From Rhizodiscina lignyota (Eukaryota), in the NCBI GenBank assembly GCA_010015805.1, contig ML978131.1, forward strand, positions 744,001 to 808,000: 64,000 nucleotides of DNA, read 5' to 3'. Shown here piece after piece: positions 1 to 64,000 of the stretch (positions within the stretch are counted from its first letter, which is position 1; each line of letters starts with the position of its first letter). Position numbers and translations under genes: made by a program. The notes beneath the pieces were generated by a model. That model made no database searches, was not told where the DNA came from, and saw only the letters and a program-made list of their open reading frames with translations.

Positions 1-1009
1 TCGGGGACGTTCCTGCCTATTTATTGTCAGAAATGAAGGTCACTATTAGGAGAGTGAACGTGCCTTGCATGCCGGTCTGGACGTTGGCGCCAGTAGGCAA
101 TCCTGGCAGGGTTGCTGGTGACATGCGAGTGAACAACTCGAAGATGTCTATATCTATTTGTTGTTAGGATTGAGCAACACGCGATTGGGATTGCCTTCAA
201 GCTTGCCTTCGGTGTTGATGTTGAGGTTACCAGTAAGGACCGCTAGCTGTCCTTCCGTTGCGGTGTTGGCAGTCATCTCTCCGTGCATGGTGAAGTCTAC
301 ATTTACTGTCAGAAAGGAGTGACAACCTGTCGAGATTCAGAAACTTACCTTGCGTCCAGTCGAGGTTGGTATTGACGTCAGGATGCATCAGTGTCTGCTC
401 TTCCACTGGCGTTTGCAAGCTCATATCCTTGGCCATCTTGTTGTCTGTTTATGGTTAGCGATGAGAACCACGCGTCTAGAGCCATGAACTTACCTTGCAT
501 ACCAATCTCGTCCTTCTCAACATCAGGTACTGCCATCTGCTCTTCCTCTGGTGCATCGACGATCATCTCTTCGCCCATATCGTTGCCTTTTTTATTGTTA
601 GAAATGACAAACACGCGCCTAAACAACTCAAACTACCTTGCATGTCGCCCTGGAAGTCGACGCCGCCGCCAGTAGGCATTGCTGGTTGTGCTTCCGATGA
701 GGCTTCCGCGGTCATCTCCTCGTTCATGTTGGTGGGGTGGTTGTATTGGGCTATTTATCATCAGAACGAAAAACACGCGTCAAGAGTGGTGAACTTGCCT
801 GAAGCCTCATCTATAAGTGCGACAGTGGCGTCCCAGTCGAAGTCCTCAATCACATCCATGATCTCTTCATATGTCGAACCGCCTGGTTCGTTGCGATCAA
901 TGGGCCCAAAGACAGGATGATCGTACCAGTTTGGTCCTTTCCAATTGTCCATGCCCGCCGCTGCTTGAGGATTCGAGAACCACGCCGGTTTCGGTGGAGG
1001 CTCCGCCAT
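1..1009 (-). CDS. Hypothetical acidic repeat protein encoded by an array of short symmetric exons; 3' end runs off the left edge of the window
   Basis: ATG at 1009. Exons are 1009-799, 750-637, 586-494, 444-349, 296-207, 153-64 and 16-<1. Six introns of 47-53 nt each have a branch point and AG acceptor. All junctions are phase 1, and the spliced frame stays open and gives ~30-aa related repeats. Confidence 0.8.
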
Positions 1010-1627
1010 GGCTTCTGATTGTTACAGACGACGTTGAAATCAAATGTCAAAGAGTGGGCGTATTTGTTGTAAATGAGTTGGAGTGTGAGAAGAGAGGTTG
1101 TTGTTATTTTTGGGTTGTTTGTGCTGTTGAGAACGCGGGAAATGAAGTGCTTGTCAAGGTGGTGTTATGACAACAGTGGCGCGTCGTTGCTTCACCAGAG
1201 CTCGTTCACACAGTCCAGCAGGGTAACAAAGGAAGGGTTAGTCACAGGTTAACACCTCTGTGAAATGATACTAGAGGTTGTGCCGAACTTCATGTCGAAA
1301 ACACGCCCGGCCACTGGCGAAAGCATTTCACAAAGTACACTTGAAAGCGAACTGGCAATTTGCCAGCGCGCATTCATCTTCAACTTCCCCCTCTCGTGCT
1401 TTTTCTTCAAATGCTTGGGCATAATTCGAGGCCCTAATGAGTCAATTGTCTTTGAAGCCATCTCCTCATTGTTCCTTTCCAAGTGAATTTCGACCAGTCG
1501 ATGGTGTTTCGGTCTGCCCATAAGTCAACGTCCACATTCACTTCAATAAGCACCAACGCGCCAGAGAGGAAATCTCACGTATTAGGTAGGACAGAAGCAG
1601 TTCTTACACATAACACCCAACGTCCCG

Positions 1628-2060
1628 TCATATCGGTATCGAATTGCTCACAGCATTGCCAGTGTCCGCCGGTGCCCCCAACAGCCTGTGCAATTTTGTT
1701 AGCCTTGTAGTTTACATCCAGCTGCATCACTAAACGACATACTTCTTTCCAGTCTCTGTAGCACAGCAGCCACAAAAGATGGAAGCGGGCCAGCAAAACA
1801 CCTTGAGATATCAGTGAGAGTGAAGTGTGGAGAGAAAATTACTGGGGTCATACCGCCATGACGACCGTAGTAGCGAAGCCCAGTGTCGGACCAACCACCT
1901 TGTGAGAGCATGTTAGCTTCCTATCATATAAACCATCACTTCCCACGGAGAGATTCCTTCCTCAATCAACTCCTTAACAATCAGGACGCACCTTGCAGTG
2001 GCACGGATTCTGATCGGTCCCACACTGGAAGCAGATGATGGGAAGAGGGATGCAATCCAT
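1628..2060 (-). CDS. 76-aa Cys-rich small membrane protein (4 exons)
   Basis: Exons are 2060-1992, 1898-1854, 1801-1743 and 1685-1628, separated by canonical GT..CTAAC/CTGAT..AG introns. Spliced product: MDCIPLPIICFQCGTDQNPCHCKVVGPTLGFATTVVMAVFCWPASIFCGCCATETGKKLLGAPADTGNAVSNSIPI*. Confidence 0.8.
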
Positions 2061-3410
2061 ATTTGGATATCAAGAGTATTGATGTCGTTCAAGAGTTGCT
2101 GATGTAAGGAAGCTGAGTCAAATGCGGCTCAAGGTGGAGAGTACGGAACAGGAAATGTCGTAATTGGCCTTCTACACCTAGGACCGAGGCTCGAGTAATC
2201 TTCCAGGAGATGATATTTGAGAAAGGCAACGAAGGATCAAGACAAAGAAGCTATGAAAGCAGCTAGGACGTGTTCATTGTTGAACTCATGACGTCGACGG
2301 TAAGATATGGAAGCTTTAGCGCGCGGTCGTCGCTGCAGAATCCACAGCGCATATCCACGTGCGACGTCCATTCTCACCTCATGTTCCACATTCTGTCACT
2401 CTATCATCGCTTTCCATTGCGAAAAGCCTGAAATCTTCAAAAGACTGCTTCAGCAACAGCTATGCTCCCTTTAAGGGAGTTGCTGAATCCGTCTGACTCG
2501 CGTCAGGAGGTTGGCACTTCTCGGCAGCCACCCGCCTCGGACCACACAAAGCCATTGCCCCTGGGACCGATCACAATTTCGACCACGCGATCCCACGATC
2601 CCCCCGAAATGCAGTCAGCACCTTCTTCTATCTTCCGCTCGCTTTATACGAAAGCTATCAACCACTCAGAACCTTAATTCGGAATCTTCTCGGGAATATC
2701 GATCGAATATTGCAAATCGTCATTGAATATTTGAAAGCCCATAGCGAACAGCGAGGAGGATCGGCGGGCGCCAGCAGCTGCTTGAGCATTGTCCCTCCCG
2801 CATGCCACTTCGCCACAGATTACTGAACATATGCCAGAGCTGAAGACATGCCGAGGAGCCTCCACTTTGATGGCGCAAAATTCCTTTGCAAATTACAGCT
2901 TATTCCATTCCTGGACTTTTAGATAGTCAACTTATTCAGGCCGCAGTAATGTAAACAAGTACCTCGGCGGTCTACTGCCCGCAGCGCAATGCTAGGTGGC
3001 GTTTTTAACTGGATATACGCCTGCCATGGACGCACTCAGAGCGGCAAGAGGCTTGGGCCAGAAGTGGATGGAGCTCCTACGCCCTTTGATACAAGGCTCG
3101 ATGCCGGCATCCGAAAGGAACGAGTGGTGCAATTGTTAAAATGTTTAATGTTTACTCAGTGTCTTCGGCGACTTGAACACGCTACCCCCTTGCCCCATGA
3201 ATATGCAATTCCCACCGAACGACCGAACAGAATAAGTGATTGTTCATACGGACGCGAGAGTGGAACCTTCTTTCAATCATGTCATAGTGGAAGTGGATGA
3301 GCCGATGATAGTGATATAAGAATTGGTTTGACCAAACGTTTTCTTTTCAAGCATTGCAAGGTATCCGACCATCGCCCACCATCAGAAGTCCCATTCCGCG
3401 GAACTCAAGA

Positions 3411-5304
3411 ATGGCAGCCATGCCACCCGCAGAGGGAGCAGCGGAGATCGCTACCCCTATAGATGGTGGCGACTTTCCAACTGAATTACGAGAGGAAGCT
3501 GAGAAGGACTACGAGAAGAACATGAACGACAGCGACGCTGATGAAGATTCAATCCAAGAACCAGAGCGCGTACATACGAAACATGATCATTCCGATCTCG
3601 AGAAACTCTCGACACATCACGATGTGGAAGCAGAAGCAGCCCACCCTGCAACGAGAGCAGTTACGGCACAAGACTGGACAGGACCAGACGATCCAGAGAA
3701 TCCTTTCAACTGGCCGATGTCGAAAAGGGTGTATTCTACAGCCATTCCTGGCCTCTTCGCATTTGTTGTGTGAGTAGTACCTCTTTTCCTACATTCCCTT
3801 CTCATCGCGATCCTCAAGCTAATCACCATCGCAGCACTTTCGGCTCCTCTGTCTACACACCAGCTATACCAGAGGTTATGCAGCAATTCCATGTTTCTCA
3901 AGAAGCTGCTGTGTTAGGTCTCTGTCTCTGGACGCTTGGTCTCGCCTGTGGACCCATGATCGCAGCCCCAATTAGCGAATCTTACGGCCGCTTGATCGTA
4001 TACAGAGTGTCTCTTCCTCTCTCGATGTTGTTCACACTGGGAGCTGGGTTCTCCAAAACGTTCGGAACACTCCTAACAATGCGACTTCTCGCTGGCATAA
4101 CTGGCAGTCCGGTCCTATCTGTCGGAGCGGGAACGAACGCAGATTTGTTTCCACCTCGGATAAGAGCGTACTCTACAACCTCTTTCCTTGTGGCGCCATT
4201 CCTTGGTCCTGCACTTGGGTAGGTCAAATATCTGTACTGCAAGCCACAAAAGCTAACGTTGGTCCATAGACCCGTCGTGGGTGGCTTTGCCGCGCAATTC
4301 AAAGGATGGCGTTGGACGCAGTGGTGCATTCTGTTCATCGGCGCAGCGGTGTATCTGATTTCCCTTCCTATGAAAGAGACATACAAGAAGGCCATCCTCG
4401 AGAAACGCGCCAAACGACTCGGCATTCAACCTCCTAAAGGCCCTGTTCCGCCTGGTCTCGCACGCATAAAGTTCATGATGACGGTAACCTTGCTGCGACC
4501 CTGCCATATGTTGGTAACGGAGCCCATAGTCACCTTTTTCAGCCTTTACAGCGCGTTCACATTCGCTCTTCTCTTCACCTTCTTCGCAGCGTTTCCGCTC
4601 GTCTTTCGCGAGGTGTACGGCTTCAACACCTATCAGAACGGCTTGGTTTTCCTCGCTATTGGCCTCGGTGTTGTTCTCGCGGCAGCGTCATGTATCTGGT
4701 TCGACGTGATATTCTACCAAGAACAACATCGTAAGGCCGTTGCCGGGGGACGGATCCACGTTGCTCCAGAACATCGACTATATGGTGCCATGGCCGGAGC
4801 TTTTGGTATCACAATTGGTATATTCTGGTTTGCGTGGACGGCACGGAAAGGTGTGCACTGGATTGTTCCGATTCTAGCGACCGTTCCCTTCGCATGGGGG
4901 AATCTGTGCATCTTCGTAAGTTGCCTCAGATGCTTGACCTGTGGGGAGTCCAACTGACGTTGTAAAACAGACATGTACAGCACTGTTCCTAGTTGATGTA
5001 TATGGACCTTTGAATGGGGCCTCCGCCCTGGCCGCGAATGGCTTGGCACGGTACGGATTGAGTGCGGTATTCCCACTCTTTACGGTTCAGAGTGAGTTTA
5101 TATACCCGTCAAGACTGCTCGCTACAGTCGTCTGCGTCGGTACGGTCGCTAACCTCGCTTCCAGTGTACAATACTCTTGGCATCGCTTGGGCAACCAGCC
5201 TTTTGGGATTCTTGTCCTTGTTGATGCTTCCCATCCCATGGTTCTTCTTCAAGTTCGGACCCAAGTATCGGGCCAAGAGCTCGTATGAAACTATCAAAGC
5301 ATAG
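3411..5304 (+). CDS. MFS drug:H+ antiporter, DHA1 family (Tpo1/Flr1-like)
   Basis: Motifs include WTGPDDPENPFNWP, APISESYGR, GP(V)VGGF, WRW, MKETY and PEHRL. Introns at about 3770-3834, 4219-4269, 4916-4970 and 5092-5164 join the ORF fragments. Confidence 0.92.
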
Positions 5305-5523
5305 TTCGGGATGCTGCTAGTCGATATATAGCATCATTTAGCTCGGAGTTCAACGTTTGGTTCAACGTCTCTGGAAACTGTTAGTATACCAATGCAGCAT
5401 TCAACTGTTTAGATATCTTAGAATTAAAGGAGAGGACATGGGACAAAGGAGGACATCGTCGAATTGCAAACGGCTTACATCTTTATAATTTGGAATGCAC
5501 TCTCACTTCCAAAACGGTGGAAG

Positions 5524-6394
5524 TCATCCACGCAACTCCATCTCAATGTTTCTCACCTCGCCGGCTAATACCTGCACGTCTTCTTGCTTCATCTCGTCGG
5601 CGCTCTGCTGCAGATCCCCAATCACGTCCTCCAGAGAAGAAAGTAGATGTAGCATTTCCGCTCGCTGTCGCTCAATGTCCTGCAACAAGGTCACATTCGA
5701 CACTTGTAACTCCTGCAGCTGCGCAGAAAACGCGTCGTGCTGGGCGTTGAGGAATGGCGCCATGTGAGAGGACACCAGAGCCGACGGTGGAAGAGTGTGC
5801 GGCGCAATGGGAACTTCGACGGCCTTGCCTTGAGCCTCGGCTTTGGCTTCAGCGGCTTCTTTGCGCATTCTCGCTTCTTCGATGAGGCGATGTAGGTCGT
5901 TGAGCGACGGGATTACGGATCGGTCGGACAGAAGCTGCTCAAAGTTTTCCTGATAGAGAAGAACGTCAGTCATTCCTGTTCGAGCCTTCCGTCCCAAACT
6001 GCAGAATATGGCAGGATATGGCTATAGTTGCGATTGGCCCATCCCACAATATCTCACAGCCACATTCGCGGTAGTAGCGGACATCGTATGCGCGTCTCAT
6101 CTATAATGGAAGTTCCAAACATACTTTGCAGAATCCCTCCAATCGCCCCACAAACTCCTTATGGAACTGGTGCAGCGTCTCTCCGCGGTTCTGGGCCGGC
6201 GTGGGGAAGCACGCTGCAAAGTTGTCGTAATTGCATCTCCGCAACGTCGTGTCCAGCGCCTTCTCGAACGCGTTGATCAATGCCTGCGCGCGTGGCCCTG
6301 GAGCGTCGGGGATGGGCGGGGCAGGAAGAGAGGGGGAGGGCGAGCGCGCATGACTCTCTTGCGCGCTGTCGGGCTGCGCGGTGATAGAGGGCAT
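5524..6394 (-). CDS. NNF1: MIND/Mis12 kinetochore complex subunit Nnf1
   Basis: Exons 6394-6125 and 5949-5524 give about 231 aa. Motifs NFAACFP, ENFEQLL..RSVIPSLNDLHRLIEEAR and PHTLPP, followed by a coiled coil, match fungal Nnf1. Confidence 0.85.
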
Positions 6395-7744
6395 GGTGGT
6401 TACGAGGATGTAATGCTGAGCGATGCCTGAGGGTACATATAACAGGACGGGAGGTTGAGATAGAGTTTGGAGTGAGGTAGAACGAGGAACATTGAAGTCT
6501 GACTTGCTGACTCGCACCAGTCGCGACTATTGTTTACTTTCCAAATGCCTGCCTTGCTGCACGTGTAGCGCGCTTTATCGGGAAGTTGTTACGCTGTTGG
6601 CCTTGGCACGCTAGTGGCTTTAAATACGATTCTCTCATATACTTTAAGCCAACAATCTTAGCAATCTTACAATACACTCTGGCACCCCTCAAAGATCCGC
6701 ATCAACGCTAGCCCACGCCATCACGTGTTTGCCTAGTCCCGAGGCCGAGGTCGCTCTCACGTGGCAACGCTTGAACACCACGATTTATCGAGGCGCGTGT
6801 GAATGCTCGTGAGAGCGAGGGCCGGGGCAGAATTCCCTCTGGCCTGCGAGCTACTGTACGGCCGCCGGAGGAGTTAAGACCCACGGCCATTCACATGGAC
6901 GCCCAAAGCCTTGGTACACCAAACTTTAATTCCACGTCTCTCTTACTCGCCGGGGTGGCCGCGAGCGGCGACGGCCCTGCATGCCAGATGCGTCATTATT
7001 GTTTACCACTTTCGGCCGCTGCCTCGCCTGACAGCCCGCGATGGCGAGCCATGCAAGGTACCGGTGGCATGACCCACATCGCTGTGGCTATCGACTGTTC
7101 CGAGATCCTGGAGTGCATGAAGGAGGCGAAAGGAGTTAGGACGACGTTTGATAGGGGCAAACCTGTGCAGGAAGGCAATGTACCTCCCTAGCATTCCTAT
7201 AGGCCCGGCGGACACGAGGTAACTATCACGACAAATACATTGGATACCAGGTTGGACCGTATTGATTCCTTTTTACGACCTGACGTCGGGGCTGAGAGGA
7301 GACTATCGGCATGTTCACGAGATGGCAGACCTGTTTCCTAACACGGGCATTCTACTGCCCGATTCGACCCATTGCGAATTTCGGAAGTTGGCGGCTCTCT
7401 GTGTGGAGAGTCTTATTCGTATGCATTATTGCTAATGCCCCCGATTCTGCCTCTCTGCCCTTACTAAACAAAGTCGCTCTGGTATAGTACTGGTGGAAAC
7501 ACAAGAAAACACGCGAGACAGCGGAGAGGCAAGCGACGTCATGGACGTTACACATCCAAGACACAATTTCCCTTCCAACAACAATTTGATGCCTCGGGCG
7601 AAGAGGGGTGGGTGATCCAAAGTCTAAGCCGAACTGTGTACTTCCATGCAGGGAAATGGTCACCCACCCAAACTAGGAAATACTCCGAACGCCATGCATA
7701 CGTTTTCGCGAACATCCCAAAGATATCGCTTCCCTCTTTTGTGT

Positions 7745-10253
7745 TCAAGCGCCCAACGCCCTGTCCATGCTTTCTTGCATTCTCTGTCCAGAAGCCGTGA
7801 CAGCTAGGAGAGCTTCTTGCATCGATGCGTTCTCCTCCCTCATGGTTCGAATTACCCCTTCAAGAGCCTGTGTACGCGAGCGCAGCCGCCTTACTTCGGC
7901 GCGGAGGGCCGGTATAGGATTAGGAGAACGTCTTGTAGGAGTTGTTGTAGCAGTTGCCGGTGCTTTAGATGCTACACCCGACGTTGCGGATGCGGATGCG
8001 GCTTCGGGTTCTGCGGCTGGCTGGCTTTCAGGTCTGGCTGTCGTTGATTCTGATCCCCATTCCGGTGCAGATGATTCTCCTATCCGTCCACCAGCGCTCT
8101 CACCAAGAGACGTCTCGAGTTCCCCCAGTGCGGTTTCAGCCAGCGCAGCTTCCACATCACCTTCTCCTATTTCCATCTCCCCTTCACCTTCTGGTAGTCC
8201 GAGCTCCAAGGTTCTCACCCGATCCATTAGCTCCCTTCGCTCATCTTCCCACCTCTTCCGCTCATCTGCGCCCTGTGCTTGTAAACGGCTTGCCATTTCG
8301 ACGATCCTAACATACTGCCTCCCTGACTCAGCCATCTCACGTCTCGCGTCATCCCGGCCCCTTGTCAGCTCGTCCGCCTGACTCTCCAATGCTGCGACCT
8401 GTGCTTGCAACCTTTCACGCTCCTCCGTCAGAGAGTTGATCTCAACGTCCGAGACTTCAAACTTCTTTTCCAACGTGATGCATTTGGTGCGCTGGCGTTC
8501 CAATTTGGCCAGGAGCGCGTCATATTCGCGTTGCAGGGTTTGAAGTGCCAAAGTCTTTACGCTAACTTGATGCTGCAGGTCCTGGAGATGTTGGACATGG
8601 GCGGGAGACGAAACCTGCGGCTGCTGTAGTGGTGAAGCGCCTGGTCCTCCGACGGCCAGCTGCGGAGGTGCCGAAGGCTGTGGTAATGGGGGGAAAGTGA
8701 GTGCTGATGGTGAAGGCAGAAACGGCCGCCCTGGCGGTCCTACTCCTTGAGGCGGAGGATACTGCGGCGCTTGCATTGGAGAATGCTGAGACGGATGGAA
8801 AACAGACCCGGACGAGCTCACCGTTCGATGTGGTGAATGAGAGACTGGCGGCTGCTCGCCCGGCTGGACGTATGGATTTCTCCACGACTCCTCAGGCATC
8901 CCAGGGGAGAATGATGGTGCCTGGCGCGACGGACCAGCCAAAGGCGCGGGCGAATAGACTGTTCCTGGTGCTGGTGCGGGTTGGAGAGGCGGAGCCGCGC
9001 GCCGAGATGGAATCGTACCCTCTTTATCTGACTGTGAGCGGCGGCGCTTCATCGCTTCCGAGTCTTCTGCGGCTGTCGTGGCCGGGTCAGCGTCGCCTTC
9101 CAGTGGCGGCGGCAAAGCACCGCTTTGCTGCGCGATCTGCGGCTCCTTGTCCTGAAGAGCCTGATCTGAGTTGCGAACGAGAGACCTGATGCCAGCGTTG
9201 TTCCATCGCAAGCGCTCAATAACCCATTCGAGCGTGGCAGTGAGGCCAGCTTGCTCCACGTCTGGGGCCTGAATACGTCGCCGCTCATCAGTAATCGTGG
9301 TTTATACGGAAAGGACAGTGCTCAGAAGTATAAATATCGCGGTTGAAAACGAGAGGCGATGGAGCTATTATTGCAGAAGAGAGAGACATGGCACGAAGTA
9401 GAAACGAGAGGCCAAGGCAAGGCAATAGCTTGACGAATCAAGGGCGAAACAAGGCATGATGGACGCTTACCACTCGAGGCGATTGGACCGAGCCACTGAT
9501 GGCACCTTGCAGGCGCAGGTCAAGCTCACTAAATTCCGAGGTGAGGTCCGCCACGAGAGCGCGGACAGTACTGCACCGCTTGCCAGTGCAACGAGGGGTG
9601 CAGCAGTTAGTCAGAGGGCCTGGCAGCCGGTACAGGTCTTGCGAGGGTCTCCTGCTGTCTACGGGGCGAGTGACTTCGGTGACTGTGGCGGGCCGTGTCG
9701 CGTGACCGCCATAGCCGATGTATTTGTCTGGCAGTACTTGAGGTACTGCTACTGGCACTACATTAAGGCCGAGAAATTTGATTAGTAACTTGGCATGAAG
9801 CACGGATACCTGATATGTTGGAGGGTACTAACGCTGACTTGATTGGGGCGTTGGTGCGTCGTGAGATGGGGATGAGTAAGCATGGGTTGGGTAGCTTTCT
9901 GGCTCGGCGCCGCGCATCCGCTTGCGTTTGTTGCTGCTCGCCGAGGCCTCATACTGCCACGCAATATTGGGCGACGTAATTTCGTGAGCGCTGCTGTTGA
10001 GAGAAGGGCGGCGTGAGGAAGATGGAGGTGGCTGGACGGCCTCTGCTGAGGCATCAAGGCTCGCATGAAGCGGCGGGAGCCGTCGTGCATGACTTGGGGG
10101 AGGTCCACTGCCGGCTGTATTGAACGGCGATGTAGCGTATAACGGCGTCGTGATCTGCTGGTTGGAGGTGACGGAGACCAGGCTAGGTGATGACTGATGC
10201 TCTTCAGCAGGACGTTCTTCCCAGGGTCGACGCCATTGTGGCTCTGTCGCCAT
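7745..10253 (-). CDS. Hypothetical Pro/Ser-rich protein with C-terminal coiled coil (3 exons)
   Basis: Starts MATEPQWRRPWEE at 10253. A middle exon (about 9760-9475) carries a CCxxxCxxxxC cluster. The long last exon has heptads (LQDLQHQVSVKTLALQTLQREYD...). Intron boundaries are approximate. Confidence 0.75.
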
Positions 10254-10513
10254 GAACGTCACGCACGACACGAAGGATGAGCCAAAACCATTCCCAACGC
10301 GCCATGCGTGCTCCAGGTCGGCGTTAGCTCGTGGATGTTTTGCAAATTCCAAGGGGCGTTGCGCGGTACATATGCTTGGAGAAATCTTGACGTCCAGCCT
10401 GGCGGCGGCGGAGCGCAGGTGACTGCGACCGGGTGCAGGAGTGCGGCGCCTGTGACTTTAAGACTGGGGGCGTTGGGGAGGGTTAGCTGGGATGGTGAAG
10501 GGGGAACAGGAGT

Positions 10514-10565
10514 AGCAGCAGTGGTAAGGTAGCAGTAGCGGAGCAGCAGCAGCAGCAGCAGCAGA
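10514..10565. repeat. (GCA/CTG)n microsatellite upstream of the 7745-10253 gene (probable 5' leader)
   Basis: About 7 perfect GCA units with degenerate flanks. Confidence 0.8.
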
Positions 10566-13482
10566 TGCGCGCGATGGCGAAAGCGAGAGAGAGGATCGAA
10601 GGGTGGGCGCGTCGCCGCGCTCCAATCGCCGGAATATATCCGTGACGTCGTCAAAGTCCCCTTTGCTACGTCCAGCGAATGCCAGGTCGCGGTGATCAGC
10701 TCGCGGGTCAGGTTCAGTAAGACGACAAATTAGAAGCACTCGTCGGATAGTACCGCGAGACGAGACGGGCCGCGCTGCTGCAAATGGCTAACTGCAAAAA
10801 ATTGGGGGTGACCAGTGTGGCGTCCATCAAGCCACGAGCGTGCTGGGATGCACAGATGGATGGGACGGAGCAGTACCCAATTTCATTGGCAGGCATGCAG
10901 GCAAACTACTGCTCTTCTCGGGCGACCATCCACATCCTGAATGATCCTGACTGTGAATCGCGCTCCTATCGTCAGGGAGCAGGTAGCTTAACAGACGCCC
11001 ATATGAGACTTAGCAGCCTCTGTTTCCGGCGACCATTGACAGACGTCAGCGGAAAGGCGTACGAACTTCTGCTGTCCCGCGGTCCCTGCAACGTCCCTCT
11101 TGAAACTGCAAAAGCGGGCGGTCACTCGGCCCCTTGACGGCGGCTTTTGGAGGCTGTAGAATAATAGGATTAGGTACTGAGCCCTCGGAGGAACTGGAAT
11201 CATCAACGACAATCTCTGCGGCGAGTAAGTGGCGGAGGGCACCCTGACTGCAGCGCTCATCTCCCGCCGCTTCGACAGCGTTGGCGGATACGGCATGGAC
11301 TCGTAGAGACGGTGTAAGTGAGGAGCAATGACGTTTGCCTGATCCGGAGACTAGAGATAAATCCAACGGAAAAGCTCCGCCCAGGGAACGCCTGTCTATC
11401 GTCCGAGAGCGAGCGAGCGTCCGAGCGTTAGTGGGTTGTTTCTGTTGGCGTGTTGCTTCAGAAGTGCGTACACACCCAGCTCCGACACCTCATCCCTCAA
11501 TCGGCCATCGCACTCTCGCCGAGTCGGGCCAATTCAGCGACACGCGCAGATGTGGCCAAGCGGCACGTCGTGCATTTGCCGCTGACGGGTGAACTGAAAT
11601 GGAGGCATCTTTACGAAAAGCTGAGTAAGAGGCGCTCGACGACTCACGCGGCTTTGTAAGGGTGGAGGCCCTTGCGAGAACATCCGCGATTCTCTGCTAC
11701 ACCGAAAATGCGCCTTTGTGCGGCATGTTAAAGCACCCTGGCCTCTCGCTGCTCCAGCGTGCCAGCATCACAGCGGGCCCAGCGCAACGTTTGCCTTCTT
11801 GGCCTAGCAGAGTGCCGAATTGTGGGGAGCGCGACGGAGGCGGCGGGAGCCATTGCACGCTTTTAGTCAAGCCATCGAATCTCTGTGTCAGACGCTCTGG
11901 CAATCTGTCATGGCTGGATGAAGCTGCGAACTGATGCCGTAATGGCGACGCGCAGCAGAATCGGGAGGCTTCATCGACATGTGCTCGAGGCGAGCCGCCG
12001 TCTGCCCGAGGTCGTCTCCGACAGCCGTGCGAGATGCAACTTTGCATTCGCGAGAGCACGCAATTCGTGCCCTTCACATCGGCCGAGAGAAGCGACAAGG
12101 GCGCGGGGACCACGCCGAACTGCAACATGCCTGCATCGCATCGTCAATTGTCCTGCGAGATCGTGCTGCTAGTGCTGACCGCGTGCTGGAAGAGCTTGGA
12201 GCGACGTCTCTCCCACGGCAAGGCTGCATGCACGAAGACAATATCCAACCACTACGTCGGGTGCGGCCGATGCGGGTGCGCATCGACCGCGTTGCTGACT
12301 TTGCAAGCCATGCAAACTTAAAATCTCCGCCTGGAGGGAGTCGAATGGGCCGGCGCTGTCAAGCTTGTGAAGCCTTTAGCAAGCCAGGACTTGCGCGACA
12401 GTGCATATGCAAACATCTCCTGACTCGCCGGCGAGCTCGCTCTCTAATTCCCGCAAGAAATAGCTGCGGGTGGGATCATGCGTTTCAAGCTGCCCTACTT
12501 TCGGATGCGTATTGTGGCCAGCCCAATTGCTGGCCTCAAGTGATGCGGCAACCCTGCAGGACGAGAGGCGTGCGTCTCGACGGGGCAGGACGGGGTTCAT
12601 CGTCGAAATGACTGGTGCCTGAGCATTCAGGGTTTGCAGCTCGATGGACCAGGTAAGCAATACACCGAAATGGGTTGTGCTTAACGAGGTGACTTCTATC
12701 AAAACGGTCCATTGGCCTTGTCGTGTGGGCATGACTGGCCCACGGTCCGCGGCAGCTCGCCTTGATCTGTCATCTCGCGTGGTGCATTCGAAATGCAAGA
12801 TGCTAAAAATTCGACAATTGATAATATGGGCATTTCGGCCTCGCCCATCCCTCGAGTGATGCTTCCCAAAGGACCTGCTGTTGGTGCTGGCACCGTCGGA
12901 TATCAAATAGCCACATGGTGTCGTGATACGGAATACAGGTACATTTACTCTTCGGAGACTAGCCTGCTTCCGAGTGAGATCTTAGATCTCCTGCGGAAAA
13001 CCCTCGGAATCGACATTTAGGCAACGTTTCCACGATATCGCCCCTTAGTATCAGATTCATAAATCCAGCCCAACGCCGTCTCCGTGTCATTCGTGAGCCC
13101 TGGCGCACCTCATGGCTGTGGGGGCGTGATCCAGGATCTGTCCCTTCACTGACTCCACACCAGCGGCCGCATTTGAAGTGGCAAGATGGAGCGCCGGGGT
13201 CGGTCCGTGGGATCGGTCCGAGGGGAATTTAAACTAATCAATCCTCGATAAGACCGAGTTCGTGAAACTGCGGTCCGAAAATTCCTTAAGCAGCAAATTC
13301 CCACAAAGGGATCCGGTCAGTCTATCACTGTCCGTTCCAAGATGCAGGTGCAGAGTTGTTTTGCATGATCGACGTTCGAAATCAGGGGTCCAATGACCAC
13401 CTCATCCATAAAATTTGGATTCAATTTCTTGATGCCAATGTTCAAGTCAACATTATGTAACTATCATCTCCGCGGATACGTA

Positions 13483-15240
13483 TCAGGAATCTGCTGTAGT
13501 GAGATCTAACCTCGAAACATAGTAATCAACCCACCGCTCTTCCTTCTTGACAGCGTCCTCTGATAACTGTCTCAGGGCCTTCAACTCGTCCGAGGTTCCG
13601 ATTAGATGCTGCCGACATGCGTTAACCACATCCGCTACACTCGAACCCGGCGACGGCTCGTCCATTAGGTCTAGCTCGCGAAGAAGTAGGGCGACCTTTC
13701 GCTGCACGGACGCAACCTCCACGTGCCATGCTTCTCCGAGCGGTTCAATGAGCTCGAAAGGCTTGTCTTTTACATCGAGATTGGAAGGATCTCCATCGGC
13801 TACCTTGCCCCATTCGGCTTTCCGGCCGTCCCACACTCGTTCCACCCACGCGAGCCAGCGCGCGAACTCTGAGACAATCCTGTCAACTCTTCCGACTCCA
13901 TGCTCAGATCCGGCGCTCGGCCCACCGCTCAGGGCCGCGAGCTCTCGCAGAACGCTCCCCAGGATCTGCACGTTCTCTGCCAGTCCACCGGGGCCGATTC
14001 CGGCACACCAATCATTCAGTGCAGCGACATTCGCGGCCGTCCTCGTCTGGCGCTCCTTCTGCTTAACCGCGGCGCAGCGTTTACTTAAGCACTCGAATCG
14101 CTTACGAAATTTGGCCTCGGCACTAGCTTCAAACTGTTTAAGACATGGTAAGGCCGAAGCATGCAGGAGATGTAGCTGGAGCAGCTCGATCTGTTGTCGA
14201 GAAGTCTCTGAGCCCGCAATCGATGCATCCGCCGGGCTATTCAGTGGGCTTGTCGCTACGCTAACCGTCTTGGCCGTGGGCGCCGACGGGAGGTAAGATG
14301 ATGTGGGTGGTTTGGGTGCGAATGACTTCTTCGGCGAGTAATGCTGTTGATATGTGCTGAATTGAGGTCGTAATTGGAGAGCTGGAAGGGCACTGGCGGT
14401 GCGAGAATGATTGCGGTCAGTCGTGCTGCTGTTGCGCTTGAGTCCTGACTCTTGCCTCGCTGTCTTCGCTTGGCTCGTTTGACTCGTTACGGAAGCCGAG
14501 GAGGGAGGTCGGGCTGATGATGGCGTCGCCGTATTCGATCTGCTGAGTGGGCGCGTTGAGGTGCTAACGTTAGACGCGTTCCGTAGATGACTTCGACCAA
14601 CAGCAGCACTTGCAGCAGATGGGGGTGCTATCCGGCTCGACCTGTCTTTTACGGCTGGAGCGCCAATTGCTGTTTTGCGTACTGATGATGTTCGCCCCAG
14701 GGCGGATGGTGGAGGCATCCCTGACAGGGTTTTTGTTTTTGATGGGGTTGGTATCATCCTCGACTGTCGCTTGTTAGGTGCAGCACCAAGCCTCCGGTCA
14801 TCCATGCGCGGCTCTGCACCAGAAGTACTCTGGGATGCACTGATGTCTGTACCAGACAGCGCCTCCAGAGCCCGCCGTCGTTGCTCGGCAACATCAATGT
14901 CTGCCTCGTCGCTTCCTTCTGCAGTATCTGCTCCTTCCAATCCATGTGCCTTTGTTTGCCCAGCCTCTGTTCCTAGCTCATCACCGCCTGCTGCATCTGT
15001 CCCTGCATGTTCAAGGTAGCTCGCTATGCCATCAAGCCCCATACCAGGGTTGAACATTGTCATCGGCCTCTGCCTGCCCCCCGACGCACTTCGCTGTGGA
15101 AGAAGACTTCGCCGACGCGACAGTTTACTGGCGCCAGCGCTGCCTTCGCTAAACTTTCCATCTTCGCTGGGCTGCTTGTGGGACGCGTAAGAGGCTTGAA
15201 GCTGTGGTAAGCGTGTTGGCGAGGTGACTGTTGGTGACAT
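13483..15240 (-). CDS. Hypothetical 585-aa protein with a Ser/Thr/Arg-rich N-terminal half and helical C-terminal half; possible HAUS8/AUG8-like augmin subunit
   Basis: Single 585-codon ATG ORF. A basic low-complexity region is followed by ELLQLHLLH..FEASAE..RF and coiled-coil-like helices. The functional call is inference. Confidence 0.75.
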   Translation of the reverse strand: MSPTVTSPTRLPQLQASYASHKQPSEDGKFSEGSAGASKLSRRRSLLPQRSASGGRQRPMTMFNPGMGLDGIASYLEHAGTDAAGGDELGTEAGQTKAHGLEGADTAEGSDEADIDVAEQRRRALEALSGTDISASQSTSGAEPRMDDRRLGAAPNKRQSRMIPTPSKTKTLSGMPPPSALGRTSSVRKTAIGAPAVKDRSSRIAPPSAASAAVGRSHLRNASNVSTSTRPLSRSNTATPSSARPPSSASVTSQTSQAKTARQESGLKRNSSTTDRNHSRTASALPALQLRPQFSTYQQHYSPKKSFAPKPPTSSYLPSAPTAKTVSVATSPLNSPADASIAGSETSRQQIELLQLHLLHASALPCLKQFEASAEAKFRKRFECLSKRCAAVKQKERQTRTAANVAALNDWCAGIGPGGLAENVQILGSVLRELAALSGGPSAGSEHGVGRVDRIVSEFARWLAWVERVWDGRKAEWGKVADGDPSNLDVKDKPFELIEPLGEAWHVEVASVQRKVALLLRELDLMDEPSPGSSVADVVNACRQHLIGTSDELKALRQLSEDAVKKEERWVDYYVSRLDLTTADS

Positions 15241-15749
15241 CGAGGCATTGGCGGATGCGAGAGCGGGAGCGGGTACGCGTCAGAAGGTCAATTGGGCGGC
15301 GGCGAGGTCCGTATGCGTGTGTCAAATGAGAGGAGGACGGCAGCACAAGGTTGTAGGAGGAGCGGTAATGGCGCCGAGTGGGAATTGAGTTTGTGTATTG
15401 GAAGTTCGTGGAGTAAATGTTCATGTCCATGCCGAGGAGAGATACCCCATCGAACCCTTGTCGAGTTTTTAGCGGAGTGATCGCCAACATCACACGTGTG
15501 AGAGGCTTGAACTTGCAGATGCAGTCGAGACGAAAGTGGAAAATGCTGACCTGGGCATAAAATGCCAGAACAGCTTCATTTAGAAATGGTCACATTAGGC
15601 GCAGTTTAAATTCAATTCTTGGTATCCTCGTCTATTGACAATCCAATCAGAAGCACGGCATAAACTCGAGGCAGCCGTAATCGCAGTGCGCCATTCCAAT
15701 TCAGCTCATCCAGTCATAACTATAATCGTGAAGGCCTTCCTTGGAGTGG

Positions 15750-16544
15750 TCACAATGGAGACTTGCGACTTGGAAATTGGACTCCTTCGACGGCAGCAGT
15801 ATCGCAGAACCAAGCAACCCTCTCATGCGCGAGGCTATTCACCAATCCACACGGTAATTGATGGCCCTCCTCAGTGTCGAATATCTGCCTCAAGATCTCC
15901 TTCTTCCCACCGCCCGTAACTACGAACCCAATCTTGATACCATGGCATGCCACAGGCAAGCTGAGAGTGATTCGCTTCGGCGGAGGCTTCGGTGAATCTT
16001 CGATGTACAGCACCCACGCGTCTGTCTCTCGCAGAAGAGGCGATCCAGGGAACAAGCTGCAGGTATGGCCGTCGGGACCGCATCCAAGCAGGATAAGATC
16101 GAACATGGGAATACGGACACTATCTCGGCTCGCAAACTGCTGCACAAGCGTCTGCTCGTACTGGTCTGCCATCTCCGCGACATCGTCCAAGTACTTTGTA
16201 TCGATCGGGAAGACCCTCGGTTTTCCCTCCTGCTCAGGTATTTTATCCAGGAGCTCTTCCTTCACCAATCTGTAATTGCTCTCCTCGTGGTCGAACGGCA
16301 CGCATCGCTCGTCGGCGAAGAAAATTTCCCATTTGCTGAACTGGAGCGTATCATCTCGCGCCCCGGTACTCTCTTGCAGCAAAGCTTTGGCGAGGGTGGC
16401 GGGGAGGGAACCACCGGATACTGCGACCCGGAATACGTCGTGGCGGTCGATTGACTGATTTTGCGCGTCGATTACGAAGGCGCGCAGGTTTCTAGCGAGG
16501 TCGGAGATGGAATCATACGCGTATAGGCTCGGTGGTCCGCCCAT
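15750..16544 (-). CDS. SOL3: 6-phosphogluconolactonase (Sol1/Sol3 family)
   Basis: Intronless 264-aa ORF with VSGGS, FFADERCVP...SNY, FDLILLGCGPDGHTCSLFP and DSPKPPPKRITL motifs. Confidence 0.95.
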   Translation of the reverse strand: MGGPPSLYAYDSISDLARNLRAFVIDAQNQSIDRHDVFRVAVSGGSLPATLAKALLQESTGARDDTLQFSKWEIFFADERCVPFDHEESNYRLVKEELLDKIPEQEGKPRVFPIDTKYLDDVAEMADQYEQTLVQQFASRDSVRIPMFDLILLGCGPDGHTCSLFPGSPLLRETDAWVLYIEDSPKPPPKRITLSLPVACHGIKIGFVVTGGGKKEILRQIFDTEEGHQLPCGLVNSLAHERVAWFCDTAAVEGVQFPSRKSPL

Positions 16545-17301
16545 CTTGACGCCGTCTTATCTGGAGTTCGGCGCAGCGGCGATGTTGATGACGGAGGTTT
16601 GTGGCTATTTGAATTTGAGTTGAAGTCCAAGGGAGCGGGAATTGGAGATTCAATGATGAAGCATGTGAAAGGAACATGAGGCAGGAAGTTTTTAGGGCAA
16701 CGTGCTTGAGGGCTTGGTCGATAATGGATCCACCGACGATGTGGTCAGTACAGTTTCAGGAATCGGAGTGACAACCGATGACGCTTGTTTTCCGTTGGGG
16801 CGCCCTACTTATCGGGAGGAATCGTTGATCATTTTCAGGGGGCTAAGATCATGCGCAAAACTTTGCGAGAGGGCGAACTTCTGTATTTGCAGCTCTGTCG
16901 TGATCTGTGCTATCATGCCTCTGCAAGGTGACGCAACAGTCTTTCAAAGCACTTCGGTCGAAATATGTCAGCAATGCTAGGCAAATTTCAGTCCCGTATA
17001 GAACCTCCGGCACAAGGAATGCCTCTCCATCTGACCTCCATGAATGTGACGAGGTGGAGAAAGAATCGGTATGAAAAATGCCTTTCAGACATTAGATGCC
17101 CTCGAAGATCTTGATGTCAACGAGCTGCTGATTCGTTCGGTTTCACTCGGGGTAGGTAGGTATGGCAAGCATCCTTTTCGCACCGCACACTTCTCTTGGC
17201 GGCCAATGTTAGGGCTTTCTCAGCCCTTTTCAGTTCTCCTGCCAATCAACTCTCAGATTGGCGGGTACTTTAGAATCCCAAGATGATAGGAGAGTGCGAA
17301 A

Positions 17302-20052
17302 ATGAGTACATGCACAAACTTCTGCGAGAACCTAAAGTCAATAAAGCTTGATCATGGCGTTCTACCGTCGCACGAGGAGTTGATCGAGCAGCTTCAATTC
17401 TCTGAAGACGATCGAGAACGAGGGCGCCTTCTGGGAACCTGGAATGACTTGCGAAAACGAACACATTGCGACTTTTGCCAACTCGTTGATAAGGCTGTCT
17501 CTGACAGTGCAGATTTGAGCGACAGCGCTTCTGTCCGTGGGGACCAGCTAATCAGCGTCTTGATTTTCCCTAGAGAACAGTCCTTTCGATTATCATATCC
17601 TTCGCGTCTGGGACTCCGCCTAGTCTTTATCGCAGAAGATTTTCAGCATGTGAGGGGTCCGGACACAGCCAGACTGGTCCATGAGTCAGGTATCAAAGCC
17701 TCTCAGATTAAGAGCTGGGTTAGGACATGCGAGGAGCAGCATGAATCCTGCTCGCCGGAAAGAGTCGAACAGCGGGTAGGTGGTTGAGTCTCAGCAGAGA
17801 CATATTTCGATGGAAGAACTGAAATGTCACGACAGCATCGAGACCAGTGGAATAGAATAATCGACTTCAAAGAGAGCGCCACGTCCAATTTTCGCGTCCT
17901 TGACTTGGAACTCGGCTGCATAAAGCATGTTGCTCTCGACACTAGATACGTAGCCTTGAGCTATGTCTGGGGCCACTTGCCGATGTTCAAACTTAACGTT
18001 GACAACTTCGAGCAGCTATCTTGTGAAGGCAGTCTGGAAGCTATTCGAGAGGACCTGCCGCAGACAGTCAACGATGCCATCGACCTCGTGATGGCCTTGA
18101 ATGAACGATACTTGTGGGTTGACGGCCTCTGCCTCGTGCAAGACGATGATGACGATGTTAGTTTGGGCGTCGAAATGATGAATTCAATTTATCAAGGCTC
18201 TTATTTCACAGTTGTAGCGGCATCTGGAGCCAACGCGGCTGCGGGATTGCCTGGCATAGGGCACAGTCAACGCTATGACAAGCAGAGTCGACATTTTGCA
18301 GAGATTGCTTCGGATATCAGGATGACGTTTCTCCACGGCATTGACTGGCACCTCAGCAGATCTGTCTACAATGAGCGGGGCTGGACATTGCAAGAGCTCA
18401 TACTACCCCGAAGAACAGTGATCTTTATCAATGGACAGGTCTATTTCCGTTGTCATGAAGCAAACTGGAGTCAGGAATCGTGGGCAGACAAATGGGTCCG
18501 ATGCCTGGATCCAGATGACAGCAACATCAGCCGCATTCCGGATGTATATGATACCTTTACCTCATTTATTTGGGCATACCAGAAGATATGCGAAGAATAT
18601 TCGCGGCGCAAGCTCCGAAGCGATGGCGATGCCCTCCGTGCTCTCGGTGGTATCATTCGTCCGCTCACATCCTATATGGAGACAGCGATAATCGAAGGTC
18701 TCCCTGGTTACTACCTCGACCACTTCCTTCTATTCATCTCTTCCGACGGCAACCTGCGCCGACGATCCGAATTCGGAAGCTTCTCGTGGGCTGGTTGGGA
18801 AGGCCGGATCATGTGGCCACGGGAGAACTTTGTATGGTACAACGACGACGGCGAGCACACGTGGGAAATGACAAACATCATTAAATACCTCAAGAACACT
18901 CGAATCATCGAATGGAACGCTCTGGACGCAACAGCACATCTTGAACAACTGACGTCGGAGTTTTGGAACAAGCCTTCGCGCCTGATCCAGCTCATGTGTG
19001 AGCACCCTGACGTCTTTCCTGATACCGAGAACGATCCCAACAGGCAGGTTGGGGGCAGCTGGTGGTCTTCATCCACAGGGTCCCACGGTGACATGCCTCA
19101 CTGGGAGGGAAACCGAAGTTTTGACGATCGATTACTGCACCCCAAACGAGGATTCTCCATCAAGGCCTTCGATCTGGCAAATGGACAAGCAGAGTTTGAT
19201 AGACTTGTACACCACCTCGAAGATGGCATAGAAAAGATGGTGCTTCAGAACTGGGTCGCGGGCCGCAACATCGGTAAGCCAAGTAACTCGCTCTAGATCT
19301 TTTGGAAGATCTGCTCACACGAGTTCGCAGATGTTCGTGATGCCCTTGAGAATAGATCGGCTCTTGGGCCTCGTCCACTTTCGCAGTACGTAGACAACAC
19401 TAACAAAAAAGCTTCCTATCGATTTCGACTACCACGCGATGCAGCGATGCAGACGGCGGGGCACAATTCGAAAACTGAAGATCCCCGAATACGATGCGGC
19501 AAGCATTTTGCGGAACTTCGAGCGCAAAGCGCAGATGAAACCTCCGTTGATCGCTTCATAATTCCGTTAGTTCCCTATGGCCTTGCCGCCTTTTTAACAA
19601 TTGAAAACTGACCCTGACTCCAAATTAGGAACTTCCCTCCATACACTGTTCTTGACTTCAACGCCATATCCCTTCACCTCATTATAGGAACTAGTGCAGA
19701 GCGAGAGCATCACGAACGATCACCTTTTAGCCGCATCCCAGGCATCCCGCTGCTCTCCGCCACAGACCAACTGGTCGGCTCGCTCCATCCGGACAATATC
19801 AACCTCCTTGGGCCACCAGGATCGACCGTCGAGTGCCTTATTATCTCCCGCTGTAACACGCCGACAGCGGCTTCTGCTCTTTTAACTTCAGATGGCGCAG
19901 ATACGAAGCAGCCTTGGAATCTCTTCTGGATACTCCACATTGTCTGGGAAGATGGTATCGCAGAGCGACGTGGAGTCGGGCAGATACTACGTTCTGCTCT
20001 CGAGACTGCTGTTGACCCCAAACCAGAGGTAAAGAAGGTTCTGCTTGGCTGA
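17302..20052 (+). CDS. HET-domain (heterokaryon incompatibility, TOL-like) protein
   Basis: HET blocks YVALSYVWG, YLWVDGLCLVQDD, MNSIYQGSYFTVVA and RGWTLQE, plus SFSWAGW and C-terminal AERRGVG. Introns at about 17776-17835, 19274-19330 and 19566-19628 give an open spliced frame. Confidence 0.92.
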
Positions 20053-20329
20053 TTTTGCCGCGTCAGAGGTCCTTGGATGTTAGTCGCTGTGGACATCCCT
20101 ACATGCGGCACTGTGGTAGCAAGGTTGATGTCGACATGATTTAGTCATCGATATGCTCACAACAGAAGGCAAACCTCATCTTGTCCAAGATTAATAATGG
20201 GCATTTAGGCGATTTTAGTGCCACAATACTTCAATCACGTTGAAACATGCCACAACACTTCCATTCTTCGTGTGGGGGTCGCGCCGGTATTGACGTTTGC
20301 CAAGAATATTGGGGAAGAGGGAGCATATA

Positions 20330-21560
20330 TCGTATATATTCTATCCTGTTATGGTAAAGTCTAGATCGGAGCCCGAAGCATTCGTGGGGCTGTGCGCTGC
20401 GCCCGAGTGAAGCTCTGGTTAGAAGGAATCAAGGTGCTTTGCGCTATTCTACTTTCGCTGTTGGGGGCGGCTTGTATGAGTGCGGCTTCTCTCTTGCTCT
20501 TTTCGCATTTCATATCATCATCTCCTTTTTCGGTTATGTTCAGGGTATTATCCGATACGAGCTGAAGATGCTCGGTACGCCTCCAGCGCCCTCGTTTAAG
20601 CTGAGAGTCAACACGGAAGAAATCTCCATAAGCTCTGTGGTCGGATTGTTCGGGAAACTAACCGTTTCAAGACAACGCAGTTGCAGTGACTCCTTGTTGT
20701 CAATCTCTTCGGAGTGCAGATATCTATCTTCACTTTGTGGTTGGGGTTCTTGCTGGTCTGAAGTATGAATAAGGCTGACATGGGTAAATAAGGTGCTGCG
20801 GAAGATGCATGCAGCGCGCACAACGTGGCATGGACCATCTTCCGCAGAGCTGGGACAAGTTTTCAGATCGGAATCATGTACTGTGCTTTGGAATCAGCTC
20901 GCGAAACGCACCCCTCGCACGATCTCGCGCGCAGCGGATATAGAGCAGCCCTGCTCCGCGCGCTGCAGATCGGTTCTCTTTCTGGTGGCAACACTCTTTC
21001 ATTCTTCTCGGCGCCACCGGTTGTGGCTGCATCTTAATGCGCTCAATGAGCAAGAAACGAAGCAGCATTGATCGTATCTGCAGTCTCCACGCTCCGCGTG
21101 AGCTATGAGGCAGACACTCTCCCCGTCCAAGCACTTTCTTGACGCTGCGGAGCTTTAGCGCAATTGAGACTTGGTCTCCCAGGCAGGAAATATGCACACG
21201 CGGACACGAGTTCGACGTCATCGAAGCGAAGACTTATTGCAGAGGTGCAGTTCTCTCTTTTCAGGCGCTCGTGAACACGCCACCAACACTCCATTTTCGT
21301 ATCGCTGCATGGTGTGGAATCAATTTTAGCTGCTTTCTTGTAATGACGTTGGGATGCTGAAGGACACACCTTCTTAGAATTCCGAAGAAGAACACTTGCC
21401 CGCTCCTAGTTCTTGCCCTTCCGTAATGCTTCCTTCTCTCACCATTCAGCTGTTACCGAGCTCCTGATACTGTTGAGGCGACTCTCGGCATGCAACCTCT
21501 GCTGCAGCCAAAGAAGTATCAGCATTACGAGTTGAACAGAGATTCTTACATTCTCCTTCT
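20330..21560 (-). pseudogene. Possible degenerate multi-exon gene relic
   Basis: Intron-like elements (gtaaga..ctgat..ctgcag; gttagt..ttgac..cag) flank coding-like frames interrupted by TGA/TAG stops. No recognisable domain. Confidence 0.3.
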
Positions 21561-23800
21561 TGTGAGCCCCGGACGGAACAGTCACGTATTTCCCCCAAAC
21601 TTATACGGCCGTACCAAGACCTAAATCCTGCCGCGACGCGTTGTTCCAGCGAAGATCATCATGTCATGATCGAGACGGTATCCATGATAAGAGTTGTTTA
21701 GATCTAGCGGTATTGGTAACGTGAGAAACGTTAGGATATTCTTGGTCGAAACATGGTTGAAGTTTCTGAAACATAAAGTAGAGAGGCTGCATGGATTTAC
21801 GTTCTAGAAATGCCAAACTCTTGAAAAGAAGTCGTACCAACCACAGTTATCTCCCTGTGTGTGTATGCATCAATCGAGGTTAGTAACTAGTTATTGTGTG
21901 CCTCAGCCAACTCCAGGTGTTCATATTACGGCTGTGAAAGGAGCTATTTCTTATGTCAAACTTAGCACTTGTGGCAGTCAGTGATCATTTTGCTCAAGTG
22001 TGAAGACGCTCTACAAGTCATCGGCAACTTACATATATCTGATAAGACGGGCGTTCGGAGTTTTGGGACAGAGGCACGGCCAACACTTCCTGGAAATGCT
22101 ATCAAATTGGTGATCCGAGAATCGTGGCACACGCCACTTGCTTCTATTATGCAGCTAGTCAGCTTTGATTGTTGTTTCAGGCCTCTCTTTAATTGACACT
22201 ACACATACAATGAGATACGGGCTATGGTACGATATTTGAATGCCCTTGAGGCAATTGATCCAGCGCTTTCTATCATGATTTCAACATTTCATCTCGTTCA
22301 TCAGCCTTTGGGTCGTTATAGAAGGTCCCTGGGGCATCCTGCCCAGCCCCGCCTGCAAATAAAGAGCTAGGATTCGAGAGAACATCGCGACCGTTTTGGG
22401 TAATTGTATACGTGGTTGTGCGCTCAACACCTCTCTTGGAGTGTCAGTAGGGGCACAAGCTCTGAACTCGCTGCTGGCCGTGAACGATCCGCTGACAGGA
22501 ATCAATTGAGGCATGCGAGTATGAGCGAGAATGTTGTTCCGCATTAGCTCTCATGCTGAGACATCAACTTCTCAGACTCTCTCGAATCAACCCCACAAAT
22601 CCTGCGTTTAAAGCTTGCTGCATCAGAGCAGACAACGGTTCTGCATTTACCCAATATAATCCCCTGGTCCCCAGTCTCCGATCATGCTGTTAACTGGGGT
22701 GCGTACTGCCCAAAAAGGTGTGATAATAGATGTCCCAGCAAGTTTAGGACGGAGGTGCGCCTTGCGCGAAAGTTGACATGGGGGTGTATGCAAAAAGGAG
22801 ATTCAAAGAACGGAACAATACCGTGTGATGCAAAAGGCTGGATGGGGAACGAGCCCTTTCGAGTTGCGCCCGAGCCTTCTACATCTTGGGTAGCTCTCGC
22901 GGCCGCACCAGAGAGATGTGCAGCTCAGTACCCACTACTGTCCGCTTCTGGGGGTGTGGGCCCCTGGAGGCAAGGTGCTGTCTAAGATCGGACATATGTG
23001 TGTAGTAGCATACCGGTTAAGCGAGTTGCACTTGCAGCGCATCTGCAATGACTTCGGGGTCCAAGGAAGATCGATGAAATGAGGCATGTAGTACCGATTC
23101 TCGGCTACTCCACTGGGAATGAGAAGTAATCTTACACAGGCCAACGAACATCGCGTATAAACATGTACTGTCGGCCCTTTTACTTCTAAGCGACATGCGG
23201 TGTGTCCATCCCGATCTTTGGAAGGTCGCCACTCGCACGAAAGACATGATTCTAAACCTTCAAGCTCCTATTGCGTCTTTCGCCCGAAGCAATGTTGATA
23301 ATACGAGTTCTGTCCACGTAAAAGAAATATGCAAGCCACATGCGCATGGGATCCCAGCTGAAAAGGAGAGAGCGGAAAGGTGGTGAAGGGGAAGAGCTGA
23401 GACCTCGAGAAAGGCCCACTACACCTTTGATTGATATGCCAATGCACAATCTTAGACAACATCCGACATGCCGCAAGAGGTTGGACACAAGGATTGCCCG
23501 GAGTCAGAGAACAGCTCCACGCTTATGAGGCGAAGTACGGGTACTCCGTAGCGCTGAAGAAGGCGACGTTAGATTCCTGCCCCCAGATTGATATGGCGGG
23601 ATCGATCTTATCTGATGGAATGATCCTATTCAATATCACGTGCCTAGGGTTGATCGGGCGGCGCGCGCTAATGGAGCTTCCCGAGTCGCGTCTCCCGAGA
23701 GGCCAGAGTTCAGCTTCAAGGGGAAGTTCTGCAAAAAGTCGTTCATTACCATCTCAATCCTCTTGCGTCGCGTTGCGGTCCTCTGAAGCTCTGATTCACG

Positions 23801-24279
23801 ATGGTATGCTCTCATACCTAGCTTATACTACATCTGGATAACAATTTTGCAGCTCGACCGTCTAGTCGGCGCGATGATGCTCATCGTAGCATCCGCCGTC
23901 TTTCTCTACTACACCATATGGACTCTCATGATGGTAAATCCCTCTTCCGTATAAGCTGCAGCTCGAGGAACTACTCTCGGATTCCTTTCATTTCTGTTTC
24001 ACTTTTGATCCCTTAACTCCCCTTCCTGCACATCGCCGAAACCTTCTCGATGCATTCTGAATCGCATACCGTCTGCCCAAGCTGACCTTCGCCTCTTCTA
24101 AATAGCCGTTCGTCGATGAAGACCACCCTGCTCACTCTCTATTCCCTCCCCGGGTCTGGGCTATTCGTATACCTGTCATGATCATTCTCCTCGGCTGTGC
24201 GGTTGTCGGCTCGTTCATATCATTGGTTATGATCCGAAGTAATAGAAAGAAGGCTGCAAAGGCGAAGAAGAAGGCATGA
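23801..24279 (+). CDS. DPM2: Dolichol-phosphate mannosyltransferase regulatory subunit DPM2 (85 aa)
   Basis: Exons are 23801-23803 (ATG only), 23853-23933 and 24106-24279. Product: MLDRLVGAMMLIVASAVFLYYTIWTLMMPFVDEDHPAHSLFPPRVWAIRIPVMIILLG...KKAAKAKKKA. Not present in the ORF track. Confidence 0.93.
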
Positions 24280-25081
24280 ACGATAAAAGGTATCGAGAAA
24301 GAGGCGTCAAAGGCGATAGCGTGGGCAGCGGCAGGCGAAATACAATTGACATTTCGATAATTAAAACAACTTATGGAACAGCTTGCGCCCGAGAAATCTA
24401 GTTGCGGCAAGGTTCCTATACTCGGGAAACATTGGAGCGATCATTGCTTTTGCATGATGAACGGGCTTGTTCTATCTTCTAAGCAAACTTTGGGCGTTAG
24501 CTGGACAAGTAAAAGCCTTCATGTTGTACGAGTCAAGCTGGCATCGGAATGGAGGAAGGATAAACTTAACCAATTTGAGAGACAATCATATTGCATAATT
24601 AATCTAGCATGCATTACACAGTTGTATTTTATATGCCATGAAAAGTGTTTTCGAAAGCGCCGTCACTTGCTAAACATTTCTCCATTCTCGGCTAGACTTG
24701 CCACAAGCCCCGGGCGTTCTTATGACAGCATTGGCAGCTTAAACATCGACCTCGTTTCTTAACCTCCGAACCATCGAACAACCACCCACGTCTCAAACCT
24801 TACCTGCTCCTAGTGTCGCATCCATTCCGGGGAGGCGTTTGCCGATTTCATAAGCTGGTAAAAGAACTAAATACTTCAAGCTGATCGAAGATGGTTCTTC
24901 AAGCCTGCCGCCCATACGTCAATCGCTAGCTTGAAGCTCCTCTCAGGTTGCGATCGAACCCAAGCTTGGAGAACAACGCCACCATCTCTGTTCAGATAAT
25001 CCAATTCTTGCACCTGCAAATTAGCATCTACCCTTCGGCCATTATCCCTGCTTCGACTTTGAACTACCTCATTTCGGGAAA

Positions 25082-28000
25082 ATGGGGCTAGCCTTCCACG
25101 ACCGTCTCCTGCGGCGAGAGTTGGGGAATACAACGAGATACTCCGGAGTCCGAGGCATCTATGGCGATAAGAGATGGGTAGATGATCTTGATATTGTCAA
25201 TGAGCTTGATGGACATACGGGTTGTGTCAATGCTTTGAGGTACGGGGAAAGGCTGCGAATGCTTCAGACGAAGAGAATAATATGCTAATTGCTTGCTCTT
25301 TAGTTGGTCCAAATCTGGGACTCTTCTCGCTTCTGGATCCGATGACACTCGCATTCATATACATTCGTATCTCCCCGATGGTAGCACGTCTCAATTCAAT
25401 CTCGCTACCTCCATCGTCACCGGCCATACACAAAACATATTCTCCGTGAAGTTCATGCCCCATTCGAACGATCGTACCATCGTCTCTGTTGCTGGAGATG
25501 CTACCGTCCGTATTTTCGATGTCGAATACTCGAGGAATAGAGCTACGGCAGGATCGTCGTCGCGCTCCCCTCGCGATGGTGCAGTGTGGGAGAATACAAA
25601 CCATTTGAGCGAAGGAGATACCAATGCAAAAGTCTTTCGGTCTCACGGCGATCGTGTGAAGCGTATCGTCACAGAGTCTTCCCCATATTTCTTCCTCACT
25701 TGCTCTGAAGATGGTGAGGTGAGGCAGTGGGACCTGCGAGAGCCGGAATCGACCTATCCTGGCATATCAAGAAATCACCATTACGGCCCACGCTCAAATA
25801 CAAATAACGATAGAGTGCCTCCTCCTCTGATAAGTTACAAGCGATACAACATCGACCTCAATACGATCAGCTGCTCGCCAAGTCGGCCTTATTACATTGC
25901 TCTTGGCGGTAATCATCTTCACTGCTTTCTTCATGATCGTCGAATGCTAGGTCGCGACCTTCTGGCTGAACGTGGAACGAAAATATCCCCATCATCTTCC
26001 AAAACTGCCTCATCAAGAGATGATGAGCTGATGGCTCAAGCAACCCAATGCGTCCGTCGTTTCGCGCCCAATGGCCAACCCCGGATGGGAAGAACAGATA
26101 CTGGACATATCACAGCCTGCAAGATTAGTGATGCAAACCCAAACGAACTCATTGCAAGCTGGAGTGGAGATCACATCTACAGCTTCGACGTTATCAGGAG
26201 TCCAGACGCAAGAGAGGGAGTTGCGCGCTTGAAGAGCCCGTCGTCAACTGCAAAGAATGTGAACGGCAAGGTAAAAGAATCAAGAGATAGAAAGCGAAAG
26301 CGAGCAAAGGAAGGTTCAACTATGAGCCTTGAGGCTGCCGAGCGCGGTGGTAGCAGAGCAAGGACGAGTAGCGAGTCAGAACTGCACACAGAAGATGTGT
26401 CACTTCGAGTCAATTACGGTAATGGTCAAAGAGAAGAAATTCCAATCGAGCCTCCACGCGCTCGCAGTCCGGCCACGGAAGCCCGTGAGGCGGAGCTGCC
26501 AGACTTCCAACGACAGAGCTTCCGCATTGCAAAAGGCTCGGTATTGCTACGGAGATGCATCTTCGATCCAGATGCAATGACATCTGAATCTACCCCTTCG
26601 AGGAGATCAACAGCCACATCGTCTAACGCACCACCTTCTCAGTCACCTACAGTACATCCTTCTTCAAACGTAACTGCCTATAGTCGTGCCCTTACGGTTG
26701 CATCTTCTCTCATGCCTGAGATTGAAGATGTTATTCGTACATGGCGCTACCCCGTCAACCCTCTTCCAGTAGATGTGACATTTCAACGCAAACTTCGCAT
26801 CGATCGAGAAAAGTCAGCACGCTTTGTCCAAGCGACAGGTACCCTCGCACGAGTACTCGGTGGCAGGATTCGGACTCTTGGTGGTGCAAATGCCGACGCT
26901 GCGAAAATGGAATTGTTCAGCCACATTAAGGCCGCACTAAATGAGAGTCACCCTGTGCCGCAGCATGAACAGTTTGGCTATGATTTCCTGAAAGCCATCT
27001 GCCTGTGGCTGGACAGCGGTCCAGGAGGTGTTGTCCGAAACTTTACCAAAGGCTCTGGGGTGCGCAATTCACCGCGCTTTCCAATTGTTCCGGAATCTGC
27101 AGATGGAGAAGCCAGCATCGATGCCCTCGACGAGCAGCTGATCCCATACCTGCTGGGCCTAGCAAGTGACAAGCCTGTCTTGAACATTGATGCTAGTCCA
27201 TTCGAGCTTGACGAACGTACCGTCGTCTTTGAGAGCGAGACTGCTGCGGTCCTTTCCTTTGCACAGGCAGTGAAGATTCCATTCGAGGATCTCACCACAG
27301 GGGCCATCATTCCAGCGTCGCCAACCGCAGCAGATAGGGTGGCAGCACAAGACCGGAAAACCGCTTTGCGATTCTGGGGGCTGAAGGTAGCAAGGGGTAT
27401 CCTAATGAATGCTTCCGAGGGAGTAGATTTCAGATTGGTGGATCATGCTTTCGGCGGTCTTGGCAGGCCGGATGCGAGTATAAAAGAAGATGAGAAGGAA
27501 CTTGCGAGACTCGGAAAACGCATCAATCCTGAGGAAGAAGAGGAAGAGGTTCAGGAAGCAAGCTTGGTTACTAGGATGGCTGCACCCACTAGCTCGAGAG
27601 AAGATGAAGAGCCAATTGGTAGCGAGGCTGCAGAAGAGCGTGCAGAAGAGCAGGCAGAACGTGAAGTCCGAGTGCCACTAAATGTATTGGCGAACTTGCT
27701 CACCGAAAATGTCGAGATTGAGGATGAGGATGACATCGACACGGGAGAAATCATCGAAATTGAGGAAGCTGAAGATGAAGAGGATGATGAAGACGTGGAC
27801 ATGGAAAATACCGCCAATGACTCATCTGGTGAAGAAGAGGAAGAAGATGAAGGCAGTAGCGATGACGATGACGGGCCACACCATGTGCTCTACCGCTCAG
27901 GGCGCATGAGAAATCTCCGAAAGTCACGTGTTAATGCCGATACGCCGGTATCCTCTCATACGCGCTCTTATGAAGGACATTGCAATGTTAAGACTGTCAA

Positions 28001-28842
28001 GGATGTCAATTTCTTCGGTCTACAGGACGAATATGTGGTGTCTGGCTCCGATTCAGGACACCTCTTCATTTGGGATCGGAAGACCGCGAAGCTTGTGAAC
28101 ATTCTCGAAGGCGATGGGGAAGTCGTCAATGTTATCCAGAGCCACCCTTATGAGCCAATGATTGCAGTGAGCGGCATTGATCATACGATCAAGATCTTCT
28201 CGCCAGATGCGAGAGCCAGACGAGATGCTCGTTTGGGCATCGGTGTTCGAAAAGTCGACGAAAGCGACTTCTCAAGCATTCAAGGACTTGGTCTGGGACG
28301 GCGTAGAAGGAGGACCAGAGCTGCTGATCCTAGTCCTCCAGCCGTAAATGAGGCCGAGGCTCAAGCGGCTGCTGAGCGCAGGACATGGGCTGAAGTCGAA
28401 GGTGACAGCGAGGAGGAAGATGGAAATGGCAGTGTGCCACCAGTTGCAGATGGCGGTTTGAGCAGCAAGAAGCGCATGTGGGACGAGTATCGCATTCGCA
28501 GTCAGAATGATTCAGATCGCAGAGGCAACAACAGAGGAGAGTATATCTCGGTGAGTATGGCTCTTGCTTGGTTTCTGAACCTCGCATAGTGCGTGAGAGC
28601 ACCACCGCGTTGATTCAACATGATTCACTAACATATAGAGTTCAGAGGAGTATGATTCAACTTCTGATGGGTCGTCTGAGGGAGGAGCTAGTGGAAACTG
28701 AAGACGGAGGTGGTGGCGAAGGTGAAATGCCACGAACGTTAGTACTAGATGAGGATCGATGCGCGGTAAGTCTGGCTCTCGCGTGGCAGTCTACCCTTGG
28801 CCAATCCTCGATCGATAGCTGACCATTCGACAGACGATGTGA
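25082..28842 (+). CDS. WD40-repeat DDB1-CUL4-associated factor, DCAF8/DCAF6-like
   Basis: Motifs include LDGHTGCVNAL, LASGSDD, GHTQNIFSVKF, SEDGEVRQWDLR, YEGHCNVKTVKDVNF, SGSDSG..FIWD and AVSGIDHTIKIF. Introns at about 25240-25303, 28551-28645 and 28766-28833. Confidence 0.9.
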
Positions 28843-29419
28843 TGATATTACGAGGCAAGTAATGGCTGCGACAACACTCGCAGAACAACACGAAATTCAA
28901 AATGGTATCAAATTTTCCTGCAGTTGAGGACACGATGATATCAACTGGGCTCATCTGCATGCATGGAGTCCAATACCCTTCGTTCTAGGAAGATGAATTA
29001 CCATTGGCATGTACAATAAAAGCAAGTTAATTGTGCGTGCTACAAAATAATAAAAGCTGCATCTGCACGACATATGGTGGCGTCTATCCTTTACCCATTT
29101 TGCGGTGTCACGATGGTGTGGTCTTGATCCGGTTAGTGCGCCCGATTTCGCATACAGACGGCTTGATGATTAAGACGCCATTTGGATTTGCTTTTGGTGT
29201 TAGGCGCTTTATCTATTTATCGCGTAGCTCCTCTGCTAAGGTCTCGTGAACATCCTGCTTTCTTTTGCACCATCGCGATCTACGGGCCGAACTCCCGTTT
29301 CCAACCGGCCGAGTTCAAACTTTTCCACTACTAATAAGGTACCCACCTTTTGCGATTTTTCCACTACAACAACTCAATCTTCTCTGTAGCTCGACAGAAT
29401 CAATTCAATTCAGCGCAAA

Positions 29420-31525
29420 ATGAGCGTCCACAGCCGCCGTTCCTCGATCGGCGCCACGCCGCTAAACCCTGGCGACATCAAGCCCAACAATCCGCTCCAG
29501 GCCGACTTCGACGCCGAAGACACCAGCAGCCTGGACTCTGACGAGCGCTATTTGGTATGGCTCAGCGGGAGCTAGGAGCAGAATCTGGTCGATAGTTTGA
29601 AATCAGAGTACATCCTTCAGCGCACTCAGTGAGTAGATTAACCAGGCATCAAGTAAGCGTCATGGCACGCGGGTGTCCGCTTCAGATACCACTTGTGCTT
29701 CATTCACAGGAGCACAAGTACGGTGATGATGTCGGGCTGAGATAACACCGCTCTTGAACTTGATCGCATTCATATGCGCGGAAGGAGATGCTATGACCAA
29801 TATCGATCGATGCTACCTATCCCTCCCTTTACTTCTTCTAACAATGACAGTGAGTGCTAATAACATCCAAGCGTGCCTTGGGCTACAAGCAGGTAGGTGG
29901 GAATATCCGGTTAACCTAACAGATATACTAATCCCATGCAGTCCCTCCATCGCCAATGGAAGTTCTTTGAGAGCTTTGCAGCCAGCTTCGGTTTGTGTCG
30001 AATGTGAACAGCAATATCGATACAAATCTCTAACATTATTTAGCTGCGCTCTACTCCGTTGGTGGTATCCGAACAACTTTCACGATCGGTGTTGGGGCTG
30101 GTGGTCCGGCAGCTTACTGGTTCGGTACTCACGGGAGAAATTAACTGTACACTTGCTGACATCCATACCAGGTCAAGCTACGTGGTTACATGCATCTTCG
30201 TCTTCATCACTGCCGCTGTCCTGGCCGAGATCTGCAGTGCCCTTCCGGCAGCAGGATCAATCTACTTCTGGGCTGCTGAAGCTGGTGGACGCCGTTATGG
30301 TAGACTCTTCGGCTTCATAGTTGCATGGTGGAGCACCACTGCCTGGACGACCTTCGTTGCGAGCAACTGCCAAGCTGCTGCGAACTTTCTGCTTTCCGAG
30401 ATCACTGTCTTCAACCTGTCATTCTCCACAGACACGAACGATATCAAGTTCCGCGCCGTCCAGTGGATTGTTTCAGAGTGCTTCTTGTGCATTTCCATTG
30501 GAATGAACTATCTTGATCCAAAGACGTACAAGTATATCTTCCGGATCGCGACGTACATCATTCTGCTGGACTTTGTATTGAACATTATCTGGCTTCCAAT
30601 CGGCGTATCGAAGACTTATGGCTTCCACGATGCGAAGTATGTCTTCACGCAGACCTACAACGAGACTGGAGCGCCGCCTGTCTGGAACTGGATGCTGAGC
30701 TACTTTGTCACTGCGGGCATTCTGGTCGGCTTCGAGGCATCTGGCCACATTTCTGAGGAGACGAAGAACGCCAGTGTGACCGCAGCCAAGGGCATCTTCT
30801 GGTCCGCCGTTGCTTCCGCGGTCATCGGCTTTCCGCTGGTCATTCTCTTCCTCTTCTGTTTGCCATCTCTCGATGTCCTCTACGACCTTGATGCACCCCA
30901 GCCATTCGTTAGTATTTATGCGATGTCATTGGGGCGCGGCGGTCATATCTTCATGAACATTGTCTGCATCTTTGGCTTGATCTTCAATACCACCGTCGCA
31001 GGAGTCGCGAGCTCACGCTTGATTTGGGCAGTGGCCAGAGATGGCGTGCTCCCATTCTCAGGCTGGATCTCGGCTGTCTCCGACAAGAAAGAGCCAAAGA
31101 ACGCTATCATTGTCATGCATGCTGTTGCAGCGCTTTTGCTATGTACAATCCTGCCTTCTCCTGTCGCGTTCACTTCCCTCGTCAGCGCTGCTGGAGTTCC
31201 GACAATCACGGCGTACGCGCTCATCGCATTTGGTCGCACGTTCATTACTCCGCACAACTTCCGCCACGCTGCCTGGTCTCTGGGCCGCTGGTCTCGTCCG
31301 ATGACAGCTATTGCACTCATCTGGAACTTGTATCTGGCCGCCGTTCTCTTCTCTCCGCTCGAGTTCCCGGTCACATCGGATACGTTCAACTACTCGCCTG
31401 TCATCTTTGGCACAATCACGATCTTCGGCATTGTGACATGGTTGGTACTCCCTGAGGACAAGTGGCTCCCTGCTGCTAGGCTTGGAAAGGTGCATCAGCT
31501 TGACGATGAGTACAATGGAGCGTGA
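29420..31525 (+). CDS. APC-superfamily (ACT/GABA-permease-like) transporter, probable Thi9-like thiamine or precursor transporter
   Basis: Exon 1 is 29420-29554, followed by a 21-nt microexon 29872-29892 (RALGYKQ), two further short exons and the main exon. Motifs include LAEICSALPAAGSIYFW, GFEASGHISEET, SRLIWAVARDGVLPFS and FNY. Intron 1 contains a TPP aptamer. Confidence 0.92.
29659..29797 (+). ncRNA. TPP (thiamine pyrophosphate) riboswitch aptamer, intronic
   Basis: P1 gtcatggca/tgctatgac, P2 gcgg/ccgc, P3 gtccg/cgggc with an inserted hairpin acttgtgcttc/ggagcacaagt. Conserved CTGAGA and GAACTTGATC are present, with P5 cgca-ttcata-tgcg and GCGGAAGG. Confidence 0.93.
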
Positions 31526-32494
31526 TGTGGTGTCATTGCTCTGCATTGTGATTCTCAGCTACGGATGCTGCGTTTTGGAGGACGATTGGATCGGTATGGG
31601 GGTGGTCGGGGGCTACTTGGTGAGAAGGCTGCCTAGCCTTGAAGGAGCTTTGCTGTTTGGGCAAGATACTGAGATGCTCTTGTGCAGCTCAGTCTGGTGG
31701 CTTAGATTGATGGACTTTTTTTTGTCGGTGTTACTCGCCGTGTTTTGCTCACAGGCATCTCGATAAAGATCTGCGTAACGGACAAGCTCTTGACGTTCGT
31801 TTTGCCCAAATGATGACAACTCCACCATTTTTCAATAGCCCTGCAATTGACTTCTGTCTTCTCTCAAAAGTGAAAGCACCCTCCTGCATTCTTTTCCGCT
31901 AGGCTCCTCAAGAAGAAACTAAATGACTTCCGAATCGAAGCCCGACCAGCATGTTGCGCATAGATTGTCTAGGAAAGTTCCAGCGATTAGGAAAGGAGCA
32001 ATCAACCCTGCCATCAGGCTGATAGAAAGGCGCCTGTCAAGCCGGTGGTGGAAGCGGCCTTTGGCGAAAATCTCCGGAAAACCTGCAGGAGGGAGCAAAT
32101 ATTTTAGTGGCTTATGGTCCCACAAAGCTGTAAAATAAACTGTCGAGAAGAGACAGAAGTCCGCGTCTCGTACGAAGGAGCTTGTAGGCAGTATCGCTCC
32201 AGGCGATAGATTTAGGTGGAGATGTCAGTTTTAGGTGGAGTGAGCCCCTGGAAATGGGCGATGTCCAGGTGCCTCTTCACATCATCAGCGGCGGTGCCAA
32301 GGTGGGAATCCCCGTGATGGCGCGACAACGGCGCGTTTCGATAACGCATTCAACACGCTTGACGCGGCCTTCCATTCATTCATCCTTCTTTTCAGAGCTC
32401 TGCGATTCCAAATCTAAGCATCGATTCAACATCTCCTTCATTACAAGAGAGACTGCCCAAAAGTACTCGTATTGAGCCTTGATATCGTAGCACC

Positions 32495-33997
32495 ATGCCG
32501 CCAGATCTCCCACCGGAGCTCTGGATACGCGTTGTCGAACTTGATCTTGATAATAGATGGAACATGTGGCAGACTTGGCTCAGCGACTATCGACATGTTT
32601 CACGCCTTTTCAAAGATGCCGTGGAGCTGCCTTACATTCAGAAACTCGTCGAGAACATGGGTGTTAATTTCGACCCGGGCGTGATTGACGACGAAAGCCT
32701 AGGACAGGATTACCCCCCAATAGAGGACGTACCGGACGACATTGTCTCTGAAGCCAAATCCACATCTGATTCTGATTCCGAAATGTCAGCTGACGGTGAG
32801 ATCGACATATCTTCCCTGCCTCTCAATGGTCCTCCACAAGGCCTGCTTCTACGATTCGATAGGTTGCAATGCGAATACGCCCAGCAATGTAAAGGACGCT
32901 GTGGCCGCCAAGGCAGCTGCCACCGCGACGGCCGTATAGCCGTAGTCAGCAGAAAGATTCCCAGTTCCTCGAAGCATTTGACGGTAATCCGAAAACTCCT
33001 CAAGAGCACAATGGCCGAACTTCCAAACGGACTTGGCAGTCATCGACGTCTGTTTGTTCAGTTCGAACGCGTTTTCATGTCAACAGACCTTTTGCCTGCG
33101 GATCTGCATTTCTTTGAAGAACGATCAGAAGATGGAGACGTAAAGATATGCCTGTCCTTCGATTGGCGGCGGTACCTCACAACGTTCCTGCGGGAGGAGC
33201 GCGAGGTTGCTTTAGAGAACCACAAATTTGTACGCACAACTACACCACGCGATTTTAAATGAATGCTAACTCGATCAAAGCAAACAGCCGTTATGGCATA
33301 TAGGGCGATCATCCATTTCAAAGCAGAAAATGGTGAAATTAATGGAACGGAACGTGAAGATTTGATCATGGATCCACAAATGAGTGAAATTCTCTTGGAG
33401 CATCGTGAACGCGGCAAGCGGATTGCCCGTCGACGCCGCGAGGAGAATATTGCACAGCGAAAGCACTGGGGCTCTTTTACTACAAATGAATCCCGCCGGG
33501 CACTCAGACCCCACATTCAGTTGACAGAGGACCTTTCCATTCGCAAGTGGATACATATGCACCAGTACTGGGACGTTGAGAGACGCATCTGGAGTGAGAT
33601 GGATGGTTGGGGACGAGACATCATGTTTGCGCATGACGGAGAAGAATGGGCTGCAGAAGAGAGCCCGGTAAAGGGCGATTCCTTCCACGAGAACTCCAAA
33701 TGGTTGTATTTCCACGTTCTTCGAGCTGTGGACGACGAGTATGAAGCCAGTCAAGTCACGAACTTCCTACGAGAGGATGAGGTGCTCCAGCCTCACAAAG
33801 AGAAATGGGACTCGTGGATAACAGCAATTCGCGACGAGTACAGTGACTTTCATACCGTAGTGGACTGGGATGACCCCGCAGGCTATGAAATGACTCGTGA
33901 GGCTTTGGATGAGGATATTGAAGATGACGATCGGTACGACCAGGAACTTGCTTGGGCACGAGGAGACATTTTTGGACCGTACCCGGAATTTCTCTAG
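32495..33997 (+). CDS. Hypothetical protein with an F-box-like N-terminus
   Basis: Starts MPPDLPPELWIRVVEL...YRHVSRLFK, an F-box-like pattern. One intron at about 33230-33280 joins the 255-aa and 244-aa ORFs in frame. Confidence 0.75.
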
Positions 33998-34957
33998 CCA
34001 CATCCCTTGCCTGTACACAGTGCGGGCAACAGACTGCACTGTTTTAAACGGTCAGTTCTGCCGGCTTATTTCAAAGTAAAGTGTATATTCTATCGCGTTT
34101 GAGAGACGGTCGGTTGGGGTGGCGTTAACTCATGTACAGTATATTCTAGTGTATTTCAGTTCCGCACGATGAAATGTTCTCGTGGGAACAGCTGAATTCT
34201 CATCACCTTCTGGGCAGGTCGGAGTAATATAGCGCTTTCATCGAATGCCAAATTCTAAAGACCCTGTCACTATTATGTTAATTCACTTCACCCATCTTGA
34301 ATCTAGGATCCCGAAGTATCCCATCAAGACTGATCTATCGAGAGTTTCAGCTGTTAGGAATGGCCAGTGGAATGAACATACATAAGAAGAGTGCCGCTCA
34401 TAATGTTATTTGTGATTCCTCTAAATAAACGCTCTGACACGTAGGAGAATGTGTATTGACAATGTCACTGATGCTAAAATTCAAACGAATGGTAAATGCC
34501 AAGTGACTTGCTGGATTAGGAAGAAACCTCCTTGACCTCCGCAACGAAAATTCGTAGCCAAGATTTGTCCAAGCCAACTTCGATTCACAATGCTTTGTTC
34601 CAAGTCCGGGTTCTCGGCAAGCCACCCGCCGTGGGATACCTATTATGTCGCTTCGGCTTCAAGTCCGGGGACTTCATCGGCATCTTCTCCTTGCTCTCTT
34701 ACCAACCGAATCGATCATCGAACTCGATTGCCACTCAAGTATCGCTTAACAGAACTTGGCAATTAACTACCGCACGGGCTAGCTCCGATTCAATTGCCGT
34801 ACGCTGATAAATACCAACGCCACGGCCACGGTTCTGAACCTCGTGAATTTAATATCTTCAAGGGACGTACATAAAAGAGCAAGGCCTTATTCGAAGAAGC
34901 AGTCCATTAACGACGAATTGGATCACCCAAGGTAGCACCCAATACGCAAATAATATT

Positions 34958-35899
34958 ATGGCCGGAAAACTCGCAATCATCGGCGCCTCAGGGAAATGTG
35001 GAGGCGCAACGCTGAACGCTCTCCTCGAGAACAGCCTCATCCCGGCCTCTCAGATCGTAACCTTGACAACGTCACAGCCAGGGGATGAAAAATGGACAGC
35101 ACTCTCGTCAAAAGGCGTCGAAGTCCGACACGCCTCATTCGAAGATCCAGCTTCAATGGAGAAGGGCCTCCAAGGAATCTCCCGTCTATTTCTCGTGTCA
35201 TCGCCGCGCATCAAACTCGACTTCAACGAAGCGCCACACGGCCAAGGCAGAGAGAAGGACCATTTCGTCGCAATTGATGCGGCGCGCAAGAGCGGGGTCA
35301 AGCATGTCTACTATACCTCTCTGGCGTTCCAGAACCCGAGCAAGAGCCGCGTGATGAAAGCGCACGAGCGCACCGAGGCGTATCTGAAGGGGCTGTCCGA
35401 CATCGACTGGACGATCATCCGTGAGGGGCTGTATAACGAATCGTGGCCACTGTATCTCGGGCACTATAAAATCGGCGCTGATGGCCGCTCTGAAATCGTT
35501 GTGGCGGGTGACGGCCCGATTTGCTGGACGAGCATACCTGATCTCGGGCTGGCCAGCGCACTTGTTCTTGCTGCGCCAGCTGAGCAGTATGTTGGGAAGA
35601 CGTTCTATCTCTCTCAGACGAAGAGCCCGAAGACGCTGAAAGAGATTGCGGACATGGTCTCAGCGGCGACGGGGAAGAAACTTACACTCAAGGTCGTTCC
35701 GAGGTCAGAGCACGAGGAGCATCATATTGGTAGAGGTCTTGATGAGGGACATATCAGGTGGTGGGCGAAGAGTTACGATGCGGTGAAAGATGGCGAGTGC
35801 CTCATCACAGATACGACGCTGGAGGATCTGTTAAGCAGCAAGGGCAGGACGCCAAAGCCGGTGGAGCAAACGATAAGAGAGATGCTGGGTGTTGCATAA
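34958..35899 (+). CDS. NmrA-like / atypical SDR NAD(P)-binding protein
   Basis: Intronless 313-aa ORF with a Rossmann motif IIGASGKCG, plus GVKHVYYTS, H..TE.YL and WTIIREGLY. Confidence 0.9.
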   Translation: MAGKLAIIGASGKCGGATLNALLENSLIPASQIVTLTTSQPGDEKWTALSSKGVEVRHASFEDPASMEKGLQGISRLFLVSSPRIKLDFNEAPHGQGREKDHFVAIDAARKSGVKHVYYTSLAFQNPSKSRVMKAHERTEAYLKGLSDIDWTIIREGLYNESWPLYLGHYKIGADGRSEIVVAGDGPICWTSIPDLGLASALVLAAPAEQYVGKTFYLSQTKSPKTLKEIADMVSAATGKKLTLKVVPRSEHEEHHIGRGLDEGHIRWWAKSYDAVKDGECLITDTTLEDLLSSKGRTPKPVEQTIREMLGVA

Positions 35900-36493
35900 T
35901 GCCCCAACAGCTCGCAGAGGGTAACGTTTAATCTCGATAGAAACTTGAATGCCTATCTCTGGGTGCATATACATCCAAAATACTACCAGTGAATGGCGCT
36001 CCAGCTATATCGCTACTGCTATGCGCACATTCGCATTTCTCTAAAGTGACATCGACTTCTGCAACAGCAGAGTCGCCAGCAGCTTCTCTCCCCTCACCTC
36101 GCAAATCTAGCCAAGTCTCGTGCGTCTAGAGGAGGCTCCCGTAATCACCATACGGGTCGCTCGCAATGCGTACAACGCGCCCTTAGCTTTCTGCGAGGTC
36201 CACGGAAGCTACACATCAGTTCCAGAGATACTTTATCTTGCTTTTCTACACTTCGTGTCACAGGGGTAACGGCATACTTCGCTAATTGCTCATGAGTCTC
36301 GTCGCTGTGCACGTCATGCGTTAAACAGTTATGAACGTGTCATCGTAGCTGACTCGTTGCACTCGATCACAGCGACCCGCAGCATCCTTGTCCTTGTCCT
36401 CAACGCTGTAGACGAGAGAACTGTCCAGTCACTGAGTGCAGGAGTTGATTACTTCGTCAGGGCGATCGTGTCCGTCGATGCGTATAGCATGTC

Positions 36494-38380
36494 TCAGTGC
36501 ACCTCAACCACAACCCGCAAACAGCCTTCCAGCCACACAGCTTCTGCTACATCCGTCTTCGCGCTTTCCCACTCGCTCTCGGACAATATGCTTACAAGCC
36601 CACTTGGCGAGAATGCTTTGACATCGACTCGCGCGTCATCAAAAGTACGGCTCGAATACTCAGCACCAAGATCTTGCACATCGCTCATCGGCAGATGCCC
36701 TGGCGAGAGACTCTCGCGGGAATTCTCTGTCCTCTGTTCCATCTGAAGCTCCAACTCACGTCGTAGTCGCTCGCCGGGATCTTCGTCGACCGTAGCATCG
36801 AATACAGGCTCTGTAGTCGAGTCTTCATCCACGTTCTCTGCATCTGCTGAAGGGATTGAGATGGCCTGCTCTATACTCTGTTGCACACCAGACGCGGTGG
36901 ACTCAGCAGCTCGAAGCGCAGCTCTCGCCTCTTGCCTCGCAAGCTCGACTGACGGAAGCGCCTTCTTGCTGTACTCTGCAGGTCCAGAGAAGTCGCCGGT
37001 GGATCGAATATGGTCTACGTGCTCCAGGACAGTTTGAGCAAGTTTCTGAAACGTCATGTGTGAGTGGAGTGGAGAGTGAGAAGGGTTGGGCCAGTCGAAG
37101 CGTAGCAGCGGTGTCTGGCCGCGGATGAAGATGAACTGGAGGACGTTACTTTTAACATTGGGTAGCGGTGGAGGGGTGAGCATCTGTGATATGTCCGTCG
37201 CGGCGGTACCGGCACCAGTCGCCTTTGAAGCTTGTATTTGCGGCTGTGGCCTTAATGGTTGTTGCTGCGATGGAGCTGTATCCAATGACGGATCAAGAGT
37301 CTGTTGATGGTCCGACCACATCTCAGGCTCATCCACATCATTGCTGTTGCCTCCATCTGCCCTTTCGCTCTGCGCTCTCCCTCCCTTATGCACGCCGCTC
37401 TTGCGCACCTCAACCGCATACAGTCTCTGCCGTTCGTTCGCAACCATCCGCCGCATCAACGGCGTCATAAGGCTGACGATCTGGTTCGCATCTCGCGGCC
37501 AGACCCACCTCTCCTCATTCACTTCACCATTCGTGACACCCCCTGATTCCTCCACAATCGGCCCGGGAAAGTACACCTCCCCCGCTCCGACCTCCAAAAA
37601 CCCCTTGACACAATCAAACAGCTTCAGCTTCACCATGTCCGGCTCATCCTTCTCCCCCTTGCCCCGTAGCTCCCGTCTCCCAACACACTCCTGCCGCTCC
37701 GGGTGCGTGGGATCGAGCATGTAGCTCTTCGCCGCAGCTTGTAGGTGCACGAAGTTCTCGGGTGTGAGGCGTAAGGAGGAGTAGAGCTTCGCGGTTGAGG
37801 GCCGCTTGGACTTCTTGTGGGTGTCGTGGTTGCGGAAGAGCGCGGTGGTGCCGAAGACGCCGGCGGCGCGGGCGGTGGTGATGAGAGTTGGGGACTGGGG
37901 GATGGGGTTGTCTTGAGGGTTGTTCGAGTCGTTGTTTGGAGAGGGCTGAGGGGGTGGGGGTGTACGCTTCCGCTTGCCTAGTTGTGCTGTGGGCGGTGTC
38001 TGTGGATGAGGTTGTAATTGGATATCCTGGTGCTGGTCGTCGTCGTCGTCGTCGTGTGAGGTCGCATCCTGTACTCCGGTTGCGGTATTCACGGCTTCTA
38101 AAAGGCCTGCTAGATGCGTATTGCTGTCCGGCTGCTCGACAGCAACGCTCCGTAGGTTCGAATCCACTACATCATGCCCAGCACCGCCATTATTACTCGA
38201 CGGATCCGCAAAGAAGCCCGTATCATGGTCATGAACCGCCTCCGTATGGGCTATGTGGAAGTCTGCGTCGCCGTTCGTCACGAACGGCTGATGCAGCGCA
38301 GGATCGAGGAACTCAGCTCCCCGAATGGGCTGGTAATAAGGCGCTGAAGGGTCCAAAGGGTCGGCGGCTTGGCCGTCCAT
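36494..38380 (-). CDS. Hypothetical 628-aa fungal protein, probably nuclear
   Basis: Long ATG ORF with a basic KRKR segment and an ordered core (LYSSLRLTPENFVHLQAAAKSYMLD...TPLMRRMVANERQRLYA). Confidence 0.8.
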   Translation of the reverse strand: MDGQAADPLDPSAPYYQPIRGAEFLDPALHQPFVTNGDADFHIAHTEAVHDHDTGFFADPSSNNGGAGHDVVDSNLRSVAVEQPDSNTHLAGLLEAVNTATGVQDATSHDDDDDDQHQDIQLQPHPQTPPTAQLGKRKRTPPPPQPSPNNDSNNPQDNPIPQSPTLITTARAAGVFGTTALFRNHDTHKKSKRPSTAKLYSSLRLTPENFVHLQAAAKSYMLDPTHPERQECVGRRELRGKGEKDEPDMVKLKLFDCVKGFLEVGAGEVYFPGPIVEESGGVTNGEVNEERWVWPRDANQIVSLMTPLMRRMVANERQRLYAVEVRKSGVHKGGRAQSERADGGNSNDVDEPEMWSDHQQTLDPSLDTAPSQQQPLRPQPQIQASKATGAGTAATDISQMLTPPPLPNVKSNVLQFIFIRGQTPLLRFDWPNPSHSPLHSHMTFQKLAQTVLEHVDHIRSTGDFSGPAEYSKKALPSVELARQEARAALRAAESTASGVQQSIEQAISIPSADAENVDEDSTTEPVFDATVDEDPGERLRRELELQMEQRTENSRESLSPGHLPMSDVQDLGAEYSSRTFDDARVDVKAFSPSGLVSILSESEWESAKTDVAEAVWLEGCLRVVVEVH

Positions 38381-39576
38381 GTCCGCATGGCTGATGCTGT
38401 CGTCGAGCCTGCGTTAGCGATGCCATTTCGTTAGCACGTAGTCCACGAAGACGGGTGATATGCATGCGCCATGCGCGCTTCCAGACAGTGGTTGCTGCCA
38501 TTGCCATCACCCTAGCATGTCAAATGGCGCTTATTATCCGTGCAGTCTCAGAAAGGAGATTGTTTGCACTTACGAAAACGAAGGAACGTTGTTGGCCCAG
38601 GCTTGTGTTTGTTTGTCGTTCTGTCAAACATTCTCCCGCAAAGGCTAGTAAAGCCACGATGTTTGCCTCAGGTCAGGGCATCGGTATTGGCAAGGATCAC
38701 TACTTCACTCACACTATGAAGTTAAGCTCAAGTAGCCATCTCACTGTAAGAGCGTAGATAATCTCGCGTCAAAAGTGCATCTCATTGGCTTTCTTCAACT
38801 CCTCATGTCGCTATTCCTACGGAAACCAGCCACCCACACCCTTTCCTTTCCTTATGTATGCAAAACGTTCTTGGTTGTATTGTTTAAACCTCGAATGCAC
38901 GGCGAAATGAGGCAATCAGAGGGCCGGGAAGCACTTAGGAATAATTCTTATAGAAAGCATTCGACGAATCGAAAGAACCCTGATTGAAGGCTATACTCGC
39001 TCTATCGTGGGTGATTAATCGCCATTGAAAACCGCGAGCATCAATAAACAAACAACCTCAGTGATCAATAGTTAAGACTAGAATCCTAACCCTGAGGGGG
39101 TGCTAAACCTGACAATGGCGATAAAACCTGAGCATGTCCAGATTTGCACTGCGTGCTTTGGCACTCCGCCACAATATACAACGAGCTCTAGCAAATAAAC
39201 CGATTCGCAGCGCTCATATATCCCTATGAGTATGTCTACGCAAGACATAACTTTTCCCAGGGCCCATGATGCTGCAATGAAGACACCCGCGTCCTCCATC
39301 CCATGCTTTCCCATTCCTCATCGATCCAGTCCGTCAAAGATCCATCCGCTAGATATGCTCCATGCATTCCTCGCAACGAAAGACTGACTTGCGTAAAAGC
39401 TGCAAGCCATGATAACAAGTACGACCGATGTGCTGCGTCTCCCATCAAATGGCGGCAGTCTGCTACCGCGTGGTATTGCTGAATGCAGCAAGCCCACTTT
39501 CTTGACGTATGGGATATCAACGCAAATCGGCCGTTCAGAATTCGTTCAGCTCCTCAAAACCCATCAAAACCGCTCT

Positions 39577-41991
39577 TCATGACGCAGTTCCCTTCTGGTC
39601 CCTCATGGTCCCCTGCATCTCCTTGGCCGCCGCGCCCACACCCTCCCTATCACTCTCCCTCGAGCTCACCGGCATGGGCGGCGGGATCCTGTCGCGGCTC
39701 TTCATGCCCTCCTTATCGCCCATCCCGCTCACCGCACGCCACTTCTTCTTCCAGAACTTGCTGAACTTGCTCTTCTTCTCCTTCTCCTTGCCGTCGTCCG
39801 CGTCCTCCGTCTCCGCGCTGCCATCGCCCGTTGAGACGGAAGTGAGTGCCTGCGGCGTGCCGGCGCTCTTCGTCTTCCGCGTCGGCGCCCCGTTGCCGTT
39901 TCCATTTCCCTTCGAGGAGGGCGGGAGAACGGTACCGTTAGCGCCTGGCATGCCCTGCCCAACAGCAACGCTATCACTCCGCTCATACGCATCATCAAAA
40001 TCGTACATCGCACCCGCATTCTCGTCCGGCGCAAGAATAGGACCTTGCTCGCTTGGCGACTGGCTCCCCGCGGGGCTCATGTGGCTGTTCTTACCAGGAG
40101 AGAGACTGCTTATTGCAGGACCAGTCTGGCTATCGCCACTCATACGCTTGTGCTTATTCATCTTCTTGCTCTTATCCCCCGGGCTCGAGCCCGGGCCTGA
40201 CTGCGTCACCAGAATAGCCGTGAGACTCGGGTCCGCAGAGCCGCGGCGCGAGGAGGAGTTAGTATTCGGCGTCAGGGGAGCAGGAGTGGTGGAGGTCTGG
40301 GTGCCTGGAGAGAGCTCAGGTGGATGTGAAGACGCGTTGTCGGAGAAGTCGACGTTGGAGGGATTGAGGATGCGGCGCTTGGCTTCGGCCTGCGCTTCTA
40401 CGTTCGCGAAGGGGTGTGGGTCGGAGTGGCTCTTGCTCCCTGGTGAAGCGTTCGGGCTCTGGGGGATCGGGACGAGGAACTCTGTGCTGGTCTTGGGACT
40501 GGGACTACCGATACCGTCCAGCCCAAAGCGGGCGTTCTGGAGGCCGCGGAGGTGCAGGAGGCCGGGGGCTTTGCTGGAGAGGCCGACCTGGACTTGGCGT
40601 TCTTTCTCTTGTGCTATTTCATAGTCCCATCGTTCTTTGTTTGCGGCGAGTTCGTCGACACTGAACTGCATGGCGGGGAGGATATCTGTGACTGCGTCGA
40701 AGAGCGGCCGTGCGAAGACATTCATGAAGCCGATCTGGGATTGAGCGAGTTTGATGATGTCGTCTCGGACCGGAGGGCCACCGAATAGAGTGGTGGGGAT
40801 GCCTAATCGAGTCTCCATTCGGCCTTGGTTTGAGAATTCATCCGTGAGTATATTCGCCCATGTTGCAGCAACTTGGAACTTGCGCGCCTAGCCATTCTAC
40901 TTAGCATAACACTTGGCAATATTCACTGGTGAATTTAGACACTCACCACATTGCTGATATCTGCGCATTTGATCAGCAGTCCACACGTCAGATCGCGATA
41001 CTCTTCAAGAATCTTCAAACTCCAGCCATCAGTCGTGCGATTGTTGTGCGCCAACTTCTCTTGCAGGTTGCCAAGGTCGCTCATGTACTTGAAGTGCACT
41101 CCCATATCCGTTGCTAATATCGACTCGATCATGAGCCTTCGCATCTTCATATCAGAGAAAGCCTGCGGCCAATGCCGGCGTAATATTTGCGAATATGCTG
41201 CGCAGTGGAAGGATTCGAGGACCGAGCGGTCATTGTACAATTGCGCCAGCGGCGCGTTGAGGGCGACCAAGAATGCATTGTTCACGCCTGGATGGCCGAC
41301 GTCGTGGCCAATTGCGGATACCAGGAGTGTGAGCGCGTCGACTGGCTTAAGAAGATCCGCGATCGCTGAAGGTCCTCGATACAGAGGAGCCGAGCCATGC
41401 GGGTACGGTGGTAACTTGCCGATGGCGACAAGGAAGAAGAAGATTGCTTGAAGGACGTCGGACACGTGTCGAAAGTTGTGGTAAAGAACAAAGTCGTTGT
41501 ATGCTGCGCGTGAAGCGAGAAGAAAGGTCGTTAATTCATCTGCTCCGATGTTTAGTAATTCAGAGTGCCGACAGGGTTCGCGCGAAACAAACCTGTACTC
41601 ATCCGCCATTTCTCCAGCTCGGGCATCTGTAAGGCATGCTGAAGCATAATGAGATTCCCACATAATAACTCATCGTCCGTGAAATCGTGAGCTGAAAATG
41701 ACCATGCGCCAATTGCCTTTGCAATTGCTTCTTTGCGCTCTGGTGCGACATTGAGATTCCTATATGCACGTTAGTGATCACTTCTCCGTCTAAGCAGGCC
41801 TCAAAGACAGACCTTGGATTCAGCTCATTGGTCCCGAACTGTGGATCGCATATGCCGCCCATGAGACTAGACACCATAGCCTCCCTCAGGAAGGAGTATG
41901 GTGAATCCTCATCTACCCCAACCCATGATAACTTGCGATTCTTCTTCTTCGCCAAGAATCTGGCCTCGTCTGGTTGCGAATAGTCGGCCAT
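39577..41991 (-). CDS. PDE2: High-affinity class I cAMP phosphodiesterase (Pde2/PdeH)
   Basis: Motifs YHNFRH, HDVGHPGVNN, VLESFH, ILATDM, KCADISN and QIGF, plus RKLSWVGV. Three introns at about 41812-41760, 41594-41540 and 40946-40888. The start is taken at the ATG at 41991 because there is an in-frame stop just upstream. Confidence 0.93.
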
Positions 41992-44129
41992 GGCAACGAC
42001 TGCCCGGCTCAAATCGCATGTATCCTGTCGATCTTACAGGCCCTTTGTGGTGATGTTGTGCGCATTGAGGTATGGATTCCGGATGAGTAGGTGGCTGTGG
42101 GAGAAGAGAAGAGCGCACGTCAAGGAGTGGTGTTCTTTGTCGACAAAGGTATGACGTAGAGCGTTGATTTTTCCGTCCAAAAGCGCGCTGAACCCGGGGT
42201 TTCCGTGTGAATGCGGTCTTTCGAAGTGACAAAGGAACGTACTGAAAGACGAGTCTCAGCACGACAAACTTCGTCGCGCGACCACCAACCCCACGCTGGA
42301 CGCCAAAAAACTTGTCAATCGCACTGATTGAAAGGGTATATGCGGGAAGCGAAGAAATTGCCGAGCAAATGCGCCAGCTGACCGCCGTACAATTGTCCCG
42401 GTAGTCGGCGCCCTGTGGTGGTAGAGCGGGAACAAAGAAGGCGCAGAGGAGCAGCGAGAGCTCAAAGGAACAGCGAAGCAGAGTTCTTCCGCAGAGAGAA
42501 CGACCGAAACAAAAGCGCCGCCGCTCTTGCCTGCTCTGCGCCGAGTGAGGACGCAAGTGCTGTCTAAGCTCGAATCTGGAACGGGCCTGTTTATGCGCCG
42601 CGTGCTGCCTTTGTCTAGCGGCCTCTCGTTCGCGGTCTTGCTCGTCTGCTGTAGAGCAGAGAGGAGGCAGAGGGTCGAGAGGGCGAGGAGTGTGGTCGCG
42701 CGTTGGAATTGCAGATTTTCAGCAGCGGCGGGAGCGTGGTGGTGCACAGGTAGCAAGGAGTGCTCGGCGGTGGTGCTGTGGGAGGCTATGGGGCGGGCCA
42801 ATGGGGCGGCGGGCCGTTGCTGCAGTCGCTGCCGGGTGCAGCAGTGGCAGAGTGCAATATAAGTGCGAGGGAATTCAGGCGTAGAGAGTGGATTGGACGA
42901 GGCGGTAGAGGAGAGTCTGGGTCAAGTAGTGCGCAGCTTGGGGGTGACGGCAAGGTATGATGGGCCTTGCCTCTTCGAGCAGCTCCAACGAGATCTCCAC
43001 AACACCGCCGAACGCGAGCTGAGCAACGAGGAATCCGCCGAGCGCCCTCACAGCAGGAATGCCAGCCATTTGCCCGTCACTTTCCTCCTCCATTCTCGCG
43101 CGCTGGATGGCAATTTGTAAAGCGCAGACCCTTCGCGCCATCCACCGCAGCGCGCCCAGTGCGCGAGATTCTCCAGCAGCGACTCGACTGGCCGGTCATT
43201 TCTGTTAGCTCCATGAAACTGAAATCTCTGAGAAATGCGCTCGCCTCGACACACTGCAGTGCGACTATGTCAACGGCGCACAGCCCGCCTCATCTGAAAC
43301 GCTCCGCCGCGCTCGCACTTCACTCTGGCCCGCTGCGATGGCCACTGCTGTGGCGTCACACTCGCTCCCATCACATCTCTCCAGCACGGCACCCTCCACG
43401 ATCGCCGCCTCGCGCAAACCTGATGGCCATGCTCGACATGCTCTCAACGCGCGGCACTGCCAATCACGGGCGCGTGACGCCCTCTCCTCACCTCCTGGGG
43501 CCCAGGGCAGCGGTTCTTCTCGAACGACGAGCTGCGCCTGTTATCGTGCTGCGCGCTGCACTGGCCTCGCTGGCGGCCAGATCTGCTGCCCGCCTCTCAT
43601 CTGCCGGATGCGGCAGGCTTCCAGAAGGCCGTTGTGCGGCGTGTTCCTGCTGTTCCTTGCCAGCAGCTGGACTAGCGCTTCCATCAAGTTTCCTTTTTGT
43701 GGAGCCGCCAATTTCACGTGAGATCTCAGACGATCGTCTCAAGCTGCGGGCGCCAATCAGCGCTGCTCTCGCGCGCGCGACATTCCGAGTACTCCGTGCT
43801 TCGTTCACGGCGACAATGGCTTACGCTCCGTCATGAACGCTTGGCTGTCCTTCTTACACGATGCGTCAAGCAGCATAGGAGTCATACACTTACCTATCGT
43901 CTTACAAATGTCCGAAGCACATCGGCAAGTTCCCTGGCGCCTCCGTCCTATATCCGACGGGGGCCGCAAAGTCACGAAGACACACCGCTATCACACACCA
44001 GAGAAGACATTGAAGAGGCTTCCGTGCCAATTGAACGTTGCAATCAGCGTCGTTTCCATTCCATATTGCCCTTCCTTGCTATCTTGCCAAGGCATCAGAA
44101 CGTTGACAGTGGTGTGAGAGAGCGTACCG

Positions 44130-45800
44130 TGCCCCTTAAGATCCACTATTGCTGTACAACGCATCGGACAGGTACGGCCACTCTTCTAAACACATGACGC
44201 CATTGGCACATGCTCGTAAGGTAATCTACATCTCGTTCTTTGTCAGGAGTGACACTGTCTCTCAAACGTCATGTTCTAGACTTGTTTTCATTCTTCCAGA
44301 AGAGGGAGACCATCTCTTAAAGTTCATCGTACAGCCTAGCTGTCCTTATTCAAGACAAGTCACACCGCCTGTGAAAGCTTACAACACATGGCACATTCCA
44401 CCTTTGCGTAAGTCGGACGCCGGACCATCACTGAAAGCTTCCAGCTCTGCCAAATTCTTCCTTCACCATGTCGTACGCCTTTACTCGAAGTTGCTCGAGT
44501 CTGCGAGGTACTACTCTTCCCGGGAAGCCAGGGCATCGTTGCAAGGTTATGATATATCCAAGTGCTCGTTCTTTTGAGCAGCTGCTGCGCCGCCGGAGGC
44601 TTGTTACTGCATGCCGTGCACTTTGGTTGAAGAAACGCCACTATCTGTACAGACACACAAACATCCCAGGCCACCTCTGTTCTGGCGGGGCCAGCGATCG
44701 CTACTATTCTAGTGGGCGAGTTTTGCTGTCCCACATTCCTGAGCCGAGACTGTTCTCAGATTCCATTCCTGCGCCGGAATCTGAGACAATATCAGGGAGA
44801 GATGTCTTTCTCTTCGCCATAGCCTTCATCTATACTCTCTTCAGTATCTCTTGAAGCCAAGGACGAAACCTGTTCCTGTTCCCAAAGACGTTGCAAAAGT
44901 ACATACAGCAGGTCAGTATATACATCCAGGCGAGCCTACATCATTACTGGAAGCCTAGCATATCTACAGACATCTTTCTTCCGTGCTGGAGAGAGCATCG
45001 CCTGAAGTTGGATGTCTTGCAGGCCGCCCCCTCTTCGAATGCAACGACACCGTGCGTGCAAGCCCAGTGTAAACTTCTAAGTTATCTCTGTTCAAGCAAA
45101 TTTATACTACCCGTCGAGCTTCATATTAATTGAAAGCTGGGTCTAATCAATGGACTTGGCCAAACATTTTGAACTTCGGGTATCTATTTACTACTCTGCC
45201 CCTCACATCTCCCTCACATATCTCTGGCAGTGTATGCGTCTACGAGCTCGAGGTTGGCCGAACGGAGCCTTCTACTGTGCTGTCCCAGTCTCTAGGGGCG
45301 TTCCGGACACAAGCTGCCATCTTGCTCAGATATTTGAGAAGCTTCTCGTTTTCCAGGCAACAGTTGTATTTAGCGATTTGCTCCGTAAGCTTCCGGGTTT
45401 TATCCAGAAGCTTCCCTATCTCCTTCTACAGGTCTTCCTTCTTCATGGTGTAATCCGCGAGTTCCGCTTAGCGCGTCCTTTCGGCTGCGGTGTTGCTATT
45501 TCTTTAGAGACGAAGGTGTCTAATAGAGCATGTTCTGCGTCCCTTCATTCGAAGGCCACAACACTGTGTTCGAGTATTCACAAATACTACAGGCCCGATC
45601 GGATAAAGAAACTAGTACTAAAGATCGCTAGTATAAAGGCTCAGCTACACAACGTCCAGCGTCGATTCGATAGAGGTCCTTATCGTTGGGCCTCTTGATA
45701 CTCCGTACGAGAACGGTCTTTTCGAGTTAGTGTTTCTTTCGGAGAAGGGACAAGGGACACGCTTCCACTGCTCGAGAATATGTGAAATGGGCGCAATTGA
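44130..45800 (-). pseudogene. Degenerate gene relic with many premature stops
   Basis: Coding-like frames (e.g. KKEDL*KEIGKLLDKTRKLTEQIAKY; KNEHLDIS*PCNDALASREE*YLAD) are broken by TAA/TAG/TGA codons that are one C-to-T change from CAA/CAG/CGA. Confidence 0.45.
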
Positions 45801-46686
45801 CAGAGTAATAAATAGATATGCGGAACTCAACGTGCTTGCGCAAGCTGTTCGATTAGATCCCGCTCCTAACCAATATGATGCTAGACGAATAGTGACGCTC
45901 TGCCTGAATAGAGGAGGCGGATGTCAAAATAGGTCAGGTCGGTTTTTTCCCCTTGTTCACAGTTGGCGAGCGGAGACGCCAGCTATCCACGTCAGTAGGC
46001 AGATAAGCATTGCCCATTCCCAAGTACATATAGGGTGCAGAGACTATGTTCAGATGGTGAGGGTAATCGGGAACCGCCCAACCATTCTGTGTGGGATATT
46101 TCAAATGTAGAGGCCGCCGTACTTGTGTCCGTGAAGAAAATCAAACACTCCCGGTTCTTCTCTATTCAGACAAAGCTACACCTTTCGTCGGGCTTTACAT
46201 TGATCTAATGCAAGGTCTAATCAAAGAAGACAGACTTGTCTCTTCTTCTCAAGCATCACAACTGCCGCTAAAGTTCCTTCTACTCCCGAGTGCATGGTCG
46301 CAAACCAACTGTTGGATTCTTCTTTTTCTCCCAAGATTGTTGTAGAAGAGAAAGCCACCGATAGGATCCGGAAGTCTTATTATACATCTGTGCAAGCTCA
46401 ACGGCCAGGCCGATTGCGGAAGTGCACAGCTCAGCATGCCTTGCGTGCACTGCCAAAACCTTTCTCAGACCCCATCGATGGGAACAAAGACCTGAATACT
46501 TCTGTACTATCGACAGCATCACGCCAGTGCAGACATGTACAGTATCAGAAGGATTGTCAGGGAGCTTGAAGCGAGCTAGCGTGGTCCGGGTCTTCAGCAT
46601 CAGGATTGCAACAAAAAGCCGCTCACTCAGCTCAACCAAAGGTACACGCCACGAACCACTCAAGCGAACACTTTGAATTTTGGTAT

Positions 46687-48387
46687 CTACGCTGCATCTT
46701 CTCCCTCCCAACCGCCCAGCACCGGACCCACGGTCATCAGCGGATCCACACTGTCATCCTCCAGTCCACCCAGCCAGAATCTATCTGGGCCAAAGGCGCT
46801 TCCGAAACCGGCGGCCATAGGTCCTTGAGAGAGTAACTCTTCGCCTTCTCTCGGCTGATACTCGTTATACATCAACAGCTCTCTCGCATCTGCACCTACC
46901 AACCGCTCGAGCGCTGGCCGGTCCTTCTTGATGCCCGTATCCTTCCTCTGCGCCGGGCCGGCCCCGCCCATCTTACGCACTGCCTCCGGATCGCGCCCAG
47001 CAGCGATGAGTCTCCGTCTCTTGCGCACCTTGACACTCCCTTCCATTCCAAGATGCTTCGTACGAATATGCTCCTCCAAACTCGCCTTCGTTGAGTACCC
47101 ATTCCCACAACCATTGCCGTCCCACTCACGCCTCACGCCGGCTTCGTCGATGAACTTGTTGCTGTCGCTCACGTCTGTGCTGCCACAGATGAAGGGCCGC
47201 TCGCGTCTATGAACCGTGCTGATGTGCACGACGAGATTTCCCTTCTTGGCGAAGGACTTGTTGCAACCGGGCTCCGTGCAGGGGAACGCGTCGTAGGGAT
47301 TGCCGGAGGTGTGGATCAGTTCCACGTGACTGGTAAGCTCGCGGTTGGAGGCGAAGGTATAGCCGCACTCGCTGCATGTTGGAGGGTGGACCTCCTTGAT
47401 GTGTGATTGGAGCTCAGAATAGGTAGCGAAGGCGACGATTTGCACGCTCGTAGCGGGGGTGATGCCTTCCTCGATGATCGCACCGGCTTCGTGGTCTTCC
47501 TGTGGCTCGCAGATGTCGCAGATGTAGCGCTTCTCGCCGCTGTGGCACTTGGCCACATGGCTCCTGAGCTTATCCGCCCCTCTGAAGCCTTTCGAACAGG
47601 CCTCGCCCGTCTTCTCGTCGATATGCGTGCAGGTGAAAGGATGCATGCCCAAATGCTCTGATTTGATGTGGCGCTGCAGGCTCTGCTCATTCCTGCAGAG
47701 CCGGTTGCAAGGTGGATAGTCGGTGCAGCGCAGCTTTTCTTGGTTCTGATGCTTCTCCACGTGCCTCCTTAGATGCGATATATCGACGAACGTCTTGCCA
47801 CATCCAGACCAGGTGCACGCATGCTTCTTCCTGTCAACGTGCTCTTGCATATGGCGATTTAAGTGAGTTTGGCGCTTGTATGATTTGCCGCAGGCTGGGA
47901 CTGTACAGACGAAAGGACGCTCGCCGGTGTGTGTGCGCATGTGTTCCTCGAGGAGGCATGGCCTGTTGAAGACTCTATCGCAGCCCTCTTCCTGGCACTT
48001 GTAGTTCATTCGCCGCTCTGGTTTCTTCCTCTTCTGTTTGCTCTTGGACTTTGTGGCAGGTGTAGCAGGTCTTGATCTGGGTGTAGGAGGGCCGGATGGA
48101 AGTGTAGCTGGCGTCGAGGCCGCTGTGAGAGGAGTTTGGGCAGTTGCGAGAGGATCCGTTTCAGAGTCAGAATTGTACGAGCTACCCACAGAAAAAGTAT
48201 CGTCATCATCTTCAGTAAGTCCGTCGTCGTAGATGTCAAAGCTGTCGTCGAATGAGTTGTGTGTGTTCGTGCTGAAAGTGAGTTGACGCCTCTTCCTCGC
48301 CGCGCCATTCTCCTCGTCCGCGGGCCGCTTTGCCCCAGAGAATGAGCCAGAATGGGCCACAGGCCTCCTACGGAGCCTGTCATCCAT
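46687..48387 (-). CDS. PZF1: Transcription factor IIIA (nine C2H2 zinc fingers)
   Basis: 566-aa ORF with nine C2H2 fingers, an HTGERPF linker and CTDYPPC in finger 4. Insertions in fingers 5, 6 and 9 are as in filamentous-fungal TFIIIA. Confidence 0.85.
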   Translation of the reverse strand: MDDRLRRRPVAHSGSFSGAKRPADEENGAARKRRQLTFSTNTHNSFDDSFDIYDDGLTEDDDDTFSVGSSYNSDSETDPLATAQTPLTAASTPATLPSGPPTPRSRPATPATKSKSKQKRKKPERRMNYKCQEEGCDRVFNRPCLLEEHMRTHTGERPFVCTVPACGKSYKRQTHLNRHMQEHVDRKKHACTWSGCGKTFVDISHLRRHVEKHQNQEKLRCTDYPPCNRLCRNEQSLQRHIKSEHLGMHPFTCTHIDEKTGEACSKGFRGADKLRSHVAKCHSGEKRYICDICEPQEDHEAGAIIEEGITPATSVQIVAFATYSELQSHIKEVHPPTCSECGYTFASNRELTSHVELIHTSGNPYDAFPCTEPGCNKSFAKKGNLVVHISTVHRRERPFICGSTDVSDSNKFIDEAGVRREWDGNGCGNGYSTKASLEEHIRTKHLGMEGSVKVRKRRRLIAAGRDPEAVRKMGGAGPAQRKDTGIKKDRPALERLVGADARELLMYNEYQPREGEELLSQGPMAAGFGSAFGPDRFWLGGLEDDSVDPLMTVGPVLGGWEGEDAA

Positions 48388-48871
48388 CGTGACGAGGGTG
48401 TTGTTGTTTGGGGAAGTAAAAATTCGAGCAGAGGTAATGTTAAATTGTTACGAAATCTTGGCGTGCCAAGATAGTACAACTACATTCCACCCTTGCCCCA
48501 CTACGGACAACCCCTCCGCTCCGCACATTTGGCGGGGATGACCTCTCCCTTTGGCCATTATTGAATAGCCATGTATATTTTCCAAGCTGCTAGAAGAGGT
48601 TATGTGAGAAAGCCTTCCCTAAGTATCTCTCTTTACTATTTTTTATTCATCTCGAAGCACTGGGATCCACCATCATCCATACCGAGGCAGAGGCGCAACG
48701 CCGTGAGTGGAGGCTGATATTCCGAGTATTTCCATGTCATTGATGCCGACAACCTCAATTGATTCAATTTCCATCCATCTCCTTCAATTCCCTATCCAAA
48801 AGCTCTGATAATCGCCCAATTGTGTTCTATCTCCTCCATCCACTCCCTAACTCCCCAAAACTATCGCAATC

Positions 48872-50038
48872 ATGACTTCCTCACCCGGCAACCCCATGGC
48901 ATACACCTACTCCTCCCCCGTCCCCCCAGTCTCCTCAACCGTCTACCCCGTCGCCGGCATCCTCACCACCGTCTACGGCCTATCCGAGCTCCCGCCCAAC
49001 ATCACCGAAATCGCGTGCCTCTGGCTGCTGCACCCGCGCCTGCAGACGCAAGCGTGCATGGCGCCGCTGGCCGCGCACACCATTACACAATGGAACGAGC
49101 GCATACGGCAGGGCAAGGCGGGCAAGAAGCCAAAGGGTTTGATCGCAGCGTCGTTCGATGCGCGGAATCATGGGAGCAGGGAGGTGGATAAGATTGCGAA
49201 CGAGGCGTGGAGGCAGGGCAATGAGAGGCATGCGATTGATATGTTTTCTTGCTATCGTGAGTATTTCTCATTACTCGAGTTCTTCAGTCCCAGCACTATA
49301 GACTAAGCTAATGATGATTGAGCAGATGGATCGGCGCTCGACACAACGCTCCTCCTAACCCACCTCCCCTCCTACATCCACCCCTCTCTCCCCACCTCCG
49401 CAGCCGGATCCAAACCCATCCTCTCCACCAACATCGTCCTGGGCATCTCGCTCGGCGGCCACACCGCCTGGTCGCTCCTCCTCTCCGACCCGCGCATCAG
49501 CGCCGCCGTCTCGATCATCGGCTGCCCAGACTACATGTCGCTCATGCACGACCGTGCGAGACTGTCAAAAATAAAGGCGTATACCACCTCTTCCCCGCCA
49601 GGAAGCAAATTCTTCGGCAGCGACGCGTTCCCCCCTGCGCTGGTGGATGCGGTGCGGGCGTCTGATCCAGCGGGGCTGTTGAGCCCGTTTGGCAGTAAGA
49701 TGTCGGCGAACGCGCAAGCGGGCGCCGAAGGAGGAATCAGCCTCGCCGAAAAGAGGCGTCTCAGGTCACTCTTCAAGGAGCGGTTACAAGGGAAATCTAT
49801 CCTGCTGCTCAGCGGAGGAAGCGATAAGATGGTCCCCTATCGGATATTCGAGCCGTTCCTGAAGTATCTGAAAGGCGCGGCAGCAAAGGGCGGGTTCTTC
49901 GAAGACGGGCAGTTTACGATTGAGGACCATGTTTATGCGGGTGTGGGGCATGCGACTACGAGGGAGATGGCGGGGAAGGCGGAGGAGTGGATATGTGATT
50001 GGCTTGCGGGCGAAGTGAGGAGGGAGGCGAAGTTGTAG
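48872..50038 (+). CDS. Alpha/beta-hydrolase-fold protein
   Basis: Intron at 49257-49325. Motifs FDARNHGSR, nucleophile elbow GISLGG, D(KMVP) and GVGH supply the Ser-Asp-His triad. Confidence 0.88.
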
Positions 50039-50758
50039 GTTGGTTGGATTATGTCTAGCGGAAAGTTTGAGGACGTTTCTTGGGGCGACTCGAATGTAGA
50101 TATGCGGCACGAAGAGTTACAGAAGCAGTGATAACGCATGAACGTATACCCCATTTCGACATTTCCGTAGAATTACATACGCCGTGAGAATCAGTCCAGT
50201 CTTCATCGCATTGAACCATGAACATTCGAACGGACTATATGCACAGGGGGTGTGAATAAAGGTGCAAGGTGTAGTGACACGAAAAGTGATAGTTTTTAGC
50301 ATTAAACGAGTCCCTCGACCTTCTCCAGCACAATGAAGTGGTGCCAACTGTACCCATACCACGACCGAAAAGCAAGGAAGGGGGAATCTCAATCAACCTA
50401 TGAAGCGAGCTGAACCGATGATGTGATGAAAACGGGAGGGAAAACAGAGAACAAAATCCACAATGCAGATGTAACGACGAAGAAAAAGAAAGAAAGCCTG
50501 AGCCAGAATCCAACATATGCTGGTTCCTCCCCGTGTATTACGCACTCCACCACCTTGCTCTTATACCTCATCATCGAGCTGTTTGTACTGTCCAAAGCTC
50601 AAAGACACCCCCTCTGAGTACCACAACCACAACCCCCATCCACTGCCGTATATTTTCTTTGCTTCAAGTATCGCTCTTAAAGCTCAAAGACATCCACTTC
50701 CTCAGCACAGCCACATACTTCCCCATTCTTCACCAGATCGTCCCCACTTTCGGACCGT

Positions 50759-52568
50759 CTATTTAAACGCCTCCTTCAGCTTCCCAAAGAAGCTCCTCCT
50801 CTTCTTCTCCTTCCCACTGCCCTTGGTATCTTTGCTCGCCTTGCTATCCGGCGTGCCTTGGTGAGCACCCGAACTCTCCCCACCAAACTTAAACGCGGCA
50901 CTCAACCTCCTGCCCACATTTCCCTCGCCACCTCCTCTTTTCACCGGTGTAGCAGGCTCACCTGCCGCCGCCGCAATATTCCCCTGCGCAGTCGCCGGCT
51001 TGCTCATGGGGCTCACGTCCCTCGAATCCAGCTGTTTGGACTCCTCGGGCGCCTCGAGGCCCTCTTGTTTCGCGTCCGTAGGAGCAGGCGCGGTCTCGGT
51101 GGTCGCGGCCGTCTCTGTAGGCGCGGGTTCACCACTCGCCTCGACGGGTTTGACGTCCTTGAGTAGCTCCTCTTCGACTTCTCGCTTCTCCTCCACGGCT
51201 TCGGGGTTCGCGGAGGCCTCGGGGTCGACGTGCGCTTCTGCCTGGGATTCCTTGACGACTTCAGGTACGCCTTCTTCCTCTTGTGCTTTCTGCTTGTCTT
51301 TCTCGAGCGGGACTTGTGCGGCCAGGGCGGCAGTCGTGCTCTCTGGAGCAGCGGATTGAATGGTAACACCCGGATCTGCATTTTGCGCAGACGGAGCGTC
51401 TTTGCCCATTGGCAGGGAAGATTCGGGAATGGTGGTGCTGATCACTGGAGGCACGCCGAACATGCCGCCTGCGGTCTCGACGGGTTGGGAGGAGGCGGGG
51501 TAGGCGTCGCTCTTCTCGTAGCTCTCCTTGTCGGTCTTGACGGTGCTGTTGACGGTGTTGGACGTGACTTCGCTTGCTGGCGGCACGGCTTCGCCGGGCT
51601 TCAAGTCGATGGGGTTGCCAGTTCCTTCAGATGCGGGGATGGGGTTGACGCTGAATGTCTGTTCACCTTCTTTTGTCTTGGCCTCGTCTTGCGCTTTCAG
51701 TTCCGGATCATCGTGGACAGTGGATTGCACGGTGTTGCTGGTGACTTCGCTTGCTGGCGGGACTGGCTCGCCAGGCTTGAGGTCGACGGGATTACCTGTT
51801 CCTTCAGATGCGGGAATGGGGTTGACACTGAATGTCTGCTCGCCTTCCAGGGCGGGCGTCTCGGGGAACGCGCCTGGCGCCTTAGCGGTCTCGCCAGCAG
51901 CAGCCTCCTTCTTCTCTGCTTCTGTGGGCACATTGGCGGCCATGGCTGCTGTCGATGAGTCGGGCGCGGCTGAGGAGGTGAGAGGAATCAGCTCAGAGGG
52001 TTTGAGGACGTTATTCGTGTTTCCGGAGGCGTCGGTTTCTGTAGGCGCAGTGTGCGAAGTCACCCACTCGCCGTCCTTGACGAACTGTGTATGACGTCGA
52101 CTAGTCAGCTTAGGGTTGCTCAAGCTATGCCAGGCTAGGAGGAAGCCAAGGTTAGGGAGCGAGAGCACGAGGACAGGAAAGAAAAAAATAAGGCGGAGCC
52201 TCGCGCTTGTGATCTTGTGCAGCCTGGTAATAAGCGGGATGCAACGGAGGAGCTACTCACCTTGTAGTACACGTTCTCGCCGGTGTGCGGCAGCTCGACC
52301 GTCTTCGTGAACACGCCCTCGCTGTCTTTCTCCAGCTTCACCGTCTTCCCCCAGTCGTCGAAGGTGCCCGTGACGAAGACCTCGCTGGCGGGATGCTCCC
52401 TGTACGTGCGCGAAAAAGACAATTAGAGTGTGGCCTGTTTCAATGCTCGTGGAGGTGGTGGTTGCGCAAGCTGGGAGCTGCCTTGCCAAGCTGCTTGTGC
52501 CGGAGCGCGCAGCTTCGGAATTAAGCTGAGAGAGAGCGGACTCACCACTTGAACGTATAGCTCCCCAT
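50759..52568 (-). CDS. Crp1/Mdg1-like protein with an N-terminal AMPK-beta-type glycogen-binding (CBM48-like) domain
   Basis: Spliced N-terminus MGSYTFKWEHPASEVFVTGTFDDW...YYKFVKDGEW, with introns at about 52545-52402 and 52260-52087. The acidic tail has two ~42-aa repeats and ends KKRRSFFGKLKEAFK. Confidence 0.88.
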
Positions 52569-53714
52569 CACCAGATGAGAGGAATCGGATTAATAAAAGA
52601 CGCGCTGGTTAGAGTTGTGCGAGTGTGTGAGCTGGATGCAGCAGCGCCGCCGACTACGTCTCGCAGTGTGAGAGGAAATGTCGGCGTTGAGTGTTGGGCG
52701 GGGGTTCAAGCAGGTCGACGTCAAAGCTCCCGGCGCTGTTTGCTGCAGCTGAAAGTGGCCGCTCCTTCAAACGAGCAGGGCGCAGCTTGCAAAGGAATGA
52801 CGGATAGGCCCAGCAGAGCGATGGAGATTAGAATTGAGCAGGCCGGCCGGAGTGCTGAGGTTGTGGGAGGGAAGATGTGCGAGGGAGTGGCGGCGGTTGC
52901 ACGTTCAGAGCTGGTCCGGCGGCGGAGGCTGGGATGATCTGAGTGTCAAGCTTGGCGCTGCCGCTTGGGACGAACCAAACTACGCCTGATTTCGATTTTA
53001 ATATTACAGCGATTACGAGCGGCTAGCAAGCGTTCCTGCGTGTGGCTAATCCTCCGAGAGTGCGCTTGCGGCGGCTCCATTCCAATTGCCTCAACCTTCT
53101 TGTGACATCACGCTTCACACACACACAGCGGCGGTGAAGATCTCAATGGCGACCATGGCCGGCAATTGACAGCTCGTGGCGGCCATGCGAACGCGGAGGG
53201 CTCGTGCGAAAGATCTTCATGCACGACCGCGTGACGGGCTTGCGATTGGGATTGGGATTGGAGCATCGCACCAGACTCCTGCCGTACGTAATATGCAGGC
53301 AAGGCAAAGACACCAATCGCCGCCAGCGTCGAAATCTACAACGTACATTTGCTGTTGCTATAGACCGGACCGCACTGCTATCGAAACCAAGGGAAAGGAG
53401 CATATCTGGAGTACAAACAGTTTCCGATGAGAACTTGCGAGAGCGCCACCACCGTCCACACGCTTTTTAGAGGAGGTATGCAATCCAGATAACGAGAGCG
53501 ACGAATAGGAGTAGTACTAGCAGAACAGAGTGCAGCGACGCCATGACCTTTCCTTCAAGCAGATAATAGTAGTAGACAGCGTACGAGAGCGCTCATTTCC
53601 GTCTACGCATGATGAGAAAAACTCCTTTCCACCGGTATTGTCACCGCTCGCTCCTTTGCAATTGCTATTTCGTTTCGCCTTTTGACCGTCACGCCATCAT
53701 CAACAGCATATCCG

Positions 53715-55115
53715 TCATTTCGCCAATGGGTCCACATTATCGCTCGTGCTATAGTCAGTCCGCCTCATGATGCCCTCCACCGGTCCAAGTAACCGCTGGA
53801 ATCCGTCCTTGCCCAGCGTCGCCACTTTCACTTCTGTTCTGCTCACCACACTTGCCGCTCTGGGCGCGTCGTTGAGGAGCGCCAGTTCGCCAAAGTAGTC
53901 GCCCTTTGCGTACTTTTTCACGGGCTGCTGCGTGCCGCGCTTGAAGGCTTCAGCCTCGCCAGACTCAAGCAGGAAGAATGATTCGCCCGGGTCACCTTCC
54001 TTGATGATTGTGCTGCCCGGGGGGTATTTCTGCGTCTCCAGAGCGTCGGCAATCTTGCTGCGCTCATATGGTGTGAGAGAGGAGAGCAGCTTGACCTCTT
54101 CTAGGAAGCTCTCGTACATGCGTCGGCGTTGGAAGGCAGAGTCCATGAGGATGCGGCGAAATGTGATGCGGTCGAGAGCCCAGAGTGTCGACTTCTCGGT
54201 GGATACGACGGTAGCGGCACGAGGAGCGTTGTACATGAGAGCAAGTTCACCGAAGGAGCTACCAGGTCCGTTGGTGGCCACCTTCTTGCCCATGCCCTCC
54301 TCTCCCGGTTCGAGCTTGCCACTTGAATTGACATAGATGTCAAACTTGCCGCCCTCAACTATGTAGAAGTAGTCTCCTACATCGCCTTGTGTGATTACCT
54401 TGATTCCCTTCGCGGGGATCACCTTCTCCTGCAGTGCTCCGAGCACTTGTGAAAACTGGTCCTCGTCGAGGTGGGAGAAGAGGAAGTTCCCAGCAACGGC
54501 TTGTCTGAGGCGGGTCTGTTGGTCTGCGGTCTTTTGGTAGAAGGGAGGAGTCCAATTGTCGTTGGCGGATGAGGCAGGGTTCAATGACTCTGCAGAGACT
54601 GAGGTGCGTCGGTTCATGTTGTAGTTGCTAGGGAAGCTCTGAGCGTCCATGCCGCTGCTCGATGGAGGCGAGGTGCCGCTCTTGAAGCCGCCAGAGCGAC
54701 CTCCACCGCCCATACTGAATCCACCGAAGTTGCCAAACGCACTCTCTCCGCCATTGTCCTGCTCGCGGGTCTTGTCGGCGTCCATGACGTTGGGTGGGAA
54801 GTTGCTCGTCGTGGGCGACGCGACGTGGTCGTTCTCCTCCTCCTCCGTCACGCTGCGCATTCCACCCGACGGGCTCTGCTGGCGCGGCGGCGATCCAAAG
54901 GGGTTGCTGCCGGGGAAGGTGGACGTCATGCCCGGCTGGCCGCCCTTGCTTGGGTGGAGGGACTGCTGGGCGGACAGCAGGAACTCGTTGCGCTGCGACT
55001 CGAGGCGGCGGGCGAAGAAGTTTGCGCAGAACTGGAGCACGTCGGCGGGCTGGTTGGCTAGCACCTCGCGGTTCAGGGCGGAGATTTCGCGCGTGTAGTC
55101 TGGCGGGAGCGACAT
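53715..55115 (-). CDS. BCY1: cAMP-dependent protein kinase regulatory subunit (Bcy1/PkaR)
   Basis: D/D domain (QPADVLQFCANFF), RRTSV inhibitor site and two CNB cassettes (FGELAL..APRAA). 466 aa from the first ATG at 55115, with no introns. Confidence 0.97.
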   Translation of the reverse strand: MSLPPDYTREISALNREVLANQPADVLQFCANFFARRLESQRNEFLLSAQQSLHPSKGGQPGMTSTFPGSNPFGSPPRQQSPSGGMRSVTEEEENDHVASPTTSNFPPNVMDADKTREQDNGGESAFGNFGGFSMGGGGRSGGFKSGTSPPSSSGMDAQSFPSNYNMNRRTSVSAESLNPASSANDNWTPPFYQKTADQQTRLRQAVAGNFLFSHLDEDQFSQVLGALQEKVIPAKGIKVITQGDVGDYFYIVEGGKFDIYVNSSGKLEPGEEGMGKKVATNGPGSSFGELALMYNAPRAATVVSTEKSTLWALDRITFRRILMDSAFQRRRMYESFLEEVKLLSSLTPYERSKIADALETQKYPPGSTIIKEGDPGESFFLLESGEAEAFKRGTQQPVKKYAKGDYFGELALLNDAPRAASVVSRTEVKVATLGKDGFQRLLGPVEGIMRRTDYSTSDNVDPLAK

Positions 55116-55943
55116 TTGAAGTGGAAGCGTGCGGAGAGGAGGGGCGCTGCTTTTTGGCTGCTGCTGCTGCGAGCTGGGAGCTGGCTGGCTGTGGGTCTCC
55201 GTCACGTCGGTCCCGACAGGGAAGGCGTGCTGTGTGGTACGGCTTGACAGCGATGGGAGTGCTGACGTGCAGACGGATATAGGCTGGAGGGAGGTCAATT
55301 GAGGTGTTGCAGCTGGGCCAGCAGAGCCAGGAAATTGCGAGGGCGGGTGGCTGCTGCTGTCGCGCGCGTGAGTGGGTGGGTAGTGGCCGTTTGGGGGGTG
55401 GAGGGAGCTACCCAGCGCTGGAGCGGGGTGCCAGCAGGCCAGCACGCTGCGTATGGAACGCTTCGAGAAGCCTTCTAGAAGGCGCACCGTGATACGATAC
55501 GTCACTCTGCGGATCGCGGCGTGTCTGGCGTCTTCTTTGTTGATGTGCTCTGGACGAGGTGTTGACGCACTCAATCTGCCGTGACGCGGTGACGCTGCCC
55601 GGCCCTTCCCTTTGGAATGCTGCTTGCGGCCTCAGTGACGATCGCCATGGCCAGTCTCCCGGCCTGGACAATCTGCTCCCTAAAAAGCACTTGTCGGTAT
55701 CACTCACCGTCAGCCACTGCGCTTCACCGTGACACTAGCCTCGCCGTCTCCGCAACCGTGCAGGCCTAGCTTCCGTGCGATCGCTTACAGGTACAAGTGC
55801 GTCTCGGTGCTATCAAAGAAGATCGAGGAACATGTCTCGCTCTGGAATGCAGTTCGTGTTCTAATTACACCCTATCGTCGGCCTCTCATTCGAAATTGGC
55901 GAGCAATAAAGCAAGCAGCTATGATATATGCGAGTGAATAAGA

Positions 55944-56135
55944 TATGCTTCGCTGTCTCATAATTCCTTGATTGAGAAACGGTCCACGCTCAGGCTTCAC
56001 CTCTCCGCCCATTATGGAGCGCTGTCTCATAATCACTTGATAAAGAAAGCAGTCCACGTTCAGACTTCATCTCTGCCCCATTATGAAGCGCCGTCTCATA
56101 ATTCGTTGCTGGGAAAGACGTTCACACTCTGAGAC
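55944..56135. repeat. 69-bp tandem repeat, about 2.7 copies
   Basis: cgc(t/c)gtctcataat recurs at 55951, 56020 and 56089, with similar sequence between the copies. Confidence 0.88.
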
Positions 56136-56160
56136 ATGCTTCACGGAATGAAGCATTGTC

Positions 56161-57906
56161 TCATGCCTTCTTCCTGCGCTCCCGCTTTTCGACCTCCTTC
56201 TGCATGTTGGTCTCTTCCTCCAGCTTCTTGGCTGTGGGCTTCCTCACGCGCCTGAGCCGAGAAGCGGGTCCTCCCTCCTCATCACCAGACGGCTGCTCTT
56301 CTCGAAACTTGATCGTCAGTCTCGTCTCGCGCTCCGATTTTGCAGCAGGTGGTCCGTTCGCAGCAGGTGGTCCCTTCGCAGCAGTAGGTCCCTTCGCAGC
56401 AGTAGGTCCCTTCGCAGCAGATGGTCCCTTCGTAGTAGGTGGTCCCTTCGTAGTAGTAGGTAGCTGTTCCTCGTGAACCTTAATCTTTAGCTTCGTCACG
56501 CCCTTCGGTTCTCCAGCAGGTTCTTCCTTCTCGGCAGCGACGTGCTCATTCTGAGGCTTCTTGGCGGTGGATCGCGTCTTTTGCTTGGGCTTCTCCATCT
56601 CTTGCACACTGTCGCTGGAGAGCATTCGCTCAGTCGCCAGGTTCTTCGACATCGACCTCGTCTCGCGCCTGGAACTCTCTGGATGTGCCGTGTCTTCACG
56701 AACAGCCAAGCCCTCATCCTCACGCCCCTTTCCCTTGCCTCTCTTCTGCTGCTTCGAGATCGCACCAAGTTGGCCCTTCTCTCTAGGAGCAGCAGACGTC
56801 CTCTCATCCTGAAAAGTATGCTCATACTCGTGGTCCAGATCATTGTACCAGTTCAGTAGCCTCGTGACGAACCTCTCCAGGAACTCACGGAAGCCTGCTG
56901 CCACTGCGACGTGCTGACTCTCCTGCAAGTCGACCTGCGGCACTGCCGACTCGTCCAGCGCTCCCATGACCTCCTCAACAAGCCGCGTGTGAAACTCCAG
57001 CGGCTCGCCCTTCCACCCGTGGCTGTGGTAGACTGCCTTCTCCAGAACGTCCTCCATGACCTTTGCCTCATTGGTATTTGCAGGATTGAGACGACGCGGT
57101 TCGACAGTGTTTCTGCGCGCTGGACGAAGGAGGTAGTGAATGCCGGGGATCATGTCGTCGCGGTTGATTGTGATGATGCTGCGCTTGGACTTGTAGCGGA
57201 TGTGGGACTGGTCTGGGATAGGCGTGTCGTAGCGGGAGAGGCCTTCCTCGATCTTGTCCCAGAGCTGCTTTAGCCGCGGGTTCGGGTTCCACGCAACATC
57301 AGGAATGGTGAGGCCTTGTGCCTCAGCATAAGCTTGAACTTCTAGGCACGCGCGGTCGTTGCTGCGGCCCCAGAGCTCGGCGAGGTCGTGCCACCAGTGG
57401 CGGCAGTTGCTGGCTCCGCAGTCGCGATGCAGGTCGTTGAACTGGGTTTGAGTATAGTCGTAGACGACTCCAACATTGTCAACCTTCTCTCTCCTCTCGT
57501 TAAACGTCTCACGTGTGATGCGGAACATGATGCGCTCGGGATGTCTGGAATTTTGAAACGTCACCATCTTCAGCATCGTGCTGCCACTTTTCTGCGCCAC
57601 CGCCTCCAGAGCCTCCTCTAGATCCTTCCAATTCACTCCTCCTCCGCGACGACGCACGGTAATGTTCTCGTCATCGACGAGGCTGAGGCACGAGAAGCTC
57701 CAGCTCACGCCGGGCGGAGCAGTAGTCACAGGCGCATTACGTGTCGCGAGGTTCTCGGGATCTTGGAGGAAGAGTTCTCTGCCCTTTGGGAGAATCGACT
57801 GGTCGGGGTAGAGGAACACGAATTCGTGGTGCGGCCAGCGCGCGACACCATCGCCGTTGAAGCGGCCGGCAGGAGACTTTGTAGCGACGTGTCGTTCGTA
57901 GGGCAT
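56161..57906 (-). CDS. Hypothetical 581-aa protein with a Lys-rich tail and PxAAKG repeats
   Basis: Uninterrupted ATG ORF. It contains an H..C....C.H cluster (LHRDCGASNCRHWWH) and a charged C-terminus. Confidence 0.75.
   Translation of the reverse strand: MPYERHVATKSPAGRFNGDGVARWPHHEFVFLYPDQSILPKGRELFLQDPENLATRNAPVTTAPPGVSWSFSCLSLVDDENITVRRRGGGVNWKDLEEALEAVAQKSGSTMLKMVTFQNSRHPERIMFRITRETFNERREKVDNVGVVYDYTQTQFNDLHRDCGASNCRHWWHDLAELWGRSNDRACLEVQAYAEAQGLTIPDVAWNPNPRLKQLWDKIEEGLSRYDTPIPDQSHIRYKSKRSIITINRDDMIPGIHYLLRPARRNTVEPRRLNPANTNEAKVMEDVLEKAVYHSHGWKGEPLEFHTRLVEEVMGALDESAVPQVDLQESQHVAVAAGFREFLERFVTRLLNWYNDLDHEYEHTFQDERTSAAPREKGQLGAISKQQKRGKGKGREDEGLAVREDTAHPESSRRETRSMSKNLATERMLSSDSVQEMEKPKQKTRSTAKKPQNEHVAAEKEEPAGEPKGVTKLKIKVHEEQLPTTTKGPPTTKGPSAAKGPTAAKGPTAAKGPPAANGPPAAKSERETRLTIKFREEQPSGDEEGGPASRLRRVRKPTAKKLEEETNMQKEVEKRERRKKA
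56340..56462 (-). repeat. Coding 18-bp minisatellite (PTAAKG-like, about 6-7 units)
   Basis: ggtcccttcgcagcagta-like units in tandem on the + strand. Confidence 0.9.
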
Positions 57907-59897
57907 CCTGTAATTTTCGGGGGTGGATGGCGAGCCGGACGGCGGAGATGACTGCGATGCGCGTGAGAGTATACTTGCCTCGGTGGTATAGTCTATGTTT
58001 AGTTACAACATTTTGCCCTCTGCTTTCTATTGCAGGATCCATGATGAAGTGGAAAGATCTGCTGTAGGTAGTGTAGTGTGTTGATTTTGGTGTCGGGAGT
58101 GTGTAGAGTTGAGCTGGTTGAGGTTTTGTAGAAGTGTGGGTGTAAACGTAGACTGTAGCTTTTTGAAGAGCTGCGCCTGCGTTTGATGCGAGAGCCTCGC
58201 GCTCGGAAGTGCGCAGCGTTGGATTCGGTTGGTGGGGATGATGGGAACAATTAAAGTGGCAGCCTTGTCAAGCGAATTCTGCAGGTGGGAGAAGGAAGTG
58301 ATGTCAGTTCGCTATCTTCACGCCTCTGTGAGAGTGAATCGTTGGCAGGGTCGACCAGCTCGAGCAAGACCAAAAAGAAAGGACTGCACTTGAAATGCAC
58401 CATGTTAAAGGATTCTATAAGTTATAATAAGTCGGACTTAGAATTTTTCAACCCAAAAAAATTTGGCAGAAAAAAGGCAAAAAATTCAGGCACCCACTCC
58501 TACTCCTCGATGTTGAATTGGAGTAGAAGGCTGTACCTTATCAAACTTTCCAACGTGTCCGATGCGGTTTACCCCTCACAGCTGCTCGTACAGCTAAGGT
58601 ACGCCAAGGACTTCTTTGGCAGTTTTGTCGGTCGTCAACCTATGGTGGTCACCCTTCAGGAGTGTGGCCACCAATTGTTGGCTGAAGTAGAGAGCAACGT
58701 CGACTTGAGCTAATGCTCGTTCTCTGAATTGGAGTACTAAGGAAAGTTACGAAATATATGAATGACCATAGAATAAAATAAATCAGGGGTCATACTCAAT
58801 GACGGAAGAGCTTCCAGCCTCCCAATACCGCACCCTCTACTTTTCCTTTCTGAGTTTCTTCAACGCACACCACTTTGCACTAAAACACTGTCGATGGCGA
58901 TGGTGAATAGTGAGCAGCCTTTTCATTTCAACTTCGAGCTTTTCTTTTCCTCTTTCCTCTTTGAGCGAGACAATTTTCAACGCATCGTGTGAAAAGATTG
59001 ACGGACGGACTGGTCGACGAGACAACCGGCAAAGATGCTGCTTGTGGTCATGGAAAGAAAGAGGCAGACCAGCAATCTATTGATGACGAACCCTACCAGT
59101 AGCCAGCGGTCTTTAAGGCAAATTAAATCCATGAGTTCATGAAGCTTACCGACTGACCGAAACTCAAAAGCGATCGCGGAGGCTCGCCACTGTACTGTAG
59201 CACGTTCGATATCAATGGCCGACCTTCGAGACTCTTACACCTGGGGCTTTCGCATGAACAATTAGGGGAGCGTCCGCTAGGGCGGCGAGAGTTTCGCAGC
59301 TGGAGGGCCAGCTGGCATGACTGCCACTGATCGCACCATCGAAAGCTTCATCATTCTCGCAGCCAGCCCATCTTGACAGTGGGATAGGACATTCCTGGTT
59401 CTCCCTCAGGACAAGGGTGTCGGGACAAAGGTACGGGGGAAGGTTCGTGGTGAAGGGGTATCGTGGGTATCGGGACAAGGATTTCGGTACGCCGACTTCA
59501 GACGCAGGTACTAGAACTCTGCTTCGTAATAGACGCCACAGATTGCTTTCTGCTAACCACACTGCTGTCTTAGGGCAGATTACTCCATCTGTTGGCCATG
59601 ACGGTTGCTTCAGCGGGTCGGGTTGAGGGCGTGCTGGAGAGCATTGCCGGCTCCAATCACCACCACAACCACACAGGTTTTGCGCCTATTGTCTAGTACG
59701 AGCCTCTATTCCTTCGAGTCGATCAACGGTCCTGTTCCACTCGCGTGGTCGTGGCTGACAGCGCATCGGCCAGCCGTGATCGAATATGGGGGAAACTGGA
59801 GAATTAGCACTACTACTGCATCAGTGCCACTACTATTTGAACAGAAAGAGAGCACAATTACTGTAACAGTCAATTGAACATCAATGAAGAGATTAGC

Positions 59898-60380
59898 ATG
59901 AGGTTTGTTGTTGTTGCGGACGCGTCCATCGAATCGCTAAGAAATTCAGTGGGGAAGGATGTTTGTTTACGGTTTGTCGTGCCAAGGAATTTTCGATCCG
60001 CCCCGCCGACCTCAGACAACGACATCTCCTTCGTTCATTACGGTTTTCTGTCCACTAATGACAAGCAAGCAGCAAATCGAGTAGACTCTCGCATCGTCTT
60101 CAAGGTTAAATTAGATTTTTCCATCCAGATCGATCACCTTCTCTGCATGGAGGCACTGGAAGTGGTGATGAGACCGTTGGAAGATATCTTCGACTGGCTC
60201 GAAATTTGGCTGGCCGCAATTCAGGTCGACCGATGCTCCGAATCTCGATGTCTGCAAGACGGAGACCTGATCAATGGAGCACGACATTGTATCTCTAGCT
60301 CAATATATCTCCGAGCGAACAGGACAGTGTTCGAAGCCACTATGATCGCACGACCTAACGATATAAAGCTGTTTCCCTGA
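59898..60380 (+). CDS. Hypothetical ORF (~160 aa)
   Basis: ATG ORF with globular-looking composition but no recognisable motif. Confidence 0.3.
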   Translation: MRFVVVADASIESLRNSVGKDVCLRFVVPRNFRSAPPTSDNDISFVHYGFLSTNDKQAANRVDSRIVFKVKLDFSIQIDHLLCMEALEVVMRPLEDIFDWLEIWLAAIQVDRCSESRCLQDGDLINGARHCISSSIYLRANRTVFEATMIARPNDIKLFP

Positions 60381-60812
60381 AAAGTGAGAAAGAGCGACTA
60401 ATAATGATAAACGCCTCAGATCCATGTTGCAATAATTTGTTCTACAATACCAGGGCAGCGAACTCACTAAAGGAGCGTAATCTGGGTTTAAACTTGTTAC
60501 TACTATCCAAGTACGAGCGAGAGAAGCTGTTCAGTGTGATTCGAGGACTGGAACATTCGAGCCTACATGTCACGACTGTGAAGGCCTTGCTGTGAACTCG
60601 ATGTTTCACCAGCGGCTAAGTTCAATCATCGTCACGTCGCTCTTCAATCATGTGGTCTATGATCAGCTCTCCCATCGATCTTCTAACCAAAACTCAACGA
60701 ACATCCGAAACGACTCTTTTTACTTCAAGACCAACAGCTACTCGCGCTTCCAGTTCCTGAAGCAAGGATCACGAGTACAAGTACAATACAATCTCAGGAA
60801 GGACTCTATCCA

Positions 60813-61731
60813 ATGGGCTTCGATCGAGGACAGCGTGCAAGGTGGAGCAAGGTGACGTGGCTCTTTTTAGTTTGGGAGAACTGCAATAAATTTCCTTGGG
60901 GCCCCCACAAAACTGTGACAGGCCATCTGCAGCATGAGGCAGTATCCCTCGGGATCCCCATTAGCAGTGGCAAGGATGCTGCTGCATTCTCATCGGAGGC
61001 TGTTGGAAAACTCGTCCGAAAGTATGGTCAAGATCCTCGAGCATTGATTGTGGTTGTCTACACCGGGGTGAGTCCTTATCCTCAAATTGATATTGAGGAA
61101 GAGACCGAGTCATTTACTGTGTCATAGCATGGCTGCGGATTTTATGACGATAGAGAAGATCAATTCTTAATGGGCTCGTCAGTCCTCTTTCCACCTGAAG
61201 TATGTTCTGGGCTAATCAGAAAGCTTCAGGCCCACGCATATCGATAAAAGCGGAAATGAGACCCATACGACAGTGAGCTTCCGTCAAGCCTTCACTCCCA
61301 TATTCAAGCACGCTCAGTCCTGCGCTTTGGTAATACTAAGCTCCTGCGATACCCTTTGTGCCATTCGAGACTGGACAAGTCTTATGCGCCAATATCGACA
61401 TTCCGATTCCGATCAAAGTCTCAAACTCCTCACGGCTTACCACCTTGGTTACAGTTCAAGCTCCTCACCGTACTTCTGCGGCCTCCTCGAAGATGCCTTG
61501 AAAGCGAGGGACGTCTTTAACGATCCATCAAGGGATGTAAAAGAAAGCATTCTTGACCATATCTTCAGGAATGCTGGCACAACGTGCGACCCTTTCCATG
61601 TCACTATGTCCATGAAGCAAGAGCCAGAATTGAACCGACTTGTTACTAGCAATATCAAGACGGTATTCAGGTGTGTACACCCCGAAGAAGAGAACCTCAG
61701 CTTACTCTGGGCCCAGAGAGGTGCACAATAA
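60813..61731 (+). CDS. Caspase-like (clan CD, C14-related) domain protein of about 268 aa, possibly the intact 5' part of a longer decayed gene
   Basis: Exons 60813-61067, 61128-61177 and 61230-61731 splice in frame. Motifs are SKVTWLFLVWE, LIVVVYTG|HG, ALVILSSC, LLTA and FCGLLEDAL. Confidence 0.6.
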
Positions 61732-62761
61732 CTTCGAGCGGTTATACGCTCCGTATCTAAAGCTTTATGCAGCAATCGGGAAGATTAATTTAGCTATTGT
61801 CCATCGAGATAGAACCTATCCCTCGGACTACGCAAAGTCGTTACGATGCGGGGAAGGAGTCTGCTACATTGAGGAGGCACACTCTCGATTATGATTCTAA
61901 GCTCAGAGTGAGAAATCTGATTATTGTAGGATACACCTATGGCAGATGTGATCGCCACTTACAGAGAGACCGAAATACCTAGCCAAAGTCGCGAGAGTAT
62001 AAAGCTTTTTTACAATTCGATACCAGTTGAAGACCCGTTGGACATTCAGAGAACTGCTGCGCATGAAGGCCGCAATCTACCCAGACAAAGACATACGACA
62101 CATATCCCGAGTATTTGTTCTGCACGCTTTGTGTCTTGATAATGTTCTATATGAACGTTACGAGGCTCGTAGTAATCCACAGGACCCCGATTATTTTCGA
62201 ATGAATGTCTTCAATCACCATCCGAATGATCCGATAAAATGTTATAAGTATTGCACAGGGAAATGCAAGAGCAAGGACCCGGAGACTATGAGGAGGTCAA
62301 CTGAGAAGGAGTTTATGGGTAAGTCTTCAGCTGCGCGGAATGTGGGAGACGGCTAACGATTCGGCCACGGGCCTCGATTTATAGGATACCGCAACAACGT
62401 TCTTCATCAGAACGCTTCCACGTACGCGGCCGGGAACGCAACGAACAGACATGGCAATGCCTACCCTACTTCTCATGGCTATCCTCGAGGCAGTAGCGAC
62501 TCCCGGACGGGAGCTTATCCTCAGCGCGTCAACTACTCTCAGCAGGCCAACTACTCTCGAACTGGCGCTGGCTATGGTAATGGCTATGGTCAATCCGGAT
62601 GCTACGCTCAACCCGGGACACGCAAGATACCCGTAAACTACGGCTGGCCTGGCGCTTCTGGATATGAGCATGCTTGTTCGAATATGTACGGCAGTGGCTA
62701 CGGCGGCGGATATGGTGGTGGATAGGGCGGCGCATACGGTGGTGCATACGATCCTTGGTGA
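61732..62761 (+). pseudogene. Stop-interrupted 3' coding remnant ending in a Gly/Tyr/Asn-rich exon
   Basis: ORF 62027-62318 splices through intron 62319-62384 into GYRNN...YGSGYGGGYGGG*GGAYGGAYDPW*. Several stops lie between 61729 and 62000. Confidence 0.5.
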
Positions 62762-63741
62762 TGCGTCATTCTTTACCAAGATCTGAAGACTGGATGCGTA
62801 TTGAAACTTGGGAGATTGATGAGAGAAATTGGATTCATGCTCTGCATTGACATAATAAAATCGGTGGAGTTGGGAATTCTTGAGATGGCGTGGGAGCATG
62901 CAATGTATCTGTTAAGATTGCAATACTTTTCCAAAATACAAGCAGATCGAATCCACTGATGCTTCCGAGGTGGTGCAACAGAATAGAGCAAAATCCTATT
63001 CCAGGTCCACGCCAGTAGTGTAACGGGGCTGCCATTAGGTGGTGAAGGCCGTTTGAATAGATAACTGAATGATATGCTACCTCTATATATAGATTGTGAG
63101 AAGATAAAGACGAACACGCAAGTCGCTCTCCAATATCGCAGTTGGTCCGGCGGTTGACTCCAAGCGAGGCTCTCTCTAGATGGGCGATGAAAGGGAAGGA
63201 CGCAATTCGAGAAACCAGCCCAAGTCGGGCCAAGTCCAGATGTATACGCGAGCCGTGGAAACGGTAGTCAGCGAGGAGCTTACTCTTCTCCCCAATCAGC
63301 CAGTGCCAATGCTTGTGGTGTTGCCTGGATTCGTATCAGTGCTTACCCTGGGTGCTATTGAAATATCTAGCCTCGAGCGTTACACACAATCAGAGCTTCC
63401 CCATTTCTCACTCTCGGAAGCAAATAACTTCTCTGGGCTCCCGCAAAGAGGAGAACCTGGGATTGCACCTTCTTGTCCAACGTTGTTTTGTCGATTCGGC
63501 GCAACTTCATTGCAGATTACGCGCGTTACGAGAACCCCTGTCCTGCCTCGGCTCAGCAAAAACGCGTGAGCTGTTGGCACCTCGAAACTCTACTTCACGC
63601 GAAGAAATCGGACCACACCCATCTCGAAATTCCCGCAGCCTTTGAGTGTTATACAGTCGGCAACAGCCTGCGCAGCTGCATAAACCCATTCCATCCCTTT
63701 TGCCTTGGGGTTGAGCTCCTTTCGACTCGGATCCAGTCAAG

Positions 63742-64000
63742 ATGGTGCAGCTTCCGACCTTCGAGCATACTCCTATGGAGGGCGTCGAAACGGCCTACAA
63801 AACTGTTTACGACAAGTTTCATACTCACACGACGAAGCCGATCGAATGGCGCCTCAAGCAGCTCCGGAAGCTCTATTGGGGGTAAATCATGCGCGTGTTA
63901 TGGGCTGATAGCCTTGCTGACTGAATGTGAACAGCATGAGGGACAATATGGACCTCATTAACGCCGCATGCCTGAAAGATTTGGGCAAACCAGTACATGA
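63742..64000 (+). CDS. Aldehyde dehydrogenase, ALDH3/Hfd1-like (5' part, truncated by the window edge)
   Basis: MVQLPTFEHTP...TKPIEWRLKQLRKLYWG, then an intron at about 63882-63934, then MRDNMDLINAACLKDLGKP. Confidence 0.88.

Follow-up and report, generated by a model that had tools for sequence, protein, structure and literature searches.

Layout of the locus

In this study, we analysed the left end of a 64-kb stretch of DNA (the window) from the wood-dwelling filamentous ascomycete Rhizodiscina lignyota (Dothideomycetes). Judged from its sequence, the locus is a protein-coding gene, so far found in this one lineage only, which lies on the minus strand, begins with an ATG at position 1009 and extends past the left edge of the window, where the source contig goes on (Table 1). 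Its neighbours include an MFS transporter gene and an Nnf1 gene. The ATG stands in the context GCCATGG with an in-frame TAA five codons upstream, and it is preceded by a CT-rich tract; CT-rich blocks mark transcription starts in fungi, and this tract may be one of them. Exon 1, which is absent from any annotated protein that we found, ends in phase 1 and thereby matches the frame of exon 2. All five internal exons are in phase 1-1 and have lengths that are multiples of three, whereas the intron lengths vary freely, leaving remainders of 0, 2, 1, 1, 2 and 2 on division by three, so that one in six is divisible. Exon 6 is the most diverged of the repeats and has lost the M..EM motif from its 5' half, and intron 5 offers an alternative in-frame acceptor at position 148, 6 nt downstream of the first. 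The exon and intron lengths, the phases and the donors had been given in the original prediction and were all confirmed in the sequence, as were the related peptides encoded by the repeat exons, three of five of which end in M-Q.

Table 1. Features at the left end of the window and the public gene model
Feature	Position	Strand	Length and type	Remarks
Upstream region, probably 5' UTR or core promoter	1010..1110	-		CT-rich tract ~60-90 nt before ATG
Exon 1	1009-799	-	211 nt	ATG 1009-1007, then 70 codons + 1 nt
Intron 1	798-751	-	48 nt, GC-AG (CAG/GCAAGT)	Branch site CTGAT, A 10 nt from 3' end
Exon 2	750-637	-	114 nt, phase 1-1	Repeat 1; annotated P0004 start codon inside, 679-677
Intron 2	636-587	-	50 nt, GT-AG (AAG/GTAGTT)	Branch site CTAAC; also spliced in public annotation
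Exon 3	586-494	-	93 nt, phase 1-1	Repeat 2
Intron 3	493-445	-	49 nt, GT-AG (GTAAGT)	Branch site CTAAC; also spliced in public annotation
Exon 4	444-349	-	96 nt, phase 1-1	Repeat 3
Intron 4	348-297	-	52 nt, GT-AG (GTAAGT)	Branch site CTGAC; also spliced in public annotation
Exon 5	296-207	-	90 nt, phase 1-1	Repeat 4
Intron 5	206-154	-	53 nt, GC-AG (AAG/GCAAGC)	Branch site CTAAC; read through in public annotation
Exon 6	153-64	-	90 nt (84 nt from second acceptor), phase 1-1	Repeat 5
Intron 6	63-17	-	47 nt, GC-AG (AAG/GCACGT)	Branch site CTGAC; AATAAA at 25-20
Exon 7	16-1	-	First 16 nt only	Cut by window edge
Public P0004 model	154..679	-	GT-AG introns only	Junctions of introns 2-4 as predicted

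The predicted protein begins with an aromatic-rich N-terminal region of 70 residues, after which come five or more repeats that are acidic and rich in methionine and carry an MxxxM motif. Its pI is 4.05, it contains no cysteine, and methionine accounts for 9.1% of the residues in the repeats compared with 1.6% in the long ORFs of the window. Hydropathy peaks at -0.39 within the first 30 residues and at 0.57 in the visible protein as a whole, and no signal peptide was found when the N-terminus was judged by its hydropathy; the protein is probably disordered and intracellular. Predicted structures were of low confidence, with a mean pLDDT of 59.3 for exon 1 and 55.3 for the annotated protein P0004. 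That the methionine motifs have a metal-binding or oxidant-buffering role is only a guess.

The original prediction had not assigned the gene to a described family, and this holds, as no homologue was obtained in any search. For exon 1, none was found among 33 candidates from a word-index search of longer proteins, none in the ESM Atlas and none among 594 pattern matches in a metagenome scan, of which 0 were confirmed, while the best match in the PDB had an E value of 0.67. The three HMMER matches of exon 1 at E <= 0.001 among 1.84 billion representatives were short multi-stretch alignments to long repeat proteins and were judged spurious, and the only Pfam match, to TFR_dimer, reached 20.2 bits and so fell short of the cut-off of 27.1. 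For the repeats, 80 pattern matches in the metagenome scan yielded no confirmed homologue and none was present in Pfam, the PDB or the Atlas; the profile search with the repeat that had been proposed earlier returned 299 candidates, among which only P0004, the locus itself, matched. Rfam gave no match in the window. A search of the literature on Rhizodiscina lignyota and on tandem exon duplication in fungi found neither such a gene nor a like fungal case.

Coding potential, splice signals and the annotated gene model

Two gene models have to be weighed for this locus, which agree on the junctions of introns 2-4. The public model, P0004 ('hypothetical protein NA57DRAFT_59616 [Rhizodiscina lignyota]', 124 aa), matches the window exactly; it starts within exon 2, reads through the GC intron 5 and stops at a TAG (156-154) that is the acceptor of intron 5 itself. 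In the longer model, all introns of Table 1 are spliced and the coding region extends in both directions. A search of sequencing runs for the locus returned only the DNA source, as an identical contig without splice joints, and listed no RNA run. Codon usage, exon lengths, branch points and start context favour the longer model, the support being firm in the case of exon 1 and intron 1 but weaker in that of introns 5 and 6.

By codon-usage score, the predicted frame is the best of the six in 6/6 exons. Exon 1 scores +14.1 bits in this frame, a score that ranks among the highest 1.4% of random frames from the window, and its other five frames are negative and contain stops. The scores of exons 2 to 5 are +11.2, +11.3, +7.6 and +7.5 bits, and exon 6, the weakest repeat, reaches +4.4 bits when scored as 64-147 and is still best of its six frames. 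The introns have a negative score in 17 of 18 frames, and the frame in which P0004 reads through intron 5 scores -5.0 bits. A gene on the plus strand was rejected, as for each exon every plus-strand frame scores below the predicted minus-strand frame. The earlier gene model is thus backed by the frame scores, by exon lengths that leave no remainder on division by three and by the public annotation, which arrived independently at these junctions for introns 2-4. Coding potential is seen in exon 1 as well as in the repeats, and as a single mRNA gives rise to a single protein, we infer that intron 1 must be spliced; its retention would lead to a stop 12 codons on.

The donor consensus is MAG/GTAAGT, and the donor of intron 1 agrees with it at eight of nine positions. 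Introns 5 and 6 agree at seven of nine, as does the GT intron 2 of the annotation, and the donors of introns 5 and 6, GCAAGC and GCACGT, each carry one additional consensus mismatch. Each of the six introns has a single CTRAY branch site, with the A located 10-12 nt from the 3' end and followed by an A-rich tail, so that the branch point and A-rich run noted earlier for most of the introns extend to all of them; in introns 1, 5 and 6 the branch A is 10 nt from the 3' end and the acceptor is the first AG after the branch site. Across all introns, conservation is 0.69 at the donor and 0.81 at the branch site compared with 0.53 in the middle, and in the GC-type introns the values are 0.78 and 0.73 compared with 0.53. 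A composite donor/branch/acceptor pattern matches five of the six proposed introns within 1 kb, compared with 0.145 matches per kb per strand in first-order Markov simulations of the window, an expectation to be read with the shared ancestry of the intron copies in mind, which makes them not independent. The central CGCGTG described earlier is common to four of the six introns in the alignment (introns 1, 2, 3 and 5) and is judged to be an inherited hexamer and unremarkable.

The GC donors, present in 3/6 introns (1, 5 and 6), are indeed as unusual as first supposed, GC-AG introns representing 1.009% of fungal splice-site pairs in Table 1 of one survey (PMC7072748). However, these introns are paralogues, so that a small number of T/C changes at +2 suffice to account for the excess, and a special system need not be invoked. 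Intron 1 is almost certainly an ordinary U2-type GC-AG intron, and introns 5 and 6 are probably of the same kind.

The alternative is that the short model is right and that the GC 'donors' are dead splice sites. The product would then be the protein of 124 aa, or a somewhat longer form translated from position 727, where there is an ATG, and would end at the TAG of intron 5. Exon 6 and intron 6 would be decaying relics in the 3' UTR, and exon 1 would be either an upstream ORF or what is left of a formerly longer gene. In favour of this view, the annotation of P0004 follows it exactly, GC donors are as rare as stated above, exon 6 is the most degenerate repeat, and the AATAAA in intron 6, located ~130 nt downstream of the annotated stop, would be consistent with a short transcript. 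In addition, a single-sequence structure model of P0004 shows a moderately confident hairpin (residues 95-119, pLDDT 71-83) that lies partly on the read-through tail. However, that same tail has a negative codon-usage score, and exon 1 has a strong start context and a high score in precisely the frame that joins exon 2 in phase. Moreover, GC and GT introns do not differ in how well their branch sites and acceptors have been kept, even though identity in the intron middles is only 53%. The annotated start passes over two in-frame ATGs, at 727 and 715, and looks like an ab initio rather than a transcript-based call, and at least one fungal gene predictor, Augustus, is described as not recognising GC-AG introns (PMC5677156). 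On balance we regard the short model as unlikely, though it is the strongest of the alternatives. Because the public model uses GT donors only and three of the introns start with GC, it would be truncated at both ends, and the public annotation indeed seems to have missed both ends of the gene.

Origin of the array and possible variation of its product

The original prediction held that an exon-intron unit of about 140 bp had been amplified in tandem, and this is supported by homology between units in both their exon and their intron parts. The units are 51-62% identical, and when each was left out in turn from an nhmmer profile and searched for in the whole 64 kb, left-out units were recovered at E values of 1.2e-22 to 5.5e-10 and left-out introns at 6.1e-9 to 7.9e-3. 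Intron 1 was matched by the profile of the other five introns at E 2.6e-6, intron 6 at 1.1e-5 and intron 5 at 7.9e-3. With exon sequences only, exons 2-5 were recovered at E <= 1.6e-4 and exon 6 only at 0.1; the whole unit of exon 6, however, was recovered at 2.8e-10. Profile searches of the other 63 kb of the window returned no further copy of the unit or the intron. Tandem Repeats Finder did not detect the array, because its units are only 51-62% identical.

The copies appear to be old. Intron pairs are 0.54-0.72 identical, too little for concerted evolution to have acted here, and the mean identities are 0.64 among GC introns, 0.60 among GT introns and 0.61 between the two types; an intron tree intended to count the T/C switches at +2 gave no resolution. 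The repeats are 0.557 identical in their exons compared with 0.595 in their introns, and the differences are distributed over the three codon positions as 0.48/0.41/0.39. As the exons are no better kept than the introns and the third position shows no excess, selection on the peptide sequence is not visible. The transition/transversion ratio is 0.98 and the indices of repeat-induced point mutation (RIP) equal those of the window, which rules out RIP as the cause of the divergence and points to an old duplication.

Taken together, we consider it probable that the locus is a real coding gene that has been lengthened by an old tandem duplication of an exon-intron cassette, a mechanism that is known but has seldom been reported in fungi. 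The units are homologous head to tail and keep the reading frame, as intragenic tandem duplication of such a cassette would leave them. The cassette, ~140 bp in length, would have comprised one phase-1-1 exon and one short intron and would have been duplicated repeatedly, likely by unequal exchange or replication slippage between homologous introns. With breakpoints located in introns and an exon length divisible by three, each copy would have added ~30 residues in frame and one intron. The copies would since have diverged to their present identity without homogenisation, while the reading frame, branch sites and acceptors were maintained by selection, and three of the paralogous introns now have a C at donor position +2, which would make them GC-AG introns. 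The finding does not overturn current understanding. It does suggest that a GT-only model cut a fungal gene at both ends, and six paralogous introns, three with GT and three with GC donors, would represent a small natural experiment on the tolerance of donor changes under intron definition.

A further idea is that the weak GC donors flanking the GT core act as regulated switches, and that proteins with different ends or repeat numbers arise by controlled intron retention or by copy-number differences between strains. Were this so, retention of intron 5 would end the protein at the intron's own TAG and give a short form, splicing of intron 5 would let the array continue, possibly with many more repeats beyond the window, and retention of intron 1 would uncouple the N-terminal region from the repeats. 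We regard this as quite improbable.

We give even less credence to the proposal, made in the original prediction, that the symmetric exons undergo combinatorial skipping or vary in number from strain to strain, giving a variable repeat protein like those of schistosome micro-exon genes. Each internal exon can indeed be removed in frame, the two possible acceptors of intron 5, separated by 6 nt, are both in frame, and the exons are no better conserved than the introns. However, symmetry is a by-product of in-frame duplication and not evidence of use, and the age of the repeats and their lack of homogenisation argue against an ongoing change in copy number. The likeness to micro-exon genes, moreover, fails on exon size, on intron length and on the signal peptide, none being apparent from hydropathy. 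Short introns of ascomycetes, such as the 47-53 nt introns here, are reported to be paired by intron definition (PMC6616335), which makes intron retention likelier than exon skipping. Any variation in the product would more likely arise from retention of the weak GC introns, each of which would bring an early stop, than from exon skipping.

Finally, we find it very hard to accept that the locus represents either a degenerate minisatellite that does not code for protein or the remains of a dead gene, with open frames and splice-like signals left by chance, a view with which the lack of homologues in the collections searched, the missing third-position excess and the low-confidence predicted structures would agree, but against which stand the frame-specific codon usage in all six exons, the lower scores of all plus-strand frames, the contrast between exon lengths in multiples of three and freely varying introns, the selectively kept splice signals, and the stop-free state of all five repeat exons, which is unlikely under neutral change and was seen in only 1.6-6% of simulations with 20-30% random change.

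Comparison with known systems

The duplicated cassette that we propose can be set against several systems in which exons or introns have multiplied. Schistosome micro-exon genes likewise have symmetric exons, any of which can be dropped in frame. However, their exons are described as 3-81 bp in length, their introns as up to 5 kb and their products as secreted (10.1101/2023.06.21.545858), whereas the exons here are 90-114 nt long, the introns are ~100 times shorter and a signal peptide is lacking by hydropathy.

In animals, tandem exon duplications have been reported in 7-17% of metazoan genes (PMC3342872), and as in the present gene an internal exon is copied head to tail with a symmetric phase that keeps the frame. 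The gene described here differs in having at least five copies, in its fungal host and in its ~50-nt introns. Animal duplicates are typically spliced in a mutually exclusive manner; nothing suggests this here, and intron definition as reported for ascomycetes makes it unlikely (PMC6616335).

Spider silk genes (flagelliform, MaSp2) resemble the locus in that an intron bounds each protein repeat and introns within a gene share homology, and their iterated introns are thought to ease the duplication of repeats (PMC9779670). However, the introns of MaSp2 are homogenised, with a reported identity of 94.3-99.7% within a gene (PMC9779670) compared with 54-72% for the pairs here; the units of the present gene are also far smaller, and its protein is not a structural silk.

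Two further parallels come from the Dothideomycetes themselves. Introner-like elements of this class also form groups of sequence-related introns, but the six introns here lie in one gene, travel with their exons and are only 54-72% identical, and no intron copies occur elsewhere within the 64-kb window, to which this comparison extends. Intron gain by intragenic tandem duplication, on the other hand, is a known route in the same fungal class and likewise raises the number of introns (PMC4457414). In the related fungus Zymoseptoria tritici the route is reported to be rare, accounting for <1% of single intron gains (PMC4457414), whereas the one small gene described here would owe most of its at least six introns to this route.

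Layout and tandem origin of the exon-intron cassettes

On re-reading the minus strand, the coding sequence comprises seven exons and six very short introns (see table), beginning with an ATG at 1009 in the context GCCATGG, five codons downstream of an in-frame TAA. All numbers of the original prediction on this layout are correct, and the central CGCGTG in four of the six introns, the A-rich tail that follows each branch site, the quoted repeat peptides and the M-Q ending in three of the five repeat exons (exons 2-6) were likewise found. A canonical AATAAA lies between branch site and acceptor in two of the six introns, namely intron 2 (about 590-600) and intron 6 (20-25), both on the minus strand.

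Features of the gene and its neighbourhood (window coordinates)
Feature	Position	Strand	Remarks
Exon 1	1009-799	-	211 nt
Intron 1	798-751	-	48 nt, donor GCAAGT
Exon 2	750-637	-	114 nt
Intron 2	636-587	-	50 nt, donor GTAGTT
Exon 3	586-494	-	93 nt
Intron 3	493-445	-	49 nt, donor GTAAGT
Exon 4	444-349	-	96 nt
Intron 4	348-297	-	52 nt, donor GTAAGT
Exon 5	296-207	-	90 nt
Intron 5	206-154	-	53 nt, donor GCAAGC; second in-frame acceptor at 148
Exon 6	153-64	-	90 nt
Intron 6	63-17	-	47 nt, donor GCACGT
Exon 7	16-1	-	cut by window edge
MFS transporter	3587-4957	+	split over two or more ORFs; nearest recognisable neighbour
Nnf1 kinetochore protein	5524-6021	-	nearest recognisable neighbour
HET-domain ORF	17788-19296	+	E 8.4e-29
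1102-aa ORF	25281-28589	+	WD40 repeats at both ends
69-nt repeat	55951-56102		2.2 copies; just beside ORF 56161-58002
18-nt tandem repeat	56342-56450		6.1 copies, 91% matches; inside minus-strand ORF 56161-58002

It had been proposed that a unit of one phase 1-1 exon and one short intron, about 140 bp long, was amplified in tandem, and this is borne out by leave-one-out profile searches of the entire 64 kb, run separately for units, introns and exons. Four-unit profiles recover the fifth unit at E 1.2e-22 to 5.5e-10, five-intron profiles the sixth intron at E 6.1e-9 to 7.9e-3, and exon-only profiles exons 2-5 at E <= 1.6e-4, with exon 6 reaching only E 0.1. In the rest of the 64-kb window the few matches were all at chance level, and the exon-intron unit is therefore a true tandem repeat; a tblastn search for paralogues within the window found none. 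The introns share more than generic splice signals and, as far as the window goes, are not a dispersed element. With no more than 51-62% identity between them, the units escape Tandem Repeats Finder.

Units differ from one another with a transition/transversion ratio of 0.98, and the RIP indices of the array are those of the whole window, which indicates that the duplications are old and that RIP has not scrambled them. Long ago, a cassette consisting of a symmetric exon and an intron was duplicated head to tail at least four times, with no later homogenisation of the copies. They probably arose by unequal exchange or slippage between homologous introns, each lengthening the gene by one intron and the protein by about 30 residues; selection would have kept frame and splice signals as the peptide drifted.

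The public model and the GC donors

The repeat profile retrieves one database protein, P0004, the public 124-aa model of the locus ('hypothetical protein NA57DRAFT_59616 [Rhizodiscina lignyota]'), which maps onto the window without any difference. The stretch is accordingly from this Dothideomycete or an isolate nearly identical to it, and its neighbouring genes, a HET-domain gene among them, suit a filamentous ascomycete. P0004 starts at 679-677, inside exon 2, and leaves the in-frame ATGs 727 and 715 unused; introns 2, 3 and 4 are removed at the predicted junctions, and intron 5 is read as coding up to the TAG at 156-154, the acceptor of that intron. Two in-frame AG acceptors with a spacing of 6 nt are available to intron 5 (AAATAG|ATATAG, 148-156, minus strand), the first being the homologous one and doubling as the P0004 stop codon. 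The introns of P0004 are GT-AG only, and the model ends at both places where the longer, seven-exon model needs a GC donor. It looks like an ab initio call, in which case introns 2-4 gain no experimental proof from its agreement. The genome annotation is reported to come from the JGI pipeline (PMC7082219), and at least one fungal predictor, Augustus, is described as blind to GC-AG introns (PMC5677156), which fits the truncation.

GC-AG pairs are listed as 1.009% of fungal splice-site pairs (PMC7072748, Table 1), and three GC donors among six would be extraordinary were the introns independent. As the six introns are paralogues, the pattern can be explained by one to three T/C changes at +2, whose number and direction are not recoverable from the pairwise intron identities (GC-GC 0.64, GT-GT 0.60, GC-GT 0.61). 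In plants, GC and GT are reported often to differ at homologous intron positions (PMC7072748).

Several findings favour the longer model. A codon-usage score, trained on 13 long ORFs from the window, ranks the predicted frame first of six in all six exons tested (exons 1-6: +14.1, +11.2, +11.3, +7.6, +7.5 and +4.4 bits); by the same score exon 1 is within the top 1.4% of random frames, introns are negative in 17 of 18 frames and the P0004 read-through tail has -5.0. The five internal exons all have lengths divisible by three, against one of the six introns (48 nt), as predicted by frame-preserving selection on exons; when 20-30% random change was simulated, the five repeat exons all remained stop-free in just 1.6-6% of runs. 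Column conservation in the introns is 0.69 at the donor and 0.81 at the branch site against 0.53 in the middles (0.78, 0.73 and 0.53 within the three GC-type introns), and each of the six has one usable CTRAY, its A 10-12 nt from the 3' end. As intron 1 is homologous to introns 2-6, it was already intronic at the time the array arose, which requires an upstream exon. From a strong ATG, exon 1 stays open as far as a consensus CAG|GCAAGT donor, in a phase that exactly joins exon 2; with both exon 1 and the repeats looking coding, we infer that intron 1 must be spliced. On these sequence features intron 1 is very probably a working GC-AG intron, and for introns 5 and 6 the balance tips slightly towards the same conclusion.

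Other findings count against the longer model. Differences between repeats by codon position (0.48/0.41/0.39) show no third-position excess, exons are no better conserved than introns (identity 0.557 vs 0.595), and exon 6 is the weakest unit. The AATAAA in intron 6, about 130 nt past the P0004 stop, could be the poly(A) signal of a short transcript ending there. A single-sequence structure model predicts, with moderate confidence, a hairpin that takes in the read-through tail, and no homologues for a comparative test were found in any collection searched.

Combinatorial exon skipping, suggested originally by analogy with micro-exon genes, is not supported, as exon symmetry is an automatic result of in-frame duplication, short ascomycete introns are described as being paired by intron definition (PMC6616335), and three of the four features given as defining micro-exon genes are not seen here. 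Each GC intron, when retained, meets a stop within 13-39 codons; should the product of the locus vary, retaining these weaker introns would be more plausible than skipping exons.

Predicted product and neighbourhood

The visible product has 234 residues, a pI of 4.05 and no cysteine. Methionine accounts for 7.7% of all visible residues and 9.1% of those in the repeats (1.6% in the window's long ORFs), and the repeat consensus starts with MxxxM, has a central E.Q and closes with MQG; that the methionine motifs serve metal binding or oxidant buffering is only a guess. The visible residues contain no hydrophobic segment (maximum hydropathy 0.57 overall, -0.39 over the first 30 residues), and at such low maxima no signal peptide or membrane span is seen. 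Structure models of exon 1 (pLDDT 59.3) and P0004 (pLDDT 55.3; 0.24 in the Atlas's own model) are all of low confidence, and a disordered acidic repeat region would fit. No family, solved structure or relative turned up in any of the collections searched.

Intron density is much higher at this locus than in the genes around it, many of them long ORFs without interruption. A strict short-intron pattern (donor GYANGY, branch CTRAY, acceptor) matches 23 times in the whole window, against 18.5 +/- 4.0 in simulations, and seven of the 23 matches fall in this gene. The HET and WD40-repeat genes are reminiscent of fungal non-self recognition loci. At E <= 0.001, Pfam has no match for three minus-strand ORFs of some 600 aa (13483-15279, 36494-38413 and 56161-58002). 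The MFS transporter and Nnf1 genes would be useful synteny anchors for the locus in relatives.

Comparison with known systems

Tandem exon duplication is reported to be common in animals (PMC3342872). In spider silk genes, as here, each protein repeat is described as bounded by homologous introns; however, the introns there are 94-100% identical (PMC9779670), compared with 54-72% in this gene. For Dothideomycetes, introner-like elements are reported to lie behind most recent intron gains, and within-gene tandem duplication is recognised as a rare source of introns (PMC4457414). Within the 64-kb window, the introns of this gene do not behave like introner-like elements, and we regard the locus, probably mis-annotated publicly, as a tidy fungal example of a known mechanism rather than as a new one.

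What the first reader, a model, noticed from the sequence alone, without database searches (positions are those of the whole stretch)
29659..29797. Intronic TPP riboswitch in an amino-acid-permease-family gene
Seen in sequence: all aptamer elements are present (P1-P5, CTGAGA, GAACTTGATC, GCGGAAGG) inside a 317-nt first intron that is much longer than the ~50-nt introns typical here. P5 has a non-standard but fully pairing sequence (CGCA/TGCG rather than CTGG/CCAG), and P3 carries an 11-bp extra hairpin. Established: fungal TPP riboswitches control alternative splicing of NMT1/THI5, THI4 and some transporters, and S. pombe Thi9 is an APC-family thiamine transporter. Inference: this apparent GABA permease imports thiamine or a precursor, and TPP-dependent splicing inside the coding region represses it.
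Basis: partly seen in the sequence, partly recalled or inferred. Interest (0 to 1): 0.8.

Follow-up and report, generated by a model that had tools for sequence, protein, structure and literature searches.

The report
Thiamine riboswitch in a fungal transporter intron
The first intron of a thiamine-transporter-like gene in this fungus holds a genuine vitamin-B1-sensing RNA switch that most likely turns the gene off by redirecting splicing; this kind of switch is already described in related fungi.

Summary
Window 29659-29797 (+) folds as a complete TPP aptamer inside the 317-nt intron 1 of a 544-aa APC permease. The gene's protein is identical to a Rhizodiscina lignyota protein, and relatives are named 'thiamine transporter thi9' by their sources. 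Rfam RF00059 scores it only 28.4 bits (gathering score 54.3), because the model cannot span the 53-nt P3 insert. A model built from orthologous introns scores it 109 bits. In 32 orthologous sequences 89.5% of pair cells pair, 17 of 27 pairs change on both sides, and 0 of 500 shuffles match this. 45 of 64 relatives at 55% identity or more carry the aptamer at the same place; 12 cannot be judged and 7 lack it. The expression platform is the known NMT1-type or 'Type III' design. It has a weak donor 1 (29555), an in-frame TAG (29573-29575) and a consensus donor 2 (GTGAGT, 29629). Donor 2 is masked by pairing with the aptamer's P4/P5/L5 strand in the predicted ligand-free fold. Published surveys already list this 'THI9 / TPPsw-AA' group, including its odd L5 and an instance in the dothideomycete Hortaea werneckii. 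Verdict: real, a new member of a known kind. TPP binding, thiamine-dependent splicing and the transported substrate are untested.

The parts
29420..29554 (+). Exon 1 of the permease gene (codons 1-45, ends ...ERYL)
   Evidence: Gene model; its translation equals P0001. Orthologues also end exon 1 at residue 45.
29555..29560 (+). Donor 1 (GTATGG), a weak non-consensus site; using it removes the whole 317-nt intron and gives the full ORF
   Evidence: Donor 1 is non-consensus at position +6 in all 24 orthologous introns examined.
29573..29575 (+). In-frame TAG between the two donors (premature stop after 45+6 codons if donor 2 is used)
   Evidence: Frame translation ...ERYLVWLSGS*. An in-frame stop lies before the internal donor in 23 of 24 orthologous introns.
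29613..29624 (+). Anti-aptamer segment UCCUUC-A-GCGCA, complementary to 29775-29786 (P5 3' strand, J5-4, P4 3' strand)
   Evidence: The window has 11 of 300 shuffles as good; 12 of 25 non-redundant loci pass the 5% shuffle level.
29629..29634 (+). Donor 2 (GTGAGT, consensus); pairs with AUUCAU 29768-29773 in the predicted ligand-free fold
   Evidence: Exactly one internal consensus donor lies 24-108 nt before the aptamer in 23 of 24 orthologous introns.
29646..29650 (+). GCAUC, 5' strand of a possible outer helix with GAUGC 29809-29813 that brackets P1
   Evidence: Read from the sequence. Conserved in the window's clade; L058 has GCGUC, which would still pair. Not tested statistically.
29659..29797 (+). 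TPP aptamer. P1 29659-67/29789-97; P2 29669-72,74/29747-51; P3 29675-79/29733-37 with a 53-nt insert hairpin 29680-29732; CUGAGA 29737-42; P4 29759-62/29781-84; P5 29765-68/29775-78; L5 29769-74; GCG 29778-80
29809..29813 (+). GAUGC, 3' strand of the possible outer helix
   Evidence: Read from the sequence.
29857..29871 (+). Branch-site-like CTAAT (29857-61) and the acceptor AG (29870-71) of intron 1
   Evidence: GCTAAC-type branch sites sit at the same place in orthologues.
29872..31525 (+). Rest of the gene: exons 29872-29892, 29942-29990, 30044-30119, 30172-31525 (stop TGA 31523-25)
   Evidence: identical to P0001. AA_permease_2 E = 6e-48 on the last exon.

Best explanation
This is a functional TPP riboswitch that switches the permease gene off by choosing between two 5' splice sites in intron 1.

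Low TPP (inferred): the upstream segment 29613-29634, which includes donor 2, pairs with the aptamer's P4/P5/L5 strand at 29768-29786. Donor 2 is hidden. The weak donor 1 (29555) is joined to the acceptor (29871). The whole 317-nt intron is removed and the 544-aa transporter is made.

High TPP (inferred): the ligand locks the aptamer. P4/P5 fold locally and the consensus donor 2 (29629) is freed and used. That leaves 74 nt with an in-frame TAG in the mRNA, so only a 51-residue peptide can be made and the transcript is probably degraded.

Shown here: the aptamer structure and its covariation, its conserved position, the conserved two-donor-plus-stop layout, and the predicted competing folds.

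Inferred: TPP binding, the direction of the switch, mRNA decay, and that the protein imports thiamine or a precursor.
For: Aptamer:
- The MFE fold gives the canonical junction, z = -3.74.
- On a MAFFT alignment of 32 distinct orthologous intron aptamers, 89.5% of cells pair, against 31-45% when partners are slid. 17 of 27 pairs change on both sides, and 0 of 500 shuffles reach any of the five measures.
- UGAGA, the AC of P2, GAAC, and GCG.A.G.A are invariant in that alignment.
- P5 varies in a compensatory way: CGCA/UGCG, CGCU/AGCG, CACU/AGUG, CGUC/GACG.
- The model built from that alignment scores the window 109 bits. This score is circular for the window, which is in the seed. It is not circular for loci outside the seed, such as L005, L009 and L002 (86-100 bits).

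Position:
- 45 of 64 metagenome relatives at 55% identity or more have the aptamer 5' of, or inside, the 5' part of the gene. 12 are cut off at the 5' end and 7 lack it.

Platform:
- 23 of 24 non-redundant introns have one internal consensus donor and an in-frame stop before it.
- The unconstrained MFE of 29596-29800 (-70.5 kcal/mol) is the masking fold, with GUGAGU paired to AUUCAU. The aptamer fold is -59.0 kcal/mol.
- 12 of 25 non-redundant loci show upstream complementarity to the P5-3'/P4-3' strand at the 5% shuffle level. In 11 of these 12 the partner ends within 34 nt of a donor-like site (from 1 nt past it to 34 nt before it); L031 has none listed. The partner also tracks the P5 sequence.

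Precedent (passages read):
- NMT1 and THI4 riboswitches use P4/P5 nucleotides to block a 5' splice site without TPP (PMC3597705).
- 'Type III' is an internal intron of 200-400 nt with S1, S2 and an in-frame stop (PMC5882874).
- Candida DUR31 has a premature stop between two donors and responds to thiamin (PMC5997356).
Against: - No expression data. No RNA run holds the stretch, and the one run laid is genomic DNA.
- RF00059 scores only 28.4 bits against a gathering score of 54.3.
- Inside the window's own clade the masking helices are conserved but do not covary: 1 double change, and 151 of 500 shuffles do as well.
- 13 of 25 loci showed no significant upstream complementarity in my test.
- The energy comparison ignores ligand, tertiary contacts and co-transcriptional folding.
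- L5 lacks the RUAAUR motif usual in fungal TPP aptamers (PMC11683625). One paper suggests the thi9-group aptamers may have lost function (PMC8786325).
Confidence: 0.85

Rival explanations
1. The aptamer is real and binds TPP, but it acts in another way than by unmasking donor 2. It might cause intron retention by hiding the branch site or acceptor, or it might use a long-range helix that brings donor 1 and the acceptor together, as in N. crassa NCU01977.
For: A conserved GCAUC...GAUGC pair brackets P1 (29646-50 / 29809-13). It could loop out the aptamer, as the alpha-alpha' pairing does in NCU01977 (PMC3597705 passages). 13 of 25 loci show no significant masking complementarity. In Candida DUR31, thiamin mainly raises unspliced RNA (PMC5997356 passages).
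Against: The internal consensus donor and the in-frame stop are kept in 23 of 24 introns. The window's MFE pairs that donor directly with L5/P5, which is the NMT1/THI4 signature. The two mechanisms are not mutually exclusive.
Confidence: 0.1
2. The aptamer is a decaying relic that no longer binds TPP. The long intron is then spliced constitutively.
For: The Rfam score is below the gathering score. L5 is non-standard. PMC8786325 (passages) proposes loss of function for the less conserved thi9 and nucleoside-transporter aptamers. A sub-clade (L001, L003, L006, L017, L048, L063) has changes in normally conserved positions.
Against: All ligand-contacting motifs are invariant across 32 distinct sequences. 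17 of 27 pairs show compensatory changes. This pattern indicates purifying selection on the structure and would not be expected of a relic. The low Rfam score is explained by the P3 insert: the hit starts inside it, a failure described in PMC11683625.
Confidence: 0.04
3. The resemblance to a TPP aptamer is due to chance, in an ordinary long intron.
For: Only the absence of a hit at Rfam's gathering score.
Against: as above.
Confidence: 0.01

Closest known systems
Fungal 'THI9' / 'TPPsw-AA' group of TPP riboswitches (Moldovan et al. 2018, known to me only through citing passages in PMC5997356 and PMC8786325; PMC11683625)
   Same: A TPP aptamer associated with an amino-acid-permease-family gene related to Thi9. 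The group is reported in Pezizomycotina (PMC5997356). One TPPsw-AA is reported in Hortaea werneckii (PMC11683625); a Hortaea werneckii protein (P0010) is 83% identical to the window's protein. The group is noted to lack the L5 motif RUAAUR, which matches the window's UUCAUA loop.
   Different: I found no statement about Rhizodiscina lignyota. PMC5882874 says amino-acid-transporter riboswitches are absent from Ascomycota, which these data contradict. The pairing of L5/P5 with the second donor, offered here as the reason for the odd L5, appears in none of the passages I read. I could not read Moldovan et al., so it may be described there.
Neurospora crassa NMT1 (and THI4) TPP riboswitch
   Same: Two alternative 5' splice sites upstream of the aptamer. 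P4/P5 nucleotides mask the proximal one when TPP is absent. It is a genetic OFF switch (PMC3597705 passages).
   Different: [quoted passage not shown] Here the intron interrupts the coding region, and the repressed isoform carries an in-frame stop.
'Type III' regulation of Mukherjee et al. 2018; Candida parapsilosis DUR31
   Same: An internal coding-region intron of 200-400 nt, donors S1 and S2 with an in-frame stop between them, and the acceptor after the aptamer (PMC5882874). DUR31 has a premature stop between two donors and is thiamin-responsive (PMC5997356).
   Different: DUR31 is an SSF-family transporter, unrelated to the APC family. In DUR31 the consensus site is donor 1 and donor 2 is non-consensus; here it is the reverse.
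Schizosaccharomyces pombe Thi9 thiamine transporter
   Same: [quoted passage not shown] Relatives of the window protein are named thi9 by their sources.
   Different: The window protein's substrate is unknown.

Membership tests
TPP riboswitch aptamer (Rfam RF00059) | Three-way junction: P1, a P2-P3 arm and a P4-P5 arm | tested here: met
   MFE fold. 89.5% of cells pair across 32 orthologues, against 31-45% for slid controls.
TPP riboswitch aptamer (Rfam RF00059) | Conserved ligand-sensor motifs: CUGAGA in J3-2 (pyrimidine sensor) and GCG after P5 (pyrophosphate sensor). The roles of these motifs are recalled from the published crystal structures, not from any call. | tested here: met
   Present in the window. 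UGAGA, GAAC and GCG.A.G.A are invariant in 32 sequences.
TPP riboswitch aptamer (Rfam RF00059) | Reaches the curated gathering score of the Rfam model (54.3 bits). This is a property of the model, not of the RNA. | tested here: not met
   0 hits at gathering. 28.4 bits in the permissive scan, with the alignment starting inside the 53-nt P3 insert. 8 of 14 close orthologous loci score 27.9-46.6 bits and none reaches 54.3. PMC11683625 describes this failure for long P3 stems. I still file it as a TPP aptamer on the structural and covariation evidence.
TPP riboswitch aptamer (Rfam RF00059) | Binds TPP | not testable with these tools
   Needs in-line probing or ITC.
Type III / NMT1-type splicing platform | Internal intron of 200-400 nt, with the aptamer between the alternative donors and the acceptor | tested here: met
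   Intron 29555-29871 is 317 nt. The aptamer is at 29659-29797 and the acceptor at 29870-71.
Type III / NMT1-type splicing platform | Two donors with an in-frame stop between them | tested here: met
   Window: GTATGG at 29555, TAG at 29573-75, GTGAGT at 29629. Found in 23 of 24 orthologous introns.
Type III / NMT1-type splicing platform | P4/P5 nucleotides can pair with the proximal donor region | tested here: met
   The MFE of 29596-29800 pairs 29629-34 with 29768-73 and 29613-24 with 29775-86. 12 of 25 loci are significant. In-clade covariation is not significant.
Type III / NMT1-type splicing platform | Splice-site choice changes with thiamine | not testable with these tools
   No RNA run was available.
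Thi9-type thiamine transporter | APC-superfamily amino-acid-permease fold | tested here: met
   PF13520 AA_permease_2, E = 6.3e-48.
Thi9-type thiamine transporter | Orthology to S. pombe Thi9 | not tested
   Only the source names 'Thiamine transporter thi9' on relatives at 60-61% identity (P0109, P0110).
Thi9-type thiamine transporter | Transports thiamine | not testable with these tools
   Needs uptake or complementation assays.

The most novel reading that the evidence does not exclude
In this subgroup the L5 loop and P5 stem have been reshaped to serve as the mask for the second splice donor: AUUCAU pairs with GUGAGU in the window, and CUUUCAUG with CAUGUAAG in L039. This would explain why TPPsw-AA aptamers lost the otherwise universal RUAAUR L5 motif, a point the 2024 survey left open. 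It implies that the L5-P3 tertiary contact is dispensable or rebuilt here. A sub-clade with UUGAGA and GGGC in place of CUGAGA and GAUC (L001, L003, L006, L017, L048, L063) may even have shifted its affinity or ligand preference.
Probability: 0.3. Interest if true: 0.5.

Novelty: new member of a known kind. Interest (0 to 1): 0.3.

Why it matters
The riboswitch is real but ordinary for its kind. Four points have practical value.

1. This whole orthologous subgroup falls below Rfam's gathering score: the window scores 28.4 bits and 8 close orthologous loci score 27.9-46.6 bits against 54.3. Standard annotation therefore misses it. That probably explains why one survey called amino-acid-transporter riboswitches absent from Ascomycota.

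2. The covariation shown here argues against the published suggestion that thi9-group aptamers are decaying.

3. The donor-masking pairing offers a testable reason for the group's unusual L5.

4. The riboswitch marks this 'GABA permease-like' gene as a probable thiamine or thiamine-precursor importer, which is a better functional label than the current 'putative amino acid permease'.

Tried and rejected
- **Own-genome search for other TPP riboswitches:** no genome is held for this window.
- **Expression evidence:** no RNA holder is listed. The single run laid (X1) is a near-identical genomic contig with no joints. This says nothing about expression.
- **GTGAGT at 29850 as the alternative donor:** rejected. 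It is not conserved and overlaps the branch-site region.
- **GTAAGC at 29653 as a donor:** rejected. Orthologues have GTTAAA or GTCAAA there.
- **Strict motif regex:** it found only 26 of 80 loci and missed the closest relatives, because of TTGAGA, GAAC and GGGC variants. It was replaced by a covariance model.
- **Long-duplex complementarity test:** noisy, and the script crashed midway. It was replaced by the 20-nt target test.
- **Covariation of the masking helices inside the window's clade:** not significant.
- **Moldovan et al. 2018:** not held by DOI, and no preprint was found. I have not seen what it says about THI9 beyond the citing passages.
- **Earlier notes of this scan:** none fit.
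- **Genes downstream of the 3'-located aptamers:** no conserved gene.
- **Literature search for a 3'-UTR TPP riboswitch in Aspergillus-type amino-acid transporters:** nothing beyond the papers already read.
- **Weak snoU83D hit at 29673-29706 (-), E = 4.7:** chance.

Full report
**Observation.** RNAfold of 29655-29800 returns the canonical TPP architecture as both the MFE and the centroid. It has a 9-bp P1, P2, and a P3 extended by a hairpin with an 11-bp stem. P4 and P5 close a 6-nt loop. The energy is -55.1 kcal/mol with z = -3.74, and 0 of 200 shuffles fold as well.

**Gene model.** The exon model that yields an open frame has five exons: 29420-29554, 29872-29892, 29942-29990, 30044-30119 and 30172-31525. 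Its introns are 317, 49, 53 and 52 nt. The translation is identical to P0001, a 544-aa 'putative amino acid permease' of Rhizodiscina lignyota. The last exon matches Pfam AA_permease_2 at E = 6e-48.

**Rfam.** At gathering thresholds the 64-kb window has no Rfam hit. A permissive scan of 29400-30000 gives RF00059 at 28.4 bits (gathering score 54.3), E = 0.0016. The alignment begins inside the P3 insert and deletes the true P1/P2 5' strands. Eight of 14 close orthologous loci behave the same way, at 27.9-46.6 bits, and none reaches 54.3. A 2024 survey states that RF00059 often reports truncated hits ending within P3 when P3 is long (PMC11683625, passages read).

**Comparative evidence for the aptamer.**
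- I fetched 80 metagenome loci that encode relatives of the protein.
- A MAFFT alignment of 32 distinct 5'-intronic aptamers (A2) was scored against the canonical helices mapped from the window row.
- 89.5% of 820 cells form standard pairs, against 31-45% when the 3' partners are slid by 1-3 columns. 17 of 27 pairs change on both sides. None of 500 column shuffles reaches the observed value on any of the five measures.
- UGAGA, GAAC and GCG.A.G.A are invariant.
- The 'non-standard' P5 is a subgroup trait that covaries: CGCA/UGCG, CGCU/AGCG, CACU/AGUG and CGUC/GACG.
- One clade's UUGAGA is matched by G to A on the 5' strand of P3.
- A covariance model built from A2 finds exactly one hit in the window, 29658-29800 at 109 bits. 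This is expected, because the window is in the seed.
- The same model gives strong hits on the gene's strand in 57 of 80 loci, including loci outside the seed.

**Conservation of position.** Of 64 loci at 55% identity or more:
- 45 have the aptamer 5' of, or within, the 5' part of the gene.
- 12 start inside the gene and cannot be judged.
- 7 have upstream sequence but no aptamer. L004 and L030 have coding matches with no introns at all. L026, L027, L074, L077 and L079 are relatives at 57-59% identity.

Many loci are near-duplicates, so these counts are of loci and not of species.

**Expression platform.**
- Orthologues all end exon 1 at residue 45, and a gap of 350-450 nt follows.
- In 24 non-redundant introns where the exon-1 end could be placed, 23 have exactly one internal consensus donor (GTRAGT or GTATGT), 24-108 nt before the aptamer, with an in-frame stop before it. 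L015 is the exception. Donor 1 is always non-consensus at +6.
- In the window, donor 1 is GTATGG (29555), the stop is TAG at 29573-75, and donor 2 is GTGAGT at 29629.
- Using donor 2 would retain 74 nt and end translation after 51 codons.
- The unconstrained MFE of 29596-29800 is -70.5 kcal/mol. In it UCCUUC-GCGCA (29613-24) pairs with UGCGC-GAAGGA (29775-86), and donor 2 (29629-34) pairs with AUUCAU (29768-73, the end of P5 plus L5). P2 and P3 stay folded. Enforcing P1 gives the aptamer fold at -59.0 kcal/mol.
- Across 25 non-redundant loci, the 20-nt P5-3'/P4-3' strand has a better upstream partner than 95% of dinucleotide shuffles in 12 cases. The window has 11 of 300 shuffles as good.
- In 11 of those 12 the partner ends within 34 nt of a donor-like site (from 1 nt past it to 34 nt before it); L031 has none listed. 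The partner's sequence follows P5: GCGCA(U) with (A)UGCGC, and GCGCUC with GAGCGC.
- Thirteen loci were not significant.
- Within the window's own clade the masking helices pair in 92.5% of cells but hardly vary, so they give no covariation signal.

**How this compares with known systems.** The layout is the mechanism described for N. crassa NMT1 and THI4, in which P4/P5 nucleotides block a 5' splice site when TPP is absent (PMC3597705, passages). It also fits the 'Type III' class of Mukherjee et al.: an internal intron of 200-400 nt, S1 and S2, and an in-frame stop (PMC5882874, passages). Candida DUR31 is the experimentally tested case of a coding-region intron with a stop between two donors (PMC5997356, passages).

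**What is already known about this gene group.**
- Donovan et al. write that Thi9 orthologues in Taphrinomycotina, Pezizomycotina and Basidiomycetes contain riboswitches, citing Moldovan et al. 2018. I could not read Moldovan et al..
- The 2024 survey lists a TPPsw-AA group in Ascomycota and one instance in Hortaea werneckii. It notes that TPPsw-AA lacks the L5 motif RUAAUR. A Hortaea werneckii protein (P0010) is 83% identical to the window's protein.
- Mukherjee et al. state that amino-acid-transporter riboswitches are absent from Ascomycota. The present data contradict this, probably because of detection thresholds.
- Another paper suggests the thi9 aptamers may be losing function (PMC8786325). 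The covariation found here argues otherwise.

**Function of the protein.** That it imports thiamine or a precursor is inference. The basis is the riboswitch association, the APC fold, and source names ('Thiamine transporter thi9') on relatives at 60-61% identity. I could not compare it with the S. pombe protein.

**Side finding.**
- Relatives at 44-49% identity form a second Pezizomycotina paralogue. Its closest named proteins come from Pseudogymnoascus, Rasamsonia, Paecilomyces, Aspergillus, Penicillium and Coniochaeta, and several are also named thi9.
- In 11 loci of this group a standard-P5 aptamer lies 92-153 nt after the stop codon on the same strand (stop position measured in 9 of the 11). 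Five of 6 sources scanned pass Rfam's gathering score at 56-61 bits.
- In 8 of 9 loci examined, a consensus donor lies 9-26 nt before the aptamer. Downstream there are a pyrimidine tract, a branch-like site and an AG.
- No conserved gene lies downstream.
- Annotated proteins end where the ORFs end.
- This looks like a riboswitch-bearing intron in the 3' UTR. I found no description of it in the passages read.

**Verdict.** This is a genuine TPP riboswitch with an NMT1-type, Type III splicing platform in a Thi9-like permease. It is a new member of a known kind. TPP binding, thiamine-dependent splicing and the transported substrate remain to be shown.

Noticed in passing
L040 4831-4956; L041 2878-2974; L043 4828-4938; L047 3080-3190; L051 4844-4951; L052 1900-2006; L053; L055; L056; L057 4810-4917; L059 4803-4910: A second thi9-like paralogue (44-49% identical to the window protein; closest named proteins from Pseudogymnoascus, Aspergillus, Penicillium, Paecilomyces and Rasamsonia) carries a standard TPP aptamer 92-153 nt AFTER its stop codon, on the same strand. 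A GTAAGT or GTGAGT donor lies 9-26 nt before the aptamer, and a branch site and AG follow it. No conserved downstream gene is present. It looks like a riboswitch-bearing 3'-UTR intron, reminiscent of plant THIC. I found no description of it in the passages read.
   Followed up: partly
L001 3267-3453, L003 3191-3334, L006 79-225, L017 1487-1633, L048, L063: A sub-clade of the orthologous aptamers has UUGAGA instead of CUGAGA, compensated by G to A on the P3 5' strand. It also has CUUGGGCAU instead of CUUGAUCGCA at the P4/P5 junction, which changes positions that are otherwise conserved. The effect on ligand binding is unknown.
   Followed up: partly
L004 109-1785; L030 70-1635: Two relatives (70% and 55% identity) match the protein in one uninterrupted stretch with no introns and no aptamer. 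They may be spliced transcripts or intron-less genes. If they are transcripts, they show the fully spliced, productive form.
   Followed up: no
L026, L027, L074, L077, L079: Relatives at 57-59% identity with upstream sequence (3 kb for four of them, 417 nt for L027) but no aptamer hit. Either some lineages lost the riboswitch or this is a further paralogue.
   Followed up: no
P0223 (protein hit): A basidiomycete protein with the amino-acid-permease domain PF13520, 44% identical to the paralogue, is named 'translation initiation factor 5B, partial' by its source. This may explain the 'unusual' eIF5B-associated riboswitches, one in a 3' UTR, that Mukherjee et al. report in Gloeophyllum and Postia (PMC5882874 passage).
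   Followed up: no
window 29646-29650 and 29809-29813: GCAUC and GAUGC bracket the aptamer and could extend P1 by an outer helix. They are conserved in the window's clade (L058 has GCGUC, which would still pair). The role is unknown; the helix might bring donor 2 and the branch site together when the aptamer is formed.
   Followed up: no
L033 68-247; L034 443-634: In two relatives at 55-56% identity the aptamer lies 450-1150 nt upstream of the first coding match. P5 has a different sequence and, in L033, a long insert. The layout may differ from the intron-1 arrangement.
   Followed up: no
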